64,000 nucleotides of DNA from Cyanobacteria bacterium P01_F01_bin.150 (lineage in GTDB: Bacteria; Cyanobacteriota; Cyanobacteriia; CAKZMO01). How positions within the stretch are numbered: the stretch's first letter is position 1; each line of letters starts with the position of its first letter. This document shows, in pieces, positions 1-64,000 of the stretch. The position numbers and the translations under genes were made by a program. The notes under the pieces were generated by a model. That model searched no databases, was not told the origin of the DNA, and worked only from the letters and a program-made list of their open reading frames with translations. The stretch spans positions 96,001 to 160,000 of the forward strand of contig JBCCYL010000004.1 in assembly GCA_039189765.1 (NCBI GenBank), given 5' to 3'.

Positions 1-2
1 AT

Positions 3-752
3 GAGCTCTTAGGTAACAGAGGAAACGATGAATTAGACGGCGGTGATGGCCGTGACACCTTGGAAGGTGGCGATGGCGATGATCTAATAAATGGCGGTCG
101 GAGCAGCGATCAACTGTTCGGCGACGATGGCAATGATTTGCTATCCGGGGGGAATGGTGACGATACGTTAGAGGGGGGAGAGGGTAACGATCGCCTAGAT
201 GGTGATAAAGGGAAAGACGTCTTGACCGGTGGAGTTGGCAACGATACGCTACGTGCCGGTAGCAGCAGTGATACTCTAAGCGGCGGCGATGGCAATGATT
301 CGATGGATGGGGGCAAAGGTAAAGATACTCTCATCGGCGGAAACGGTAGTGACCTGCTAGTAGGCGGTGGACGAGCCGACACTTTAATTGGGGTCGATGA
401 ATTTGCCTCCAATCCAGGGTTCCGAGAGATTGACACGATGACGGGCGGAACAGGGCGCGATCGCTTTATTTTGGGTGATGGTCTTCAGGTTTACTACGAT
501 GACGGACGCAATAGCGCAGGTCGCCAGGATTACGCACTAATCAAAGACTTCACTCCCAACCGCGACACCATTCAGCTATCTGGGGTTAGCAGTGATTATC
601 GGATTAAACCATCTCCCTTCGCCTCTAGCAGTAGGGACACCGCAGATCGGGCCATTTTCTTGAAAGTCAACGGTCAGAAGCGTGAACTGATTGCCGTTCT
701 TCAAGGCGTTACGTCGTTTGATTTAGAGGCTGACTACGTTGATTTCGTCTAA
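3..752 (+). CDS. RTX/hemolysin-type Ca-binding repeat protein, C-terminal part (5' end outside window)
   Basis: Many GGxGxDxL nonapeptides. The frame is open from position 3 (ELLGNRGNDELDGGDGRDTL). Cyanobacterial-type C-terminus DYALIKDF...DTIQL...LIAVLQG. Confidence 0.85.
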   Translation, partial: ELLGNRGNDELDGGDGRDTLEGGDGDDLINGGRSSDQLFGDDGNDLLSGGNGDDTLEGGEGNDRLDGDKGKDVLTGGVGNDTLRAGSSSDTLSGGDGNDSMDGGKGKDTLIGGNGSDLLVGGGRADTLIGVDEFASNPGFREIDTMTGGTGRDRFILGDGLQVYYDDGRNSAGRQDYALIKDFTPNRDTIQLSGVSSDYRIKPSPFASSSRDTADRAIFLKVNGQKRELIAVLQGVTSFDLEADYVDFV

Positions 753-757
753 GCCAT

Positions 758-1732
758 TCAAGCGTCTAGTCCACTATTTTCCGGACAGCCCAGCATGATG
801 TTCAAGTTTTGGACAGCAGCACCCGATGCCCCTTTGCCCAAATTATCAAGACGAGCCACCAGCAACGCTTCTTGTGTTTGATCATTGGCAAACAAAAATA
901 TCTGTACCCTATTGGTGCCGTTGGTTTCCATCGGGTCTAAAAATGTGCCGTTTCGCAGCTCACTAGAATTTAGTTGCATGACGTCTACAAACGGTTCGTT
1001 TGCATAGTGAGCCGTTAACGTAGCATGGAGCTGTTCTCCAGTGGGAGAGGCGGCTAATGTCCACAATGGCAAAGGAACTTGGACCAGCATACCCTGCTCA
1101 AAATCTCCCACAGACGGAACAAATAGAGGAGGACTAGCCAACCCGGAATGCTGATGCATCTCCCTAACGTGCTTATGGCCAAACTTGAGTCCATATATAC
1201 CGTAGGGTTGGGTTGAAGTGGCTCCAGGCCGCTGTCCTTGAGCCATTTCATATTGTTCAATAAGCTTTTTTCCGCCCCCAGAATATCCAGACACCGCATT
1301 GATAGTAACAGGCATGGTATCTGGAATAAGCTGTGCAGCAATGAAGGGATAGAGGCAGGCCAAAAAGCCCGTGGGATAGCAACCTGGGTTACTGACAAAC
1401 CGAGCACTGGCGATCGCATCACGCTGGCCAGGCTTAAGTTCTGGAAATCCGTAGACCCATCCCTCTGCGGTCCGATGGGCTGTGCTGGCGTCTAAAATTT
1501 TTACCGTTGGACTAGAAACAAAGCTGACCGCTTCCTTTGCGGCCGCATCCGGTAAACAGAGAATGGCAACGTCTGCTGAATTGATTAATCGCGATCGCGC
1601 TCCAGCATCTTTACGCTGGTCCGGGTCAATGCTCAGCAGCTCCAAATCATCACGCTGACTAAGTCTTGTATAAATTTGAAGTCCCGTAGTCCCCGCTTCC
1701 CCATCAATAAAGACCTTTGGCTTAGTTCCCAT
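758..1732 (-). CDS. argC: N-acetyl-gamma-glutamyl-phosphate reductase (type 2)
   Basis: Motifs VFIDGEAGTTGLQI, SNPGCYPTG, SGYSGGG and DNLGKGASGAAVQNLN. Confidence 0.95.
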   Translation of the reverse strand: MGTKPKVFIDGEAGTTGLQIYTRLSQRDDLELLSIDPDQRKDAGARSRLINSADVAILCLPDAAAKEAVSFVSSPTVKILDASTAHRTAEGWVYGFPELKPGQRDAIASARFVSNPGCYPTGFLACLYPFIAAQLIPDTMPVTINAVSGYSGGGKKLIEQYEMAQGQRPGATSTQPYGIYGLKFGHKHVREMHQHSGLASPPLFVPSVGDFEQGMLVQVPLPLWTLAASPTGEQLHATLTAHYANEPFVDVMQLNSSELRNGTFLDPMETNGTNRVQIFLFANDQTQEALLVARLDNLGKGASGAAVQNLNIMLGCPENSGLDA

Positions 1733-1845
1733 GACGCTCGCCTCTCATATACCCAGCTTCACCATTATTGATCGTTTAGGCTTGTACTTTAAGTTGACAT
1801 CGGGGGGAATCGCTCGCACTAAAGTCTCATTTAATGCTGACCAGG

Positions 1846-2433
1846 CTAGGTTGTTGGCCGATCATCTGGCTCCAGGAAATCATATAAAATCTCGTAAGGT
1901 TCATCATCCTCTGCATCATAAATACTGCCACTAGAAGACGTAGGGGACAATGGCTGCGATGGCTCAGGCTCCAGAAACTCGTATAGGATTTCATCTGGTT
2001 CATCCTCTTCCACGTCATAAATTGAAGGCGTTGAGGATGAGGCTGTGGGCTTGGGTGGGCTTGGGGCTTGAATGGATTTAGCAGAATGTGAATTTGAGGA
2101 CACAGATAGTGTAGAACGAGTCGTCGCTGATGGCGGTGTCACATCGGCAGATATATTTAATGGTGCGTCTCCATCTGCTTGGTTTGCCCTTTGCTGGAGC
2201 AGAGTTTCAACCTGTTGCTGCAATATGTCTAACTTAGCTGTTGATTGCTCCAAGGCATCAATCCGTTCTGCCAAGTTACGAACGTTAGCAGGAGTTGTGC
2301 TCAATGCCGCTTTTACTAACCCTTGTAACCACTCATTCCTTGTCTGGCCGGTACGTGAGAGGATGTCATCAATTTGGGCCAGTTCAGTAGATGTAAGCTG
2401 GCATATGATCTGGCCGTCTGTGGATTTAGTCAT
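1846..2433 (-). CDS. Hypothetical protein: possible RHH-like N-terminus, coiled coil, duplicated acidic C-terminal motif
   Basis: ORF with probable ATG at 2433. LAQIDDILSRTGQTRNEWLQGLV resembles ribbon-helix-helix. Two copies of SIYDxExDEPxEILYxFLEP. Confidence 0.65.
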   Translation of the reverse strand: MTKSTDGQIICQLTSTELAQIDDILSRTGQTRNEWLQGLVKAALSTTPANVRNLAERIDALEQSTAKLDILQQQVETLLQQRANQADGDAPLNISADVTPPSATTRSTLSVSSNSHSAKSIQAPSPPKPTASSSTPSIYDVEEDEPDEILYEFLEPEPSQPLSPTSSSGSIYDAEDDEPYEILYDFLEPDDRPTT

Positions 2434-2723
2434 CACAAATATTTGTTCTGCTGAAGCTGACAGTAGCTTAGCATCCAATTGGAGTTTACTTAGTTTAGGG
2501 TCGCGTTGGGTTGATTTTGCAGGGGAACCCTACACGCACTATTCATCGGTTGGCCGAAAAAATTTTAGCAATAAAAACAATAGCTGATGCAATGATTAGG
2601 GTTTTAAAGAAGTGGTAGTACACCCTAATTCATTAGACCGGAATGTATTGATAGAGAAGAGGGCACACCCCAGAGCTAATGCAAATCGATGAACACTAAA
2701 ATCATTAGGATTAAACTGAGTCT

Positions 2724-3221
2724 CTATTTGGACAACACCTCGTTTAATGTTGCTTGGTCAATCCAGCCTCTGGCAATCAATACATCCCCCAATCTCAGCT
2801 TCATCGCTTTTTGATCGTACAAAGCAACCTGTAATTGGGTGGAATTGATAACCCCAGCCTGGACGAGGCGATCGCCAATTTTAGGTTCGTTCGTTTGAGT
2901 TATTTGGCTAAAATCCCCTTCATCAGAAGTCTTTACTTTTGCAGCCTGCTGCCGAGAAACCTGATTCACGTTTGGGTGCATAACCACCTGTTTTCGCTGC
3001 TTTACCGCCGCCTTATTGGCCGCTAAATTTTTAGGTTCTACACTCTTCGTTGCCTTAGCTTGAATTTGGGATGAGTCTTCACCTTCTTTCTTGCCTTTCT
3101 TAACGCAAGCTTTTCCTCCAGGAAAAATATAGACAACGGTGCCCCCCGTTTCACCAATCTTGGTAACAGGTCCCTTGGTGTAGGTTAGATGTTCTTTATT
3201 GGACTGAATCATAGTCATCAT
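2724..3221 (-). CDS. Hypothetical protein with C-terminal MshEN-like (c-di-GMP-binding type) tandem motif
   Basis: KIGDRLVQAGVINSTQLQVALYDQ followed by RLGDVLIARGWIDQATLNEVL matches the RLGxxLxxxGxIxxxQLxxxLxxQ pattern. Confidence 0.65.
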   Translation of the reverse strand: MMTMIQSNKEHLTYTKGPVTKIGETGGTVVYIFPGGKACVKKGKKEGEDSSQIQAKATKSVEPKNLAANKAAVKQRKQVVMHPNVNQVSRQQAAKVKTSDEGDFSQITQTNEPKIGDRLVQAGVINSTQLQVALYDQKAMKLRLGDVLIARGWIDQATLNEVLSK

Positions 3222-3488
3222 CAACTACGTATTTATTAGGATGGATACGAGAAAAATGTACGTTTAGTCACTATGATCCTATCCTAGCGATGTCGACAGA
3301 GTATTGTGTAATGTTCCGATGAAATCCAGCGTCTCTTCTGTTAAAAGCTTCCCGAAAAGGCTCATTGAGCCGAAACGAATTCAACAGTGTTGTGAGGCAC
3401 TCCGCTCCGCACAACACCGTCTTAATATATAAACTCAAGATAAAATGGCAAAAACAAGCCATTGAACTAAGCGAAGTCATGAAGTCAC

Positions 3489-3517
3489 AAAAAAAGAGGG
3501 GGCCAGTCTCCCCCTCC
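3489..3517 (-). terminator. Rho-independent terminator of cpcG
   Basis: Minus strand reads GAGGGGG-loop-CCCCCTC followed by a T-run. Confidence 0.6.
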
Positions 3518-3565
3518 AATAACGTTTTCAACTTTTTACAGTAGATTGCCCTACCAAAAAGCTCA

Positions 3566-4339
3566 CTAACGAATCCCTAAATTACGATAAGGAACCTTAG
3601 AGAAACTAAAATCAACGTTCGCAGCAGAGGTCTCAGGTGCACCACCAGGCAATACTCCTAAGCCACGAACCCAATCCATATACAATGCTGGATCTCCCTC
3701 TTTTGAAGACCAAGACTTCGTTGCATCCGCAGCGCTACGGGGCTTGATGTTTGAAATAACCTTTGGAAATCCAAGCTTGCTACGGTAGTAACCATCGTAG
3801 CGAGGAGACCTGATATTAAATGGAATCTCCCCTTCTGCACGACCGGGAAGCACCCGACGACGCTGATAAGGAACGATAGTGTCGCCAAAGTTTTCTAGAT
3901 ACTCATCGCTATCCAAAAGGTCTGAGATAAATCCAGCTCGCCCCTTAGTGGCCACAACAATAGACCAAGCAAGCTTCTCACGTTCGTCGTAGATATCACG
4001 ACCTAGAACGCGCTGAACACATTGTTCAACGAAGCGATAGTTGCTATTGAAGCCATAGAAGGTGCGACTGTAAGTCTCAGACAAAAGCAGTCCACGAATA
4101 AATTCACGAACTGTTATCTGTCCAGAACGCAGTTGAGACTCAAGAAACGGCTCTCGATCCGTCTTGAATGCATGAAAGAAAATTTGGCGATACGCTGCTT
4201 CAATCAAATTATCGATGTCACCATCAGAAAGCAGAGTCTCGGTGTCCCAAATTCTGGGCTGATCGTCTCCCGCGACCTCATAGCCGGGGATACGAGCATT
4301 TTGAGTTGAGTATGAATATTCTAAAAGAGGAATAGCCAC
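3566..4339 (-). CDS. cpcG: Phycobilisome rod-core linker polypeptide
   Basis: [44 protein letters not shown]. No hydrophobic C-terminal tail, so not CpcL. Confidence 0.93.
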
Positions 4340-4362
4340 GCCTGCAAAAGCTCCTCATAGAG

Positions 4363-4380
4363 TTTACGAAACCTTACAAA
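4363..4380. promoter_or_regulatory. HLR1-like (RpaB) direct repeat upstream of cpcG
   Basis: TTTACGAA-AC-CTTACAAA versus consensus (G/T)TTACA(T/A)(T/A)-NN-repeat, one mismatch per half. Confidence 0.4.
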
Positions 4381-4548
4381 TCATTTCCCATAATAAGAGA
4401 AAGGGGGACCTTCTCCAAAAATGGCTTTCACAACTGTTACACACCTTAACGAATATTTTGCGAAATATATTTTTTATATGCAAGGTATAAAAAGGCGCTC
4501 GTCCGTATGTGTAAGTAAGGTTACTGGCAGTTGGCAAGAACTCACACC

Positions 4549-5208
4549 TTAGTCATCTTTTGAGTCTTCAACGTTTGCTTTTGCTAAGGCGTCTGCCTGG
4601 GCTTTAGCTGTCGATGCTTTTCGTTCACTATAGCGATCGGTGAGAGCATCTACGTCCCTCAGCAATATCGTAAAGCGATAGAGTTCTTCCATCACATCTA
4701 CAACGCGATCGCGATACGTTGATTCTTTCATTGTTCCATCTTCATTGAACTCCTGGTAGGCTTTGGCCACCGATGACTGATTTGGAATCGTGAACATCCG
4801 CATCCATCGCCCCATTAGCCGCATAGTGTTAACTGCATTAAACGACTGGGAACCTCCTGATACCTGCATTAAGGCCAATGTTCGTCCTTGGGTCGGGCGA
4901 ATAGCGCCCATACTTAGAGGAATCCAATCGATCTGGGTTTTCATGAGTCCTGAGATATTGCCGTGGAGTTCTGGGCTAGACCATACTTGTCCCTCAGACC
5001 ACAGGGATAATTGACGTAATTCTTGGACCTTTGGATGGGTATCAGGCTCTGCATAGTGGAGAGGTAAGCCTCTGGGATTGAAAAACTTTACTTCTGCACC
5101 AAAGTCTTCGATGATACGAGCGGCTTCTTCTGCCAATAATCGACTGTAGGAGCGCTCTCGTAAGGAACCATAGAGGAACAGAATTCTGGGTTTATGGTCA
5201 AAGCTCAT
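4549..5208 (-). CDS. arsH: NADPH-dependent FMN reductase ArsH
   Basis: [44 protein letters not shown]. Confidence 0.95.
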
Positions 5209-5315
5209 GGATAAACGTGTGGATTTCTAAGAGACTGAGATACAGCGTGCCAGAAAATGATACGGCAAGATGCTAATCAAATCACAGCTTTAATCACCAG
5301 GATTCTTGAATCACT

Positions 5316-6758
5316 CTACTGAGGTGGTTGATGCTGCATTTCTAGAAGTAACACTAGTTTCGTACTCCATTGAGAAAGATCGGCAGGCGATCGCACAATT
5401 TCAATATGGTGAATAAACTCACGGAAATAGAACCGCCGCTCTGATTCAGATAAATCCAGCCAAAACTGTCGAAGAGAGACTGCCTGTACCGTTTCTTGAA
5501 AATTAACTGGAGGCAGTTGGGCCAGGGAGGATTGCAGATCGGCAATTTCGATACGAAGACTATAGGTGCGTAAATCAATAGTATTTTGATCAAGCACTCC
5601 ATTTTTGCCTAAATCTGGTAGCTGCTTGATAATGTCCAGCTTAGATTGAATTTGGGCGTCAACTCGTTGCTTGAGTCCCTTAACGTCAGGCAACGGAGCT
5701 GTCGCCATAATTTGAGGTAATGTGGTGCAAATCTGATCGATGGTTTGGTCAAGAACTTGCTCATAGGAGAGGCCAGGGCAAGATTTATTCTTCGTGTGCT
5801 TTGCTAGAGAACAGACATCGGCATGGCAAGTTGGTCGAAGATACAGATATTCCTGCTTTTTGCCTTGCTTAGGGCGATGTTGGGTCACGCGGGTAATCGT
5901 CATGGGTGATTGACATTGGGCGCATCGGACCAGACCCGCTAGCGATCGCGCCGCACTGGCCGAACGTCTTGGCAGTTGGCTATTGCGGCGCAGTAATCGA
6001 TCCACCTGGGCCGCCTCATCTTCCGTCAATATGGGAGCATGAGTTTGGGTAATCACATCTCCGGTTTTATACGCTAAATGCCCTCTATACGCTGGATTCG
6101 TCAGCCATCGCTTACCAGTGGAAACTGAAATTTTCTTGTTATATTTCTGTGCTAAATAGCGAACACTGCGACGTAGGGAACCGTAAAGTAAAAAGTTATC
6201 AAAAAAATCCTTTACCACTGGCGCGGTACTACGGTCCAAAATATACCGATCTTTACCCCGACGATAGCCGTAGGGTGCTTTGCCAGGAGGGGGTTTAAGC
6301 TTTAAGCGTCGTTTAGCATGACCCCGTTGAAGATTGCGTTGTCGTTGTTCTGTTTGCAGATGATGGAAAAGCTCGAACTGTTCTGATGTTTCGAATTCCC
6401 CATGCCAATCCAGCTTGTCAGCATTATCTAAACGATTCTCCAAGACAACTAGTTCAATCTTTCGCTGTTCCAGTTGCTGGAGGCGATCACCCACCTCTGC
6501 TAACGAATCACCTAAATCTCTCAATCGTTGGATTACGACCTTAACAGGTGTCTTAGGATCCGTTGGGCCAGATATTTCAAGGGATGGATCGAATAATGCA
6601 TCAACGTCCTTAAGCAACTGGTGAAGAGAGGTGCGAGCGCCAAAATCCCGATACACCTTATCCAGAGAAGCTTCCCATTCATGGAACTCACTAGGAAGCT
6701 TATTGTCCACCCCTCTATCCAACAATGGATCGATATATAGATACGCAAAGGCAACCAT
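5316..6758 (-). CDS. Large serine-recombinase-like protein (recombinase domain plus Zn ribbon), catalytic motif degenerate
   Basis: PPGKAPYGY, WLTNPAYRG, HAPIL, LAGLVRCAQCQ. The N-terminus reads AYLYIDP rather than YxRVS. Confidence 0.8.
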   Translation of the reverse strand: MVAFAYLYIDPLLDRGVDNKLPSEFHEWEASLDKVYRDFGARTSLHQLLKDVDALFDPSLEISGPTDPKTPVKVVIQRLRDLGDSLAEVGDRLQQLEQRKIELVVLENRLDNADKLDWHGEFETSEQFELFHHLQTEQRQRNLQRGHAKRRLKLKPPPGKAPYGYRRGKDRYILDRSTAPVVKDFFDNFLLYGSLRRSVRYLAQKYNKKISVSTGKRWLTNPAYRGHLAYKTGDVITQTHAPILTEDEAAQVDRLLRRNSQLPRRSASAARSLAGLVRCAQCQSPMTITRVTQHRPKQGKKQEYLYLRPTCHADVCSLAKHTKNKSCPGLSYEQVLDQTIDQICTTLPQIMATAPLPDVKGLKQRVDAQIQSKLDIIKQLPDLGKNGVLDQNTIDLRTYSLRIEIADLQSSLAQLPPVNFQETVQAVSLRQFWLDLSESERRFYFREFIHHIEIVRSPADLSQWSTKLVLLLEMQHQPPQ

Positions 6759-7121
6759 AGATAATGCCTGGCTATAGTTAGTGTCTTCTTTACTATGGAG
6801 TAACTGAAGAAACGACTAACTAGAAGCTGGTAAAGATTTAATGGATTACTCTTTATTTGTCTCATCTGTTTTGCGTCCTTAAAGGTAGATGAGGCGCAGA
6901 CATTGGCACCATCATGCTTGAGATGATGGTGTCTGATATTAAAACTGCCTTCCACCAAAGCTTACGCTAAAGGACATGTGCCAACTTGTCTGTTGACCAG
7001 AACAAATTGCGATCAGCTTGTGTGCGAGTAGTAAATTGTTTCATTCCCCCTGACAGATGACTATACATCAAGGTTCCCGTGGAGCTTAACCGAACCTGGT
7101 GGAACAAAACTGCAAAACCAC

Positions 7122-7150
7122 AAAAAAATCCCTACCCAGAAGGTAGGGAC
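7122..7150 (-). terminator. Rho-independent terminator of the DUF4912 gene
   Basis: Minus strand TCCCTACC-loop-GGTAGGGA followed by TTTTTTT. Confidence 0.7.
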
Positions 7151-7220
7151 AAAATGCTCAAGTTAAACCTGTTGTAAATAGTTGAACGCACTTACATAAT
7201 TAACGTCGTGATAAAGCAAT

Positions 7221-8441
7221 CTATGCAAACCACTCTTCAACAGCTTCCGCTTTTGTATTGGTATTGCGTTCAGGGGTCTCACGCTCAAACGTCATTTGGA
7301 TAGATCGAGTTTGCTCTCCATCAACGGCTACAGCCTTAATGGGGAAGTCAATTACGCCATCCTGGAATGACATCTGGAAGCGGAACGTCCCATCAGGGCT
7401 GAGCTGAATCTCACGACCACCGATCGTTACAGTTGCATCTGGTTCAGTGGCACCGTAGACGATCAGTTCAGCATCCGCCACAAGCCAGAACTTACGAGGC
7501 TTGATAGGAGGCATAGATGCACCAAAGCCGACTCCAGACATCCCTGCCCCAGACATGGTCAAGCCCATGCCCATACCAGATGCAGACCACATGCCCATAC
7601 CAGATGGGAAGACGTAGGAACTGAGAGCTTGCTCAGGAACCTGATGCATAGAACCAAACAAGGAACCCGCTACCCGCAGAGCCTCAGTGGACTCAGCCAT
7701 ACCGAAGACCTGATCATAGATTGGACTGGATGCGGCCGATGCAATCTTCTGGCTGGGAGTGACCAGCTCAAGAACAGTCTTGCCGCGAAGATCGTCATCC
7801 CAAGCCACATCAACAAACTGATCATCAATCCAATCAGATGGATAAACGGGAGGAATACGCACTACGGCAGATCGAGCTAATACTAACCAACGACCGTCAT
7901 TTGCCAAGTAACCGATTTCAACCGCATAGTCGCGATCGCTTACAGGAATAGGTACGTACCACTCACGGGCTAACTCATCACATTCGTATTGCTGCAAGCT
8001 ATGAGGACGTTGAGTATCAAGGTCGATGTCAGTAACGTCGTAGAAGCGGAGAGCTAGACGAGTGCCCCCCTGACTCCGCAAGTCCTCACGATGTTCATTA
8101 GGAATGTCCCAGTATACATAAGCCCACTGGGGGTCACGAGGTAGCAATACGATACGACTCTCACCGTAACCATCAGGTAAATCAGCTAAATCAGCATCAA
8201 CATCTGCCAACGCCTCTACGGATGACACCGTTGAACCCACATCAAACTTGGATGCTTCCACCGCTTCCTGGGCCACAGGAGCCGTTGTGGTACTGCCTGT
8301 CACACCTTGCTGGATCTTACGAATTTCCTCGACCAACTGATCTTTTCTCATACGGCTGTAGCGAGATACGCCGCATTCACTAGCCACCTTGCGTAGCTGT
8401 CGTAGGGTCATTTCATCCAACGGAATACCGCTTGTAGTCAT
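7221..8441 (-). CDS. DUF4912 protein with N-terminal Rho_N-like domain
   Basis: MTLRQLRKVASECGVSRYSRMRKDQL (Rho_N-like), YGESRIVLLPRDPQWAYVYWD, FWLVADAELIVYGATEP. Confidence 0.85.
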   Translation of the reverse strand: MTTSGIPLDEMTLRQLRKVASECGVSRYSRMRKDQLVEEIRKIQQGVTGSTTTAPVAQEAVEASKFDVGSTVSSVEALADVDADLADLPDGYGESRIVLLPRDPQWAYVYWDIPNEHREDLRSQGGTRLALRFYDVTDIDLDTQRPHSLQQYECDELAREWYVPIPVSDRDYAVEIGYLANDGRWLVLARSAVVRIPPVYPSDWIDDQFVDVAWDDDLRGKTVLELVTPSQKIASAASSPIYDQVFGMAESTEALRVAGSLFGSMHQVPEQALSSYVFPSGMGMWSASGMGMGLTMSGAGMSGVGFGASMPPIKPRKFWLVADAELIVYGATEPDATVTIGGREIQLSPDGTFRFQMSFQDGVIDFPIKAVAVDGEQTRSIQMTFERETPERNTNTKAEAVEEWFA

Positions 8442-9045
8442 TGCACTCCCCTCCTAATCGTTTTACTAAATGGTTGCTCTCTTAAACTGCTTTTATTCGT
8501 AACATCTGCAACCTTGTCCGCAAACCCAATCATCAAAATCACATCAGATGCTGATAAACAATCATGCTTTGGATTGACTTTGGGATCGCAGGGATCGCTG
8601 ACTTGCCCACAGTATTACAAAAGACAAACAACCAATGCAAGGGATGTAATCGTCTGATTCAGAGGCATTTGACGATTTTCATAGGTTTAGGGGATCATTA
8701 GGTCAAGATATCATGACATTACGGTAAATCAGGGATCGGCTTTGGGGATCATTTTTGTCAAGATTCTATGACTTTTCTGTATGGCTGTTTTGAGGCCATT
8801 AATATTAGGAGGGTGTCGTAGGAGCTTTATGCCCACGACACCGTTAATCCTCCTGTTTCGACTTAAAACGAAACTCTGTTTTGGAGGGTTCTTGCCAAGC
8901 CTCTATAGTTTTTAGCCGAGGACATGAAAGTTGAAATGGTAGTCTGGCTCATATTCTCCAATGTTTGTTGTAGCCTAAATGCTTCTTGTGGCCCAGTGGT
9001 CAGAGAATACAGGCAGTCGCTTTAAATTAAAAATGGCAGGTCAGA

Positions 9046-9801
9046 ATGGTTCAAAGTCGATTAGTTAGCACACTGTTATCACCTGCATTGCGGTTGTGGT
9101 TGAGGTCGCAAGTAGATTCCATAGAGTCTTTGACGATCGACATTGAGGGGAACGATCGCCAAATTTTGGGAGGACATATTCCAGGAGTTGCGCTCCAGGC
9201 CAAACGAGCGATTTATCAGGGGTTGAGCCTCAGCAATCTAACCATGATTGCATCGACAATTTACATCAACATTGGTCAAGTTATACGAGGTAAACCCTTT
9301 AAGTTGCTAGCACCCATTCCAGTGGAAACGACCCTATTTTTGGATGCTGATGGTCTGCATCAGTCCGCTTCGGCGGATCTGCTCTACGATGCTCTTGTAG
9401 AACTATGGCAGCGCCTATGTAAAACTGCACCGGAGCTAGGGGAACGGATTAATAGGCAGCAGCCCCCAACACTCCATTGCGGCGATGGCTATTTAGAAAT
9501 CCATGTGGATTCTTCCATATCTTCTTCTATTTCTATAAATGTGAAGTCCCAAATTTCCCACCAAACCAGGCTTGGAAAACCAACCCATTGCTCAATCCTT
9601 CGAACTAAGCTGCTTATTGTAGAGGAACATTTACTGGAGTTTAAACAGACTTCCTTTTACCCCTCTGGGACTGAATTACCGGTCCCAGTGACTTCATTGG
9701 ATGGCTTTCAGATTGATTTGGGCCGAGACGTTACGATTCAGACGTTAAGCATTTCTACCGAGGGTATCTACTGCCAAGGCCGTATTCTTGTTATGCCCTA
9801 A
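9046..9801 (+). CDS. DUF2993 (LmeA-like) protein
   Basis: LSPALRLWLRSQV, AIYQGL, INIGQVIRGKPFKLL, typical of cyanobacterial DUF2993. Confidence 0.75.
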   Translation: MVQSRLVSTLLSPALRLWLRSQVDSIESLTIDIEGNDRQILGGHIPGVALQAKRAIYQGLSLSNLTMIASTIYINIGQVIRGKPFKLLAPIPVETTLFLDADGLHQSASADLLYDALVELWQRLCKTAPELGERINRQQPPTLHCGDGYLEIHVDSSISSSISINVKSQISHQTRLGKPTHCSILRTKLLIVEEHLLEFKQTSFYPSGTELPVPVTSLDGFQIDLGRDVTIQTLSISTEGIYCQGRILVMP

Positions 9802-9894
9802 GAATGCGATGACTCGACACGCAATAACAGGTGCGGATACTTTGCACCCACACCTGCTGTTTTTATTTTATGCTAAAGCAAAGTTTTAGAAGAA

Positions 9895-10047
9895 CTATTT
9901 GCTTCGCCGACTATCATCCTGAACTGTTGAACAATCTTGAATCGATGGGTCAGTACTCACTGTAATAACTTGCCATTTACCGGTTTTAGGATCACGACAC
10001 GTTAGAAAGGGATTCTCTTTCAAGGGCCTATCACAGACTTGGGCCAT
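9895..10047 (-). CDS. Small protein (50 aa) not in the ORF track
   Basis: Translated by hand: MAQVCDRPLKENPFLTCRDPKTGKWQVITVSTDPSIQDCSTVQDDSRRSK*. GGAG lies about 12 nt upstream of the ATG. Confidence 0.6.
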   Translation of the reverse strand: MAQVCDRPLKENPFLTCRDPKTGKWQVITVSTDPSIQDCSTVQDDSRRSK

Positions 10048-10682
10048 TTGCAAACTTACTCCACACAACACCGTTCAATACCACTAGCGCTTCGTAGCTA
10101 CTGCTTTAAAGCCGAACCGTTCAAATGGTCAATTACCACATAGTTATGGCAATGACATAAGTATCCAATATTGAGCCTACTAAGAGCTGAACAATGCTTT
10201 GTAAAACATTGCTCCACTTTTATAAAGACGCTCTGGAAGTCCCAATATGAACTAAATGCTCCCTTCACAAAACATTCAAACACCTTAAAAAGGTCTTACC
10301 TTTCTGGGGCAGGTTTACTCGACTGTTCGGGATGATTTCATGAATCTAAATATTATTTTTAGATTCAGTTTGTTTCTGCGTCTACATGATAATACGGATA
10401 AGTTGATTTTTCCTAGCTATTTTTTCTGTTTTTTGTGTCTTTTGCGCACATTTGTAGAATCAATCTTGTAGCATTGTAGAAATCAAGCTCAAGGTCTGCT
10501 CTAGAGTTATGATCTGTTATGTCAATCTAGGCGTTATTTATGACTCAGCGTTCTCGTCCCATTAAGCACTACATTCCCCTCAGCGTATTCTTGATTACTT
10601 TATCCGCATACCTCTGGATTTCCCTGTTCATTAGAGGATAGGCTCTTATAGGCAGTGACAGAAAATTTCTTTTAAGTCTTGT

Positions 10683-11318
10683 CTATCCATTATTGTCCAG
10701 ATCACGGCGAAGCGTGTCTAATTCATCCTCAATGCTTCGATAAGAACTATGAGGGGGATTGCTTCTTCTTCCCATGGCTTTACGTCCCACAGTTTGTGTA
10801 TTTGAGAACTTGACATCTTCTCCGGTCAGCCTCATGTAGCCTAGATAAGCTACAGCAACTAGTCCCAATATTAGTAATAGTAGATATTGAAAAGGAATAT
10901 AGCTAAATACGTGAATTCGGATTTTGCTCAGAAACCAAGCAACCCCTAAATACCCTGTTGCCATTAGAGCTGCTCCTTGGACCATACGTACCACTGGAAC
11001 TTGATGCAAAGGTAGCCGTTGCTTTGTTACCCATAAAGATATTCCCACATAGTAGCAAGGAGCCATCAGCAGTAGAATATCGGCTTCTTGAAAAACCCTG
11101 GTCCATCCTCCATTATGTGTTGCAAATAATAGGTACCCGACCGTTAGCAATAAGCTGATCAAGGCCATCCCTAAATTTAGGCTCAACACAAAGGGTTCTT
11201 CTTTTTGGCCTGGGACAGCAATGCAAATGCCCAAGGCGATCCAAGGCGCTGCTAAAATCCACAACAAAATAAGGGGTTGGTAATCATTTAGCAGAGTAAA
11301 AAAGTCTTGAAAGGTCAT
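10683..11318 (-). CDS. Hypothetical integral membrane protein (about 5 TM)
   Basis: Multiple hydrophobic helices and a charged C-terminal tail (IEDELDTLRR). Confidence 0.7.
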   Translation of the reverse strand: MTFQDFFTLLNDYQPLILLWILAAPWIALGICIAVPGQKEEPFVLSLNLGMALISLLLTVGYLLFATHNGGWTRVFQEADILLLMAPCYYVGISLWVTKQRLPLHQVPVVRMVQGAALMATGYLGVAWFLSKIRIHVFSYIPFQYLLLLILGLVAVAYLGYMRLTGEDVKFSNTQTVGRKAMGRRSNPPHSSYRSIEDELDTLRRDLDNNG

Positions 11319-11470
11319 GGTATGAATACAGGATAAGGATTTGAAGCCAATTTAGTTCCCAGAATTGAACCACATATTGCTAATGTACCCAGAACAATAG
11401 CGATAGAATACTGAATCATCCGTTTAGTGAGAAATGCTGGTGTGGAGACACTCTGAGGATTTAGCAAGTT

Positions 11471-12676
11471 ATGGCATCTGTTTTAGTGATTGGGGGACAA
11501 GGACGAATCGGAGGACGTGTGGCTTTCGATTTGTTGAAATATACAAATGCTCAGGTAACTGTAACGGGTCGCCAACTTTCTACCTCTGAAGCGTCACTGC
11601 CTGATTATGCAGTAAATGAGTCTCGATGGACATCGAGCACACTGGATTTGGATAACCGTGAGCAATTAACGCAGGCGATTGCCTCACACGATTTGATTAT
11701 TCACTGTGCTGGCCCCTTCCACTATCGAGATACTCGCGTTCTAAAAGCCTGCATCGATCAGGGTGTCGACTATCTAGACGTCAGCGATTGTGCCCCCTTT
11801 ACCCAACAAGCATTGGCACTTCATGACGCAGCTCAAGCCGCTGGGATTACTGCAATTATTAATACTGGAGTCTTTCCAGGAATTTCAAATAGCATGGTGC
11901 GGCTCTGCATGGAGACCTTTGCCCAAAAGACCCCTCAAATGTCAGCCCAGTCGTCACCCCAACAGAACAGTCAACAGACAGAGCGGCAAGCCAAGACTAT
12001 TCGTTTATATTATGCGGTAGCAGGTTCTGGAGGGGCTGGAGTAACGGTACTGCGTACCACGTTTCTCGGCCTCCAAAAGCCGTTTCAGGTATGGATAAAT
12101 GGGCAATGGCAGCAGAAACTGCCCTATAGCGATCGCCAAGTCGTCCAGTTTCCAAAGCCTTACGGTAAAGTAGGATTGTACTGGTACGAAGTGCCAGAAA
12201 CAATCACCCTTGCCCAATCCTTTCCGGTACAAACGGTCGTTACGAAGTTTGGTTCGATTCCCGACATCTACAATCGCCTAACTTGGATGGTAGCCCGCTG
12301 GTTCCCCAGCTCCTGGATTCAAGATCCATCCATGATAGAATCGCTATCTCAAGTCAGCTATAAGATGACTCAGGTAAGCGATCGATTCAGTGGTACAGGC
12401 ATTGCGATGAGAGTAGAGGTAACGGACTCTGTAGATGTCGCAGGGAATGATAGCGATCGCTTGACAACCTCAGGATCTCAGCCACAGATGCATGCTATAA
12501 CGCTAACTCATCCCGATACGGCGATCGCCGCTGGAGCGGGAACAGGCAGCTTAGCCCAACTGATTTTGGCAAGGCGACTGCACCAACCCGGCGTTTACCC
12601 CGTAGAAGCAGCTTTACCGACAGCCCTATTTCAAGAGGTAATGACGGCGCGACGGATTCACCTTACCCACGGCTAA
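11471..12676 (+). CDS. Saccharopine dehydrogenase-like oxidoreductase
   Basis: Rossmann motif VIGGQGRIG, IHCAGPF, YLDVSD, NTGVFPGISN. Confidence 0.88.
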   Translation: MASVLVIGGQGRIGGRVAFDLLKYTNAQVTVTGRQLSTSEASLPDYAVNESRWTSSTLDLDNREQLTQAIASHDLIIHCAGPFHYRDTRVLKACIDQGVDYLDVSDCAPFTQQALALHDAAQAAGITAIINTGVFPGISNSMVRLCMETFAQKTPQMSAQSSPQQNSQQTERQAKTIRLYYAVAGSGGAGVTVLRTTFLGLQKPFQVWINGQWQQKLPYSDRQVVQFPKPYGKVGLYWYEVPETITLAQSFPVQTVVTKFGSIPDIYNRLTWMVARWFPSSWIQDPSMIESLSQVSYKMTQVSDRFSGTGIAMRVEVTDSVDVAGNDSDRLTTSGSQPQMHAITLTHPDTAIAAGAGTGSLAQLILARRLHQPGVYPVEAALPTALFQEVMTARRIHLTHG

Positions 12677-12751
12677 CGATAGCGTCATGGTTAGCATAGC
12701 TGGGCTAAAATTTACCTATTGGCAAGTTGGCAATAGCAATAGCAAGGAGCG

Positions 12752-13433
12752 ATGACAACGATGTCTGCAAACATCATCACTCCAATTCAGGTTTCTTCGT
12801 CCCAGATAGAGCCGTCTTTAGCGGAAAAGCGAGTATCGTTAAACGTCTCCTGGCAAGGATTTCAAACAATTTTGGGGGCGTTGGAAGGCGATCGTTCAGC
12901 CCAACTGACTTACTACAATAATGGAATTCTCGAAATTATGACTCCGCTTGAATCCCATGAAAGCGACAGCGGTTTAATTGGCCAGTTTATTGAAATTACC
13001 ACCGAAGAACTGGACCTCACGATTAAGACAATGGGATCCTCTAGGCTAAGCCGCAATACCCTTGGCGGAGCTGAACCCGATCAAGGATATTATATCGCCA
13101 ACGAACCAAAGGTCAGAGGACGGCGAGTGGATTTGTCGGTGCCCCCACTCACCCGATTTAGTGGTAGAAGTGGACATCACCAATACAGATATTGATAAAA
13201 ATGCCGTTTATGCCAAACTGGGGATTCCTGAATTTTGGAGATATGACGGTCAAACTCTGAGAATTTACCAGATTCAAAACCATCAGTACCGCGAAGTTGC
13301 CCAAAGTCCCACGTTTCCGCTTGTCCCGAAAGAGCGGCCATATGAGTTCCTCAATAACTGTGCCCAACAAGGAGAAACCGCTGCAAAGCGAACGTTACGA
13401 GTCTGGTTACGTCAGCAGACAGGTTGCACGTAA
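12752..13433 (+). pseudogene. Uma2 family endonuclease, frameshifted near 13140-13150
   Basis: The N-half (VSWQGFQTIL...AEPDQGYYI...VDLS) and C-half (PDLVVEVDIT...YAKLGIPEFWRYDG) are in different frames. Confidence 0.8.
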
Positions 13434-13568
13434 CAGACCTCCATTCGTCCAAGAAGGCTTGGCGAGTACATTGCATGTTCAACAGCTATCTGTCGTATGT
13501 CCGCCCGAGGCGACCATACACACCACCTTGAAACACAATCGCGATTCTTTACCCTGGGTGACCATATC

Positions 13569-13958
13569 CTATGAGAAGCTAGCTGCATCAAGATATTCGT
13601 CGATATTTGTGTAAAATATTGTGACTTCCTCACCCTCTCGAATCTCTTCTGTCGCTTCCAGATGAGCCCATATTCCACAGTCATCTTCAATCCAATTAAC
13701 GCAAGCATTTGGACTGTCGCTATGATTACAAAGTGAGGTCATGCCAAAAACAATATATCCACTAACTTTGGCCGATTCATACACATACTCTGTCGGATTG
13801 ACAAATAAGTATCGGTAACAATCCAACTTTTCAATTACGTTCCTTTCAGAATGTGAGATTCTAGAAGCAGGTACAGCCTCTATAAGAGTTCCCTTTTGAA
13901 TATTTTTCGTGGCGACAATACCGCGCCCTTTACCCGGAAATATAGTTAAATTTATCAT
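13569..13958 (-). CDS. SET-domain protein (putative lysine methyltransferase)
   Basis: GKGRGIVAT, SLCNHSDSPN, IREGEEVTIFY. Confidence 0.88.
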   Translation of the reverse strand: MINLTIFPGKGRGIVATKNIQKGTLIEAVPASRISHSERNVIEKLDCYRYLFVNPTEYVYESAKVSGYIVFGMTSLCNHSDSPNACVNWIEDDCGIWAHLEATEEIREGEEVTIFYTNIDEYLDAASFS

Positions 13959-13997
13959 CGTAATAGACTCATTTATTCCAGACTAAGTAAAAGATAG

Positions 13998-14582
13998 TTA
14001 TTCCTGAACTCCACCTCTTTCGACTTCCATCCATACCATGTCAACTAAATCTCCATTTGGCATATTCCAGGATTCAGTCATAATCTCTTTAACAAAAAAA
14101 CCCGATCTTTTACACATATTAATTGAAGTTTTGTTTGAAGCTAAAATCGCTGCGCCAATCCTCTTAATATTTAGTTCATTAAAAGCATGAGTAACCATAC
14201 CTTGCAATGTCAATCTTCCATACCCTTTATTTCTATACCTTCTATCTAAAATGGCAACGCCGGTTTCGGTCGTGAGTAAGTCCATATTAAATCCCTTTAG
14301 CACACCATATCCAATTGGCTGTGGCTCCGTTTCCAGAAAAACTCCAAGCACAACGGGTTCACTTGGACGGGAAAAGGGTAAGGCATACGCTGCAAGAGCT
14401 TCCACAAAACCATCTACATCATCAGAGGAAAAAGATGTTTCCCAACCCATCGCATCTATTAACTCAGGGTCTTTTGCCAGCTTAATCAAATGCTTGATGT
14501 CATCTTCTTCAATTAAAGCTAATATCACTTTTCGATTGGCTTTTTGATACTCTGTTATCACTCTAGCGTTTGATAAGCTCAT
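13998..14582 (-). CDS. GNAT acetyltransferase (RimJ/RimL-like)
   Basis: RRYRNKGYG acetyl-CoA motif, AFNELNIKRI, NKTSINMCKRSGF. Confidence 0.85.
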   Translation of the reverse strand: MSLSNARVITEYQKANRKVILALIEEDDIKHLIKLAKDPELIDAMGWETSFSSDDVDGFVEALAAYALPFSRPSEPVVLGVFLETEPQPIGYGVLKGFNMDLLTTETGVAILDRRYRNKGYGRLTLQGMVTHAFNELNIKRIGAAILASNKTSINMCKRSGFFVKEIMTESWNMPNGDLVDMVWMEVERGGVQE

Positions 14583-14979
14583 CCTTTAAACGTCTTATTA
14601 ACTTAATTGTGGTCTTAAAGCGATATAGCTGATTAATTATAGTTGATAAAATGGTTTAATCTAAATCTCAAAATTCATCTTAAATAGAAATAAAATTAAC
14701 GGTATGGTGGGCGCGAAGTGGTTGTTTTAGTTGCCTAACTTAGACATCCTAAAGTGGCATTGCCAATAAATATGTAAGATACACGAAGATCAGAGCCAAA
14801 ATCAAATTTTTTACAACCTATCAACTTTTAAAATCCTATCCCACGACCATACTTTAAATAAATTTAATATTCAGCAGCTACCCATTTACAGATCTTGAGG
14901 CTGACAGAAAAATCGCTGTCTTTGGGATACTCTATATATTGGCATGTTGGCAAACTTATTAACGTGATAAGCAGAAACA

Positions 14980-15645
14980 ATGACAACCTATGTGATTACT
15001 GGTGCTAATCGCGGCATTGGCTATGAGTACTGCAAACAACTCACCGAGCGAGGAGATAAAGCGATCGCCCTCTGCCGCACTCCATCCCAAGAGCTGCTTG
15101 ATTTAGGCATCCGTGTCGAGGCCAACGTAGATATCACCTCTGATGCCTCAGTTGCAGCTGTTGTCCAGCGCTTGCGGGATATCTCTCTCGATGTCTTGAT
15201 TAACAATGCCGGAATTTTAGAGCGAGTCACCCTGGACGACTTGAATTTTGATAGCATTCGTCGGCAATTTGAGGTAAATGCCATAGGGCCACTGCGTCTC
15301 ACCAAAGCCCTTCTGCCAGCATTGCCAAACGGTGCCAAAGTAGTGCTGATGACTAGTCGCATGGGGTCCATTGATGACAATACCTCTGGCGGTTCCTACG
15401 GCTACCGCATGTCTAAAGTGGCACTGTCCATGGCAGGAAAGTCATTATCCCATGACCTTTCCCATCGAAATATTGCCGTCGCTATTTTGCATCCTGGGTT
15501 GGTCCAAACTCGGATGACTGGATTTACCCCCCACGGCATTACCCCTACAGAATCGGTAAAGGGATTACTCGATCGGATTGATCAGCTTACTCTAGATACC
15601 ACCGGAACCTTTTGGCATGCCAATGGGGAAGTTTTGCCTTGGTAG
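14980..15645 (+). CDS. SDR family oxidoreductase (CsgA/C-factor-like)
   Basis: TGANRGIG, NNAG, YRMSK, LHPGLVQTRM. Confidence 0.92.
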   Translation: MTTYVITGANRGIGYEYCKQLTERGDKAIALCRTPSQELLDLGIRVEANVDITSDASVAAVVQRLRDISLDVLINNAGILERVTLDDLNFDSIRRQFEVNAIGPLRLTKALLPALPNGAKVVLMTSRMGSIDDNTSGGSYGYRMSKVALSMAGKSLSHDLSHRNIAVAILHPGLVQTRMTGFTPHGITPTESVKGLLDRIDQLTLDTTGTFWHANGEVLPW

Positions 15646-15781
15646 GGTAGGGGGTAGGAGAGCCTGGCAAGGGCGATCACCGCTTTTTTCGCTTTGGGAG
15701 TTAATCTAAATCCATAACTATTCACGAATTGAAACCCTTAAATCATCAGAAAATCTGAAATTCGATGATAGTATACCGGAA

Positions 15782-15867
15782 CACAGTAGGGGTGCCTGCG
15801 TTAAATCCAGGCTGAGAATACACCCTTTGGACCTGAGACTGGTTAGTACCAGCGTAGGGAAGCTGTG
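15782..15867 (+). ncRNA. TPP riboswitch
   Basis: AGGGGTGC...GCTGAGA..ACACCCT..GACCTGA...TAGTACCAGCGTAGGGA with P1 CACAG/CTGTG, directly upstream of thiC. Confidence 0.92.
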
Positions 15868-15868
15868 A

Positions 15869-17290
<1,422 letters not shown>

Positions 17291-17319
17291 GCACTTCTTA
17301 GGCTTAAATCCTAAGCCAT

Positions 17320-17398
17320 GTAGGATGGGCAAAACAACGGGGGCCAATCATGGCAACTCGTGCGATGGGCATGTCCTTGCGTCCTTTGTCCATCCTAC
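17320..17398. repeat. GTAG-type REP doublet (REPIN), second copy at 59601-59679
   Basis: GTAGGATGGGCAAA...TTTGTCCATCCTAC. Both copies are 79 bp. Confidence 0.75.
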
Positions 17399-17485
17399 TT
17401 TCCAAATCCTGGTGAATAATACAGGCTAAAACAACGGTAGTGGGGGCGCAAAGTTCCCCCCACTACCCGTCGAAAATTGATAGCT

Positions 17486-17941
17486 TTATTTACTTGTTGA
17501 CCTAATATTATGTTCAAGCTGTTCAACTTTTTCCTGGAGGGCAAACATGTCTTGGCGAGTTTCAATCACCAGGGTTGCAAGCTGGTCAAACATCAGTTCA
17601 GCTTGCGCAGCTTCTAAATCTAGAGGGTCGGAGGAGACTGGGCGTTGCTGATTGGATTGAGCGATCGCATCGTCTTGCCTTCCACGACTATCTGGAATAA
17701 GTTCCTGCCCGATAATTCGGTCACCAGATGCTCGTTGTACTCGGTCTAACGCTGTTTCAACCTGTTGAATCTCTGTGCGGAGAGTACGGATGTCTGACTC
17801 AATTCGAGACAAACGAAACGACGTGGTTGTGTCAAGCTGAGCACGGGCGGGATGATTGGCCGAAGCCCCCCAGAGTAAGAACAAAGTGAGCACGACTCCC
17901 AGGGTCACTTGAATCCACTGCTTTGCTGATAAGAGACGCAT
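17486..17941 (-). CDS. Hypothetical exported coiled-coil protein
   Basis: Signal peptide ending PARA-Q, RLSRIESDIRTLR, MFDQLATLVIE. Confidence 0.7.
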   Translation of the reverse strand: MRLLSAKQWIQVTLGVVLTLFLLWGASANHPARAQLDTTTSFRLSRIESDIRTLRTEIQQVETALDRVQRASGDRIIGQELIPDSRGRQDDAIAQSNQQRPVSSDPLDLEAAQAELMFDQLATLVIETRQDMFALQEKVEQLEHNIRSTSK

Positions 17942-18003
17942 GGCATTTTCAGCTTCAGGCTGATGTAAAAATCACTGCTGGGCAAGTTCGACCGGCCTAT
18001 CCG

Positions 18004-20682
18004 CTATGACGACACTGGAGAAGGCGTTGGATTAAGTGCAGCCTTTGGATATGGAATTCGTTTATGGTTGTACTGCTGCCATACTCGCACAAAAATCTCA
18101 GCAATTCGCCTCATATCTTGGCGGGTCAAGCCTGAATCCACCATTTGATTATCTTGCCAGCGAGCGTTCAGAATTTTATTGACCATGGCTAATGCTTCTT
18201 CGTAGGAAGCATCTTTAAGCGAACGTAATGCTGCCTCACAGGAATCTGCCAACATCAAAATGCCAGTCTCTCGCGATTGGGGAATAGGGCCATCGTATCG
18301 GAAGTCCTCTTCCCGTACCTCAATACTCGGGTCTTCCTCGGCTCGTTTTTTGGCCTGATAGTAAAAGTAAGTAATTAACATCGTGCCCTGATGCTCGGGG
18401 ATACAGGCCTGTATGGCTCCTGGTAGCCGACATTTCCTTGCCATAACTAGACCTTCTGACACATGCTTCTTGATAATTTCCGCACTTTTCCATGGATCAT
18501 TAATCAGGTCATGCTTGTTAGGACCCCCCATTTGATTTTCGATAAAGCCTTGGGGGTCATGCATTTTGCCAATGTCGTGGTACAGCGTTCCAGAACGCAC
18601 TAGCTCCACATTACAGCGTAAATCCCTAGCAGCCGCTTCTGCCAAACTGGCTACAAATACCGTGTGCTGAAACGTCCCCGGAGCTTCTGATGCCAATCGT
18701 TTAAGTAACGGACGGTTTGGATTAGACAGTTCTACCAATCGAATCGGCGTTACCAAATCAAATAGATGCTCTAAATAAGGGCTAATTCCTAAGGCAACCA
18801 CACTCCAGGCAACCCCCATCAGTGCTTGAATTAACGTTGCCGTTAGTAGGGTTTGAAATACGGGACCGGCTGCGGCACTCAAAATCAAACTAATGATCAG
18901 AAAGACAATGCCCTGAACCAAGCCAACACTGCCCCCTAACAATGCCAATTCCTCTCTGGAGCGGAGGCGATCAGCCATCACCGTTCCGACTAAACTGCCT
19001 ACTACACTGGCAATAAAGGTTCGTACGTTGATTTCCAGGCCAATAGGTAACATCAAGCTAAGTAAGCTAATGACTGTGATGCCCAGAGGTGAACCATAGA
19101 AGCTGCCAATTAATAGTCCGACTAGAGGCAAATTTGAGGCAGGGAGTCCTAGGGCAATGACCAATGGTGTACTCAGGATTAACAATACGACCAAAACATG
19201 ATCACGCGATCGCAGCTTGGGGCGAAATCGGTACTCGGCAAACAAGAAAAGGGCCACTCCCCCACTCGTTAGAGCCGCGAAGCCCACTAACCCAAACCAA
19301 TTTATCCCTCTACCGCTCATTTGAAATTCATCTAGAAGAACAAACTGAGCCTGGCTAATTTGATCACCTGCTTCTACGATAGTTTCCCCCCTGCGAATTT
19401 CGACCATTTCAGGCTGAACAGACTGAGCAGCTTGTTCTGCTAACACTCTGGTTTGTTCTTCGTCTCTCACCAAATTAGGTTTAATAATGCCCATCAATAA
19501 ATCGACCGTTAGTGGAATAGCCGATTGGGGAACGTAGCGTTCAATATGAAAAAGGATTGCTTGCCGCAGTAAATCATCAGGAGTTCCGGCAGACACTCCT
19601 TGGGTAAGGGTTCGCTCCAGAATATGTCGAATACCAGATTGGGTTTCTACCCATTCATTATCTGTAAGGAGAAGAAGCGAGTGAGTATAAAAATTAGTCG
19701 GCTTTTTAACAGGAGATGAATTCAGAGTCGCAAGGGCAATCTTATAGCGTTGCCGAGAACGAATAATTAGCTGTTTTAACGCCGAAAAATCATCTTTAGA
19801 GGAAGCATTTCGATAGGCTTGGAGTTCAATAATCGCTAATTGTTGGGATGCTTGAGGACTAAAAGTGGATAATTCTTCCTCCCGACCGTTTGCCGATGGT
19901 GTTTCCTCTCTAAGAACTCCAGAATCGTTTAGAAGACCAGGCTCCTTGGTTTCTTTTGCATCCAGTAATACAAGGACATCTCTCCATTCACTTTCTGATG
20001 CCTGTCTCAAATAGTTTTGAGCACGAGTCGATAAGGTTGAAGGGTCAATAAACGGAAAGGCTCCTGCCTCAGTCCTAATTTCGCCTGCATAAGTCAGCGA
20101 TCGCTGTAACGATTGATAAATACGTTGATTAACCGTTTGGTCAATCATTAGAACAGGTAATGCCCCTTTGCTAGCAGCTTCTCGACGGGCTTGAGTCGTC
20201 ACAACATCTTCCACCAGTGCGTCTTCAGGCGCACGAAGGGTCTGGGGTGCGATGGTTTCGACCGCCAGTTTAGGTTCGTTATAGAATCGATAGCCGATGG
20301 CACTGGTTAAAGATGCCACCGTCACAACAAAAGCAATAGAAGACGAGTAGCCCAATCGTTTTCTAGCTTTCTTTTTCGGAGAACAGTTTAAGGATGTAGT
20401 ATTTGAAGGAGATTTAAATTCATCAGCTTGAGTCTGTAGGAATCGAGCAATAGCATCTGTTGTTTTGGCAGATGTCTTACCAGTACCTTTCTCAGTTACT
20501 GAATGCATGTCAATAGAAACGGTCGCGGGTTGATGATCGTCTGCATGAGCCGACATCTTTGACTGTGATTCTTCTATATTCTTGGAGACCATTCCGCTTG
20601 AAAGTGATGTCATATTGGTAACAACATCCGACTGCCGCCCTCGACCTATTTGTTGCGCCAATGAACGAAACAATTTCATCAT
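18004..20682 (-). CDS. 7TM-HD (HDIG) phosphohydrolase, PgpH-like cyclic-dinucleotide phosphodiesterase
   Basis: Extracellular 7TMR-HDED region, 7 TM helices, APGTFQH, LYHDIGK, EHQGT, MLADSCEAA. The true start may be downstream. Confidence 0.9.
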   Translation of the reverse strand: MMKLFRSLAQQIGRGRQSDVVTNMTSLSSGMVSKNIEESQSKMSAHADDHQPATVSIDMHSVTEKGTGKTSAKTTDAIARFLQTQADEFKSPSNTTSLNCSPKKKARKRLGYSSSIAFVVTVASLTSAIGYRFYNEPKLAVETIAPQTLRAPEDALVEDVVTTQARREAASKGALPVLMIDQTVNQRIYQSLQRSLTYAGEIRTEAGAFPFIDPSTLSTRAQNYLRQASESEWRDVLVLLDAKETKEPGLLNDSGVLREETPSANGREEELSTFSPQASQQLAIIELQAYRNASSKDDFSALKQLIIRSRQRYKIALATLNSSPVKKPTNFYTHSLLLLTDNEWVETQSGIRHILERTLTQGVSAGTPDDLLRQAILFHIERYVPQSAIPLTVDLLMGIIKPNLVRDEEQTRVLAEQAAQSVQPEMVEIRRGETIVEAGDQISQAQFVLLDEFQMSGRGINWFGLVGFAALTSGGVALFLFAEYRFRPKLRSRDHVLVVLLILSTPLVIALGLPASNLPLVGLLIGSFYGSPLGITVISLLSLMLPIGLEINVRTFIASVVGSLVGTVMADRLRSREELALLGGSVGLVQGIVFLIISLILSAAAGPVFQTLLTATLIQALMGVAWSVVALGISPYLEHLFDLVTPIRLVELSNPNRPLLKRLASEAPGTFQHTVFVASLAEAAARDLRCNVELVRSGTLYHDIGKMHDPQGFIENQMGGPNKHDLINDPWKSAEIIKKHVSEGLVMARKCRLPGAIQACIPEHQGTMLITYFYYQAKKRAEEDPSIEVREEDFRYDGPIPQSRETGILMLADSCEAALRSLKDASYEEALAMVNKILNARWQDNQMVDSGLTRQDMRRIAEIFVRVWQQYNHKRIPYPKAALNPTPSPVSS

Positions 20683-20928
20683 GTCACCAACCGTTCAATA
20701 ACTGGACAGCCTTTACACGTCTCGAACATACAGAAAACAAGTTTGGGAATCCATCGAACACAATGTGTAACATCACAGGTTGCAATAGGCTAGTAGAGGT
20801 CTTTACTTAACCGACCCTATGCTGGTCTCAAATAGGGCAATCTTAAGCACGATACGCTGGACCCCTCCCATTGTAAACCCGATACTCGCAGGATTGTTCA
20901 CTTTGAGGTTGGGCTTGCTTCTAAAAAC

Positions 20929-21918
20929 TCAAGGATTAATAGTCTGGGCAAGCCCAACCTCAGAGCCACTCCACATAGCAGTAAATCTAGTACTCCAGTC
21001 TGGATAGTGAGATACACAAGAACTCTGATTCAAATTATCACGATGGCTATGCATAAAATGCCGCCAGATCAAAGGTAACCGATTAAACCCGATATGACTT
21101 CCTACTAAACCACCTGTTATTCCTGTTATCAAAGGCAATCGTTTGTCCTCTACAGAATGCTCTTGATGAAAAAATACGGTAGAAAGTATCGCTAGCTCAT
21201 AACTTTTAGAGCCATAAAAAAAGGCATCACGTATTGCATGAAGACTGGGATAAGATTGAACATGCGTTGCATCGGTATAGATATTATGCTCTGGCCCTAA
21301 AGATCTCTGCTGTGACGAGTAATCAGCTTGCATTGCCCAGCCAACAGCCTCTCCTATCGTTTTGAATGCAGACCACCATGTTTCTTTTTGGGTGGGTAGG
21401 AGGCACTGTCTAATCGCATATTGTTGTTTTTTCACGTCCTCATAGTAAAAAAGTAAAAGAGGGAACAAGACAAAAATGGCTTCGAGATCAAGCTGAAAAG
21501 GACTTATGCCCATTCCGGACAGCATATTTACATCATCATCATTAGAAGACGATTTATCAATTCTGAACAAAGGAGCATCGGTAACTAAAGAATCTAATAT
21601 TTTGATCACAGAGAGGGGAACGGTGACTGCATCATTGTCATTGCGCCTGTTAAGAGCATAAACAGGCGCAATTGCCACAGTATCTTGTTCCCTAAGGCCA
21701 GCAGCAAACAATTGGGTCAGGACGAATACGTATTGTTCAGAATGCGAATCTTTTTGATCGCAGCCCATTTTATCTCTAGCTAGCCATGACCAATCCAAGT
21801 TGCCTAAATGCAAGGAGTAGCCTAAACGATCGCTTGATACATGGTGTAGGCCTATCCAATAGCCTAGGATTAAACCAGCGATCGCCCCTCTAAACTTGTT
21901 TCGCAATATGAATGACAT
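20929..21918 (-). CDS. ADP-ribosylglycohydrolase-like protein, degenerate
   Basis: N-terminal KFRGAIAGLILG and C-terminal ITGGLVGSHIGFNRLPLIW resemble the ARH fold ends. Acidic metal-binding motifs are absent. Confidence 0.55.
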   Translation of the reverse strand: MSFILRNKFRGAIAGLILGYWIGLHHVSSDRLGYSLHLGNLDWSWLARDKMGCDQKDSHSEQYVFVLTQLFAAGLREQDTVAIAPVYALNRRNDNDAVTVPLSVIKILDSLVTDAPLFRIDKSSSNDDDVNMLSGMGISPFQLDLEAIFVLFPLLLFYYEDVKKQQYAIRQCLLPTQKETWWSAFKTIGEAVGWAMQADYSSQQRSLGPEHNIYTDATHVQSYPSLHAIRDAFFYGSKSYELAILSTVFFHQEHSVEDKRLPLITGITGGLVGSHIGFNRLPLIWRHFMHSHRDNLNQSSCVSHYPDWSTRFTAMWSGSEVGLAQTINP

Positions 21919-22380
21919 GTTTGATGTGGATTATGGACCATTTTTCCTTCATAGCCCTACAGGCTCAGCTTTGAACATATTCCCCAGCAACGTTAGGGAA
22001 ATATTCCTGTCCAATGCTCAAATATAAAGGCGTAGCGCTATGAGACATTAGTTGGATTGAATTGTTAAATCTTTTCCAGATTGAGATCTTAATTAATGGA
22101 TCATAATTTATATATGCTACACATAGCATTTAATCTTTGATCGATTGTGTGGGTGTGCAGTGCTCATTACTAATATTTTTACTCTACCCAGAGTAAGGAC
22201 TGTTTGCATTAGTTGGGTAATACCCATAAATAATCGCTTCGGTGAGTGTTAAGCTTCTGTGGTGACAAAGGTGGAATGCTATCCCATCACTTACCATTGA
22301 CATTTACTAATACTAAAAAGTATTTGTCAGCAGTATGCGTTGAGATATTGAATGTTGATTGATTTATATCTTTTGTCGGC

Positions 22381-23283
22381 ATGTTTATTAAGCATCGTTC
22401 CGGTACTCTGTTTAGATTTCCAAAGCTGATTCCATGGTTGGGTTTAGTAGTGGGATTATTGACTGTTCTGGCTGGAAGTTGGGTCGGCGGCGCTGCTTCT
22501 GGTGTGCATGCTTCTGAAGTATCGAACCCGTTGGATTCTAAAGCGCTCCCTTCAATAAAGGAATCTCCAGAACTCTTGCCAGTCCCTGCGTCAAACTTCA
22601 TCTTACTTGCCCAGAATCAGACTTCTCCATTACTTCAATTTGGCAGTGAAGGGCCAGACGTTCAGGCTCTGCAAACTCTGTTACAGCTCCTGGGATATTA
22701 CTCGGGCGTTGTAAATGGCAGATATCAAGAGAGTACGGTGACAGCGGTATCAGCTTTTCAAAGCGCTGCGAGTCTGAATGCGGATGGAATTGTAGGTCCC
22801 ACCACATGGGAGCGGCTCCTGCCCTCTATCGCGCAGGTACAGACCATACAAGGTTCTCAGAGTGATGTGGATAGCCCTCTTGGTAATCAGTCTGCAACTC
22901 AATCTGCTAGCTCAGGTATTGGGTCTACTCCCACCGATTCCAATTCATCAGAAGATTCAAATAGCCCATCATCAGTAGAACGTACCGATAGTGCAGTTGG
23001 CAACAGTGCATCGGAGGAGAGGGCTGACTCTACTCCAGCGGCCTCAAGCTCAACAAATGAACCCATCCCAGAGATTAGCCTACCTACATTGAGAATGGGA
23101 ATGCGCGGTCCTGCAGTTCAAAGTTTGCAGGAGCGACTAAGTTCTTTGGGGCTTCTACAGGGGACTATCGATGGAGTTTTTGGTAGCCAAACCGAGGAGT
23201 CGGTTAAATCGGCTCAGCGGTACTTTAACTTAAATCCCGATGGGATTGTTGGGCCAGCTACATGGCGAGTCTTATTGCAATAG
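22381..23283 (+). CDS. Peptidoglycan-binding domain protein (two PG_binding_1 domains)
   Basis: GSEGPDVQALQ...DGIVGPTTW and GMRGPAVQSLQ...DGIVGPATW. Confidence 0.9.
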   Translation: MFIKHRSGTLFRFPKLIPWLGLVVGLLTVLAGSWVGGAASGVHASEVSNPLDSKALPSIKESPELLPVPASNFILLAQNQTSPLLQFGSEGPDVQALQTLLQLLGYYSGVVNGRYQESTVTAVSAFQSAASLNADGIVGPTTWERLLPSIAQVQTIQGSQSDVDSPLGNQSATQSASSGIGSTPTDSNSSEDSNSPSSVERTDSAVGNSASEERADSTPAASSSTNEPIPEISLPTLRMGMRGPAVQSLQERLSSLGLLQGTIDGVFGSQTEESVKSAQRYFNLNPDGIVGPATWRVLLQ

Positions 23284-23685
23284 TTCAAATACTTGATAAA
23301 AGCAAATGTGATCAAGTATTTGAGATTGCGATTGTTTGGATTTCGTTTTATGACGAAACCAAATTAGCGTTAGTAGGGGCGTGAAGTGCCCCCACTAATG
23401 CACCTAAAGTTGATCCCCTGATGATTTTAATATGTTGATTTTGATTAAGACTCTTAGGTCCTGCTATTTTAGCGAACACTTTGGGAATTTTAACTGGGGA
23501 GGCTGAATTTTATGTGGGCGCGAGATATTTCAGGCTAAAATCAACTCTTTTGCTATAACCATACGGAGTTTGGCTTATATCTCAATCTCGTAAAATATTT
23601 TGACCCTGGCAAGAAATTCATTCATCCTTGAGTAGCATGTCTGCTCAACTTATATGATTTGAGTACACCAAGCTTTTAGCCCACC

Positions 23686-25584
23686 ATGATTTTATTTCCC
23701 CGTTCTTCCATGTTCCTTAAAACCTTGCCACTCCTAATGATGGCTGGGGTGATTGGAGATATTGGGATTTCACAAATAGCGATCGCCCAGCCTATCTCTA
23801 GTACGGTAGCGTCTGAGGCTGTGGATCTTGATGCGCCTGGGGCTAGTTTCTCATCTTTTACGCCATTATCTGAACCCCCATCTTCACAGCCTTTGCCGGA
23901 ACCGGAAGTTCCTCAAACATCTCAAGTTCCTCAATTGAATCCTCCTTTGGATGAGCCACCCTCGTCTCAGCCATTGCCAGAGCCAGAGGCTCCTCAGGTA
24001 CCACAGCCACTACCTCAGTTACCTCCGCCAGAAGAACTTTTGCGATCGCCAAGCAATGACGATTTAGATCTGCCCAATGATGTTCCCGACCGAATATTTA
24101 TTGAACGCTTTGATGTTCAGGGCAGCACCGTATTTAGTGCAGAAGAACTATCAGAGGTAACAGAAGAGTTTACTGGACGGGATTTGTCGTTTGCTGAATT
24201 GTTACAGGCTCGCTCTGCGATTACCCAACTCTATGTGGAGAATGGGTATGTTACGTCTGGAGCTTTTATTCCGCCGCAGACGTTAGATGGGAATGTTGTG
24301 GTCATTGAAGTTTTGGAAGGTCGGTTAGACGAAGTCAAGGTAGAGGTTGATGGTCGACTTCGCTCTCGATATATTCGCAACCGTTTAGAATTAGCTGGCC
24401 GGTCTCCTCTTAATGCAAATGAGCTGTTGGAAGGGCTTCAGCTTTTGCAGCTTAATCCCCTTGTCGATACCATTTCAGCCGAATTGGCCGCAGGTGTTCA
24501 ACCGGGGACTAGTATTTTGGATGTGGAGGTCAAGGAGGCGGATACATTTGACGTCAACCTGTTGCTGAATAATGGGCGATCGCCCAGTGTAGGGAGTTTC
24601 CGGCGTCAGCTCCAGATCACAGAACAAAACCTGACTGGATTAGGAGATCTAATTTCTGTTGGATATAGCAATACCGATGGCAGTGATACATTTGACTTAA
24701 ACTATACGCTGCCCGTCAATCCTCGTAACGGAACAGTGAACTTTAGTGTAGGAACAACCAATAGTGAAGTTATTGAGGATCCCTTTGATACTCTTAATAT
24801 CCAGTCTGAATCACGTTACTACGAGTTGACCTACCGCCAACCCATTTATCAAACTCCGTCGAACGAGTTTGCCTTAAGCTTGACCGCATCCCGCCGTGAG
24901 AGTAAGAGTGAATTCTTAGAAGGCGTCATTGAAGATGGCCCCGAGCCGTTTCCTTCATTGGGTGCGGATAGTGATGGTCGTACTAGGATTTCGGCCCTTC
25001 GATTTGCCCAGGAATGGACTCAACAAGGTAGTCAACAGGTGATCGCGGCACGATCTCAATTTAGTCTGGGCTTGAATGCGTTTGAGTCCACGATTAATGA
25101 TGATGCTCCTGACAGTGAGTTTTTTGCTTGGCGAGGTCAGGCCCAGTGGGTTCGACTACTAGCACGCGATACGCTCCTGCTCCTGCGGTCTGATGTTCAG
25201 TTGGCGGACGGTAGCTTGGTGCCATTGGAGCAGTTTGGGTTAGGAGGACAACAAACGGTGAGGGGGTATCGCCAGGACGAACTTCTAACCGATAATGGAA
25301 TTCTCTTTTCTGGCGAGGTCCGCATTCCTGTATTACGGGTCCGAGATTGGGATGGATTGTTACAAGTCACTCCTTTCTTTGATGTAGGTAAAGGCTGGAA
25401 TCTAGACGCAACAGACCCAGACCCTAGCACTTTGGCTTCTGTAGGATTGGGTTTACGCTGGACGATGGGCGACAGCCTTACTGCTCGATTTGACTGGGGT
25501 ATTCCTCTAATTGATGTAGATAATGACGGAGATACTCTTCAGGAAGATGGCATATATTTCTCCATCAACTTTAGCCCATTCTAG
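23686..25584 (+). CDS. ShlB/FhaC/HecB (TpsB, Omp85) transporter
   Basis: POTRA motif ITQLYVENGYVTSGAFIPPQ, GGQQTVRGY, C-terminal aromatic beta-strand. Confidence 0.9.
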   Translation: MILFPRSSMFLKTLPLLMMAGVIGDIGISQIAIAQPISSTVASEAVDLDAPGASFSSFTPLSEPPSSQPLPEPEVPQTSQVPQLNPPLDEPPSSQPLPEPEAPQVPQPLPQLPPPEELLRSPSNDDLDLPNDVPDRIFIERFDVQGSTVFSAEELSEVTEEFTGRDLSFAELLQARSAITQLYVENGYVTSGAFIPPQTLDGNVVVIEVLEGRLDEVKVEVDGRLRSRYIRNRLELAGRSPLNANELLEGLQLLQLNPLVDTISAELAAGVQPGTSILDVEVKEADTFDVNLLLNNGRSPSVGSFRRQLQITEQNLTGLGDLISVGYSNTDGSDTFDLNYTLPVNPRNGTVNFSVGTTNSEVIEDPFDTLNIQSESRYYELTYRQPIYQTPSNEFALSLTASRRESKSEFLEGVIEDGPEPFPSLGADSDGRTRISALRFAQEWTQQGSQQVIAARSQFSLGLNAFESTINDDAPDSEFFAWRGQAQWVRLLARDTLLLLRSDVQLADGSLVPLEQFGLGGQQTVRGYRQDELLTDNGILFSGEVRIPVLRVRDWDGLLQVTPFFDVGKGWNLDATDPDPSTLASVGLGLRWTMGDSLTARFDWGIPLIDVDNDGDTLQEDGIYFSINFSPF

Positions 25585-25682
25585 GAAAGCTTATTAAAGC
25601 TGGAACGAACTCAATGGTGTTGTGGGGCGCGGAGCGCCCCACCACCGCCCTAAAATATAAGCCTAGGAAAAGGATAAATCCA

Positions 25683-25973
25683 ATGGCTAATACGCCCAAC
25701 CAAGAGCAGCTACATCCGCAATACGCAAAAGATCGCCAAATCACGACAACTCTACTTAATGGAGCTGCGGACGATTACAACTTGGCAGAATGCGCTCGTT
25801 TGCGCATTCGTTACCAGGATTTTCCCGGTGCAAGTGATATTCGTGCTGATCTAGATAAAGCCCTTCAAAATTGGGGGCTGACAGAGGAAAATTTATTTGC
25901 TAAGACCCGGCAAATCCACCAGTCCCCAGAAGTCTATCGCAACGTCCGCGCTCGTCGGGACGATTGGAGCTAG
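25683..25973 (+). CDS. DUF3288 family protein
   Basis: EQLHPQYAKDR, NLAECARLRIRYQDFPGA, WGLTEENLFAKTRQIH. ATG at 25683. Confidence 0.8.
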   Translation: MANTPNQEQLHPQYAKDRQITTTLLNGAADDYNLAECARLRIRYQDFPGASDIRADLDKALQNWGLTEENLFAKTRQIHQSPEVYRNVRARRDDWS

Positions 25974-25990
25974 AAAAATCCTGTAAGTAG

Positions 25991-27658
25991 TTAAGGTTTG
26001 TTTAGATGTTGGGCGATGCGTCGGATTAAGACCCATTCTCCTTCTTTGCCTATAGTATCCATGTGTTTTAGGTTTAGGAACTCTAAGGTTTCTTGATTGA
26101 TCAATAGCAGAAGGGAGGGATCTTTGTCCCACCGTTTTTGAATTCTTTTTGGTCCCGCTGGTTGGACATTGTACCCACTATAAAAGTCTAAGGAAGGACG
26201 GTTATAGGGATGAGAGGTCAAAATGTGGAGATTAGCTTTTGAGGGTTCAACAGAGTTTCGAATCATACTAGCAATCGGTTTAACTTCATAATCTTCCCCC
26301 AACTCCCAATTCCAATGATGAGATGTCACAAAAATTAGTAGGCAACAGTAAAATCCCCACAACATAACACTAATAAATTGACGATCGCGCCGTCTTAGCA
26401 AGACTGCCGCGATCGCCATCGTCAGACCAAGTGTTCCTAAAGCAAGGGATAGGGACCAATCAGGCATTCTTGGAGTAGCCAAATCGTTATTCAGATATCC
26501 GCTAAAATAGCCAGCACCAGCCAATCCGATAAAGGCCAGTAGAATTAAGTTGCTTAGCAATATCCATTGATAAATCCTGGAAGGAGTAAGGGTGGGTGAG
26601 AGGCCAGATATGGTTTGCCAAATTCGCTGCAATTCCAGACCAATGATTAATGAAAAAACTGGATAAAAGGGCATTATGTACCAGGGTAACTTTGTTCCCA
26701 TCATTGAAATTAAGCCAAAATATCCGACTCCCCACACCATAATCAATTTGGCCCAGCTGTGAGCTCGATTATTCCACACAACCACTGTGCCCATCGGAAA
26801 AAATAGCAACCATGGCCAACTATATTTCAATAGTTCAACCCCGTAATACCATGGTGGACCACTATGTTGCTCGACTACCTGGGCAACGCGATCTAGTGAT
26901 TGCTTTAAGAAATGGGTATCCCAGAAGATAGAACCATAGTGCAATCCTTGTGCTGCATACCATAACAACCCAGGGACAAAGCCCAGCAAAATGCCTCCCC
27001 ACCAGGGCGGTGCTCGCAGTAAGCGGGGAGTATCCCATCCAATAAAAACCAAGGCGATCACCATCAGGGGAATGGCAATAATTCCTTTGGTAAGGATTAG
27101 GACACTCAAACTTAGGCCAATACCCAACGCCCATGAGAAAGAACGGCGCGATCGCAAGCTACAAAGCAGTAGGCTTAAAAACGCACAGAGGACCATCCCA
27201 TCCAGCATGGCTAGCCGTCCATGACGCACCACAGGTAAAAGAGTTAAGTAGATACTGGCTGAAAAAAAGGCGGTTAGGCGTAGCGGAAACATCTCGCGCC
27301 CTAAGCGATAAAGGAAAAACACCGAAAGGGCAGTGGCCAAAGCTCCTGGTAAGCGTGCGGTCCATTCATTGATACCACCAATTGAGTAGGCGATCGCCAC
27401 CCACCAGTGAACAAAAGGAGGCTTATTAAAGTAAGGCTGTCCGTGCAATGTTGGATGTAGCCACGCATTGTCTCTAAACGATGCAGAAGCGATCTCTTTC
27501 GATACCTGGGCAACTAATCCTTCATCCCAATCCCGTAGAGCGACATCTCCTAAGCCCAAGGTAAAAATAAGAACAGCAGCCACCAGCAGACTCAACCCAA
27601 TCAAACTATCTGACCATCGATCAATTGTTCTTAGCACTTTTACCATAGCTGCCAGCAT
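25991..27658 (-). CDS. GT39/ArnT-family membrane glycosyltransferase
   Basis: LRDWDEG, YFNKPP, ARLPGAL, GRLAMLDG, many TM helices. Confidence 0.88.
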   Translation of the reverse strand: MLAAMVKVLRTIDRWSDSLIGLSLLVAAVLIFTLGLGDVALRDWDEGLVAQVSKEIASASFRDNAWLHPTLHGQPYFNKPPFVHWWVAIAYSIGGINEWTARLPGALATALSVFFLYRLGREMFPLRLTAFFSASIYLTLLPVVRHGRLAMLDGMVLCAFLSLLLCSLRSRRSFSWALGIGLSLSVLILTKGIIAIPLMVIALVFIGWDTPRLLRAPPWWGGILLGFVPGLLWYAAQGLHYGSIFWDTHFLKQSLDRVAQVVEQHSGPPWYYGVELLKYSWPWLLFFPMGTVVVWNNRAHSWAKLIMVWGVGYFGLISMMGTKLPWYIMPFYPVFSLIIGLELQRIWQTISGLSPTLTPSRIYQWILLSNLILLAFIGLAGAGYFSGYLNNDLATPRMPDWSLSLALGTLGLTMAIAAVLLRRRDRQFISVMLWGFYCCLLIFVTSHHWNWELGEDYEVKPIASMIRNSVEPSKANLHILTSHPYNRPSLDFYSGYNVQPAGPKRIQKRWDKDPSLLLLINQETLEFLNLKHMDTIGKEGEWVLIRRIAQHLNKP

Positions 27659-27801
27659 GTCTATCTTAGGAGGGACATCCCTCAAAGAGTTTTTCCTCAC
27701 CTATTTTCAAGTATCAACTTTAGGTGGGGTAGTGTGTAGCGCGAAGCGCCCCACATTTGGTTTCTCCATAAAACGAAACCTCTATTTCCTTTTATGGAGT
27801 A

Positions 27802-28506
27802 TTACCAAAGACGGACAGAGGTAATCGCGATATTTCCCGAAAAACATACATCCACATCAGCACCTTTATCGCGTGGCCGCTGATCATATCGGCCGATAAA
27901 ACACAAGCTCTCTCCATCAACACGATGCTCTATCGGAAGGGGCTGAGTACATAGAGGGCATTCTATAATATCTGGCTCATCGTTGAACTCAGCGCTGTCT
28001 TCTGGCCGAGAAGGTAAATTAACATTCCAAAATGTTCCATCTGGAATGGGGGTTGCCAGCAGTTTATCCAGTACTCGAGCCGTTAGACGACTGGCTCGTT
28101 CCCAGTCAATGGGTTGCTGATTTCGTATGTAATGGGAAATAGCAATGCCAGGAATCCGATGCAAGACAGCTTCTCGCACAGCAGCCACTGTTCCTGACAC
28201 ATACACATCTGCTCCTAGATTTCCGCCAGCATTGATGCCTGACAGAACTAATGACGTGCTGGTCGCAAGATGGGCCAACGCGATACGGGTACAGTCGGCT
28301 GGGGTACCATCTACCGCAAAGGCACGAGAAGAGCGAGGAGTAATCGTCAAAGCCCCGCCTCGGGTCAATTGATGGCTACAGCCCGATGCTTGGCCTTTAG
28401 GAGCAACCATATACACATTAGATTTTCCTGATTGCTCTACTGCCTGCTGTAAAGCGTAAATGCCTGGCGCATCAATACCATCATCATTAGTAAGTAACAG
28501 AGTCAT
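27802..28506 (-). CDS. surE: 5'/3'-nucleotidase SurE
   Basis: LLTNDDGIDAPG, GTPADC, SGINAGGNLG, SGTVAA. Confidence 0.93.
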   Translation of the reverse strand: MTLLLTNDDGIDAPGIYALQQAVEQSGKSNVYMVAPKGQASGCSHQLTRGGALTITPRSSRAFAVDGTPADCTRIALAHLATSTSLVLSGINAGGNLGADVYVSGTVAAVREAVLHRIPGIAISHYIRNQQPIDWERASRLTARVLDKLLATPIPDGTFWNVNLPSRPEDSAEFNDEPDIIECPLCTQPLPIEHRVDGESLCFIGRYDQRPRDKGADVDVCFSGNIAITSVRLW

Positions 28507-28774
28507 ACAGTGGTATTTCTCAAAACAGTATTTCGACAGTATTGTATCCAAATTAAAACTTAAAGTAAGGCAGCTTATTGTCTACCCTAAATCAGAATAA
28601 TCTAAAACTTACATATTTTGTAAGCTTTAGAGGATGTTTGGTTCAACCTGTAGATCAAATAACTAGTTAATTAATCCCTATTAACATATACGAGAAGAGG
28701 ATTAGATCACTTCTCCACGAAGCCATTACCTATGAGCTATCACACAGCAGAGATGTGAAAAGTAAAATATTCGT

Positions 28775-30448
28775 TTACTTTAACAGCTTGAAAATCATCT
28801 TCAGCAATTGAGTTTGATTAAAAGGTTTGGTGAGATATCCGGATGCTTTTACCAATCGAGCTTTAGCGCGATCAATTAGGCCCTTGCTACCTGTAACCAT
28901 GATAATGGGTGTATTTCGGAAATCAGGACGACTCCTTAACAACGCACACAGCTCATAACCATCCAAGTTTGGCATTGTGATATCAAGCAAAATGATGTCT
29001 GGCTTAGCACGCATTAGTTCCATCAGTGCCCGTACTGGATCGTTAATCTTAATAACAGCAAAGCTCTTATCTTCTAAAAATGCCTCAATCATATGCAAAA
29101 TCATAGGGCTATCGTCAATGCAAGCAACCTTATACCTCTTCTCTCCCTGAGGTTTAGAAGAGCCTGGGGAAGAAACTCTGCCAGAAGACGGGTATCCTAC
29201 AGATGGACGAAATACATCTTTTGCTGCTGATGAACGCTGGTTAATTTCTGGTTTATCTTTATCACGGTATAAAGGAGGGTTTTGGGGAATCTTTACAGAA
29301 GGTTCCCTCAGTAGATTAGACTTACTGCCAAGATTAGGAGATGGGGTCTTCTTCTCAGAAGGTGAGCGTAACCCATTACGAGTTTGAGAAGACAATGGAG
29401 GTGGTGAACCAGTTGGAATGGAACCTCTTTGATCTGATGCAGCCATTCCCAGATTGCGAAAATCAAAGGACTGGGTTGCAGAGGCCCTGAATTGGCTTGG
29501 CGATGAGTTCTTAGGCACAGCAGATTGCTGCGATAGATTATTCGAAAAGATCGAGTCGGTTTGACGGTTTTCTGGAGCTGAAAATGAGCGTTCTGAGGGA
29601 CGAAACAGACCTGAGGGACTAGATTTTTCAAATGGTAAGTTTTCAGACTTACCAAGTTCTAAAGGCTTCTCAGCTTTCTCCCTTTCAGCAAAGAGATTAT
29701 TCACGGAAGAGCTAGTTTCACCCTGAGTTGTACCCTCCACATTCAGCGAACGCTCTGGAGTTCCATTAGAAATAGGGGAAATGTGTGAAGGCGAGCGGGA
29801 TAACTCAGCACTTCTTTGCGCAACAAAATCAGAACCTTTAGCTACAGCACCAGAGTCACCAGATTTCAACAGATCTCTCGTTGATGTGTGATGGCTGCTT
29901 TGGCGAACGCTTCCCTGGCGTAGCTGTTTTTGACAGCTCTCAACTAGTGGCCTGAGTTCCAGTATGCAAAGTAGGGGAGAACCCATAAGTTCTGGGCAAT
30001 CAACCATTTCATGAACGCCAGCACGAACCTGCAAAAAAGTTTCAAATACTTCCTTAGCAATTCCAACTAATAAGATGGTAGCTTGAGAAACAGTTATGTA
30101 CCCTTTATCAGCTAACCATCGGATTGCCATATAATCTGGTGGATTCAACCATTCAATATCCTGTTCTTGAACAGTATTAAATAATTGATGTACCTGGCTG
30201 CGAACAGTTGCTTCCAAATTACATGCATCTTGATTCATTTGCCTTAGATGACGTTCAAGTCTCTCAAAGGGGGCGACTGAATTGGACGCATGAACAAGCT
30301 CTCCATTATTTAGATAAATCCACCAAGATGTAGAACCATCAGATACCTTTAGACAACCATTAGCCTTGCGACTACTCATTTGAGCCAGTAAGCTCAAGGG
30401 GTGAATACGCTGAGAGGCTCTGTAGTTATCAATAGAAGTAATACTCAT
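28775..30448 (-). CDS. PatA-type response regulator (PATAN/DUF4388 plus long linker plus REC)
   Basis: N-terminal PATAN-like domain. C-terminal VACIDDS, LLDITMPNLDGYELC, YLTKPF. Confidence 0.88.
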   Translation of the reverse strand: MSITSIDNYRASQRIHPLSLLAQMSSRKANGCLKVSDGSTSWWIYLNNGELVHASNSVAPFERLERHLRQMNQDACNLEATVRSQVHQLFNTVQEQDIEWLNPPDYMAIRWLADKGYITVSQATILLVGIAKEVFETFLQVRAGVHEMVDCPELMGSPLLCILELRPLVESCQKQLRQGSVRQSSHHTSTRDLLKSGDSGAVAKGSDFVAQRSAELSRSPSHISPISNGTPERSLNVEGTTQGETSSSVNNLFAEREKAEKPLELGKSENLPFEKSSPSGLFRPSERSFSAPENRQTDSIFSNNLSQQSAVPKNSSPSQFRASATQSFDFRNLGMAASDQRGSIPTGSPPPLSSQTRNGLRSPSEKKTPSPNLGSKSNLLREPSVKIPQNPPLYRDKDKPEINQRSSAAKDVFRPSVGYPSSGRVSSPGSSKPQGEKRYKVACIDDSPMILHMIEAFLEDKSFAVIKINDPVRALMELMRAKPDIILLDITMPNLDGYELCALLRSRPDFRNTPIIMVTGSKGLIDRAKARLVKASGYLTKPFNQTQLLKMIFKLLK

Positions 30449-31159
30449 TATCTTGCCATACCTAAATATTTAGTAGCTCGTTTTTAATACCTAAGTATTC
30501 CTGCACGAGGAATATACATCAACCGATGGTCAGTATTGCTGCCATCTGATCAAGATTGCTTGCTCGAATGTCACCGATTGGCCAGTCATAATCATAAAAA
30601 CTCTTTTAGCTGTATATCGATTCGTATCAGTCCAACAACATTGACATACAAAATCAAGAAAATTAATTTAGTCTTAAATAATATATTATCTCACCAACAC
30701 TGTGAATAACTAGACCCTGAATAGTTCTGATAATACCTTATGACTCATTAAAGCCTAACATTGCAATGTACAAAATACTGCGCTGTGCGGGTAAAGAGAT
30801 GGTGAAGCTCTATCATTTATGAGAAGAGACTTTGAGGCGCACGGACAATCTCTTTTACTTAACTCCTCATAACTTAGCGATTCGACCCCGATGCCTCCAA
30901 GCCAAGCAGATCATCATAAATTTAATGTAGTGGTGCAAACTTAGACAATCTTGTAGGCCATGCTGAGAGGCATAGACGTTAGGCATAGGCGTCATCGGTC
31001 ACCACCTCAAAAAAACATAAAGTAAAGAGGGGTTCTGAATGTACAATTGGTAATACAAATAGGTTTCTTCTCCATACATTAAGAGTTCTCTACCTGAAAA
31101 CGACGAGCAGCATACAATAGCTTCACACTGCTCTCTACTAATACATTGCGTTCCTAATG

Positions 31160-31244
31160 CAGGGTAGCAACTTTAGGCGGGTAGTGGGGGCGTGTCGCGC
31201 CCACTACCGTTGTTCTTGCTTTCGCCTTAATAACGAAACCCCTA
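31160..31244. mobile_element. ~85-bp MITE-like element (best-preserved copy of a dispersed family)
   Basis: Ends CAGGGT...ACCCCTA flanked by ATG on both sides, with two internal hairpins. Related copies near 8794, 14671, 17428, 23338, 25583, 27711, 38966 and 49371. Confidence 0.7.
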
Positions 31245-31859
31245 ATGAATAAGGAAAATAGCTATTTAAAGCTTTTCATGACATTCATTGAATTTTGGTA
31301 ACTATCTGGGCAGGATTGCTTTTGACCGAGGCTACTATTAGAGATAGGCACTGACATATTAAGAACGCTTACGAAAAAGCGTATATTCCGTAGCTTTGAC
31401 TGGAACCCGTGCCTCCTGTTCTGGTCAACTCAGCGTTATGATATTCGATGAAGGTGATGGCCCTAAGTGTATACTGGACAGAAAATGAGCTGAGTTTTTC
31501 TGTTTAAGGTTTAGTCTTTCGGTCTTACTCAGTTGATATTCAAACCCCTTCAGATGGATGCCTAGCCTCTCTATTCTCCTATCAATGAGGTTTATTGGCA
31601 TTTTATCTTTTTGATATCAATGCTGTGAACTTTGTAAACCCTTAGTAAATGTCTTAAATTGTCTTCGTTCTGTAATAGTTTAGTTAGTTCGACCGAGCAA
31701 ATTCAGTTAGTTTCGATAGATAGTTAGGTTATTTAAGGTCTAGTGCTTTAGGGCACTAGACCTTAGCTATATGATAAAAATGAGTACTACTTAGTGTTCA
31801 TCTCACTACATTGTCGCCTAAAATATGGCATTGCCAGTCTTCTATACCTCTCTCTGTTA

Positions 31860-33086
31860 ATGGTTCAACTAATTTTTGTAATGCTGTCCGTTATTTTAGG
31901 GTCGGCTGTTTGCTCAGGCTCTGAAACTGCGCTGTTATCATTACCGATAATGCGGGTACGTCAGCTTGCTCAGTCAAATAAGCCGACTGCGATCGCGTTG
32001 CTCAGTATTCGGGAAAAAATTAGTCGTCCCATTGCAAGCATTGTTATCCTTAACAACATTTTTAATATTGTTGGCAGTATTGTAGTGGGTCAGGTAGCTG
32101 CAGCTCAGCTAGGCGATCGCTCCTTAGGCATCGTTTCAGGAGTCCTGACATTTTTTATCATTATCTTTGCTGAGATTGTCCCAAAAACATTGGGTGAACG
32201 ATTTGCTGAACCTATTTCTTTGGCTATTGCCTTTCCGCTTAAAACGTTAACCACACTTCTATCCCCCTTTATTTTTCTAGTGGAAAAGGTAACGGCTCCG
32301 ATTACTAAAGGGCGAGTGATTCCCGTTACTAATGAGGCTGAGATCCGTTTTCTGGCTACATTAGGAAAACAAGAAGGCATCATTGAGGACGACGAAGCTG
32401 AATTGATTCAACGAGTATTTCGGCTTAATGATGTAACTGCGGCTGATTTGATGACCCCTAGGGTTGCCTTAACCGCTTTGAAGGGCGCATTAATCTTATC
32501 CGATGTGAAGGCAGATATTATTGCTTCTCCCCATAGCCGCATTGTGATTTACAAAGATGCCATTGATGAGATTGTTGGGATTGCATTGAAAGATCACCTT
32601 TTGGCGGCATTAGTTGAAAATAAAGGCCATCAGTCATTGGCAAGTCTGGTACGTCGGGTTCAGTTTGTGCCTGAAACGATGCGAGCTGATCTCTTGCTAA
32701 GGCAATTTCAGTCTACTCGGGAGCATCTTGTAATTGTCTCTGATGAATATGGTGGCGTATCTGGAGTAGTGACATTGGAAGATGTCTTAGAAGAGTTAAT
32801 TGATGAGATCGTCGATGAAACCGATAAAACGGTAGATTTACAAGCCAGTGCACGTAAAAAGCGAGATCGCCTTTTGCGGTCCCATGGCGCAGCATCAGAC
32901 AAGGGCGACGTTATTGACACTCAGCTACCAATGCTGCCTGCGTCAATCACTGAAGACAAAGGGACTGAACAATTGACTCTTCCCAATCTCACAAATGCAC
33001 CATCATCTGAGTCTAAACGACCAGAAGGTCTAGCATCAAAAACTAACTCCAATAAACCTCTTCACCCTAAGGTTGATACAGACTAA
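31860..33086 (+). CDS. CNNM/CBS-domain (hemolysin/CorC-family) protein
   Basis: SGSETALLS, AEIVPKT, MTPR, HSRIVIY, DEYGGVSGVVTLEDVLEEL. Confidence 0.9.
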   Translation: MVQLIFVMLSVILGSAVCSGSETALLSLPIMRVRQLAQSNKPTAIALLSIREKISRPIASIVILNNIFNIVGSIVVGQVAAAQLGDRSLGIVSGVLTFFIIIFAEIVPKTLGERFAEPISLAIAFPLKTLTTLLSPFIFLVEKVTAPITKGRVIPVTNEAEIRFLATLGKQEGIIEDDEAELIQRVFRLNDVTAADLMTPRVALTALKGALILSDVKADIIASPHSRIVIYKDAIDEIVGIALKDHLLAALVENKGHQSLASLVRRVQFVPETMRADLLLRQFQSTREHLVIVSDEYGGVSGVVTLEDVLEELIDEIVDETDKTVDLQASARKKRDRLLRSHGAASDKGDVIDTQLPMLPASITEDKGTEQLTLPNLTNAPSSESKRPEGLASKTNSNKPLHPKVDTD

Positions 33087-33089
33087 ATT

Positions 33090-33860
33090 ATGGCTAGATT
33101 GGCAAGCAAATTTGGCATTTTAGCCTTTATGGTTCTGGTAGGAGTTGCTTGTCAAGCTAAAACATCTCCTGAGCACCTGACAATGTTGACGTCTCCTGAT
33201 TATTGCCCCTACGAGTTTGTGATTCAGTCAGAGAATGGGAAGTCTGAATTGGTCGGCTTTGATATTGATGTTGCAAAGGCGATCGCCGATGATTTAGGCG
33301 TATTTTTGACGATTGAAACCAGACACTTTAATCAAATACTGCCAGCTTTAGAGCGACAGCAGGCAGATTTTGCGATGGCAGCCATTACCCCCACCCGTGG
33401 TCGGCAAAAAATGGCCAACTTTTCCAACATCTATTACGCCCAAACCATGGCAATTGTCTCTCGTGGGGATCAGCCATTCACTACTTTAAACAGCTTAATT
33501 AATAAAACAGTGGGTATTAGGGCAGCTTCATTTCATGCTCAAGAGCTTGCTCGCTATTCAGACATTCATCAGATAACATTTAGTTCGTCAGATGTTCTGA
33601 TAACTGCGGTCAAGACTCGGCAGGTAGATGCTATTATTCTTGATCAGGCGATCGCTCCTAAGTATGTTACGCCTGCGTCTCAATTAATCTGGACCCCAGT
33701 CAAGATGACAGAAGCTACAGACGGAGTTGCGATCGCTTTTCCTAAGTTGCTGTCCGTTGAACTACAGACAGCAGTGGATGATGCGTTAGTCAACTTGCAA
33801 CAGAATGGCACCATGACTGCATTAATTCACGAATGGTTTGATGGGTATCAGTGCCTTTAG
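33090..33860 (+). CDS. Polar amino-acid ABC substrate-binding lipoprotein
   Basis: Lipobox GVAC, SPDYCPYEF, VGFDIDVA, ITPTRGR. Confidence 0.85.
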   Translation: MARLASKFGILAFMVLVGVACQAKTSPEHLTMLTSPDYCPYEFVIQSENGKSELVGFDIDVAKAIADDLGVFLTIETRHFNQILPALERQQADFAMAAITPTRGRQKMANFSNIYYAQTMAIVSRGDQPFTTLNSLINKTVGIRAASFHAQELARYSDIHQITFSSSDVLITAVKTRQVDAIILDQAIAPKYVTPASQLIWTPVKMTEATDGVAIAFPKLLSVELQTAVDDALVNLQQNGTMTALIHEWFDGYQCL

Positions 33861-33863
33861 TCT

Positions 33864-36371
33864 TTAAACCTGTACCAACAATGATGTCTGCTCAGTCACC
33901 TTATAAGTAAAGGTGAAGGTGGCCCAGCAGGCCATATCTAAATTATATCGATCGCTTGTCACATCAAGGGCAAGCCGCTCAATCATTGGTTGGCTTGCAT
34001 CATCTAAGTCCTGCAAAATAGAGTGGACCACTGCTAACGGATCGGGGAGAGGAATCATTGTCCGTGCATTGCCACCAGACTGCTTAAGTTGAGGAAGACG
34101 ATTGATGGTTTTTGTAAAAGATTTACAACTGACGATTACGTAAGTAGTGACTAACCCAGGAGAGCTGTTAATTGACCAAGGGACGGCTCTATCTGTACGA
34201 GGCACTACAGTGACAGCATGGTCTGGCAGAAGCCGTTCATCCAGACTTTTGTTTGAACTCACTTTAGAAGACGCCGATTGAGCTTTTCTGGCACGGGATG
34301 AAGGGGTTCCTGATGGGTATAACGCAGTAATGCTTCCTTTGCTGTCAACGTTGATAAGTAAACAGTAGAGTGGGCGATCGCCATAATTATTGAATCGATA
34401 TTGAATGTAGTCCCCCATCTCTACGCTGGGCATAGCACTATTACCTGTCCATTGAAGCGCTAAAGATTGCTCGGGAGTCAAGCCAGAGCGGGATGTTGCC
34501 TGTACCATTATGGACTGAGACAGTCGCTGAGCCTGCTGCGAAGATTTAAGCGTGACTGTTTCCAAACTTACTTCTAGCCCTAAACGGGACCCCGTCTGAT
34601 TTTCAGTCAACTGTAAAAGCTTGAGCGCTAGTAACCCTTGCAATTGAGGCTCCAAATGATGAATCGCCGTTTTAATTGCCTCTCCCGAAAGACTTAAGGT
34701 ATTGTCAATCAGCGATCGTCCTGGCCTAAAAATGCCATACATTTGTTGGATAGAAGCCTCTGCATCGTCACTATCCCTTTTATCTCGAGCATTATTGCCA
34801 GCCTCCACGTTTGAGGGCGATTTTTTTTCTGATAATGGCAGATCCGAGGCATTAATCCGACCAAATAGACAATCTGCATGCTGTTCCCCTGCCACGCTTG
34901 AGGTTACCTTAGAGATGGCAGACAAGGAACTGGTCGCATCGACCCGCTCAATTCTCTCCAAATCACGGTCTAGAGCAACGATAAGCTTGACATCCTTCGG
35001 AATAGCACGGATCTTTTCTTGAATTAAGCTCCCCACAGGAATCGAATCAACCGCAATACTTGAATTAGCAGATGGCACGGGTCGCGCTGTAACTTTTAGG
35101 CCATTATGCGATCGGCCTTGCAAAAGGATAAAGCTATCTTCTCTATTCTCCGTTTCTGCTAAGTTTGCAGTTGCATTTTCGCCTTTTGGAGAAGTGACAG
35201 GGTTGAAAGTAAAACACTCTAGATAGGAAGCTGCGCTACAATACTGAAGAACAGTAGGAGCAAGTCCGGCAAGCCACAATTCTAGACTGCCTTTGTCTTC
35301 ATCATGCTTCAGAACTGAACCATCTGCGCTAAGTGCAGGAGGAGATGACTCAAGATACGCAGACAATGGTCGAGTAGGTTTAACGCTACTGGATAAACTA
35401 GACACCATCGTTTGATACTGCGGTCCGACAAGCTGTTCAATAGCACTAGTGGTTTGGGCCAAACTAATCTGAATAGATGTTTCAGATGTTGTATTCCAAA
35501 GCCTTTGAGTAAGCATATACGTTAACACCCCAGCGCTAAATCCATCCCAGGGGGTTTCTGTTGCAATCCCTTGGTCGTTTGCGCCAGTAAGCAAAACACC
35601 AGGGAACGAACGATCTAAGAATGGGAATCTGGATATCAGATCAATTGATTTACCTTTTCTTCGGCGGCGCTGTAGGGATGAGGCATCCTTTAGAAGGACG
35701 TTTTGTAAAGGTTCTAGACGGGATCGAACTCTTAAATTACCCAGCAATGCGCCTGGTGATTGATAACCAATATCCAATAAAGAGATGACGTTTTTAGTAG
35801 GTAGTGCCTTTAAATAAGATGCCAGTGTTGCCTGTAGAAAATCGCGAAGGTTAGGGGCTTCGGGACTGGGTAACACTCCATCAAAAGGTACTAGGGTCTG
35901 GTAAACGGCAGAGTTCTCATCTGCAAACGCTCCAGACTCTGATTCCAATTCCGATGAAAACTGAACGGTGCTGCCTAGGCCACTGAAATGAAACACCACA
36001 ACATCATGTTCTCTGGCCTGGTCAAGGAGATGTGATTGGAGAGCAGTCTCAATACCATTCCGAGTCGCTTGTTTGTCAACCAATGTAACAATATCTGATG
36101 GAAGAAATCCAAACCGGGAAATCAACAGTTCTCGATGTAGCTCAACATCGGTAATGGAACCTTGAAGAAGGGTCCCTTTTGAGTTGGAAAAACCACAAAC
36201 CTCATCAGCATACTGGTTGATGCCAATGAGGAGTGCCAATTTACGGGAGGTAGGGGCAGCCAGCACGTTTTGATAGCGGCGTGTCAGACGAGATAGACCC
36301 ATCTGACTCAGACCTACACTAGCCAGTGCTAGAGATGCCTGTTGCAAAAGTGCTCGTCGCGTTAAAGTCAC
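33864..36371 (-). CDS. Caspase-like (peptidase C14) protein with C-terminal DUF4384-like domain, Tat-like leader, catalytic dyad lost
   Basis: TRRALLQ, RKLALLIGINQY. FHFSGLG lacks the His and LLDIG lacks the Cys. Confidence 0.82.
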   Translation of the reverse strand: MTLTRRALLQQASLALASVGLSQMGLSRLTRRYQNVLAAPTSRKLALLIGINQYADEVCGFSNSKGTLLQGSITDVELHRELLISRFGFLPSDIVTLVDKQATRNGIETALQSHLLDQAREHDVVVFHFSGLGSTVQFSSELESESGAFADENSAVYQTLVPFDGVLPSPEAPNLRDFLQATLASYLKALPTKNVISLLDIGYQSPGALLGNLRVRSRLEPLQNVLLKDASSLQRRRRKGKSIDLISRFPFLDRSFPGVLLTGANDQGIATETPWDGFSAGVLTYMLTQRLWNTTSETSIQISLAQTTSAIEQLVGPQYQTMVSSLSSSVKPTRPLSAYLESSPPALSADGSVLKHDEDKGSLELWLAGLAPTVLQYCSAASYLECFTFNPVTSPKGENATANLAETENREDSFILLQGRSHNGLKVTARPVPSANSSIAVDSIPVGSLIQEKIRAIPKDVKLIVALDRDLERIERVDATSSLSAISKVTSSVAGEQHADCLFGRINASDLPLSEKKSPSNVEAGNNARDKRDSDDAEASIQQMYGIFRPGRSLIDNTLSLSGEAIKTAIHHLEPQLQGLLALKLLQLTENQTGSRLGLEVSLETVTLKSSQQAQRLSQSIMVQATSRSGLTPEQSLALQWTGNSAMPSVEMGDYIQYRFNNYGDRPLYCLLINVDSKGSITALYPSGTPSSRARKAQSASSKVSSNKSLDERLLPDHAVTVVPRTDRAVPWSINSSPGLVTTYVIVSCKSFTKTINRLPQLKQSGGNARTMIPLPDPLAVVHSILQDLDDASQPMIERLALDVTSDRYNLDMACWATFTFTYKVTEQTSLLVQV

Positions 36372-36400
36372 CGAATGTGTTTACCTCCATAACAATATCC

Positions 36401-37567
36401 CTATTGTTGCATTGCACGGGCTAATTCTGCTGCAACTTCGGGACGAGAAAACTCAGGGGGGGGAAGTTCTCCCTGACGCAACATGGCTCGCACTTTTGTG
36501 CCCGATAGGTGAATTCGATCTTCCTTCTCGCTAGGGCTGGTCTTGCTCGTCGCCATACCGCCTGTTTTCTTACAGTAGAAAGCATGCTCAAACTTCATGG
36601 GTGTAATTCCCAACGCACCGGGGTCGAACTCATTAAATATATGTTGAGCATCGTAGGTGCCATAGTAATCTCCCACCCCTGCATGGTCACGACCCACGAT
36701 AAAGTGAGTGCAACCATAATTCTTACGAATCAATGCATGGAAGATGGCTTCGCGGGGACCTGCATATCGCATGGCAGACGGATTAATTGCCAAAATCACC
36801 CTATCTTTTGGAAAATAATTTTCCATCATGATTTCATAACAACGCATTCTGACATCTGCTGGAATATCATCACTCTTTGTTGCACCAACTAGTGGATGCA
36901 GGAATAGACCATCCACTGTTTCCAATGCACATTTTTGAATGTACTCATGAGCCCGATGGATGGGATTGCGAGTTTGAAACCCAACAACGGTCTTCCAGCC
37001 TCTTTCCGAAAAGGCCACACGAGATGCCGCTGGGTCAATTTGATAGCTGGGGAACAATGGGTGAGGCTGACGTTCTAACAACCATACTGGACCAGCAAGG
37101 TTAACGGCACCTTGCTCATAGATAACTTTAACGCCAGGGTGCGCGTCTTCGTCTGTACGATAGACATTGACGGCCTCATGCTTTTTATCGTATGTATACT
37201 TTTCGGTTAACTCTAGTACTCCAACAAATTCACCGGATGGGTCATCTAGACGAATTAAGCTGCCTTCAGTTAGGTTACCCGCTTCTTCTTCCGACACGGA
37301 AAGAGTTACGGGTACAGACCATGGCAAACCGTTGGCCAAGTGCATGGATTCCACAACAGATAGATAATCTGCTTTCTCCATAAATCCTTCTAAAGGACTG
37401 AATCCTCCGATAGCAATCATCTCAAGATCAGATGTTGCCCGCTTATCTAACGTAAGACGAGGCAGGGCGTCTGCTTTTGCTAAAAATTCTGCTTTCTGCT
37501 CTGACGTAGCAATTCTATTAATTAGTGTGCCACCATGGGGGGCAATTAGCTCAGATGCTTGGCTCAA
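36401..37567 (-). CDS. sat: Sulfate adenylyltransferase
   Basis: [41 protein letters not shown]. Confidence 0.97.
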
Positions 37568-37752
37568 AGTTGTCTCCTATGCTCTGCGTTTAATAATTAC
37601 AAATACGGCTTGCTGGAAATTCATCCACGCAAGCCACTTAACTAGGAATAGCTGAAACAGCTCTACTTTAACTGCTTTTTCGTCGATATCCTAGTATGAC
37701 CACGAAGAGGCGGATCCTTTCATTTTGAGATAATCATCGTATCTTTATCTTC

Positions 37753-38820
37753 CTAATTCTTTTCTAAAGTCTCGATAAGTCCTCCTCCCAGAACCATCTC
37801 TCCGCTGTAAAACACTGCAGCTTGTCCAGGAGTAATACTGAATTGAGGCTCACTGAACTGAACCTTCACTCGATTAGATGTACTATCCAAAGGAATGATA
37901 GTGGCAGGTGAGGCTGGAGAGCGATACCGGATTTGTACGTTTGCCTGGATTGGCGCTTTGGGGGGGGGAATGGACACCCAATTCACTCGATAAGTCGTAC
38001 ATTCTGGATAGTAGGCGCTTTGGCGATCGCCCACAACAACCTGGTTGCGACCAACATCAATCTCTACAACGTATAGCGGGTGAGGAGCAGCAATGCCCAA
38101 ACCTTTACGTTGTCCAATCGTGTAATTATGAATACCGTTATGCTGTCCCAAGACAACACCTGAAGTGTCAACAATATTGCCAGGCTTCGGGGCTAAGTAC
38201 TGTTCCAAAAAGTCTTTCATGGAACCGTGGGATTCAATTAAACATAAATCCTGGCTTTCAGGCTTCTCCGCAGTGTGTAGTTTAAACTCAGCAGCAATGC
38301 GACGCGTCGCATCTTTCGTTTGATGCCCCAAAGGAAATTCTGTCCGGGCTAAAACATCTTGAGTCAGGTCATATAGAAAATAGGACTGGTCTTTCTTTTT
38401 ATCAAAGGCTCGGAGGAGCTGATAGCGATCGCTATTTGCATCATATTGAATTCGAGCATAGTGCCCTGTTGCAATGGTGTCGATGCCCAGCTCATTTTGA
38501 GCATAGTCCAGCATGGGTCTGAACTTAACAGCGCGATTGCACTGAGAACAGGGCAGTGGTGTAATTCCTGTGCTGTATCCTTCCACCAGATAATCGACAA
38601 TCTCAGATTGAAATACATCTCGACTATCGACAACATGGTACGGAATCTCTAACTCTTCACACAGTTGAGCTGCATCAACCATACCTTCTGAGCAGCATTG
38701 CCCTTTGCCCTTCATTAGCCATAGGGTCAGTCCCTCAACTTTATAGCCTTGGTGGTGAAGGGTTGCAGCCGCAACTGAGCTATCCACACCACCAGATAAT
38801 CCGACTACAATTTTTTTCAT
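37753..38820 (-). CDS. mnmA: tRNA 2-thiouridylase
   Basis: [40 protein letters not shown]. Confidence 0.96.
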
Positions 38821-39167
38821 GACTCGTTTGCTTGGATTCTATAAGTTAGAGCGTGAAGAGAGTTGAAGAAGAGGTTCAATTTCTATGCATCTCTGCGTCT
38901 CCAGGGTAACATTTAGCAGCAAAGCCGTGATCGAAATTTGCGAGGTCTATAATCGAAACGGTTTGAGGGTTTCGTTTTAAGGCGAAACAAAATTAACGTT
39001 GTTGTGGGCGCGACGTGCTCACAACAACCGCCTAAAGTTGGTACCCCATAACTTCAATCAGGTGTGCAACAAAGTCAGTGGTCATTGTCAGTGGTCATTA
39101 AGTGAAAGGATTCCACATCTCCACTAGCATTTAGAGCTGATACTCCATTGGTCTTATTGTTTGCATA

Positions 39168-40196
39168 ATGGTCTTGAGTCATCTTTTTCCTCAATATCCC
39201 CAAATCTGTATGTTTATTCAATTGCCCACTCTAGGTTCTACCCAAGCGGTCTCAGGCCCCCGCTTATTCCACTCCCATGTGAACGCGAAACGGCGTTCAT
39301 CTCAAGTTATGCTTTTTTCCCTACGTTATTTCTTGGGAGGTGTATTGCTGACTCTAATTCCCTTGTTTGGAACTGTAGCTTTTGCCAATACTGAAGAGCC
39401 GTTATTCGCTCAACGAGTGGTCGATGGTCTGCCACCGCCGCCGCCTATCCCCGATTTGCAAATTCCTGATGAAGCAGAACTTCCTAGGGGCAATGGCCCA
39501 TTGGATGTGGTGCAAGAAGACTCTGGAGCACTGTATATGGTCTATGTCAATGGTGACAGTCCTCTTCTTCTTGAGCAGGTTCAGCAGGTGGAGCCTACGG
39601 CCTCGGTTCAGCCCTATGAGGGGCAGAAGGTAATTTTAGCTGGACTATTTGATAGTTCTAGAACAGCAAATGAACAGGCAGAGAGATTAGGACAAAAGGG
39701 TATTGAAGCCAGTGTGGTGTCTGTATCTAGCGTTGTATTATCACCCAGTAATGACCGCCCAGTTAGCCGTAATCCTGAGATGTCTGGGCAAGATAGACAG
39801 GCGTTACTATCGGATCTCCCTCCGGCCGATCCCCCATCCCCCATAAACAGTGCGTCCAGCCGTTCCCGCCCCAGTGTATCGGTGGAGACTCCCAACATTG
39901 GGAGTTCCAGCGGCATAAATGAAGCGCCCCCGGCTACTGCTAACACCAATGTCACAAACCTGCCTCGCCGAGACAATGCGTATTATGTGGTAATTCCTGG
40001 AGATACAGAGGAATTAAACAGCTTATTGGAACAGGTTGTCTTGCTGGGAGCGGTACAAAACGCGGTTGAACAACGCGATCGCCCTTTAGGTCCCCACCTT
40101 TTGGTTGGTCCCTTCGTTGATCAGGATGCGGCGACCCGATGGAATCGCTATTTCCAAGACTTTGGCATGGATGCACGGGTGTACTATAAACGTTAG
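39168..40196 (+). CDS. Hypothetical exported protein with two SPOR-like domains (start uncertain)
   Basis: YMVYVNGDS...LAGLF...AERLGQKGIEA and YYVVIPG...VGPF...FGMDARVYY. Confidence 0.65.
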   Translation: MVLSHLFPQYPQICMFIQLPTLGSTQAVSGPRLFHSHVNAKRRSSQVMLFSLRYFLGGVLLTLIPLFGTVAFANTEEPLFAQRVVDGLPPPPPIPDLQIPDEAELPRGNGPLDVVQEDSGALYMVYVNGDSPLLLEQVQQVEPTASVQPYEGQKVILAGLFDSSRTANEQAERLGQKGIEASVVSVSSVVLSPSNDRPVSRNPEMSGQDRQALLSDLPPADPPSPINSASSRSRPSVSVETPNIGSSSGINEAPPATANTNVTNLPRRDNAYYVVIPGDTEELNSLLEQVVLLGAVQNAVEQRDRPLGPHLLVGPFVDQDAATRWNRYFQDFGMDARVYYKR

Positions 40197-40383
40197 CACC
40201 AAGATATAGAACACAGTATTGAGTACAAAAACGGCAGTCTGGAGCGCGGATGCTCCATATTGCTTATTGAAGGTGTCACTCTTAGCAGAGCGCTGACAGA
40301 GTTTTTGGTTATCCTATTTGGTGATGACCATAATGGGCAGTTTTAAGCGATTAAAACTGTACGCTAGATAGAGTTACATAGCA

Positions 40384-42012
40384 TTGATGCAAGACTTAAA
40401 AAATAAAATACAGTCCCAAAGGCGGAAAGAGGTTATTCAGCAAGTTGTGGTGACGGCAGAGCAAATGCAGGCCATTGAATCCCGCATCTTCAATGCTGGC
40501 TTTCCGGTAGCGGCCCTTATGGAAAAGGTGGCAGGGCGAATCACAGAAAAGATCTGTAACCTTTATCCGATCAACCATTCTTCATTCAAAGTCGGCATGT
40601 TGGTGGGACCAGGTCACAATGGCGGAGATGCCCTTGTCGTAGCCCGTGAGCTATTTTTGAGGGGCTATGAAGTGCTTTGTTATCAGCCGTCGAAAAAGTT
40701 CAAGCCTTTAACCGCCGACCATGCTCGATATGCTGCGAGCTTGGGCGTTAGGTTTCTAAATGGGGTTGAGACCTTTGCTCAGTGCGACTTGATTGTTGAT
40801 GGATTGTTTGGATTTGGTCTAAATCGTGACCTGGTAGGGATGATCGCCCATACTGTTGATTCGATTAATGCGATCGCCCACCAGTATGAGATCCCCGTCG
40901 TCAGCATTGATCTACCATCGGGCATCCACTCAGACACGGGAGCAGTATTGGGCACCGCCATTGGCGCTACTCATACCCTTTGTTTGGGATTATGGAAACA
41001 AGGGCTATTTCAAGATGATGCGCTACTCTACACGGGAAAAAGTGAGCTGATTGATTTTGATATTCCATTAGCGGACATAGAGACTATCTTAGGCCCTACC
41101 CCCTTAATTCAACGTATTACGAAGAAATCTGCCCTAAGTTTCTTGCCAATTCCCCGTCCCCTTACCACTCACAAATATAAAGAGGGGCATCTTCTCTGCA
41201 TTTGTGGGTCTCAACGCTACATGGGTGCCGCTATTTTAACAGGTTTGGCGGCACGAGCGAGTGGAGTAGGCTTACTATCAATCGCAGTACCGTCTGGATT
41301 AAAGACAGCGATCGCCACTCGTATTCCCGATGCCATTACGATTGGGTGTCCTGAGACTGCATCGGGGGCGATCGCCCACCTCCCAGAGGATGTTGGTTTT
41401 GGAGAAGGCTTAGAAAAATATGATGCGATCGCCTGCGGCCCAGGATTATCCATTGAAGCGTTGCATGTGATTGAGAAGCTATTGGCACAGATGATGTCCA
41501 GCACCATACCGTTGCTTTTGGATGCAGATGGATTAAATGGAATGGCAAAGCTAGGGATCAAACAATTAAAATCCCGTCCTGGGTTAACGGTTTTGACGCC
41601 TCATTTGGGAGAATTTAAGCGGTTATTCCCTAGCATCGCACCAATGACAGATCGAATAAAGATGGCCCAATCTGCGGCGGAAACCAGTGGGGCGATGGTG
41701 GTTCTAAAAGGCGGTAGGGTGGCGATCGCCCATCCTGACGGCAGGGCCTGGATTAATCCTGAGAGCACCCCTGCGCTTGCTCGGGGAGGTAGTGGTGATG
41801 TGCTAACTGGATTAATGGGCGGGTTGATGGCTCAGGCAACAGTGCGTGGCCTGGATATAACAAGTATGGCCGCTACCGCAGTTTGGTGGCATGCCCAGGC
41901 AGGACGGGTAGCGGCCCAAGAGCGGACGGAGCTGGGAGTGGATGCGGAAACATTGGCTCAGTATTTGATTCCAATGCTCCAATCAACAGATTACATAAAC
42001 GATGCAGATTAA
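40384..42012 (+). CDS. nnr: Bifunctional NAD(P)H-hydrate epimerase/dehydratase
   Basis: LMEKVA, GPGHNGGD, DLPSG, DADGL, LTPHLGEF, LARGGSGDVLTG. Confidence 0.92.
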   Translation: MMQDLKNKIQSQRRKEVIQQVVVTAEQMQAIESRIFNAGFPVAALMEKVAGRITEKICNLYPINHSSFKVGMLVGPGHNGGDALVVARELFLRGYEVLCYQPSKKFKPLTADHARYAASLGVRFLNGVETFAQCDLIVDGLFGFGLNRDLVGMIAHTVDSINAIAHQYEIPVVSIDLPSGIHSDTGAVLGTAIGATHTLCLGLWKQGLFQDDALLYTGKSELIDFDIPLADIETILGPTPLIQRITKKSALSFLPIPRPLTTHKYKEGHLLCICGSQRYMGAAILTGLAARASGVGLLSIAVPSGLKTAIATRIPDAITIGCPETASGAIAHLPEDVGFGEGLEKYDAIACGPGLSIEALHVIEKLLAQMMSSTIPLLLDADGLNGMAKLGIKQLKSRPGLTVLTPHLGEFKRLFPSIAPMTDRIKMAQSAAETSGAMVVLKGGRVAIAHPDGRAWINPESTPALARGGSGDVLTGLMGGLMAQATVRGLDITSMAATAVWWHAQAGRVAAQERTELGVDAETLAQYLIPMLQSTDYINDAD

Positions 42013-42085
42013 AAGAATCCTGGTGTTGGTTGAGTAGAGGTTAAGAAGAGATTAAACTATGGTGTGGCAAATGCAGCCTTTAAGA

Positions 42086-42127
42086 GTAGTTCCCCATACT
42101 TTTTTGTGTGCCGTATAGAGCTATTTT
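42086..42127 (+). promoter_or_regulatory. NtcA-activated promoter of the amino-acid ABC operon
   Basis: GTA-GTTCCCCA-TAC (42086-42099), 22 nt spacer, then TATTTT (TAN3T) at 42122. Confidence 0.65.
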
Positions 42128-42427
42128 GCTTATATCTTTTAGATCGGTAGAGATATCCAGACTCCTTCTTCTGCTAATCAGTTGGGGAAGGATTGAGACG
42201 GCGGTCTTTGAACTGGAGAGGCGCGATCGCTGGCTCATAATTAACGGCGGTCTGACCTGTTTCAGTACATTTCCGTGAGCTGCTATTCTTAATGGAAACT
42301 CGACCTAAGTTTTGATATTGCTGCTGGGGATCAGAGGTACGGTCATTGCTGGCCATATCTTTGCATAATTCTCTTGGCGTATGTAGCTGAATGGCGTGTT
42401 GATTTAATAAAAGTGAGTGAGTGAGAT

Positions 42428-43501
42428 ATGAAAATTAGTAAATGGCGTTCAATGCTGCTTGCATCCATGCTACTAGTCGCTCCCATTGCGGCTTGTGCGA
42501 CGGCTGAGACGGCTGTTGATGAAGCGACCGATGCGGTTTCCAGTGCAGTATCTGGTAGCCGTTTGGATACCGTCAAAAATCGTGGCACTCTGATCTGTGG
42601 TGTTGAGGGAAGTATTCCTGGATTTAGTTTTGTTGGTTCAGATGGGGCCTACTCTGGTTTGGATGTAGATGTCTGTAAGGCCGTTGCCGCAGCCGTTTTG
42701 GGCGACCCAGATGCGGTTGAGTACCGTAATCTGGACTCCACTGAACGTTTCACTGCCTTACGAGGTGGAGAGGTAGACATGCTATCTCGTAACACAACGT
42801 GGACCCTTAGCCGGGATGCAACGGGTGGAAACGCTATGGAATTTGCGCCCACCACCTTCTTTGATGCCCAAGGCATGATGGTTCGTGCGGATAGTGGAAT
42901 CACTTCTTTGGAAGACTTCGAAGGTCGCTCCATCTGTGTTGAAACTGGAACAACGACTGAGCTAAACTTGACCTCTCGCATGGGCGAGTTGGGTGTAACC
43001 TACACTGACGTGAAGTTTCAGGAAGGAACAGAAGCTGCTGAAGCCTATTTGTCTGAACGGTGTGAAGGTCTAACGTCGGATAAGTCTCAGCTCTTTGCCC
43101 GTCGTAGCCAATTTGATGCGCCCGATGAGCATATTTTGTTGGATGTCAGCATGTCGAAGGAACCCTTGGGACCTGTGACGCCTAATAATGACTCCCAGTG
43201 GTTTGATGTGGTCAAGTGGGTGACCTATGGGTTAATCCAAGCAGAAGAGTTTGGTGTCACCCAAGCCAACGTGTCTGAAACGGTAGGTTCTACTGAGAGC
43301 CAAGACGTCAAGAATTTCCTTGGCGCAGATGGTGACTTGGGAACCCAATTGGGCCTAGAGAATGACTTTATGGTCAAGGCGATCTCTGCTGTCGGTAACT
43401 ATGGTGAGATCTATGACCGCAACATTGGTGAGGGCATTCCCCGTGGTTTGAACAAGCTTTGGACCGATGGTGGTTTGATGTACGCTCCCCCCGCTCGTTA
43501 G
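42428..43501 (+). CDS. General L-amino-acid ABC substrate-binding protein (AapJ/NatF-like)
   Basis: Lipobox IAAC, LSRNTTWT, GTTTELN, SKEPLGP, VGNYGEIYDRN. Confidence 0.9.
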   Translation: MKISKWRSMLLASMLLVAPIAACATAETAVDEATDAVSSAVSGSRLDTVKNRGTLICGVEGSIPGFSFVGSDGAYSGLDVDVCKAVAAAVLGDPDAVEYRNLDSTERFTALRGGEVDMLSRNTTWTLSRDATGGNAMEFAPTTFFDAQGMMVRADSGITSLEDFEGRSICVETGTTTELNLTSRMGELGVTYTDVKFQEGTEAAEAYLSERCEGLTSDKSQLFARRSQFDAPDEHILLDVSMSKEPLGPVTPNNDSQWFDVVKWVTYGLIQAEEFGVTQANVSETVGSTESQDVKNFLGADGDLGTQLGLENDFMVKAISAVGNYGEIYDRNIGEGIPRGLNKLWTDGGLMYAPPAR

Positions 43502-43542
43502 ATTTGCTCATTCATTACCCCAGCATTATGTTAAGAGCCTCT

Positions 43543-43577
43543 AACGAATTGTGTCGGCCTCGCCGACACAATTCGTT
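43543..43577. repeat. Perfect 16-bp-stem hairpin after the substrate-binding gene
   Basis: AACGAATTGTGTCGGC-CTC-GCCGACACAATTCGTT. Confidence 0.8.
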
Positions 43578-43753
43578 CAAAATGAAAGAAACACGTCATG
43601 TTTCTTAGGAGAGGTTCTGACATGATGCCTCTGGTGCATTTCGCTTCGCTTTTCTTGAATACCTTTTGGGCTATACGACACTCCATATATCTGCTCTGGG
43701 GTGTCGTTAGTCATAGGCTGGGTATAACCTATCGGCATTCGAGAAAAGCAAAT

Positions 43754-43823
43754 GTAGGGTGCGTTATCACGCACCGCTTCCGGCTGATATTTGATGGATA
43801 TGGTGCGTTGCCACTCACCCTAC
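43754..43823. repeat. GTAG-type REP doublet; a single related REP lies at 52822-52853
   Basis: GTAGGGTGCGTTATCACGCACC...GGTGCGTTG...CACCCTAC. Confidence 0.65.
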
Positions 43824-43985
43824 TATGATCTGAGTGATGTCAATCAATACACGATAGAATCAGCCTTTCAGGCATAGACTTATATTTCGCCAACATCATC
43901 AGTCGCCTCACTCCAACCTACACAGCTAATTTTTTACCGATCCCCCGCCAACGACCTCGTGATTCCCACTTTGGATGCATGACCT

Positions 43986-45179
43986 ATGACCGCTGATACC
44001 ACGGAACGCATTGCGATTTGGCGCGACGAACGCTTTTGGAAAATTGTCTTTCAAGTGATTGTTCTGGCCAGCGTAATTGGATTGATTGCTCTGCTCATTC
44101 ACAATATGAATGTCAATTTGCAGAAAACTAACCGAGAATTTGATTTTGGATTTTTAAGGTTTTCAGCATCTTTTAATATTGGGGAAACAATCATTCCGTA
44201 CAGCCCTTCCGATAGTTTTCGGTATGCTTTTTTAGTGGGTTTGTTAAATACGGTACGCGTCATCATACCGGGATTTATTTTAACGACGCTGCTGGGAGTA
44301 TTTGTGGGCGTCGCCAGCTTTTCTGACAATTGGTTAGTTAGAAAGCTGAGTTTGGTTTACGTGGAAGTTATTCGCAATATTCCTCTATTGCTCCAGCTTA
44401 TTTTTTGGTATTTTGCTGTCTTTCTCAATCTCCCAAGAGTCAAGGATCAGCTACAATTGCCGCTGTCAGTATTTATGAGTAAAGCTGGGATTTCCATTCC
44501 TTGGCCGGAACTTAGCCAGGGGTTTTGGGGATGGTGTGGTGTTTTATTTGTGGGGGCGATCGCCGCATGGCTCATTTGGAGGTGGCGTACGTTAGTTATT
44601 GTTGAAAAGGGCCAGTCAGGTCAGCCTCAGTTGATGATTTTGCTGGGAATGGCAATCGCATCTTTGGCTATTTTCTTCTTTGGATTCAACTGGGTGTTTC
44701 CTAGCCTACTCATCGATCAGGTCACCCAAGAACCCGACACCACACGAACAGCCGTTGGTGGACTAAAACTATCTCTTGAATACACGACATTACTTACAGG
44801 ACTGGTGGTTTACACTGCCGCATTTATTGCCGAAATTGTGCGCAGTGGGATTCAATCTGTATCTAAGGGCCAGTGGGAAGCGGCTGGATCTTTAGGATTA
44901 AAGTCCGGTCTGGTTATGCAGCTTGTGGTGCTGCCCCAAGCGCTACGGGTGATTATTCCGCCTCTTAATAGCCAGTATATGAACCTGGCTAAAAACTCTA
45001 GTTTGGCACTAGTCATTGGCTACCCCGACTTGTACTCGGTCAATAGCACGATCTTTAACCAGACGGGAAAACCAGTGGAAGTGTTCACCATGATTATGTT
45101 CACGTATCTTGCCATTAGCCTAACCATTTCAATAGTGATGAACTGGATTAATAAAGCCGTCGAGTTGCAAACAAGGTAG
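43986..45179 (+). CDS. Amino-acid ABC permease (AapQ/NatG-like)
   Basis: RNIPLLLQL, AFIAEIVRSGIQSV, GQWEAA, NLAKNSSLA. Confidence 0.9.
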   Translation: MTADTTERIAIWRDERFWKIVFQVIVLASVIGLIALLIHNMNVNLQKTNREFDFGFLRFSASFNIGETIIPYSPSDSFRYAFLVGLLNTVRVIIPGFILTTLLGVFVGVASFSDNWLVRKLSLVYVEVIRNIPLLLQLIFWYFAVFLNLPRVKDQLQLPLSVFMSKAGISIPWPELSQGFWGWCGVLFVGAIAAWLIWRWRTLVIVEKGQSGQPQLMILLGMAIASLAIFFFGFNWVFPSLLIDQVTQEPDTTRTAVGGLKLSLEYTTLLTGLVVYTAAFIAEIVRSGIQSVSKGQWEAAGSLGLKSGLVMQLVVLPQALRVIIPPLNSQYMNLAKNSSLALVIGYPDLYSVNSTIFNQTGKPVEVFTMIMFTYLAISLTISIVMNWINKAVELQTR

Positions 45180-45254
45180 CCTCTTCAACCCTATTTGCCT
45201 GCTTCAATATCTCTCATCACCCCTTCTCCATATCTCCGCAAATTGTGACTCATT

Positions 45255-46460
45255 ATGGTAACAGCAACACCTCAATCTTCTGCCCCTCCTAGCTTACAAA
45301 CAACTCCGTTAGGATGGATCAAAAAAAATCTTTTCAGTAGTTGGTTTAACAGCCTACTCACTATTTTTATAGTGGGCTTTTTTCTCTGGGCTACAAAGAA
45401 TTTTGTCGTGTGGGCCGCAACAGATGCAAAGTGGGATGTACTCCCGAAGAATTGGAACCTGTTCTTTGCTGGGGTCTATCCAAATAACCAATACTGGCGC
45501 TTATTTTTGTTGTTGGGCTTCATTAGCGCAATTTCTGGATTGAGTTGGGGATATTTTTCACGCTCCGTGGCCCGATTCCTTAGCTCAAAAGTATTGTGGG
45601 GGATAGGAATTGTTACCTTGCTAACCGTTTCGGCCCCCACCCACCTCCCGTTTCGATTGATTTTGCTAGGGATTTTACTCCTGGGTCTTATCATTGCATG
45701 GGGTGAACATCGGCTCTATCCTGACGTTTCCCTCTCTGGGCAATGGCTTTCACTGAGTTATTTTTTCTTCTTCATAATTGGGTTTTGGCTGATACAGGGC
45801 AATCTAGGGTTACCCTCTGTGAGCAGTAGTTTGTGGGGAGGGTTGTTGCTCACTGTGTTGATGGCACTGGTGAGTATTGTGTTATGTTTTCCGCTGGGCC
45901 TGCTACTGGCGCTTGGGCGTCAAAGCTCTCTTCCTGCAATCAGTTGGATATCGACCGCTTATATTGAAGTGATTCGTGGAGTCCCTTTGATTTGTATCCT
46001 GTTTATGGGACAAAATATGATACAGCTTTTCCTACCTGCGGATAATCTTGATCGGGTTTTACGGGCAATCATTGCTCTTACCCTCTTCAGTGCGGCCTAT
46101 ATGGCTGAGAATATTCGAGGTGGTCTACAGGCCGTACCGAGGGGGCAATATGAAGCAGCCAGTTCGCTAGGTTTGATCAAGCCCCTTACAATATCACTGA
46201 TTGTGTTGCCCCAAGCCTTAAAAATTTCGATTCCGGCTATTGTAGGGCAATTTATTAGTTTGTTTCAGGACACTACTTTGGTCTCTATTATTGGTCTACC
46301 GGAATTACTGGGCATGAGTCGAAGTATTTTGGGAAATCCTGAGTTTTTGGGACGTTATCAGGAGGTTTACGTATTCATCGCAATTATTTACTGGATTTTC
46401 TGTTATTCCATGTCCCTTGGTAGTCGCCAAGTTGAAAAGAGTCTAGATACTGGGCATTAG
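45255..46460 (+). CDS. Amino-acid ABC permease (AapM/NatH-like)
   Basis: IRGVPLI, AYMAENIRGGLQ, GQYEAA, LFQDTTL. Confidence 0.9.
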   Translation: MVTATPQSSAPPSLQTTPLGWIKKNLFSSWFNSLLTIFIVGFFLWATKNFVVWAATDAKWDVLPKNWNLFFAGVYPNNQYWRLFLLLGFISAISGLSWGYFSRSVARFLSSKVLWGIGIVTLLTVSAPTHLPFRLILLGILLLGLIIAWGEHRLYPDVSLSGQWLSLSYFFFFIIGFWLIQGNLGLPSVSSSLWGGLLLTVLMALVSIVLCFPLGLLLALGRQSSLPAISWISTAYIEVIRGVPLICILFMGQNMIQLFLPADNLDRVLRAIIALTLFSAAYMAENIRGGLQAVPRGQYEAASSLGLIKPLTISLIVLPQALKISIPAIVGQFISLFQDTTLVSIIGLPELLGMSRSILGNPEFLGRYQEVYVFIAIIYWIFCYSMSLGSRQVEKSLDTGH

Positions 46461-46614
46461 AGTTGGGAAAAAGAGATATACAAGCGAAGGGAGAACATAT
46501 GGGTGAGGTACTAAACGTAACAGTGCCAAAACCGTGGGTATTCTAGGATAAGACAAAGGTTGTAGACAGTTACTTGAAGATTAGTCCAGGGACATAGGAA
46601 GGATATAGAGGATA

Positions 46615-47439
46615 ATGGCTCAATCTCAAACCGATATCACCACATCAGAGTCTCCCAGCGCAGATGTGGCAGACATGGCAAACACAACGAACAGCAAGAA
46701 AAGTGATCAGGCCATGATCATCGCGACAAATGTGGAAAAGTGGTATGACAATAATTTCCACGTGCTACAGGGAGTCAGCCTGACGGTGAATAAGGGAGAA
46801 GTGGTCGTTGTTATGGGGCCTTCTGGTTCTGGAAAGTCCACCTTTATCCGGACGTTTAATGCGTTGGAACCCTACCAAAAGGGCAGCATCGTCGTAGACG
46901 GGATTAAGCTCTCCCACGATGTTAAAAACATCGACACCATTCGTCGAGAAGTGGGTATGGTGTTCCAGCAGTTCAATCTATTTCCCCATTTGTCTGTGCT
47001 TAAAAATGTGACCCTGGCTCCCATTTGGGTGCGTCGCTGGCCCAAGGCTAAAGCAGAAGAGGTGGCCATGCAGTTGCTGGATCGAGTGGGCATTTTGGAA
47101 CAGGCCCATAAGTTCCCCGGTCAGCTTTCTGGAGGACAGCAACAACGGGTGGCGATCGCCCGTGCCCTTGCCATGCAGCCTAAAATCATGCTGTTTGATG
47201 AGCCTACCTCTGCCCTGGACCCAGAGATGGTGAGGGAAGTACTAGACGTAATGCGCACCCTGGCGGACTCTGGCATGACCATGGTTTGTGTAACCCACGA
47301 GGTTGGTTTTGCCCGAGAAGTAGCCGATCGAGTTGTCCTGATGGCGGACGGATTGCTAGTGGAAGAAGGCACGCCGGATGTCTTCTTTAATAATCCCCAG
47401 GAAGATCGCACTAAGCAGTTTCTGTCCCAAATCCTCTAA
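46615..47439 (+). CDS. Amino-acid ABC ATP-binding protein (AapP-like)
   Basis: [29 protein letters not shown]. Confidence 0.93.
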
Positions 47440-47529
47440 ACATTCTTCTTATAGACATTTAGAAAAAATTATTGGGGGTGTGCGCCCCGTCGGGGCGCAC
47501 ACAATTTTTTGGTCGTTAGCAGTACAAAT

Positions 47530-47598
47530 AGGAACCGCCCAGACTAAAGCCTAGGCGGAGTGTGGTGTGAGGAGTGAACGGAAACATGCGTCTCCGCT
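47530..47598 (-). ncRNA. yfr1: Yfr1 small RNA
   Basis: Minus strand GCGGAGAC...GTTTCCGT hairpin, conserved ACTCCTCACAC, terminal CCGCCTAG/CTGGGCGG stem. A TACAAT -10 lies just upstream. Confidence 0.9.
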
Positions 47599-47958
47599 AT
47601 ATCTTCCATTGTAGGCGACCCTCTGATTTTTTCCAGCCTTTTTCAATAAATCTTTCCACACTACCATTATTTCTTCCAAATTGGGACTCCTGGAGGGCAG
47701 AAATTTATGGCTAAATTGAACAATTGAAGGCATTTTTTCCTTTAGCGTCGTTGTTTATTTTCGATTGATGTTATCAGTGAAGACCCATCTCGATGCTCAT
47801 AACGAATTGTTAAAGACAATTTTGTCACAAAGGCTTAGAAGGAATAACCCAATGACACCCTGGGGCACGGAGGATCTCCCTAGGGTCTCGATTTAAGGCA
47901 ATACCTGTGTGACTTTGCAGTGGCCACATTATCAATATAAAGTTGTTACCCTGATAGG

Positions 47959-49398
47959 GTGTTTTGTGGAGTTTCTACCTTGCCGCTGTCCCGTCAATCT
48001 ACTGCCCCTCGTCCATCTACCGTAAGCCGTTATTCAAGTTGGAGACAGGAGGTGATTGCCTCCGCTGGGTTGGCCTTTCCATTAGCCTTTGCTCAAGTAG
48101 CGCAAGCGACCACTGGATTTATCGATACGTTGATGACAGGTATGCTTGGCAGTGATGCTCTTGCTGCTGCAGGGCTGGGAGCAATGCTGTTTATGTTTCT
48201 GTCATTTCTAGGCATTAACTTAGTGGGTTCTGTAAGTCCTTTGGTGGCAGAAGCTTACGGTGCAAAACGATTTCAGGACATTGGTCCGATTACCGAGCAG
48301 GGAATTTGGCTTGCTCTAATTGTGTCCATCCCGATCACTCTTTTTTTGCTAGATGCTGAACCATTCTTGAGGCTCTTGGGGCAAAAAAACACCGTTATCG
48401 ACTTGACGGGGCCGTACTTAAGGGCGATCGCCCTGGGATATTTCCCCGCAGCTCTATTTGCTGTGCTTCGAAATTTCGTATCAGCCCTATCGCGGCCCCG
48501 GTCGGTTTTGATGATTATGGCGATCGCAGTGGCCGTCAACACAGGCGCTAATTATGTCCTGATGTTTGGCAAATGGGGATTTCCAATGTTAGGGGTCGCT
48601 GGCACTGGCTGGGCCAGTACCTTCACTTATTGGGTGATGGCGCTCTCCCTCCTTGTCTATGTTCTGTGGCAAAAGGACTTTCACCCTTATCAAATTGGCC
48701 GCACCCTGTATCGATTCCGCTGGCGTCAGTTTAGGGCGATCGCCGTATTAGGTATTCCCATGGGCTGTTCGTCACTATGCGAGGGCGGACTTTTTTCGGC
48801 AGCGACAGTACTGGCGGGGCAATTAGGCGTGACGGTCCTTGCGGCTCATCAAATTGCTTTGCAAACCGCCGCTTTAACATTTATGGTGCCCCTGGGAATT
48901 GCCCAGGCCACAACCGTACGGGTGGGACAGTATGTGGGGCAGAAAAATCCATCGGGGGCAAAAATGGCAGGCTATGCGGGCATCAGTCTTGGCATCGGAT
49001 TTATGGGGGTAATGGGAGTTGCCTTTCTCACCGTGCCTCGCTTGATTATTGGCGCGTATCTAGACATTTCTGCCCCGGAGAATCAAGCCGTCGTGACCAT
49101 GGCGGTGTCTCTATTAGCCGTTGGTGGGATGTTTCAGCTTGCTGATGGGATTCAAGTCATTGCGGTAGGGGCCTTACGGGGGTTGCAAGATACAGCGATT
49201 CCAATGGTTATTGGCATTATCGCCTACTGGGGAATTGGGTTTAGCGTTAGTTATCTAGCGGCCTTTTATTGGCAACTAGGAGGCGTGGGGCTATGGTGGG
49301 GACTGGCAATCGGGCTGGCGATTGCGGCTGTATCTTTCACCTATCGTTTTCACGCTCTATGTAAACGATTCAGGGTATCAACAACGTTAGGCGGTTAG
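47959..49398 (+). CDS. MATE family efflux transporter (NorM-like)
   Basis: FIDTLMTG, LAAHQIA, RVGQYVG, FQLADGIQ, GALRGLQDT. About 12 TM helices. Confidence 0.92.
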   Translation: MFCGVSTLPLSRQSTAPRPSTVSRYSSWRQEVIASAGLAFPLAFAQVAQATTGFIDTLMTGMLGSDALAAAGLGAMLFMFLSFLGINLVGSVSPLVAEAYGAKRFQDIGPITEQGIWLALIVSIPITLFLLDAEPFLRLLGQKNTVIDLTGPYLRAIALGYFPAALFAVLRNFVSALSRPRSVLMIMAIAVAVNTGANYVLMFGKWGFPMLGVAGTGWASTFTYWVMALSLLVYVLWQKDFHPYQIGRTLYRFRWRQFRAIAVLGIPMGCSSLCEGGLFSAATVLAGQLGVTVLAAHQIALQTAALTFMVPLGIAQATTVRVGQYVGQKNPSGAKMAGYAGISLGIGFMGVMGVAFLTVPRLIIGAYLDISAPENQAVVTMAVSLLAVGGMFQLADGIQVIAVGALRGLQDTAIPMVIGIIAYWGIGFSVSYLAAFYWQLGGVGLWWGLAIGLAIAAVSFTYRFHALCKRFRVSTTLGG

Positions 49399-49459
49399 TG
49401 GGGGCGCGTCGCGCTCCCACTAACAAAAAAACAAGATTCAGGGTGGCGAGAAATCCCTG
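49371..49459. mobile_element. MITE-like copy overlapping the MATE 3' end
   Basis: CAGGG...CCCTG flanked by ATT on both sides, with the GTTAGTGGGGGCGC/GCGCTCCCACTAAC hairpin. Confidence 0.65.
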
Positions 49460-49541
49460 ATTTATTCTGGGTATGATGGGTGCATGACTGTTGTTATTTG
49501 CTTAATTGAGCTGCTTCCTCAAATACATCTTGGCTAATTCC

Positions 49542-51266
49542 ATGAGCTACTGCCTCAATATTGCCTGTGCCCAGCCAGCCAATGACCTAACCGATCAATT
49601 CTGCCGGACCTGTGGCGATCGCCTCCGCCTCAAGGAGCGATATCGATCGTTGAAGGTCTTAGGTAAAGGGGGATTTGGCCGCACGTTTTTGGCTGTTGAT
49701 GAAGATATTCCATCCAAGCCTAAATGCGTCATCAAGCAGCTCTACTTTCAGAATACGGACGATGACTATCGTAAGAAGGCGATCGCCCTTTTTCAGCAAG
49801 AAGCCGTGCGATTAGACGAGCTAGGACAACATCCCCAAATTCCCCAGCTATTGGCCCACTTTACCCAAAACGATAATCTATATCTGGTTCAAGAATTTGT
49901 AAACGGCCCCACCCTGCGTCAGTATCAACAGCAAAAAGGCTGTTTAACTGAACAGCAGATTTGGCAGCTTCTAAATGATCTTTTACCCGTTCTCCAGTTT
50001 ATTCATCAGCGACGGGTGATTCACCGCGATATTAAACCGGACAACATTATTTATAGCCGCAAAATTAATAAACCCGTACTTATTGATTTTGGCGTGGCCA
50101 AGGTCGCGACGGAAACCAACTGGATGCGCACCGGAACCGTAATTGGCAGCCCTGAATTTATGGCTCCCGAACAGGCCCGAGGTAAAACCGTCCCCGCCAC
50201 CGATTTATATAGCCTTGGGGTAACCTGCCTGGCGTTAATGACGACGGTGTGTCCGCTGGATATGTACGATATCGCCGACGATCGATGGGTCTGGCGTGAT
50301 TTTCTCAAAGATGGACAAGGGGTGAGCGATCGCCTTGGCACAATTCTCGACACCCTCCTCAAAACCGCCCTCAATCAACGCTACCCCTCAGCCCAATCAG
50401 TCATAGAAGCGATAACCAACACCAACAATCAACCCACCATAATTCCCAACTCCCCAACTCCCCAACTCCCCAACTCCCCAACTCCTAAACTCCCCCCGCC
50501 CAATTCCTTCCCCCCCGCCCCTTCTCTTGCTTTTCCCAATCCTTTAGCCCATACTCCCGACCCACCCCCCGACGCTCCTCTGATTCCCCCTGCGCCACCG
50601 TTTCCCAATAACTTAGGACAAACGATTCTGCCAAATGCCCCTGCTTCGTCCCCCACTGCCCCCACCGCGCCCGAACAGCCCCCGGCTCCAAAGTCCGCCC
50701 CCGCAGCGCCTGCTCCTTTACCACCGCTTACCCCGTTGCCGCCTCCATCCCCTGCCGCAACGTCATCACAGTCTAAGCCGCTTTTCAAACGATTAATTAA
50801 TCACTTTAAGCCCCAAGAACCCAAGGGAAAAATTGTTGTGGACGGCTTAGACTATACGCCTCTGCAATATCTGCTTTCCTCGGGCAAGTGGCTAGAGGCG
50901 GATCAACTGACCCACGAATTAATGGGATTGGCGATCGGGAAAACTCGCCATCACTATTTCAAACGTCAAGATATTCTCGATTTGCCCTGTGCTGATATTG
51001 CCATGCTTAATCGGTTATGGCACACCCACAGCAAGGGGCGATTTGGCTTTATGATCCAGCTCCAACTATTTCAGGCGGTGGAAGCGGACTATGCGGCGTT
51101 TTGTCATCAAGTGCGATGGCCAGTCCATCGCACCACCGCAAAAAACTATCTAACTCCCAGCCTTAGTGCAGTTCCTGGGCATTTACCCTCGCGCCGCTGG
51201 GCTGCGGGTAGCAGCTGGTGGAGCCATATGGAGTGGCTGCTGGAGCGATGGACTAGCTGTAGCTAG
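49542..51266 (+). CDS. Ser/Thr protein kinase with Cys4 N-terminus, Pro-rich linker and GUN4-like domain
   Basis: YCLNIAC...FCRTCG, GKGGFG, HRDIKPDN, DFG, APEQ. GUN4-like DYTPLQYLL..GKWLEADQLT...GRFGF. Confidence 0.92.
   Translation: MSYCLNIACAQPANDLTDQFCRTCGDRLRLKERYRSLKVLGKGGFGRTFLAVDEDIPSKPKCVIKQLYFQNTDDDYRKKAIALFQQEAVRLDELGQHPQIPQLLAHFTQNDNLYLVQEFVNGPTLRQYQQQKGCLTEQQIWQLLNDLLPVLQFIHQRRVIHRDIKPDNIIYSRKINKPVLIDFGVAKVATETNWMRTGTVIGSPEFMAPEQARGKTVPATDLYSLGVTCLALMTTVCPLDMYDIADDRWVWRDFLKDGQGVSDRLGTILDTLLKTALNQRYPSAQSVIEAITNTNNQPTIIPNSPTPQLPNSPTPKLPPPNSFPPAPSLAFPNPLAHTPDPPPDAPLIPPAPPFPNNLGQTILPNAPASSPTAPTAPEQPPAPKSAPAAPAPLPPLTPLPPPSPAATSSQSKPLFKRLINHFKPQEPKGKIVVDGLDYTPLQYLLSSGKWLEADQLTHELMGLAIGKTRHHYFKRQDILDLPCADIAMLNRLWHTHSKGRFGFMIQLQLFQAVEADYAAFCHQVRWPVHRTTAKNYLTPSLSAVPGHLPSRRWAAGSSWWSHMEWLLERWTSCS
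50445..50492 (+). repeat. Tandem 8-bp repeat (CCCAACTC)x5 plus one degenerate unit inside the kinase linker
   Basis: Counted directly: six units, 48 bp, in frame. Confidence 0.9.
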
Positions 51267-51366
51267 GGCATAGATATGAGGGGTTTGGCGATCGCGATCG
51301 CATTCCACCAACAACAGCAAATGATCAAGCATCTATAATTGAACGTAAATCGTTTGGGCAAATCTT

Positions 51367-51657
51367 ATGCAAGTAACCCTCGACCCTACACAAGCAGCTA
51401 TTCTCTCCACCCTTGTCAACCAAGGTCAGTATCCATCAATGCAAATAGCTCTGAACGCAGCCTTGTTACAGTTGTTAGAGGACGCCCAGAACTCAGACGT
51501 ACTCGATAATCCAGATTATGCTGCTTGGGTGGAGCAAACCCGAGAGCAAATTAATGCCGCCCGTGCACAGATTGCTAGAGGAGAAGTCCAGCCTTTAGAG
51601 ACAGTCCTCTCAGACCTTAGAGCAAAAGTTCAACGGGCGAAAGATGCTGCGATATGA
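51367..51657 (+). CDS. ParD-like antitoxin
   Basis: LVNQGQYPS...AALLQLLE...ARAQIARGE. ATGA overlap with the downstream toxin gene. Confidence 0.7.
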   Translation: MQVTLDPTQAAILSTLVNQGQYPSMQIALNAALLQLLEDAQNSDVLDNPDYAAWVEQTREQINAARAQIARGEVQPLETVLSDLRAKVQRAKDAAI

Positions 51658-51949
51658 AACGATTTATATTAGCTCGTGACGCCTGTCGAGATTTGTCCAA
51701 CATTTCCGACTATTTTCTCGAACGGAGTGTGGAGGCAGGCGATCGCTTTGTTGAGGAGTTTGATAAAAAATGCCAGTATCTGGTCCGTTTCCCATATTTT
51801 GGCAAGTCGTATTCCCATATTGATCCAGCGCTGCGTGGTCTTCCATTGATGGGATACATCATCTTTTATCAAGTGATGATGATGGCATCGAGATTTTACG
51901 AGTCGTCAGTGGCTATCGTGACCTCAATCAAGTCTTTAAAAAGCCATAG
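51654..51949 (+). pseudogene. RelE/ParE toxin, frameshifted near 51875
   Basis: The N-part (ACRDLSNISDYF...FPYFGK...YIIFYQV) continues in another frame as DDGIEILRVVSGYRDLNQVFKKP*. Confidence 0.8.
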
Positions 51950-52134
51950 TGAAGTGCGATCGCTCCTCTCAACGTTTAATTTACAGCGATCGCCACCCCC
52001 ATCACCCATAGCTATCAATCAAAATCTACAAAAACTAGCATTCCCTCAGCGACAGCGTAATGCTACTCGAACAGGCACAGGAGTGTTTCCAAGGCAATAT
52101 AATAAATACATCGGTATGCATTGGAGATAGCTCG

Positions 52135-52740
52135 ATGGTTATTTCAACATCACCCTCCATGACTCTTGAAGACTATTTGGCCTATGAGCCAGAGACGGAT
52201 GGACGCTATGAATTAAGGCAGGGGCGGTTAGTTGAGATGGGTGCGGAAAGTGATGTCAATGTCAGTATTGCGATGTTTTTAATTTCGGTACTGCTAAAGT
52301 TTGTACCGTATTCGCGGCTTAGACGGGGCACTGAAATAGCGGTACCAGGAGAAAAAGCGGAAACTCGTTATCCTGATTTGCTGGTTTTAAATCAGGATGG
52401 AGTGGCGGCATTATCGGGGAATCGGCGATCGCTCATCACCTTTGATATGCCGGAACCTGCCCTGGTAATAGAAGTGGTCTCCAACAGCGAACGGGATAAA
52501 CGCTCCAGGGAACGGGATTACGAGGATAAGCGATGGGAATATGCCCAGAGAGGCGTACCGGAATACTGGATTATTGACCCGATCGCCAAGGTAGTGATTG
52601 TTCTGGTTCTAGATGAAACACTGAATAATAAACGCTATCGAGAGATACGGTTTAAGGACGATCAGCGCCTGGATTCACCCATGTTTTCAGAGTTGAACTT
52701 GATAGCATCAGATGTTCTCAAAGCTGGAGGAATAGAGTGA
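52135..52740 (+). CDS. Uma2 family endonuclease
   Basis: MTLEDYL, RYELRQGRL, RYPDLLVL, LVIEVVS, YAQRGVPEYWIIDP. Confidence 0.9.
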   Translation: MVISTSPSMTLEDYLAYEPETDGRYELRQGRLVEMGAESDVNVSIAMFLISVLLKFVPYSRLRRGTEIAVPGEKAETRYPDLLVLNQDGVAALSGNRRSLITFDMPEPALVIEVVSNSERDKRSRERDYEDKRWEYAQRGVPEYWIIDPIAKVVIVLVLDETLNNKRYREIRFKDDQRLDSPMFSELNLIASDVLKAGGIE

Positions 52741-52961
52741 ACCACATCATCCTGAACCGTATTCAAGATTAGAAGCTCTGTTGCATTGATTCAAGAAAAG
52801 AGCTACGAACAAAGCGATCGCGTAGGGTGCCATTAGCGCCAGCGTAATGCACCTTAACCAGGTGCACAATTTTATCTTTGTTACAAAAATCTTGGAATCC
52901 TCGGCATTTTCTTTGATGGCATATATCTTTGAAGTAAATCTATACGGTCATCGTGAAGAGA

Positions 52962-53258
52962 ATGGACACAATCCCATTTTTAGTTAGCCTCCCGGATGAA
53001 GACGAGGATGTAAAAGGTATTTTCTCGGCAGATGCAGATATCGTACTGCGAGATCTACCGACGGACGTGCTTAAGAAGAATTTGAATACGGTCTGTCAGG
53101 GCATCGCCTCTATGTTGGGCGATGTACAGAAGCTTGGCCAGTTTCGTCTCAAGGAAATAACGGTCCAGGTGGAAGTCAATGCGGAAGGCGGTATCGAATT
53201 GGTGGGTACGGCTAAATTAGGCGGCAAAGGGGCCATTACCCTAACGTTTGCGGAATAA
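52962..53258 (+). CDS. Pepco-like (peptidase-co-occurring) small protein
   Basis: FRLKEITVQVEVNAEGGIELVG...GKGAITLTF beta-hairpin pattern, immediately upstream of a caspase gene. Confidence 0.7.
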   Translation: MDTIPFLVSLPDEDEDVKGIFSADADIVLRDLPTDVLKKNLNTVCQGIASMLGDVQKLGQFRLKEITVQVEVNAEGGIELVGTAKLGGKGAITLTFAE

Positions 53259-53285
53259 AGGAACACAATAGAATCGGAGTAGCGC

Positions 53286-54467
53286 ATGAGTAAGCGTCGG
53301 GCATTGCTAATCGGAGTTCCCGAGTATGAAAGTGAGGCGATTCAAAATCTACCCGTTGTTTGCAACGATCTAAAGCTGCTGCATGCCGCGCTGGAGAAGT
53401 CTGGTTTTGGGGTGCGATCGCTCGGTGAAGACGGTCAGTCCTATTGCCGTAGCAAGATCCTACAGGCACTGCGCCGGGAATGCCGAGAGGCCAAGGGGCT
53501 TGACGTACTGCTGCTCTATTTTTCAGGCCATGGCTTGCATTTTCGCGGGAAGGATTATTTGGTGCCCTTTGATGCCGAGCTGGATGATCCAGAGGCGATT
53601 GACGATTATTTAGTGCCTGTTGACCTTAGTCGTGAGATTGATCAGGCCCAGGCAAAAACGATTATTTTTGTTGTCGATGCCTGTCGCGAAGGCATCAAGC
53701 TGGACTTTAAGGATATTGCCCTCGCAGGCTGGAGTCGTGGGGAAATGAAACAGGCAACCCGCCGCAGCTTTGTGGTGGTCTTTGCCTGTGGTCCGGGGCA
53801 GACGAGCCAATATGTCAGAAAAGAGCAGGGCTTTAGTCTCTTTTCCCGTGCCTTGGCGGAGGTGATTGATCCACAGCATGCAGCCTGTACGTTGAAAGAG
53901 GTGCTGGATGACACCCAGGTGCGGTTAAATGCGATCGCCTCTGAACATAATAAAAAATCCCAGAAAATTTACTATTCCTTTGAGAGCGCCGTGGAGGAGG
54001 ATATTGCCTCACGGGTGATTTGTGACAGCGTGGCCTCCATCGCGGCCCGAGGACAAACGACCAATCCCTGGCTAGATGCTGTGGTGCAGTCACCGCTTTG
54101 GCCCCAGGAAGGGGAAACTGAACGCTGCCCGGTGGTCTGCATCAAGCGGCAAGTAACCAAAATTGTGTCCGCCTGCTGGCAGCAGTGGCAAGCCTCGGTT
54201 CAGATGTTTCCGGAGGATGCATGGCGCGATCAAAATCTGCCAATACGGGCGTTGGAGCTGCTGGGTCTGGTGGTGCCGCCATCGGGTCTTGGCACTGATG
54301 CACCTACAGGATTATCCCTGGCGGAAACGGCTCTAATTATCGCGGTGCCGTTTGTGCAAGAGGCTATATTGGCCAGTGGGATTGTCCAGACAGTAAAGAT
54401 AAAGCCGCTGGATCTGGAACTTTCCGATCTGGCTCCTTTATCGGATGACAAAATCTATAATCTATAG
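53286..54467 (+). CDS. Caspase-family (C14) protease with intact dyad, apparently C-terminally truncated
   Basis: RRALLIGVPEY, YFSGHG, VVDACREG, followed by a helical region (DAWRD...LSLAETALIIAVPF) that ends abruptly as GC falls. Confidence 0.8.
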   Translation: MSKRRALLIGVPEYESEAIQNLPVVCNDLKLLHAALEKSGFGVRSLGEDGQSYCRSKILQALRRECREAKGLDVLLLYFSGHGLHFRGKDYLVPFDAELDDPEAIDDYLVPVDLSREIDQAQAKTIIFVVDACREGIKLDFKDIALAGWSRGEMKQATRRSFVVVFACGPGQTSQYVRKEQGFSLFSRALAEVIDPQHAACTLKEVLDDTQVRLNAIASEHNKKSQKIYYSFESAVEEDIASRVICDSVASIAARGQTTNPWLDAVVQSPLWPQEGETERCPVVCIKRQVTKIVSACWQQWQASVQMFPEDAWRDQNLPIRALELLGLVVPPSGLGTDAPTGLSLAETALIIAVPFVQEAILASGIVQTVKIKPLDLELSDLAPLSDDKIYNL

Positions 54468-54801
54468 TGCATTCGGCCTCTATTTCTGCTTCAAGAAGGT
54501 CCGAGGCTCAAAATCCCAAGTCCTTACCCAAAAAAGGCCCCAAGCTCGAAGCTGAAGTTTTTACCAAAGCTCCTAACTAAGTCAAATACGTTCAGAAGAC
54601 GCAGTATAAATTGTCTAAAGGTGATGGATAGACGATTACTTGACGATCTGCTTACTCTGCCCTTAGAACAAGGGTTGTGCGATGTGAGTTGGATGAAATC
54701 ACAATTTTTGGACTGTTCAAGCAAAGAATAATCGTTCTGTTCAATACAGAAACTAGGATTGCAGACCTTGGTGAATTCACGTTGGCTTAATATTTCAGTG
54801 C

Positions 54802-55002
54802 TCAGACTGGTCTTGAATCATCTTGATCATCATCCAATAATCCAAAGATTGCCGTGGCACCAGCAATGGCTATTGCATTCGTCGTTGTGCTAAGCCGATC
54901 CTGAATCGAGGTTGGTTTTTCAAGTGTTGCGAGATAAATGCTTATCACAGCGGCAAGAGAAGTGATAAAGATTGTTATCTTCAATAATGCCTTTTTATTC
55001 AT
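54802..55002 (-). CDS. Small two-helix membrane protein divergent from the NACHT gene
   Basis: 66 aa, two hydrophobic segments, acidic tail. Confidence 0.6.
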   Translation of the reverse strand: MNKKALLKITIFITSLAAVISIYLATLEKPTSIQDRLSTTTNAIAIAGATAIFGLLDDDQDDSRPV

Positions 55003-55203
55003 AACTGAGCTCTATGTGGTGATATGTCAATTGGCGACTTTTTGAGTCAATTCTCATCTAGCTCTTAAAGATTTCAAAAGCTATCTACAACCAGCCTAAT
55101 AATCGAAAACGAAACAAGACATCTAATGGTTTATGCACCTTACACGAGAATTATGACACAGGATCCAAGCTAATCCAACAAAAAAACAGAAAAGTCAAGT
55201 CTT

Positions 55204-55250
55204 TTTGGTATGACTTTGGCATGACTTTGGTATTTTTTTGGCATTACTTT
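55204..55250. promoter_or_regulatory. Four phased 11-bp direct repeats (TTTGGYATKAC-like)
   Basis: TTTGGTATGAC TTTGGCATGAC TTTGGTATTTT TTTGGCATTAC, lying between divergent genes. Confidence 0.7.
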
Positions 55251-55395
55251 GCACTTTAAGGTGAAAATGGTATACTTTATAGACGAATCTGCCTGTACTA
55301 GTCTACATGAGCTTATGGATGAATTCTGCATATAAACCGTCAGTGCATCCAGCTTCTCTCAAAGGCAAGGCGATACTAAATCTATTTTTCGCCTC

Positions 55396-58011
55396 ATGAA
55401 ACTTTCTTCTAAAGGCAAAGAGCTTGTTCGGCTTTCACTAACCAATAAAGAGTGGACTCTAGAAAACCTTGCAGAAGCAAGTAATTTTTCAATTTCAACA
55501 GTCAAAAAATTCAGTGCAGGTGCTAATGTTCGCGACACTACTTTTGCAAGGATTTGTGCAACTTTAGGGATTGAGTGGAAACCTGCATCATACAGTCAGA
55601 TGACTGTACAAAAAAATGAGGATAATATATCTGAATTAATTGAAGCTAACCCTTCAGGCGATCAGCTTTCAATTAATTCTTTGAATTCTCAAAAAGTTGA
55701 AGAGTTTTTTATTAGAAATATTCAGAAGAAATGCCGCCAGAAAATCATCAATTATCATCACGATGATGTGATACTAAATGGAGACAGCATTGATATAAAT
55801 CAACTTTATGTAGATGTATATTTTTTTGAAAAACCAGAAAACAGATATTTTCATTCTGCTGAAGGTCTTTTGAAAAGATTTCGAGTACAAGAAGACAGAC
55901 TCATTCTCAGTAAACGTCTTCAAAATATACCAGGCTTAAATACTGCTACCACAAACTCCAAACTCATAATTTTAGGTAAACCTGGTGCTGGAAAGACATT
56001 TTTTTTAAAGCATTTAGCAGCAAAGTGGTGCTCTGGTGAATTTCATCCAGAATCTATTCTTATACTAATTCAATTTGAATTTATAAAAAATGATTTCTGG
56101 AATATGTTAAATACTTTAGACCAAGAATTAGGTCTAAAGGATTCATATGAAGTTTTAGAAATCGAGAATAAAATCAGCGAAATACAAGTAAACATTCTCC
56201 GTTCAAGACAGGAAAATAATAATTATAAAGATGGAGCTAGACTATTTGAAGCTCAATTTATAGAAGATAGAAGTGAGTACGAGGAAAAGAGTGTTAAATT
56301 AGAAAAAAAAATATTTTCAACAGAAATTCGAAATCTAAGTGAAAAGTTAGGGTCGTTTCCTCTCGTTCAACTTCTCGCAGCAGGAAAGCTTGTTGTTCTT
56401 ATGGATGGATTTGATAGAATTCCTACGGAAGAGTTACGAGTAAAAGTACAAGAGCAGATTATAGAAATATCAAACAAGTACCCTAAAAATAAATTTATTA
56501 TTACATCTAGAACGCAAAAAATTCCTGAAATCAATAACTTTAATTATTTTGAAATTTCAAAATTTAATCATGAACAGATTAAAAATTTTATCTGTAACTG
56601 GTTTAATTTAAGAAATAAATCTGAAACGTATACGCTTCAAAGGTGGGAAGAGATAAGAGATCATTTAATTAAATATCCTGAATTGAATGAAGTTGCATCT
56701 AATCCATTATTCTTAAGTCTAATATGTTTGGTTTTTGAGGATAACGATTCTTTTCCATCTGACTTAGCATGGTTTTACCAAAAATGTATTCAGTTAATGT
56801 TAAAGCCATGCATAGATAGACGAAAAGATAGTTTCAATAGAAGTAATGAAATTTATCAAAGTATAAATTCTGACGAGAAAGAGATGCTGCTGATGCAGAT
56901 TGCTGCTAATAAGTTTGTAGACCCCAACAATTTTGTTTTTTTTGAACAAGAAGATTTGGTGAGACAGATCAGTAATTATTTTCATCTAAACTCTTCTAGC
57001 GAAGGACTTGAAGTTTTGAGAAATATTGAAACGCAACATGGTTTATTGATTGAACGGGCTGATGGTATATGGTCATTTTCCCATTTTTCATTTCAAGAAT
57101 ACTTTGTGATTCAGTGGCTGAAGAGACTTACGCCTGAAGCTCTTGTTGATGTTGCTATTAATGAGACATGGCAAAAGGCTCTTACAAGATTGGCTCAGTC
57201 TCATCAATCTATCGATAAAGTTTTGAAATTGATAAAAGAAGCTGGCGAACAATTAGTATTTAGTGAATTAAAGATACAAAATATTCTTCAATGGATATAC
57301 AAAAGGCATTTAGCTATACGTAGCAATCATAAGAGCTATGCTGTGAGAGCTTTTTATTACATAAGTAACTTAATCATTAACGTTGAATGCGTTGATGAAT
57401 TAAATCTTGATTTTCATAGTTTGAGTCCTAATAAAATTGCGCTTAAATTAGATCCTAGGCTAGATCAATCAAGAGTTATAGAGCTAGATAGATTTTTGTT
57501 TTCTTTGCTATTCTATACTCGTAAATATTCTGTTTATGAGATAGTTGAAGACTCTTATAAATATTTTGAGATATCCTTTAAATATATATTGCAATTATCT
57601 TTAGATCCTGAATTTTCACAAAAAATCAAAGAATTTCAATCTAGATTAATAGAGATAAAAAAAAGAGGGCAAGATAGTAAAAGTGTAATCAAAGACTATT
57701 CTATGTGGAAACAAGATCTTCGGAAGGCAATCCTCTCGTATCGAGATTTAGGCCATGAATGGAAACTGACTGATGAGCAACAAGAGAAGTTAAAGCGCTA
57801 TTACGAGGTGAATAAATTTTTACTTTATATTTTAACTCTTGAAAGGCGAAGTAGTAGAGAGCTTCGCTCACATATCATTTCCACATTATTCCTTCCATGG
57901 ATAGAGATTCAGCATCGTCTGCCCTATCTCCATGACCGGATTATGCAACAAAAGGTCAATCTAAAACCAAAGCAGGAAATACAAATATCTGATGCAGGCA
58001 ATAAGGCTTAG
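55396..58011 (+). CDS. HTH-NACHT (STAND) NTPase with C-terminal helical domain
   Basis: XRE-like N-terminus, Walker A GKPGAGKT, Walker B LMDGFD, IITSR, NPLFLSLIC, HGLLIERA, FSHFSFQEYF. AT-rich. Confidence 0.9.
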   Translation: MKLSSKGKELVRLSLTNKEWTLENLAEASNFSISTVKKFSAGANVRDTTFARICATLGIEWKPASYSQMTVQKNEDNISELIEANPSGDQLSINSLNSQKVEEFFIRNIQKKCRQKIINYHHDDVILNGDSIDINQLYVDVYFFEKPENRYFHSAEGLLKRFRVQEDRLILSKRLQNIPGLNTATTNSKLIILGKPGAGKTFFLKHLAAKWCSGEFHPESILILIQFEFIKNDFWNMLNTLDQELGLKDSYEVLEIENKISEIQVNILRSRQENNNYKDGARLFEAQFIEDRSEYEEKSVKLEKKIFSTEIRNLSEKLGSFPLVQLLAAGKLVVLMDGFDRIPTEELRVKVQEQIIEISNKYPKNKFIITSRTQKIPEINNFNYFEISKFNHEQIKNFICNWFNLRNKSETYTLQRWEEIRDHLIKYPELNEVASNPLFLSLICLVFEDNDSFPSDLAWFYQKCIQLMLKPCIDRRKDSFNRSNEIYQSINSDEKEMLLMQIAANKFVDPNNFVFFEQEDLVRQISNYFHLNSSSEGLEVLRNIETQHGLLIERADGIWSFSHFSFQEYFVIQWLKRLTPEALVDVAINETWQKALTRLAQSHQSIDKVLKLIKEAGEQLVFSELKIQNILQWIYKRHLAIRSNHKSYAVRAFYYISNLIINVECVDELNLDFHSLSPNKIALKLDPRLDQSRVIELDRFLFSLLFYTRKYSVYEIVEDSYKYFEISFKYILQLSLDPEFSQKIKEFQSRLIEIKKRGQDSKSVIKDYSMWKQDLRKAILSYRDLGHEWKLTDEQQEKLKRYYEVNKFLLYILTLERRSSRELRSHIISTLFLPWIEIQHRLPYLHDRIMQQKVNLKPKQEIQISDAGNKA

Positions 58012-58249
58012 GGTTTAGAATTTTTCCAGGTTTCCTAATTTTTTTTTAACTAAGAGAAGGTTACTTGCTTGGCAAGCCACTTGTCAGATCCTGAAATCAG
58101 GAATGCATTTGCAGCGTTGCGAATTTTATCTTAAGAATTGACTAGCTTTCCCTTGTTCTCTATGTCTATGTGGCGCTCCTTTAAGGCTAAACCTATCTAT
58201 TCTTGTCACGGTAAAATAGCATTTCTTTTACAGGAATCGTTCTTTTTCC

Positions 58250-58870
58250 TCACTCCAAAAACTCCGATAGCTGAATCACTATACTTGGCAACGCAATCGG
58301 CTCAATCGAATCCTGAATGCCCAAAAGAATTTGAGACTGATATTCACCACCCTGCGGATTGCGCATAATCCAAACCTGGCGTTTCTTCACATCAACTATC
58401 CAGTATTCAGGGATATTTACTTGAGCATACAGTTGAGCTTTTTGCTGCCGATCAAACTTTAACGTTGAATTCGACACCTCAATTAGCAAATACACATCCT
58501 GTGGAGTAGGATGCCTGTCTCGATAGCGATTTTTATCAATGCGTACCACCGCAATATCAGGTTCTGGTTCAGAGTTTGGGCTAATGATTAACGGCAACTG
58601 TTGTCGAATCCAAGCTTTTCCCGCAAAGAGCAGCACAAACTCATTACCAAAGCTGGATGTCGTAGATGCATGAGGTGGTCCTTGTGGGAGTTTTTCGAGA
58701 ATATATCCATCAATAAGTTCAACATGTTCAGCTCTGCTGTGCCTTTGGCGATCGCCCTTATCTAAAATCCCCGCTGCAATCATTTGATGGTAATCCTCTA
58801 CAGTCCACCGTCTCTGAGGCAAGATATCTACGGCATCTTGGGCGTCTAGACTAGAACCTATTTGAATCAC
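58250..58870 (-). CDS. Uma2 family endonuclease with an 8-aa insertion
   Basis: RWTVEDYHQM, VELIDG, SEPEPDIAVV, LLIEVS, YAQVNIPEYWIVD. Confidence 0.9.
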   Translation of the reverse strand: MIQIGSSLDAQDAVDILPQRRWTVEDYHQMIAAGILDKGDRQRHSRAEHVELIDGYILEKLPQGPPHASTTSSFGNEFVLLFAGKAWIRQQLPLIISPNSEPEPDIAVVRIDKNRYRDRHPTPQDVYLLIEVSNSTLKFDRQQKAQLYAQVNIPEYWIVDVKKRQVWIMRNPQGGEYQSQILLGIQDSIEPIALPSIVIQLSEFLE

Positions 58871-59066
58871 CTGTAATCTCCCCTTTTGACTTGCACACAG
58901 GCATATTATTCAAAATCAACAACGGTGGGACTCATAGGATTTATGCTTCTACAGTATATCGTGCAGCCTTATCGAGCAGATTTAGAGAGAGAGTAGAGAG
59001 GTTCAATACGGTTGTTTCTCGTCCCGACTTCTGGTAGGCTCTCCGATTAAGCGTCCAAATTACGCG

Positions 59067-59143
59067 AAAAGCGTCCCCTAGATGTGGTTGCACACAGCTA
59101 GAGGACTATCCAACCCATCTGACCACGCAGACGGACTGGCTAT
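59067..59143 (-). ncRNA. Candidate cis-antisense sRNA (~77 nt)
   Basis: TGtCATAAT -10 at 59149-59157. Two stems pair fully only on the minus strand (G-U wobbles). Ends in a stem plus TTTT. Confidence 0.55.
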
Positions 59144-59246
59144 CAGGTATTATGACACCCCTGAACGCCATCCCATCTTGTTCTGCAATGATTTGGGGTG
59201 GCGTTTGACTTGGGCGCTCCGGAAAAAGCAAAACAGGAGTGTTCTA

Positions 59247-59570
59247 ATGACTACATCCACAAGCTTAGCCCATCGGCTCGGCGAATTTATGCAGCCCGAT
59301 AGCCTGGAGCAGGAAGGGGCCGAAATTTTGCGCATTGTCGCCATCGGCCCTCTTCCTGTAGTTAATCAGCACGTTATCCAGATGTACCAGCTCGGATACG
59401 CCCAGCCCCACGAGTGGTCCCGCCCGCTGCCCTATATCTACCCCAACCAAGTTATGCGAATTCTGACTAAGCGCAGCGCTGGAGGTAATCGTTTGGCCCG
59501 TAACCCAGCCGATAATCCGGCCAATAATCCAGCCGATAATCCAGCCAATAATCCTGGCTTAGACGGTTAG
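59247..59570 (+). CDS. Hypothetical 107-aa protein with long structured leader
   Basis: AGGAG RBS, core IGPLPVV...MYQLGYAQPHEWSRPLP...NQVMRILTK, C-terminal NPA(D/N) x4 from a 12-bp repeat. Confidence 0.7.
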   Translation: MTTSTSLAHRLGEFMQPDSLEQEGAEILRIVAIGPLPVVNQHVIQMYQLGYAQPHEWSRPLPYIYPNQVMRILTKRSAGGNRLARNPADNPANNPADNPANNPGLDG

Positions 59571-59600
59571 GAAATTGCGAGAACCTAACATGCCGCCTAC

Positions 59601-59679
59601 GTAGGATGGGCAAAACGAACGTGTGCCCATCAGGCATTGACTGTGGTGGGCACGTCCTAACGTCCTTTGCCCACCCTAC
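59601..59679. repeat. GTAG-type REPIN (same family as 17320-17398)
   Basis: GTAGGATGGGCAAA...TTTGCCCACCCTAC. Confidence 0.75.
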
Positions 59680-59727
59680 GCTGGTTTTTATGGTCTGGCA
59701 GATTCCCATTAGTCAACTGACAATTGA

Positions 59728-60088
59728 CAAAAAAATACCCGACCTGTTGATAGACCGGGGGAGTAGGCATTTAGAGTATTAGAAGGAGTTCAGAAGAAGG
59801 AGAAACGGAAAGTAAAACTTGTAAATGTTGTTCGTGTGTTTTTTGTGTGTATTAAATACTTCAGCCATTCCCCAAGGACTTCCTAAACGGCAATCGTGTT
59901 CTTGGTCAAGCAAGACGGTGATGGCTATCACTATGCCCAGAAAGGTGCTTTAGGCAATATGAGGCTATTGAACCTTCCGGCTGGGAAACGAGGTATGCCC
60001 TCCTACAGGACTGGAGCACTGGGAGGGATGGGGCTGATCGCTCCTTTTCCCACGATGTTCTTTGGGAGGCATAACTATCAATCAATCT
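59728..60088 (-). ncRNA. Candidate trans-acting sRNA
   Basis: TGcTAGGTT -10 at about 60095-60103, CU-rich 3' part with two CTCCTTCT motifs, terminator CCCGGTCT/AGGTCGGG plus T-run. The 5' end is uncertain. Confidence 0.45.
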
Positions 60089-60193
60089 CGCCATAACCTA
60101 GCATTCTCTCAAAATAGATTTTATTGCTTCGACAAACCCAGGTTACTGGCTGACTGACAAAAGTCTTGAAATCCTTGATTTTCCGTTCATGAC

Positions 60194-60315
60194 CCTGGCA
60201 ACTAGAAGTTGCAGCTACACAAACGAACTCCACCTCCGTGGACTATGTACATCAAGGGTTCTGATACCCCGCGTAGGCGGGTTTTGTTTGTGTAGCCGCA
60301 ATTTCAATTGCCAGG
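60194..60315. repeat. ~120-bp inverted-repeat element (REP/MITE-like)
   Basis: CCTGGCAA...GCAGCTACACAAAC pairs with GTTTGTGTAGCCGC...TTGCCAGG. Confidence 0.7.
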
Positions 60316-60351
60316 AAGGAAAGTTTCGTCAGTCAATCAGCCCACAAGTTA

Positions 60352-61032
60352 TCATAGGCCATCGATCTTTTCCAAGGATGCGAGGAAGAGGCGTAGACTG
60401 GGTTCGTGTTGGGAGAGCGATCGCAACCTCTTTCCATCCAACAATGGTTCACTCAATCGGTTATAAAACGCATAATTTTTTACAAATAATTTTCCTTTGA
60501 TTCCATGATCTTTTTCCAAAACATACTTGAGTGATTTTTCACAGCCTTTAGTTTTAGGCTTCTGGGGTATGGTGGATGCGTAGTGGGCTAGTAGCCAACA
60601 CTCGATGGAATGAACGCTGATACAGAAAATAATTTTCTCCTGATAATGCTCATAAAAACCAGCACTATTCGTATTAATATTCGCAATTAGCTTAGCGATA
60701 ATATTATCGACTACTGTCTCAACAGATAGCTCCTGATTTTCCCCATCTGCATGCGGGACATCAAAACCTGGATTGGGCGACACATCAGAGTCTATATGAA
60801 CAATCACATGCCGATTATTCAGAACAGCATCTCGAAATTGAGCTGTTTTCAAATACTCTAGAAGCATTTGCCAGCCGCCAAAATCCCGTTGCTTTTGGGT
60901 CGTTGCATCATAGGGCGGCTGCAAAGGTGCAACATCCTCGTCCAAGTCTTCATTATCGAAAAAGCCACACAGGATATTAGTAATAGTAACCTGATCGGTT
61001 ACGCCCTCACAAACTAACGCAAACTCTGCCAT
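60352..61032 (-). CDS. TOPRIM-like (DUF4276/RloB-like) putative nuclease partner of the ATPase
   Basis: VCEGVTD (TOPRIM-type Glu), HIDSD (DxD), SIECWLL. Starts 9 nt after the ATPase stop. Confidence 0.6.
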   Translation of the reverse strand: MAEFALVCEGVTDQVTITNILCGFFDNEDLDEDVAPLQPPYDATTQKQRDFGGWQMLLEYLKTAQFRDAVLNNRHVIVHIDSDVSPNPGFDVPHADGENQELSVETVVDNIIAKLIANINTNSAGFYEHYQEKIIFCISVHSIECWLLAHYASTIPQKPKTKGCEKSLKYVLEKDHGIKGKLFVKNYAFYNRLSEPLLDGKRLRSLSQHEPSLRLFLASLEKIDGL

Positions 61033-61041
61033 AGCAAATCT

Positions 61042-62295
61042 CTAAAAATTCTTTGGTAATCCACCCAAGTAGCCACGCAGAAACGCTTCCGATAGCTTTA
61101 ATTCTTCTCCTGTAGAAGAAACAGGTTTACTTTCAAGCCCAATCCGCTTTACCAGTGTGTGTCCTTTTCGGTTACGGGAGACCACAAATAACCGCTGGTC
61201 ATCATCTTCCAAATCTATTGCATCCAAGACCGCAGGGTTGTGGGCAGTTAAAAAGCACTGTTTATCAAACTTCTTAGCCAGCTTGACAATATCACCCACA
61301 ATTTTTGTGCAAAGTTTAGGGTTTAACGAAGCATCCACATTATCGATGGCAAAAATAGAGGGAGTATCTTGTGAAACCATCAGGGCCGCATAAAACAACA
61401 CGAACAAAAAACCTTCATTTGCGCTGCGCTGATCAAACCATGATTGTGTAAAACGATCGAAAATACTAATTCGTTCTTCCTCATCTATACTGTTCGAACT
61501 TGAGATATCAATATCTTCAAACCAGCCAAGCGCAGAAAGAGATTCTTTAATCGTTTCTAAGGGAATATCAGAATCATATTTATCCAATACCTTAATAAGC
61601 TTTAAGAGCCCTTCGCCATGAATTCCTAATGGTTCTATCTGGCCCTCTCTATACAGATTTCGTAGAGCGGTTTCTTCTGGAGAATAGATAATGATATTTG
61701 CAATAGGAATACGATTTTTCTCTTCTCTTAGCTTTGACCAGATTAAATCGAATAGAGTGCCAACATGGGCATAGCTTTCATCTCTTATTTCCTGACTTAA
61801 TAGTTTTGATAAGTCCGAGAGGCTTGGTTTTTCTCCAGAGTTTAATTCTAATAAATCACTAATGCTCTTCTGAAGAGTGTCTACTGCGCTATCAGCAGAC
61901 TCATTGTTTTTATTTTTGGCTAATTCATCGTTTTGAGCAGACTGTTCTATCGCTTCTGGTTCTATTCGGCAGGTCCACTTCGAATAGGGTCGGCCATCAT
62001 TTTCTAATTGATATGTCTTTTCTTTAGCGTCAAATTTTATCGTGATTTCAATTACCTGAGCCGGAACTGGTTCAAATGTAGACATCATTGATAATGGAGA
62101 GGTGACTCGGATGCCTCTATTCGCCAGAAATTCATTGTCAAGTTTATCGGCTTCTGCTGCAGACGCGAGGGCGATCGCCTCTAAAATATTGCTTTTGCCG
62201 CTGCCATTTTCACCAATAAAAATATTGACCCGCCCCACATCAAACTGGAGGTCAACGATGGATTTATAGTTTTTGATGCCAATTGACTCAATCAT
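61042..62295 (-). CDS. ABC-type AAA ATPase (AAA_15/AAA_21, OLD/AbiEii-like)
   Basis: IKNYKSI, GENGSGKSN, SANEG signature variant, FAIDNVDASLNP, LTAHNP. Confidence 0.85.
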   Translation of the reverse strand: MIESIGIKNYKSIVDLQFDVGRVNIFIGENGSGKSNILEAIALASAAEADKLDNEFLANRGIRVTSPLSMMSTFEPVPAQVIEITIKFDAKEKTYQLENDGRPYSKWTCRIEPEAIEQSAQNDELAKNKNNESADSAVDTLQKSISDLLELNSGEKPSLSDLSKLLSQEIRDESYAHVGTLFDLIWSKLREEKNRIPIANIIIYSPEETALRNLYREGQIEPLGIHGEGLLKLIKVLDKYDSDIPLETIKESLSALGWFEDIDISSSNSIDEEERISIFDRFTQSWFDQRSANEGFLFVLFYAALMVSQDTPSIFAIDNVDASLNPKLCTKIVGDIVKLAKKFDKQCFLTAHNPAVLDAIDLEDDDQRLFVVSRNRKGHTLVKRIGLESKPVSSTGEELKLSEAFLRGYLGGLPKNF

Positions 62296-62499
62296 ATAAA
62301 TAGTGCTGCGGCAAATGAATTATTCGTTTGTGGATTTGGGACGTTGTGAGACGTGGGTAGTCGGACTATGGGCGATGGGCGATCGCGCCACGGTCCGACA
62401 GACTCCATCACTGCATGTCATATTACCCCCAACTCCTGTTAACCCGCTGATCGCTTAGGATTAAAACATGGTTGACTCGCAGGAAATCGCTCACGGCTT

Positions 62500-63117
62500 A
62501 TGAAACGTATTGTTCAAGAGCAGTCCTACACCTTTAGTAAGTTTTTTGATCTAAAAATTGAGCCGAAAGACTTAGCCCAGTACTTTGGCTACTCATTTGT
62601 GCGAAAAAAGTTGAGACTACCCCGATATGAAGGGGATTTAGATCGGGTGGGTCCTTTGCAGGAACGGATTGAAGAAATTCTGCCCTATGCCTCATTGTCC
62701 AGCGAAGCCGCACGACGAGAATTGCTAATTTCTCCATTGATGTTGGATTTAGTTCACTATACAAAGGCTGAGATTTTTATTGAGTATGCCATCAAGGTTA
62801 GCGAACAATTACAGGGATCGCTGGACTATTTTTTAGAACGTTCCAGCTATTTGTTAGTGATTGAGGCCAAAAAGGAAGATTTAGACTACGGCATGACCCA
62901 GCTTATTGCCGAATTAATTGCCCTAGAGCAGTGGCAAGACCAAAAAGATCAAGTGTGTCTGGTCGGTGCTGTCACCACTGGTAAAATTTGGGAATTTGCC
63001 CGTTTACATCGGCCAGAGCAACGGATTGAACAGGGATTAGAAAGCTTCCGAGTTCCGGAAGATATTGAGCCATTAATGCGGATTTTAGTTCAGACGCTAA
63101 TGGGGGCTGATGACTGA
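62500..63117 (+). CDS. PD-(D/E)XK / HsdR-N-like protein
   Basis: SEAARRELLISP, GSLDY, VIEAKK, QLIAEL, GAVTTGKIWEF. Confidence 0.65.
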   Translation: MKRIVQEQSYTFSKFFDLKIEPKDLAQYFGYSFVRKKLRLPRYEGDLDRVGPLQERIEEILPYASLSSEAARRELLISPLMLDLVHYTKAEIFIEYAIKVSEQLQGSLDYFLERSSYLLVIEAKKEDLDYGMTQLIAELIALEQWQDQKDQVCLVGAVTTGKIWEFARLHRPEQRIEQGLESFRVPEDIEPLMRILVQTLMGADD

Positions 63118-63122
63118 TTCTT

Positions 63123-63229
63123 CTCGTTCCCAGCGTCTCGCTGGGAATGCCATTCTGAGACTCTGGCTCAGGATGGTCGCGGTCGCCAGAGTCTCCAATG
63201 ACCGTTCCCAGCCGGAGACTGGGAACTAG
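63123..63229. repeat. REP-like element between convergent genes
   Basis: CTCGTTCCCAG..CTGGGAATGC ... CGTTCCCAG..CTGGGAACTAG, two hairpins. Confidence 0.7.
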
Positions 63230-63272
63230 ATGCAAACGAGAAGACATGAGGCCGAACTTCTGCCGTGCAGTA

Positions 63273-64000
63273 CTAACGATAGAGAAGGAATTCCGTTGCA
63301 GATGCCATATCCGATTTCACCCGATTTAGTCGCTGGATTTCCGTATCCTGATCAACTAAACGAGATTCCTTTTGGGCTAGAAGACTGTCTAATTCTTGCT
63401 TACGGGCCTGGATATCCTGGGTGATATTGCCAATAATTTCCTCTTCATAGGTATCAAACACCCGTTCCACTGCTCGATACACCGGACGCCACTGGTCTTC
63501 GGCAATTTGGGGCAAATGCTTGGCAAACTGGCGTCTGGTCTCACTCAAGAATTGCTGACGCACCACCTCAGCCTGAACCGCCAGTAGGCCACCGCCCACC
63601 GCCAGCACACCCAGGATATTAAACACCAGGCTGCTAAAAATAATGCTTAAAATTGACAAGGCAATGGAAATACACACATAGACCATGACGCCCTGCAATA
63701 CCTGTTGCCAAAATAGATTAAACCGTCCAACGGTGCTATTTAGACTATCAGGAATGGTATCGAACAGCTCCTGCACGCCTTCCGCCCACACCGGACCCGC
63801 CTTGGGCTGATCATTGGATTGGGGCGCATAATAACGTCCTCCCAAAAGCTTATCCTGCATGGCTTCCACCGCTGCTCCGTAAGCATCTTGATAGTTGCGG
63901 GCATTTTCCTGGAGTTCGGTAAACGCCTTACTTAAATCCTGTTTGGCCATAAATTCCCACGCCGCCAGCCGATCGTTAATATAGCGCTCAAACGCCCGCC
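63273..64000 (-). CDS. Bacterial dynamin-like protein, C-terminal part (5' end outside window)
   Basis: The frame stays open to the window edge (RAFERYINDRLAAWEF). Hydrophobic paddle and KHLPQIA...FDTYE...DIQARKQELDSLL resemble cyanobacterial BDLP. Confidence 0.75.
   Translation of the reverse strand, partial: RAFERYINDRLAAWEFMAKQDLSKAFTELQENARNYQDAYGAAVEAMQDKLLGGRYYAPQSNDQPKAGPVWAEGVQELFDTIPDSLNSTVGRFNLFWQQVLQGVMVYVCISIALSILSIIFSSLVFNILGVLAVGGGLLAVQAEVVRQQFLSETRRQFAKHLPQIAEDQWRPVYRAVERVFDTYEEEIIGNITQDIQARKQELDSLLAQKESRLVDQDTEIQRLNRVKSDMASATEFLLYR

What the first reader, a model, noticed from the sequence alone, without database searches (positions are those of the whole stretch)
52962..58011. 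Pepco-like protein + caspase next to an HTH-NACHT: possible NLR-caspase-executioner locus, or a broken conflict system
Seen: a 98-aa protein with an acidic N-terminal segment (PDEDEDVKG) and an amphipathic C-terminal beta-hairpin is followed after 27 nt by a caspase with intact H/C dyad. About 0.9 kb further on is a STAND NACHT NTPase. Known: Pepco/Trypco-type small domains co-occur with proteases in predicted conflict systems of multicellular bacteria, and NACHT proteins include antiphage sensors. Inference: the small protein is the caspase substrate, with removal of the N-terminus releasing an oligomerising or pore-forming hairpin. Whether the NACHT acts as the trigger is speculative, since the two parts differ in base composition and may be independent acquisitions.
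Basis: partly seen in the sequence, partly recalled or inferred. Interest (0 to 1): 0.7.

Follow-up and report, generated by a model that had tools for sequence, protein, structure and literature searches.

The report
Sensor-less Pepco-caspase pair beside NACHT cassette
A known type of bacterial suicide module (a small pore-forming protein plus the protease that cuts it) has here lost its built-in sensor half, and the NACHT gene next to it belongs to a separate two-gene cassette, not to a proven three-part system.

Summary
In detail: Pepco (52962-53258), a caspase with an intact His/Cys dyad (53286-54467) and an HTH-NACHT (55396-58011) are all present.

The caspase gene is a 3'-truncated remnant. 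In 19 of 20 genome loci and 41 of 77 metagenome loci, a Pepco lies directly upstream of a related caspase. That caspase is usually a ~1500-aa caspase / iHD-CE / Hsp90-like ATPase / wHTH protein. Here only 114 of 349 iHD-CE positions survive, and the missing part is not found anywhere in the genome.

A second copy of the locus on contig C111 is also truncated, at a different point. It is also followed by a NACHT, which is only 35% identical to ours.

The low-GC NACHT belongs to a separate cassette. The genome holds four such cassettes, and two of them have no Pepco or caspase nearby.

No other Pepco-caspase locus examined has a separate NACHT gene. One has a fused caspase-NACHT-LRR.

Pepco and the caspase domain show strong purifying selection between the two copies (dN/dS 0.014 and 0.09).

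This Pepco clade lacks the C-terminal tail that is cleaved in the published example. It has a conserved N-terminal [K/M]-G-[I/L]-F motif, so N-terminal activation is plausible but untested.

Verdict: a known kind in a sensor-less variant. NACHT coupling is unproven.

The parts
52962..53258 (+). Pepco, 98 aa. A small predicted pore-forming effector of the tail-less clade. N-terminal strand TIPFLVS, acidic linker PDEDEDVK, invariant G19 and F21, an amphipathic helix and three C-terminal strands.
   Evidence: Pfam PF24393 at E 3.3e-17, matching profile positions 40-111 of 112. Alignment of 17 homologues. AF2 monomer has mean pLDDT 59, with strands 3-9 and 27-33, helix 34-58 and strands 65-72, 78-85 and 89-95; confidence is lowest at 17-21. 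dN/dS against the C111 copy is 0.014.
53286..54065 (+). Caspase (Peptidase C14) domain, aa 1-260 of the 393-aa ORF. Catalytic H82 and C133 are intact.
   Evidence: Pfam PF00656 at E 1.6e-23. Invariant GHG and DACR motifs. AF2 pLDDT is mostly 80-94, with loop 136-152 disordered. Top Foldseek matches are MALT1 paracaspase chains at E 1e-12. dN/dS is 0.09.
54066..54467 (+). Remnant of the iHD-CE helical domain (aa 261-393). Only profile positions 1-114 of 349 remain, followed by two foreign codons and a stop.
   Evidence: Pfam PF24401 at E 4.4e-16, positions 1-114 of 349. Full-length relatives have positions 1-348 plus an Hsp90-like ATPase and wHTH repeats. The rest is absent from the genome by tblastn. 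dN/dS is 0.23.
54452..54466 (.). Breakpoint. Similarity to the C111 copy ends at 54458, inside a 7-bp direct duplication (AATCTAT x2.1) that runs into the TAG stop.
   Evidence: blastn end point. TRF row 54452-54466. Alignment of the two junctions shows no convincing similarity until the two-TM gene.
54537..54552 (-). Terminator-like hairpin on the minus strand, downstream of the two-TM gene and facing the caspase 3' end.
   Evidence: Consensus scan only. Not tested.
54802..55002 (-). 66-aa protein with two predicted TM helices and an acidic C-terminus. It is transcribed divergently from the NACHT and is the conserved partner of the HTH-NACHT cassette.
   Evidence: Intact paralogues of 66-67 aa (57-60% identical) lie beside HTH-STAND genes on C111, C56 and C122; C118 holds a broken copy. 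Weak homologues are divergent from HTH-STAND genes in 3 other genomes. No Pfam or NCBIfam family matches.
55204..55251 (.). 11-bp tandem repeat x4.4 (GGYATKACTTT). A candidate binding array for the HTH, overlapping the -35 of the NACHT promoter-like site.
   Evidence: TRF score 54. Three exact matches to GGYATKACTTT lie here and none lies upstream of Pepco. Repeats of 10-11 bp are also present in the C122 and C56 intergenic regions but not detected in C111.
55248..55276 (+). Sigma-70-like promoter site (TTTGCA, 17 nt, TATACT, with TG before the second hexamer) 120 nt upstream of the NACHT start.
   Evidence: Consensus scan. The region held fewer such sites than its shuffles (8 against a mean of 14.9), so this is weak evidence.
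55396..58011 (+). HTH-NACHT-NCH2 protein, 871 aa, G+C about 0.32. It has an XRE-like N-terminal HTH, Walker A GKPGAGKT, a Lys/Glu-rich insert between Walker A and Walker B, and a C-terminal NCH2 helical domain.
   Evidence: Pfam NACHT, NCH2 and weak HTH_26. Alignment with the C111 paralogue gives 35% identity overall, with the HTH region far better conserved. The family is present in 74 of 401 sampled genomes of the phylum.
58250..58870 (-). Uma2-family gene at the right end of the diverged block. It is shared with the C111 locus at only about 80% identity over 117 nt.
   Evidence: Pfam PF05685 at E 6.2e-32. blastn 58700-58816 against C111.

Best explanation
Two separable modules lie side by side.

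Module 1 is a Pepco plus caspase death module that has lost the sensor fused to the caspase.
- Its ancestors and relatives pair a tail-less Pepco with a ~1500-aa protein made of caspase, iHD-CE, an Hsp90-like ATPase and wHTH repeats. In such proteins the NTPase and repeat part is thought to sense infection and switch on the protease.
- Here everything after the first third of iHD-CE has been replaced by low-GC DNA.
- Shown: Pepco and the caspase domain are intact, and they differ between the two genomic copies almost only at synonymous sites.
- Inferred from Evans et al.: Pepco pre-assembles into a small beta-barrel, and the caspase cuts it to make it membrane-active.
- Inferred here: because this clade has no C-terminal tail, the cut probably falls in the flexible acidic N-terminal linker, perhaps at K18/G19.
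- The trigger for a caspase with no sensor is unknown.

Module 2 is the low-GC cassette. It comprises a 66-aa two-TM protein and a divergently transcribed HTH-NACHT-NCH2. It stands alone elsewhere in this genome and in other cyanobacteria.
- Its most likely logic, which is inferred, is that of a STAND-type regulator. The NACHT oligomerises on a signal, the HTH binds the 11-bp repeats in the shared promoter region, and expression of the small membrane protein or of the NACHT itself changes.

The NACHT is therefore a neighbour that displaced the old sensor. It has not been shown to be the new sensor.
For: Canonical architecture:
- Pepco lies 3-4 nt upstream of the caspase ORF in 19 of 20 genome loci.
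- In 41 of 77 metagenome loci a Pepco lies upstream of the caspase match. Of the 24 complete caspase ORFs among them, 19 are at least 1100 aa.
- Pfam and NCBIfam assign these proteins caspase, iHD-CE/HD-CE, Hsp90-like and wHTH regions.

Truncation:
- iHD-CE positions 1-114 of 349 survive here and 1-249 in C111.
- Residues 520-1521 of a full-length relative find nothing in the 10.6-Mb genome except one weak hit at E 1.5e-4.

Selection between the two copies:
- Pepco: 18 synonymous against 1 non-synonymous change, dS 0.32, dN/dS 0.014.
- Caspase domain: dN/dS 0.09.
- iHD-CE remnant: dN/dS 0.23.

Independence of the NACHT cassette:
- The two-TM gene lies divergently beside HTH-STAND genes on C4, C111, C56 (GerE-NACHT-NCH2) and C122 (373-aa HTH protein). 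Only C4 and C111 carry Pepco and caspase.
- Weak two-TM homologues are divergent from HTH-NACHT or HTH-nSTAND genes in 3 of the 4 other genomes that have a match.
- 0 of 29 NACHT-homologue loci have Pepco or caspase.
- 0 of 83 flanking ORFs of at least 300 aa at the 20 Pepco-caspase loci carry a NACHT domain.
- The caspase and the NACHT share no domain.
- The 11-bp repeat word is absent upstream of Pepco.

Pepco mechanism:
- Evans et al., section 8.
- Tail-less clade and N-terminal motif.
- The segment of lowest confidence is residues 17-21.
Against: - The same order and orientation (Pepco, truncated caspase, two-TM gene, HTH-NACHT, Uma2) occurs twice in the genome with two very different NACHT alleles. 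Chance juxtaposition does not readily explain this.
- A caspase with no sensor would be expected either to decay or to need a new trigger, yet it looks constrained.
- The selection estimate has a caveat. If the two copies were truncated independently and recently, the low dN/dS reflects the time when both were full length. The different left junctions allow this.
- The role proposed for the HTH-NACHT rests on gene arrangement and short repeats only. The promoter scan found fewer sites than shuffles did, and no repeat was detected in the C111 cassette.
- The Pepco fold has low confidence (pLDDT 59), and no oligomer or complex model could be made.
Confidence: 0.55

Rival explanations
1. Sensor swap in trans. 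The HTH-NACHT cassette replaced the fused Hsp90-like NTPase and wHTH sensor and now licenses the sensor-less caspase. It could do so by recruiting or concentrating the caspase on the NACHT oligomer, or by switching on transcription. The caspase then cleaves Pepco and the cell dies. This would be a split NLR, caspase and pore pathway.
For: - Both truncated copies are followed by an HTH-NACHT cassette in the same orientation, although the two NACHTs are only 35% identical.
- The two NACHTs are sisters in a quick tree, with SH-aLRT 92.
- Pepco and the caspase stay under purifying selection without any fused sensor.
- NTPase switch modules are described as interchangeable in such systems (passage in bioRxiv 10.64898/2026.10.19.760177).
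- A fused caspase-NACHT-LRR with an upstream Pepco exists in a metagenome contig, L101. NACHT modules can therefore drive this caspase clade when fused to it.
Against: - No other instance was found among 20 genome and 41 metagenome Pepco-caspase loci, or among 29 NACHT loci.
- The NACHT N-terminus is an HTH, not an adaptor, and shares nothing with the caspase.
- A convergent gene and a terminator-like site separate the two genes.
- The candidate HTH repeat word is absent upstream of Pepco.
- The same cassette stands without Pepco or caspase on C56 and C122.
- The two loci are paralogous, so they are not independent observations.
- The sister grouping may owe something to the shared AT-rich composition and long branches.
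Confidence: 0.2
2. Dead remnant. Pepco and the caspase stub are decaying leftovers of a system destroyed when the low-GC cassette arrived. Only the NACHT cassette is active, and the low dN/dS is inherited from the time before truncation.
For: - Disrupted copies of this gene are common. L021 is cut at aa 394 by an IS (DDE transposase) with the remaining 1179 aa downstream. L013 is split into 993 and 550 aa. L017 (611 aa) and L020 (582 aa) end early.
- The two own copies have different breakpoints and unalignable left junctions, which fits separate late events.
- The sensor half is entirely missing.
- The iHD-CE remnant is the least constrained part, with dN/dS 0.23.
Against: - There are no frameshifts or stops in Pepco or in the caspase domain in either copy.
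- The ratio of 18 synonymous to 1 non-synonymous change in Pepco is far from neutral.
- Two independent replacements of the same gene by related cassettes, in the same orientation and with the same downstream flank, would be a coincidence.
Confidence: 0.25

Closest known systems
SsPepco-SsAvs4 of Streptomyces subrutilus (Evans et al., bioRxiv 10.1101/2025.11.14.688446; section 8 read)
   Same: A small Pepco protein is encoded immediately upstream of a protease gene. Pepco is a latent membrane-active beta-barrel effector that is activated by site-specific cleavage by that protease.
   Different: - There the protease is a trypsin-like domain fused to an Avs4 STAND sensor. Here it is a caspase with no sensor.
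- There a 20-residue charged, proline-rich C-terminal tail is removed after Ile97. Here the protein ends at the last profile position.
- Here there is an extra conserved N-terminal strand, acidic linker and [K/M]-G-[I/L]-F motif.
Pepco + caspase / iHD-CE / Hsp90-like ATPase / wHTH two-gene family (Pfam PF24393 with PF00656, PF24401/PF24391, PF24410), for example loci L008-L016 in Stenomitos, Nostoc and Leptolyngbya
   Same: Pepco is 62-80% identical and the caspase plus the start of iHD-CE is 49-64% identical to the cyanobacterial members. Gene order and tight linkage are the same.
   Different: The ORF stops after iHD-CE position 114 of 349. The Hsp90-like ATPase and the wHTH repeats are missing here, in the C111 copy and from the rest of the genome. 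I could not find the paper that named iHD-CE and HD-CE (searches; Nicastro et al. 2023 is not held).
Pepco + caspase-NACHT-LRR fusion, metagenome locus L101
   Same: A caspase of the same clade (38% identical over aa 1-249) sits downstream of a tail-less Pepco. Its switch is a NACHT-type NTPase (phmmer against our NACHT gives E 2.6e-12; the Pfam NACHT score of 23.7 bits is below the 26.7-bit cut-off).
   Different: There the NACHT is fused to the caspase and carries LRR repeats. Here the NACHT is a separate gene with an N-terminal HTH and its own partner gene.
Bacterial NLR-related NACHT proteins (Kibby et al., bioRxiv 10.1101/2022.07.19.500537; passages read)
   Same: A NACHT module with an N-terminal domain in the effector position and a C-terminal helical NCH-type domain. 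The paper lists HTH and NCH among the associated domains and notes many paralogues in cyanobacteria.
   Different: No antiphage activity is known for this clade. This clade has a divergently transcribed two-TM partner gene and a coiled-coil-like insert inside the NACHT.
STAND transcription regulators such as MalT and AfsR (recalled; Kaur et al. 2020 note that bacterial STANDs were mainly studied as NTP-dependent transcription regulators)
   Same: A DNA-binding HTH is joined to a STAND NTPase, and short direct repeats with a period of about one helical turn lie at the promoter.
   Different: No sequence relationship was tested, and DNA binding is only inferred. The regulated gene would be a small membrane protein, not a metabolic operon.

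Membership tests
Pepco (PF24393) | Match to the family profile above the curated cut-off | tested here: met
   63.4 bits against a cut-off of 27, E 3.3e-17.
Pepco (PF24393) | Encoded directly beside a serine or cysteine protease gene | tested here: met
   27 nt upstream of the caspase. The same holds in 19 of 20 genome loci.
Pepco (PF24393) | C-terminal charged, proline-rich tail removed after a conserved Ile, as in SsPepco | tested here: not met
   The protein ends one residue after profile position 111 of 112. 42 of 63 clade members have no residue beyond the model end.
Pepco (PF24393) | Stable 9-10-mer beta-barrel; cleavage makes it membrane-active | not testable with these tools
The monomer model has pLDDT 59.
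Caspase / Peptidase C14 | Profile match, catalytic His-Cys dyad and caspase fold | tested here: met
   PF00656 at E 1.6e-23. H82 and C133 are invariant. Foldseek matches MALT1 at E 1e-12.
Pepco + caspase / iHD-CE / Hsp90-like / wHTH system | Complete iHD-CE domain | tested here: not met
   Profile positions 1-114 of 349 only.
Pepco + caspase / iHD-CE / Hsp90-like / wHTH system | Hsp90-like ATPase and wHTH repeats in the same protein | tested here: not met
   Absent from the ORF and, by tblastn, from the genome. Present in relatives.
Bacterial NACHT (NLR-related) proteins | NACHT profile match with a Walker A motif, and a C-terminal NCH-type domain | tested here: met
   NACHT scores 43.5 bits against 26.7 and NCH2 has E 9e-17. 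GKPGAGKT is seen in the sequence.
Bacterial NACHT (NLR-related) proteins | Protection against phage | not testable with these tools
   The only PADLOC match is weak (mad8, E 5.7e-4).
   0 of 20 genome loci and 0 of 41 metagenome loci have a separate NACHT gene. 0 of 29 NACHT loci have Pepco or caspase. The arrangement is seen only in the two paralogous loci of this genome.
   BLASTP best E is 0.76. The 11-bp repeat word is absent upstream of Pepco.

The most novel reading that the evidence does not exclude
A low-GC HTH-NACHT cassette has replaced, at two loci, the fused Hsp90-like NTPase and sensor half of a Pepco-caspase death module. The NACHT now licenses the sensor-less caspase in trans. 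This would be a split NLR, caspase and pore pathway in a cyanobacterium, built by sensor exchange and with a polymorphic NLR partner. Linked to it is a Pepco clade that is activated by N-terminal instead of C-terminal cleavage.
Probability: 0.15. Interest if true: 0.75.

Novelty: new variant of a known kind. Interest (0 to 1): 0.4.

Why it matters
Pepco-protease modules are among the most abundant protease-effector pairs in prokaryotic defence. Their mechanism has been tested on one trypsin-type example only (Evans et al.). This locus adds three testable points.

1. A large caspase-linked Pepco clade lacks the C-terminal tail that is cleaved in the tested example, so it must be licensed differently, probably at a conserved N-terminal motif.
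2. A caspase that has lost its fused sensor is still under strong constraint in two copies. This raises the question of what triggers it and whether modules of this kind can swap sensors.
3. The neighbouring HTH-NACHT has a conserved, divergently transcribed two-TM partner and promoter-proximal 11-bp repeats. These suggest an NLR-like protein that acts through transcription of a small membrane protein.

None of these is shown here. The core finding, Pepco plus caspase, is an already described kind.

Tried and rejected
- The search for related loci with the single 604-aa caspase found no relative. With the two-NACHT alignment its patterns were poor and found none.
- Complex prediction (caspase domain with Pepco) was not available.
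- No RNA holder was listed for the stretch, so nothing can be said about expression.
- The search of earlier findings by place and by sequence returned nothing.
- The ESM Atlas look-up of the two-TM protein gave only unnamed cyanobacterial clusters and sub-threshold two-helix look-alikes, one of them a holin cluster. These are leads only.
- The repeat finder over 54300-58400 found no terminal direct or inverted repeats that would delimit a mobile element.
- TRF found no repeat in the C111 intergenic region. The three degenerate 11-mers I saw there by eye are below its threshold.
- A global alignment of the two left junctions gave no convincing similarity, so a simple nested deletion is not supported.
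- Literature: searches for iHD-CE, HD-CE, CATASP and CATRA found no paper defining iHD-CE. Nicastro et al. 2023 is not held.
- I considered that the two copies might be two strains binned together. I rejected this because their upstream flanks differ and contamination is 4.7%. The genome is nevertheless larger than those of its genus relatives.

Full report
**1. What is there**

- ORF 52962-53258 (+, 98 aa) matches Pfam Pepco (PF24393) at E 3.3e-17.
- ORF 53286-54467 (+, 393 aa) matches Peptidase_C14 at E 1.6e-23.
- ORF 55396-58011 (+, 871 aa) matches NACHT and NCH2, and has a weak, sub-threshold Cro/C1-type HTH at its N-terminus.
- The spacings are as stated: 27 nt between Pepco and the caspase, and 928 nt between the caspase and the NACHT.
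- G+C falls from 0.50-0.55 to 0.28-0.34.
- The catalytic residues H82 and C133 sit in motifs that are invariant across homologues.
- A Logan contig of run X1, which may be the source sample, covers 54311-58400 without a difference. The junction is therefore reproduced by a second assembler.

**2. The caspase gene is a stub**

The 393-aa protein also matches iHD-CE (PF24401), but only profile positions 1-114 of 349.

Its relatives have a larger architecture.
- Protein relatives include a 1047-aa form.
- The full genomic ORFs reach about 1500 aa.
- Their order is caspase, a complete iHD-CE/HD-CE, a region with GHKL/Hsp90-type motifs, and wHTH repeats. NCBIfam matches the GHKL region to HSP90/HtpG.
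- An Aravind-lab preprint states that in such tripartite systems a STAND NTPase can be replaced by an HSP90-like NTPase acting as the switch (passage).

Counts from genomes:
- In 19 of the 20 loci L008-L027, taken from other species' genomes, a Pepco ORF lies 3-4 nt upstream. L020 is the exception.

Counts from metagenomes (some rows are near-duplicates of each other or of genome loci):
- 41 of 77 loci have a Pepco upstream of the caspase match.
- Of the 24 complete caspase ORFs among these, 19 are at least 1100 aa.
- Of the 5 shorter ones, three carry TPR, HEAT or beta-propeller repeats straight after the caspase, so they still have a sensor fused to the caspase.

A tblastn search with a full-length relative finds residues 1-518 on C111 and 1-404 here. 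Nothing beyond is found anywhere in the 10.6-Mb assembly, apart from one weak hit at E 1.5e-4. The sensor half is gone, not split off.

**3. A second copy**

Contig C111 carries the same arrangement:
- Pepco, with one amino-acid difference.
- A 604-aa caspase with iHD-CE positions 1-249 of 349.
- A small minus-strand ORF.
- A 1005-aa HTH-NACHT.

Similarity between the two loci is very uneven.
- 92.4% identity over 52842-54458.
- 95.7% over 59002-59278. This stretch belongs to a multi-copy gene family.
- Only patches of 70-80% in between.
- The two NACHTs are 35% identical. The HTH is the best conserved part.

Similarity ends at 54458, inside a 7-bp duplication that leads into the stop codon. 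The sequences to the right of the two breakpoints do not align until the small ORF.

In a quick tree the two NACHTs are sisters (SH-aLRT 92). Their branches are very long (1.39 and 1.09) and their composition is deviant.

This pattern needs one of two histories:
- an old duplication whose Pepco-caspase part was later homogenised by gene conversion, or
- two separate replacements by related cassettes.

I cannot tell which.

**4. Selection**

| Region | dS | dN/dS | Changes |
|---|---|---|---|
| Pepco | 0.32 | 0.014 | 18 synonymous, 1 non-synonymous |
| Caspase domain | 0.24 | 0.09 | |
| iHD-CE remnant | 0.30 | 0.23 | |

Neither copy has a frameshift or a stop in Pepco or in the caspase domain.

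If the truncation predates the divergence of the copies, the sensor-less pair has been maintained by selection. If the truncations are independent and recent, the figures describe the full-length ancestors. This caveat keeps the dead-remnant reading alive.

None of 40 relatives, 3 of them from the same genus, has this caspase at E <= 1e-30. This patchy distribution is typical of mobile defence genes.

**5. The NACHT belongs to another module**

Between the caspase and the NACHT, on the minus strand (54802-55002), lies a 66-aa ORF with two hydrophobic helices and an acidic tail.

Within this genome:
- Intact paralogues of 66-67 aa (57-60% identical) exist on C111, C56 and C122.
- C118 holds a broken copy.
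- Each intact copy is divergently oriented to an HTH-STAND gene: the two XRE-type HTH-NACHTs, a GerE(LuxR)-NACHT-NCH2 of 990 aa on C56, and a 373-aa HTH protein on C122.
- C56 and C122 have no Pepco. The genome has only three Pepco matches, on C2, C4 and C111.

In other genomes:
- 4 of 400 other genomes of the phylum have weak matches to the two-TM profile.
- In 3 of those 4 the gene is again divergent from an HTH-NACHT or an HTH-nSTAND-like gene.

The NACHT family itself is common. It is present in 74 of 401 sampled genomes (this count includes the genome under study), mostly as ~780-aa proteins with an N-terminal XRE-like HTH. None of the 29 loci fetched has Pepco or caspase within about 1.5 kb.

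Conversely, none of the 83 non-nested flanking ORFs of at least 300 aa at the 20 Pepco-caspase genome loci has a Pfam NACHT domain. Among the metagenome loci the only NACHT hit is L101, and there it is fused: caspase-NACHT-LRR downstream of a Pepco.

The caspase and the NACHT share no domain.

**6. Promoter-region repeats**

- An 11-bp repeat x4.4 lies at 55204-55251 and overlaps the -35 of a promoter-like site facing the NACHT.
- C122 has an 11-bp repeat x2.5, C56 has a 10-bp repeat x2.7, and C111 has none detectable.
- The word is not found upstream of Pepco.

This fits an HTH-STAND regulator acting on its own divergent promoter region. MalT and AfsR are recalled analogues, and Kaur et al. 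note this classical role of bacterial STANDs. It gives no support to transcriptional control of Pepco and the caspase. All of this is inference from arrangement.

**7. How Pepco probably works here**

Evans et al. show the following for SsPepco (117 aa):
- It forms SDS-resistant 9-10-mer barrels.
- A trypsin-like Avs4 removes a 20-residue tail after Ile97.
- A construct ending exactly at Ile97 is toxic.
- The conserved Ile is a feature of Pepcos linked to serine proteases.

The clade found here differs.
- Of 63 Pepco ORFs matched by the clade profile, 42 end at the last model position and 60 have at most 5 further residues.
- The one with 10 further residues is this genome's third Pepco, on C2. 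It pairs with an intact caspase-FGE-sulfatase protein.
- Instead of a tail, the clade has an N-terminal strand (TIPFLV), an acidic linker and a motif x-G-[ILVM]-[FLY].
- This motif is found in 55 of the 63. The residue before the Gly is K in 40, M in 13, R in 1 and T in 1.
- In the low-confidence monomer model the linker is the least ordered part.

The caspase model is closest to MALT1. The protein keeps D28 and D131, which by recall correspond to the acidic S1-pocket residues of the Arg/Lys-specific metacaspases.

It remains untested. The Met variants argue for caution.

**8. Verdict**

The core, Pepco plus caspase, is a known kind. Earlier notes of this scan on other genomes reached the same classification.

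What is particular here is the loss of the fused sensor, the apparent constraint on what is left, and the repeated adjacency to a polymorphic HTH-NACHT cassette that otherwise stands alone.

My odds:
- 0.55 for two juxtaposed modules with no NACHT coupling.
- 0.25 for Pepco and the caspase being functionally dead.
- 0.20 for a working trans coupling.

Noticed in passing
window 54802-55002 (-) with 55204-55251 and 55396-58011; own-genome loci L006 10783-10983, L063 5390-5593, L064 2406-2609; L067-L069: A recurring two-gene cassette. A 66-98-aa two-TM protein with an acidic C-terminus is transcribed divergently from an HTH-STAND NTPase (XRE-HTH-NACHT, GerE-NACHT or HTH-nSTAND-like). Tandem repeats of 10-11 bp lie in the shared promoter region of 3 of the 4 own-genome copies. 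This may be an NLR-like regulator of a small membrane protein. I found no description of it in the papers I read.
   Followed up: partly
L007 (G000:C2:30000-46000) 5573-8137, minus strand: A third, apparently intact Pepco module in the same genome. Pepco is 134 aa with a 10-residue Pro/Lys/Glu-rich C-terminal tail. It sits upstream of a 657-aa caspase fused to an FGE-sulfatase domain. This matches the FGE-type sensors mentioned by Evans et al.
   Followed up: partly
L101 640-4401: A metagenome contig with a tail-less Pepco upstream of a 1138-aa caspase-NACHT-LRR fusion. This is an NLR-like architecture of the same caspase clade.
   Followed up: partly
L021 10001-15988 (Leptolyngbya sp. PCC 7375): The homologous caspase gene is split after aa 394, close to the truncation point seen here. 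The cause is an IS with a DDE transposase on the opposite strand, and the remaining 1179 aa continue downstream.
   Followed up: yes
window 55396-58011 and L006 11179-14196: Both NACHT proteins carry a Lys/Glu-rich, coiled-coil-like insert between Walker A and Walker B. It is roughly 70 aa here and much longer in the C111 paralogue. Pfam therefore matches the NACHT domain in two pieces.
   Followed up: no
window 60352-62295 (-) and 62500-63117 (+): An AAA ATPase (417 aa; PADLOC PDC-M31A at E 6.9e-72, also AbiL-like and AriA-like) sits next to a 226-aa PDC-M31B / RloB-like protein. They are followed by a PD-(D/E)xK-type protein. The neighbourhood looks like a defence island.
   Followed up: no
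window 51367-52130: A ParE-toxin-like ORF of 158 aa. The Pfam match covers only aa 5-74, and the long C-terminal extension overlaps the next Uma2 gene. A 96-aa ORF overlaps its start by 4 nt and is a likely antitoxin.
   Followed up: no
window 59006-59570, 59567-59706, 60146-60340, 52813-52853: Multi-copy sequence families of this genome. One is a 162-aa ORF family with at least eight copies at 77-96% identity. There are also short MITE-like repeats with dozens of copies, one of which lies at the left edge of the duplicated block.
   Followed up: partly
window 49506-51266 (+): A Ser/Thr protein kinase fused through a Pro-rich linker to a GUN4 domain.
   Followed up: no

What the first reader, a model, noticed from the sequence alone, without database searches (positions are those of the whole stretch)
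59012..59570. Candidate antisense-RNA-gated small-gene module (type-I-TA-like architecture, non-hydrophobic protein)
Seen: a sense promoter TTGTTT(59012)-N17-TAGGCT(59035) with extended TG gives a ~200-nt leader before the AGGAG/ATG at 59247. Inside that leader an opposing TGtCATAAT promoter (59149-57) would drive a ~77-nt RNA with two stems (CCAGTCCGTCTG/CAGATGGGTTGG and GTCCTCTAG/CTAGGGGAC plus TTTT) whose mismatches are G-U wobbles only on the minus strand. A third stem (59164-59205) is G-U-consistent on the plus strand, and its loop TGCAAT (59184) is complementary to GTTGCA (59087) in the part covered by the antisense RNA. Known: hok/sok, symE/symR and IncI-type rep control use such leader/antisense/pseudoknot logic. 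Inference: the 107-aa soluble protein is tightly repressed post-transcriptionally and may be an uncharacterised toxin or defence effector, sitting in a defence-rich patch.
Basis: partly seen in the sequence, partly recalled or inferred. Interest (0 to 1): 0.8.

Follow-up and report, generated by a model that had tools for sequence, protein, structure and literature searches.

The report
Antisense-RNA-gated small gene family in cyanobacteria
A small cyanobacterial gene of unknown function sits behind a 200-base folded leader that carries, on the opposite strand, a conserved two-hairpin antisense RNA; the layout resembles RNA-controlled toxin genes, but toxicity is untested.

Summary
The 107-aa ORF (59247-59570) belongs to an unnamed cyanobacterial small-protein family: no Pfam, NCBIfam or PADLOC match, and 384 representatives in the 50% library. 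In 47 copies from 46 sources, about 240 nt upstream (window 59005-59243) is conserved.

- **Sense promoter:** TTGTnT-N17-TAnnCT in 41 of 41 aligned copies.
- **Minus-strand hairpins (59073-59139):** 17 of 24 pairs covary; 148 G.U cells on the minus strand against 9 A.C; the minus strand folds more stably in 40 of 40 copies.
- **Antisense -10:** present in 43 of 47 copies.
- **Plus-strand leader:** a closing stem (59050-60 with 59208-18), hairpin 59164-59205, and an anti-SD (59155-63) that covaries with the SD flank.
- **Hairpin loops:** hypervariable, and unique for every copy within a genome.

Three details are not conserved: the TGCAAT/GTTGCA loop pairing, the TTTT tail and the extended TG. 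A sister clade carries a divergent Cro/C1-type HTH gene instead of the RNA. Flanking genes vary, so the defence setting is local to this window.

Toxicity and the protein's function remain unknown. I read this as a new variant of type-I-TA-like antisense control.

The parts
59005..59011 (+). Sharp 5' edge of the conserved block (A/G-TACGG) just upstream of the sense -35
   Evidence: nhmmer matches in other copies start at window 59003-59005. T3, A4 and C5 are invariant in A2.
59012..59040 (+). Sense promoter: -35 TTGTTT (59012-17), 17-nt spacer, -10 TAGGCT (59035-40). Inferred mRNA start near 59047.
   Evidence: TTGTnT in 41 of 41 copies, spacer of 17 in 41 of 41, TAnnCT in 41 of 41; TG extension only in the window. 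The start site is inferred, not mapped.
59050..59060 (+). P1 5' strand: the 5' end of the leader pairs with 59208-59218
   Evidence: 96.9% of cells paired; 5 of 11 pairs changed on both sides. 17 G.U on plus against 9 A.C. Present in the window MFE.
59065..59142 (-). Predicted cis-antisense RNA, about 78 nt if it stops at the window's UUUU; both ends are inferred
   Evidence: Covariance model R1 finds 47 elements, all antisense to the gene. Window fold -35.1 kcal/mol. The 3' end is uncertain.
59110..59139 (-). Antisense hairpin H3 (first hairpin of the antisense RNA), 12 bp, loop 59122-27
   Evidence: 11 of 12 pairs changed on both sides, 90.6% paired. 91 G.U against 8 A.C. Loop is hypervariable.
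59073..59106 (-). Antisense hairpin H2: 9 bp, an invariant inner GUG/CAC, and a hypervariable 6-7 nt apical loop
   Evidence: 99.8% paired; 6 of 9 pairs changed on both sides. 57 G.U against 1 A.C.
59149..59157 (-). Antisense promoter -10 (CATAAT, 59154 to 59149) with TGt upstream
   Evidence: [TC]AnnnT at this place in 43 of 47 copies (TAAAAT 28, CATAAT 7); TGn extension in 9.
59155..59163 (+). Distal anti-SD (ACACCCCTG), complementary to 59234-59242
   Evidence: Cognate duplex -13.7 against non-cognate -12.0 kcal/mol; 0 of 2000 permutations as low; present in 31 of 31 copies that keep the SD next to the leader. The window copy has one C.A mismatch.
59164..59205 (+). Leader hairpin H4
   Evidence: Plus strand more stable in 30 of 31 copies. 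57 G.U on plus against 16 A.C. The inner 9 pairs (columns 169-177) are mostly kept; the outer 3 are poorly kept.
59208..59218 (+). P1 3' strand. Its 3' part plus two following bases (GCGCTCC, 59214-20) can instead pair with the SD.
   Evidence: Local anti-SD pairing is 86.2% paired but shows no clear covariation, and is absent from 7 copies.
59235..59239 (+). Shine-Dalgarno AGGAG, 7 nt before the ATG
   Evidence: GGAG followed by ATG after 7-10 nt in 31 of 31 copies that keep it next to the leader.
59247..59570 (+). ORF of 107 aa. Conserved beta-alpha-beta-beta core at residues 26-77; disordered N-terminus; NPAD/NPAN repeat tail.
   Evidence: Family alignments A1 and A3. AlphaFold2 core pLDDT 96-98. 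The upstream in-frame extension is not conserved: open stretch varies from 3 to 210 nt.
59595..59690 (+). Long 3' hairpin followed by UUUUU; probable end of the sense transcript
   Evidence: Fold of 59571-59700: -54.1 kcal/mol, z -4.4, 0 of 200 shuffles. Sub-groups of relatives keep 75-100 nt with inverted repeats after the stop. Canonical terminators in only 10 of 45 copies.

Best explanation
Window 59005-59690 is a self-contained, promoter-to-terminator module that occurs in many copies per genome in some filamentous cyanobacteria.

**Proposed mechanism**
1. A conserved sense promoter makes an mRNA whose roughly 200-nt leader is closed by a stem between its 5' end and a segment 20-30 nt upstream of the SD.
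2. The leader contains a stable hairpin (H4) and holds the SD in a pairing with a distal anti-SD. The primary transcript is therefore poorly translated.
3. From a promoter inside the leader, the opposite strand makes a small RNA with two imperfect hairpins. It is perfectly complementary to the 5' third of the leader.
4. I infer that it contacts its own mRNA first through the two apical loops, which differ in every copy, and then forms a long duplex. That duplex either triggers cleavage or stops the leader from rearranging into a translatable form. The small protein would then be made only when the antisense RNA runs low.

**Status of each step**
- Shown by comparison: conservation of both promoters, strand-specific structure on both strands, anti-SD/SD covariation, and loop hypervariability.
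- Inferred: the transcript ends, the pairing pathway, and the effect on translation.
- Unknown: what the protein does. A toxin (type-I-TA-like) role is possible, at about 0.35, but untested.
For: **Family and leader**
- 28 close relatives; 121 genomic relatives, of which 79 loci were kept.
- The leader is conserved in 47 copies, with a sharp 5' edge.

**Promoters**
- Sense promoter kept in 41 of 41 copies; antisense -10 in 43 of 47.

**Minus-strand structure**
- 95.3% of cells paired against 83.5% in shuffles and 39-54% when partners are slid.
- 17 of 24 pairs changed on both sides: 139 cells against 38.7 expected, 0 of 500 shuffles as high.
- 148 G.U against 9 A.C.
- Independent of any alignment: the minus strand is more stable in 40 of 40 copies, and the z-score is lower in 40 of 40.

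**Plus-strand structure**
- P1 is 96.9% paired, with 5 compensatory pairs.
- H4 favours the plus strand in 30 of 31 copies.
- Anti-SD/SD pairing: 0 of 2000 permutations as low.

**Constraint on the RNA**
- In 43 copy pairs, non-loop RNA positions are 98.1% identical while third codon positions are 72.7% and loops 55.8%.
- 45 distinct loop combinations among 47 copies.
- All 15 elements of one genome and all 12 of another have different H2 loops (loops, genomes).

**Sister clade**
- A divergent Cro/C1 HTH gene stands in place of the RNA in 15 loci, and in none of the RNA-bearing loci. This suggests the small gene needs a dedicated regulator.
Against: - No transcript data: start sites, the 3' end and even the existence of the antisense RNA rest on sequence alone.
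- The simple promoter scan finds nothing here.
- Only 4 of 47 copies have a run of four or more U after hairpin H2.
- The covariation counts come from an alignment fitted to the model's structure. The copies are also related, so the shuffle controls overstate significance.
- The anti-SD/SD pairing crosses P1, so it needs either a pseudoknot or an alternative fold. Which one forms is not resolved.
- The window copy is the weakest of the main clade: 84 bits, a C.A mismatch in the anti-SD pairing, and a mismatch in P1.
- Against a toxin role: the protein is not hydrophobic, has no recognisable nuclease or other toxic fold, is essentially absent from plasmids (1 record) and phages (0), and is strongly conserved at non-synonymous sites, like an ordinary cellular protein.
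Confidence: 0.7

Rival explanations
1. The same RNA architecture exists, but the protein is not a toxin. It would be a small regulatory or structural protein, perhaps a dimeric ACT-like binder, whose dosage is set by an antisense RNA. In the sister clade the dosage would be set by a Cro/C1-type repressor.
For: - The core is soluble and well folded.
- Purifying selection on the protein is strong: 97.6% identity at codon positions 1 and 2 against 72.7% at position 3.
- The broad family of 384 representatives is spread through cyanobacteria.
- There are almost no plasmid or phage copies.
- Many neighbours are housekeeping genes.
Against: - 12-15 RNA-bearing copies per genome, each with its own private antisense loops, is hard to explain for a housekeeping regulator. 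It is typical of selfish or defence-type modules.
- No DNA- or RNA-binding signature was found.
Confidence: 0.35
2. There is no antisense transcript. The whole block would be a sense-strand cis-regulatory leader, such as a ligand-, protein- or temperature-sensing 5' UTR, and the hairpins at 59073-59139 would act in the mRNA.
For: - P1, H4 and the anti-SD are plus-strand features.
- The plus-strand versions of H2 and H3 still fold better than shuffles, z -2.62.
Against: - 148 G.U cells on the minus strand would be A.C mismatches in the mRNA, against only 9 of the opposite kind.
- The minus strand is more stable in 40 of 40 copies.
- A -10-like hexamer sits at a fixed distance before the first minus-strand stem in 43 of 47 copies.
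- No Rfam family matches.
Confidence: 0.1
3. The minus-strand hairpins belong to something other than a free antisense RNA. Candidates are the 5' UTR or attenuator of the divergent upstream gene (Uma2 in the window), a single-stranded-DNA site for a recombinase, or the end of a small mobile element.
For: - In the window a minus-strand transcript starting near 59142 would run towards Uma2, at 58870-58250.
- Three Elainellaceae copies have a tyrosine-recombinase gene upstream.
- Several copies lie at contig ends.
Against: - Upstream neighbours differ in identity and orientation in the other loci.
- The conserved block always stops just upstream of the sense -35.
- The element is always in the same orientation and at the same distance relative to the small ORF.
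- No terminal repeats were seen in the alignments; no dedicated repeat search was run.
- G.U-type compensation argues for RNA rather than DNA.
Confidence: 0.07

Closest known systems
zorO/orzO and tisB/istR-1 (E. coli type I toxin-antitoxin pairs with long 5' UTRs)
   Same: - The antitoxin RNA pairs far upstream of the start codon, inside a long 5' UTR.
- The full-length UTR itself hinders translation. For zorO I saw only the abstract start in the listing (PMC5397157). The tisB details are recalled.
   Different: - Those antitoxin RNAs come from a separate divergent gene and have short complementarity; here the RNA is a true cis-antisense with about 78 nt of full complementarity.
- Those toxins are small hydrophobic peptides; this protein is soluble, 78-107 aa.
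- No sequence or family relation was detected.
aapA1/isoA1 of Helicobacter and hok/sok (type I pairs in which mRNA folding controls translation)
   Same: - The module is multi-copy on the chromosome.
- The cis-encoded antisense RNA lies against the 5' UTR.
- Long-range pairing involving the mRNA 5' end and SD sequestration keeps the primary transcript inert. For aapA1 I saw only the abstract start in the listing (PMC5416894). The hok details are recalled.
   Different: - In hok and aapA1 the closing interaction joins the 5' end to the 3' end of the whole mRNA, and activation needs 3' trimming. Here P1 closes the leader only.
- Those toxins are peptides of 30-50 aa that act on membranes.
symE/symR (E. 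coli)
   Same: A type I pair whose toxin is a soluble protein of about 110 aa rather than a membrane peptide, with a cis-antisense RNA against the 5' region (recalled).
   Different: - SymR overlaps the symE start and SD; here the antisense RNA lies 100-180 nt upstream of the start.
- SymE has an AbrB-like fold. This protein is a beta-alpha-beta-beta unit with no significant match, and the Pfam scan gave no match at all.
msoT1/msoA1 of Microcystis aeruginosa
   Same: A candidate type I toxin-antitoxin pair in Cyanobacteria. Its abstract calls it the first in the phylum (outline and abstract of PMC12390103).
   Different: - It is a different organism group.
- It was found by a de novo search of one genome and tested in E. 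coli.
Plasmid copy-number antisense RNAs (CopA/CopT of R1, RNAI/RNAII of ColE1, IncI Inc RNA)
   Same: Stem-loop antisense RNAs against a leader, in which loop sequence sets the speed and specificity of pairing, so loop changes create new specificity groups (recalled). This matches the copy-specific loops seen here.
   Different: - Those control replication genes on plasmids; here the module is chromosomal with a gene of unknown function.

Membership tests
Type I toxin-antitoxin system | The protein is toxic or growth-arresting when expressed | not testable with these tools
No toxin-like family or fold was found.
Type I toxin-antitoxin system | An antisense RNA encoded at the locus is complementary to the toxin mRNA | tested here: met
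   Met as a prediction only. The evidence is strand-specific covariation, stability asymmetry in 40 of 40 copies, and a conserved -10 in 43 of 47. No transcript data.
Type I toxin-antitoxin system | The antisense RNA blocks translation or destabilises the mRNA | not testable with these tools
   Only the means are visible: a sequestrable SD and about 78 nt of full complementarity.
Type I toxin-antitoxin system | The toxin is a small hydrophobic, membrane-active peptide (typical, not universal) | tested here: not met
   The protein is 107 aa (78 aa in most relatives) with a soluble beta-alpha-beta-beta core and no hydrophobic helix.
Any described RNA family (Rfam 15) | A match to a curated covariance model | tested here: not met
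   An E-value scan of 57500-61000 gave 7 matches, all below gathering score, and none within 59005-59243.
Any described protein family (Pfam-A, NCBIfam, PADLOC) | A match to a profile | tested here: not met
   0 families for the ORF. 23 of 24 distant members gave none; the one that matched is an 879-aa repeat protein.
IncI/IncB-type leader control with an activating pseudoknot | Conserved complementarity between a hairpin loop and a distal leader segment | tested here: not met
   H2-loop with H4-loop pairing: cognate -5.83 against permuted -6.00 kcal/mol; 758 of 1000 permutations as low.
Type II toxin-antitoxin (protein antitoxin), considered for the sister clade | A co-transcribed antitoxin gene adjacent to the toxin gene | tested here: not met
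   In the window no HTH gene is adjacent. In 15 sister-clade loci an HTH_26 gene is adjacent but divergent, not co-transcribed.

The most novel reading that the evidence does not exclude
This is a large, previously unrecognised cyanobacterial family of type I toxin-antitoxin modules with a soluble protein toxin of a new fold.

- The two hypervariable apical loops of the antisense RNA would act as an address code. That code would let a dozen or more nearly identical copies coexist in one genome without cross-neutralisation.
- The same protein family would have exchanged its RNA antitoxin for a divergent Cro/C1-type protein regulator in a sister clade.
Probability: 0.3. Interest if true: 0.8.

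Novelty: new variant of a known kind. Interest (0 to 1): 0.62.

Why it matters
According to the one paper I found on the subject, antisense-RNA-controlled toxin modules have barely been described in cyanobacteria (abstract). The known ones almost all encode membrane peptides. Here is a self-contained, comparatively well-supported RNA/RNA control module around a soluble protein of unknown fold class.

It is present in 12-15 RNA-bearing copies in some genomes. Its stems are frozen more strongly than synonymous sites, and its loops are free to vary. This offers a natural experiment on how antisense specificity is encoded.

It also assigns a testable role to a family of several hundred hypothetical proteins.

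Tried and rejected
- **Rfam E-value scan:** nothing in the leader.
- **Simple promoter/terminator scan:** 0 promoters. The one terminator-like site lies outside the module, on the minus strand at 59759-59738.
- **Pfam, NCBIfam, PADLOC, PDB by sequence, Foldseek against PDB, ESM Atlas:** no family, no significant fold, only the protein's own clusters.
- **Longer or fused forms:** one 220-aa protein without domains.
rejected.
- **Local anti-SD (GCGCTCC, 59214-20) as the general SD mask:** 86% paired, but 164 of 2000 permutations are as low, and it is missing in 7 of 31 copies. It is kept only as a possible second state.
- **H4 plus the following U-rich run as a leader attenuator:** rejected from the alignment. 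The run is not U-rich in L011, L015 and L016, and its conservation is explained by P1 pairing.
- **Conserved operon partner or defence context:** rejected.
- **Conserved N-terminal extension from the in-frame ATG at 59082:** rejected.
- **Conserved canonical terminator after the ORF:** 10 of 45 copies.
- **Plasmid or phage carriage:** 1 megaplasmid record, 0 phages.
Full report
**What is in the window.**
- TTGTTT (59012-17), 17 nt, TAGGCT (59035-40).
- On the minus strand, TGtCATAAT (59157-49).
- Two minus-strand hairpins, in + coordinates: 59110-21 with 59128-39, and 59073-81 with 59098-106.
- A plus-strand hairpin, 59164-75 with 59194-205.
- AGGAG (59235-39) and the ATG at 59247, which opens a 107-aa ORF ending at 59570.

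The window's minus RNA (59143 to 59062) folds exactly as drawn: -35.1 kcal/mol, z -3.2, 1 of 200 shuffles as good. The sense leader 59047-59260 gives -74.1 kcal/mol, z -4.6, 0 of 200. A simple sigma-70 consensus scan finds no promoter here, and Rfam has no match in the leader. Taken alone, the window would leave the finding suggestive only.

**The protein family.** The ORF has no Pfam, NCBIfam or PADLOC match.
- It has 28 close relatives of 76-117 aa, all unnamed or 'hypothetical', from cyanobacteria. They share a start (M-T-x-S) and an invariant core.
- A profile search of the 50% representative library gives 384 proteins at E <= 0.001. The 90% collection gives 690 at E <= 1e-5.
- 23 of 24 distant members also lack any Pfam family.
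- AlphaFold2 with a 137-sequence alignment predicts a confident beta-alpha-beta-beta core. Residue blocks 31-70 have pLDDT 96-98, the N-terminus is disordered, and the tail is a low-confidence NPAD/NPAN repeat.
- Foldseek against the PDB gives nothing better than E 0.37, generic ACT/NikR/MinE/KH-like half-ferredoxin hits.
- A sequence profile against the PDB, the ESM Atlas and a search for longer fused forms add nothing.

The function of the protein is therefore unknown.

**The leader is conserved, and its edge is sharp.** One scan of species-representative genomes found 121 relatives; the best 80 were kept, giving 79 distinct loci. The RNA-bearing elements are 15 in one Elainellaceae genome, 12 in another and 4 in a Crinalium genome.
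- nhmmer with the window's upstream region finds the same roughly 240-nt block in front of the gene in 47 copies. Matches begin at window 59003-59005 and end at the SD.
- Only one copy lies in the window itself.
- The sense promoter is kept in 41 of 41 aligned copies: TTGTnT, a 17-nt spacer and TAnnCT.
- The ATG 7-10 nt after GGAG is kept in 31 of 31 copies that have the SD next to the leader.
- The in-frame open stretch upstream varies from 3 to 210 nt, so the longer 162-aa reading from 59082 is not real.

**Structure on the minus strand.** This is the core of the finding, and it holds.
- RNAalifold on the same alignment columns gives -46.95 kcal/mol for the minus strand and -34.18 for the plus strand over the two hairpins.
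- Folding each distinct copy on its own, the minus strand is more stable in 40 of 40 (mean -37.9 against -24.8).
- Against mononucleotide shuffles of each strand, the mean z is -5.35 (minus) against -2.62 (plus), lower in 40 of 40. Base composition alone therefore does not explain the difference.
- A covariance model built from 41 copies finds 47 elements, all antisense to the gene, and none in the other 34 sources.
- On the resulting alignment, 95.3% of cells are paired. Column shuffles give 83.5% and slid partners 39-54%. 17 of 24 pairs changed on both sides: 139 cells against 38.7 expected, 0 of 500 shuffles as high.
- The stems hold 904 Watson-Crick, 148 G.U, 43 other and only 9 A.C cells. 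In the mRNA those 148 would be mismatches.

Two caveats apply. The alignment was fitted to the model, and the copies are related. The alignment-free tests point the same way.

A [TC]AnnnT hexamer lies 3-10 nt before the first stem in 43 of 47 copies (TAAAAT 28, CATAAT 7). This is consistent with a transcript that starts at the foot of hairpin H3, near 59142. The 3' end is open: a run of four or more U follows hairpin H2 in only 4 of 47 copies.

**Structure on the plus strand.** Three features belong to the mRNA.
1. *A closing stem, P1.* It joins the first bases of the predicted transcript (59050-60) to 59208-18. It is 96.9% paired, with 5 of 11 pairs changed on both sides. It has 17 G.U on plus against 9 A.C.
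2. *Hairpin H4 (59164-205).* It is more stable on plus in 30 of 31 copies, with 57 G.U against 16 A.C.
3. *A distal anti-SD (59155-63).* It pairs with the SD and its flanks (59234-42).
   - The flanks change together between sub-groups.
   - The cognate duplex averages -13.7 kcal/mol against -12.0 for non-cognate pairs, with 0 of 2000 permutations as low.
   - The pairing exists in all 31 copies tested.

A second, local mask (GCGCTCC at 59214-20) can also cover the SD. It shows no clear covariation and is missing in 7 copies. The anti-SD pairing crosses P1, so the leader must either form a pseudoknot or switch between states. I cannot tell which.

**Frozen stems, free loops.**
- Among 43 pairs of copies whose RNA element is at least 95% identical outside the loops (mean 98.1%), third codon positions of the ORF are only 72.7% identical. 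First and second positions are 97.6%. The non-coding element is thus as constrained as the protein sequence, and far more than synonymous sites.
- In the same pairs the two apical loops are 55.8% identical.
- 45 loop combinations occur among 47 copies.
- Every element within each of the two copy-rich genomes has its own H2 loop: 15 of 15 and 12 of 12 (loops, genomes).
- This is what one expects if the loops are the first contact points and give each antisense RNA its own target. It would also fit loops that are simply unconstrained.

**Context.**
- The 77 nearest neighbours of 45 RNA-bearing loci are heterogeneous in identity and orientation. They include RibBA, YchF, aldehyde dehydrogenase, aminotransferase, photolyase and DAHP synthase, and also TIR, STAND NTPases, four Uma2 genes and three tyrosine recombinases.
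- The module therefore stands alone. The defence-rich surroundings in the window are real but are not part of the module. Those surroundings are caspase-like, NACHT, Uma2, a PDC-M31-like ATPase pair and a PD-(D/E)xK protein.
- Plasmids hold one relative, on a 1.2-Mb Kovacikia replicon; phages hold none.
- After the stop, the window has a long hairpin followed by UUUUU (59595-59690, z -4.4). Sub-groups of relatives keep 75-100 nt with inverted repeats there. Canonical terminators are seen in only 10 of 45 copies.

**A sister clade with a protein regulator.**
- The 34 sources without the RNA element have their own conserved upstream regions.
- In 15 of them a 70-100-aa Cro/C1-type HTH gene (Pfam HTH_26, E 1.8e-9) is transcribed divergently from the small gene. 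No RNA-bearing locus has it.
- On a tree of the 54-column core, which is poorly resolved, 41 RNA-bearing rows fall in one group of 44. The other three rows of that group are loci cut off at contig ends. All 15 HTH rows fall in a separate group of 26.
- Four divergent RNA-bearing rows sit near the HTH group with weak support.
- Two different dedicated regulators in front of the same small gene suggest that its expression must be held down.

**Mechanism and its status.**
- Shown by comparison: both promoters, strand-specific structure on both strands, the sequestrable SD, and loop variability.
- Inferred: the mRNA starts near 59047 and the antisense RNA near 59142. The two RNAs meet through their loops and form a duplex of about 78 bp. 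The outcome is cleavage or a block of the rearrangement that frees the SD.
- A further inference: if the antisense RNA reads on through 59050-60, its tail has the same sequence as the P1 3' strand. It could then displace that strand, which would release GCGCTCC to cover the SD.
- Unknown: whether the protein is toxic.

**Comparison with what is known.** The logic matches type I toxin-antitoxin pairs with long structured 5' UTRs.
- For zorO and aapA1 I saw only the abstract starts in the listing. The hok, tisB and symE details are recalled.
- Loop-coded specificity matches plasmid copy-number antisense RNAs (recalled).
- It differs in the soluble, larger protein, in the leader-only closing stem, in the position of the antisense RNA 100-180 nt upstream of the start, and in the phylum.
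- One 2025 paper presents a Microcystis locus as the first candidate type I pair in cyanobacteria (outline and abstract).
- Searches for 'type I toxin-antitoxin' + cyanobacteria + 'antisense RNA' (24 papers) and Leptolyngbya + 'antisense RNA' + toxin-antitoxin (2 papers) listed nothing whose title or abstract start describes this family. I did not read those papers beyond the listing. The protein has no name to search by, so this is weak evidence that it is not in print.

**Verdict.** The architectural reading is supported, the pseudoknot detail is not, and the toxin or defence role is open. I rate it a new variant of a known kind of control, with interest 0.62.

Noticed in passing
window 60352-62295 (minus strand): Two adjacent genes match the PADLOC candidate defence pair PDC-M31. 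The ATPase at 61042-62295 matches PDC-M31A (E 6.9e-72; also AAA_15/AAA_21). The gene at 60352-61032 matches PDC-M31B (E 1.6e-9; weak RloB/DUF4276)..
   Followed up: partly
window 62500-63117 (+): A 205-aa protein with no Pfam match hits the PADLOC PD-(D/E)xK model, described there as 'CAS associated' (E 4.8e-27), and has a weak Cas4 hint in NCBIfam.
   Followed up: no
window 53286-58011 (+): A caspase-like protein with an iHD-CE domain (53286-54467) is followed by an 871-aa NACHT/STAND NTPase with a weak N-terminal HTH match (55396-58011). This looks like a conflict-system neighbourhood.
   Followed up: no
window 58250-58870 (minus strand): A Uma2-family putative endonuclease is transcribed divergently from the module. 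Uma2 genes also lie next to 4 of 45 related loci. I judge this coincidence, since Uma2 genes are, from memory, abundant in cyanobacteria.
   Followed up: partly
L020, L025, L027, L028 (both copies), L032, L040, L042, L045, L046; between the P1 3' strand and the SD: In 10 copies the leader is interrupted after P1 by tandem heptamer repeats (AAGGCGG/AAGGCAG type) plus about 80 more nt. A new SD and ATG follow further downstream.
   Followed up: no
L036, L044, L051, L054, L055, L057, L060, L064, L065, L067, L069, L072, L076, L078 (L035 partial); about 150-300 nt upstream of the small gene: Sister-clade loci carry a divergent 70-100-aa Cro/C1-type HTH gene (HTH_26). They also have a conserved 10-bp hairpin just upstream of the small gene's SD, in place of the antisense-RNA leader.
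   Followed up: partly
window 59498-59560 (+): The C-terminal tail of the ORF is a tandem NPAD/NPAN repeat. The two closest relatives share it, but the rest of the family, which ends about 25 residues earlier, does not.
   Followed up: no
window 60265-60288 (minus strand): A sub-threshold match to the Rfam CRISPR-DR28 repeat hairpin (23.1 bits against a gathering score of 35) lies in the 780-nt gene-free stretch after the module. It is probably a stray palindrome.
   Followed up: no
L027, L037, L041; upstream of the module, same strand: Three Elainellaceae copies have a tyrosine-recombinase gene (Phage_integrase plus the SAM-like N-terminal domain) as the upstream neighbour. These may be duplicated segments that include the module.
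   Followed up: no
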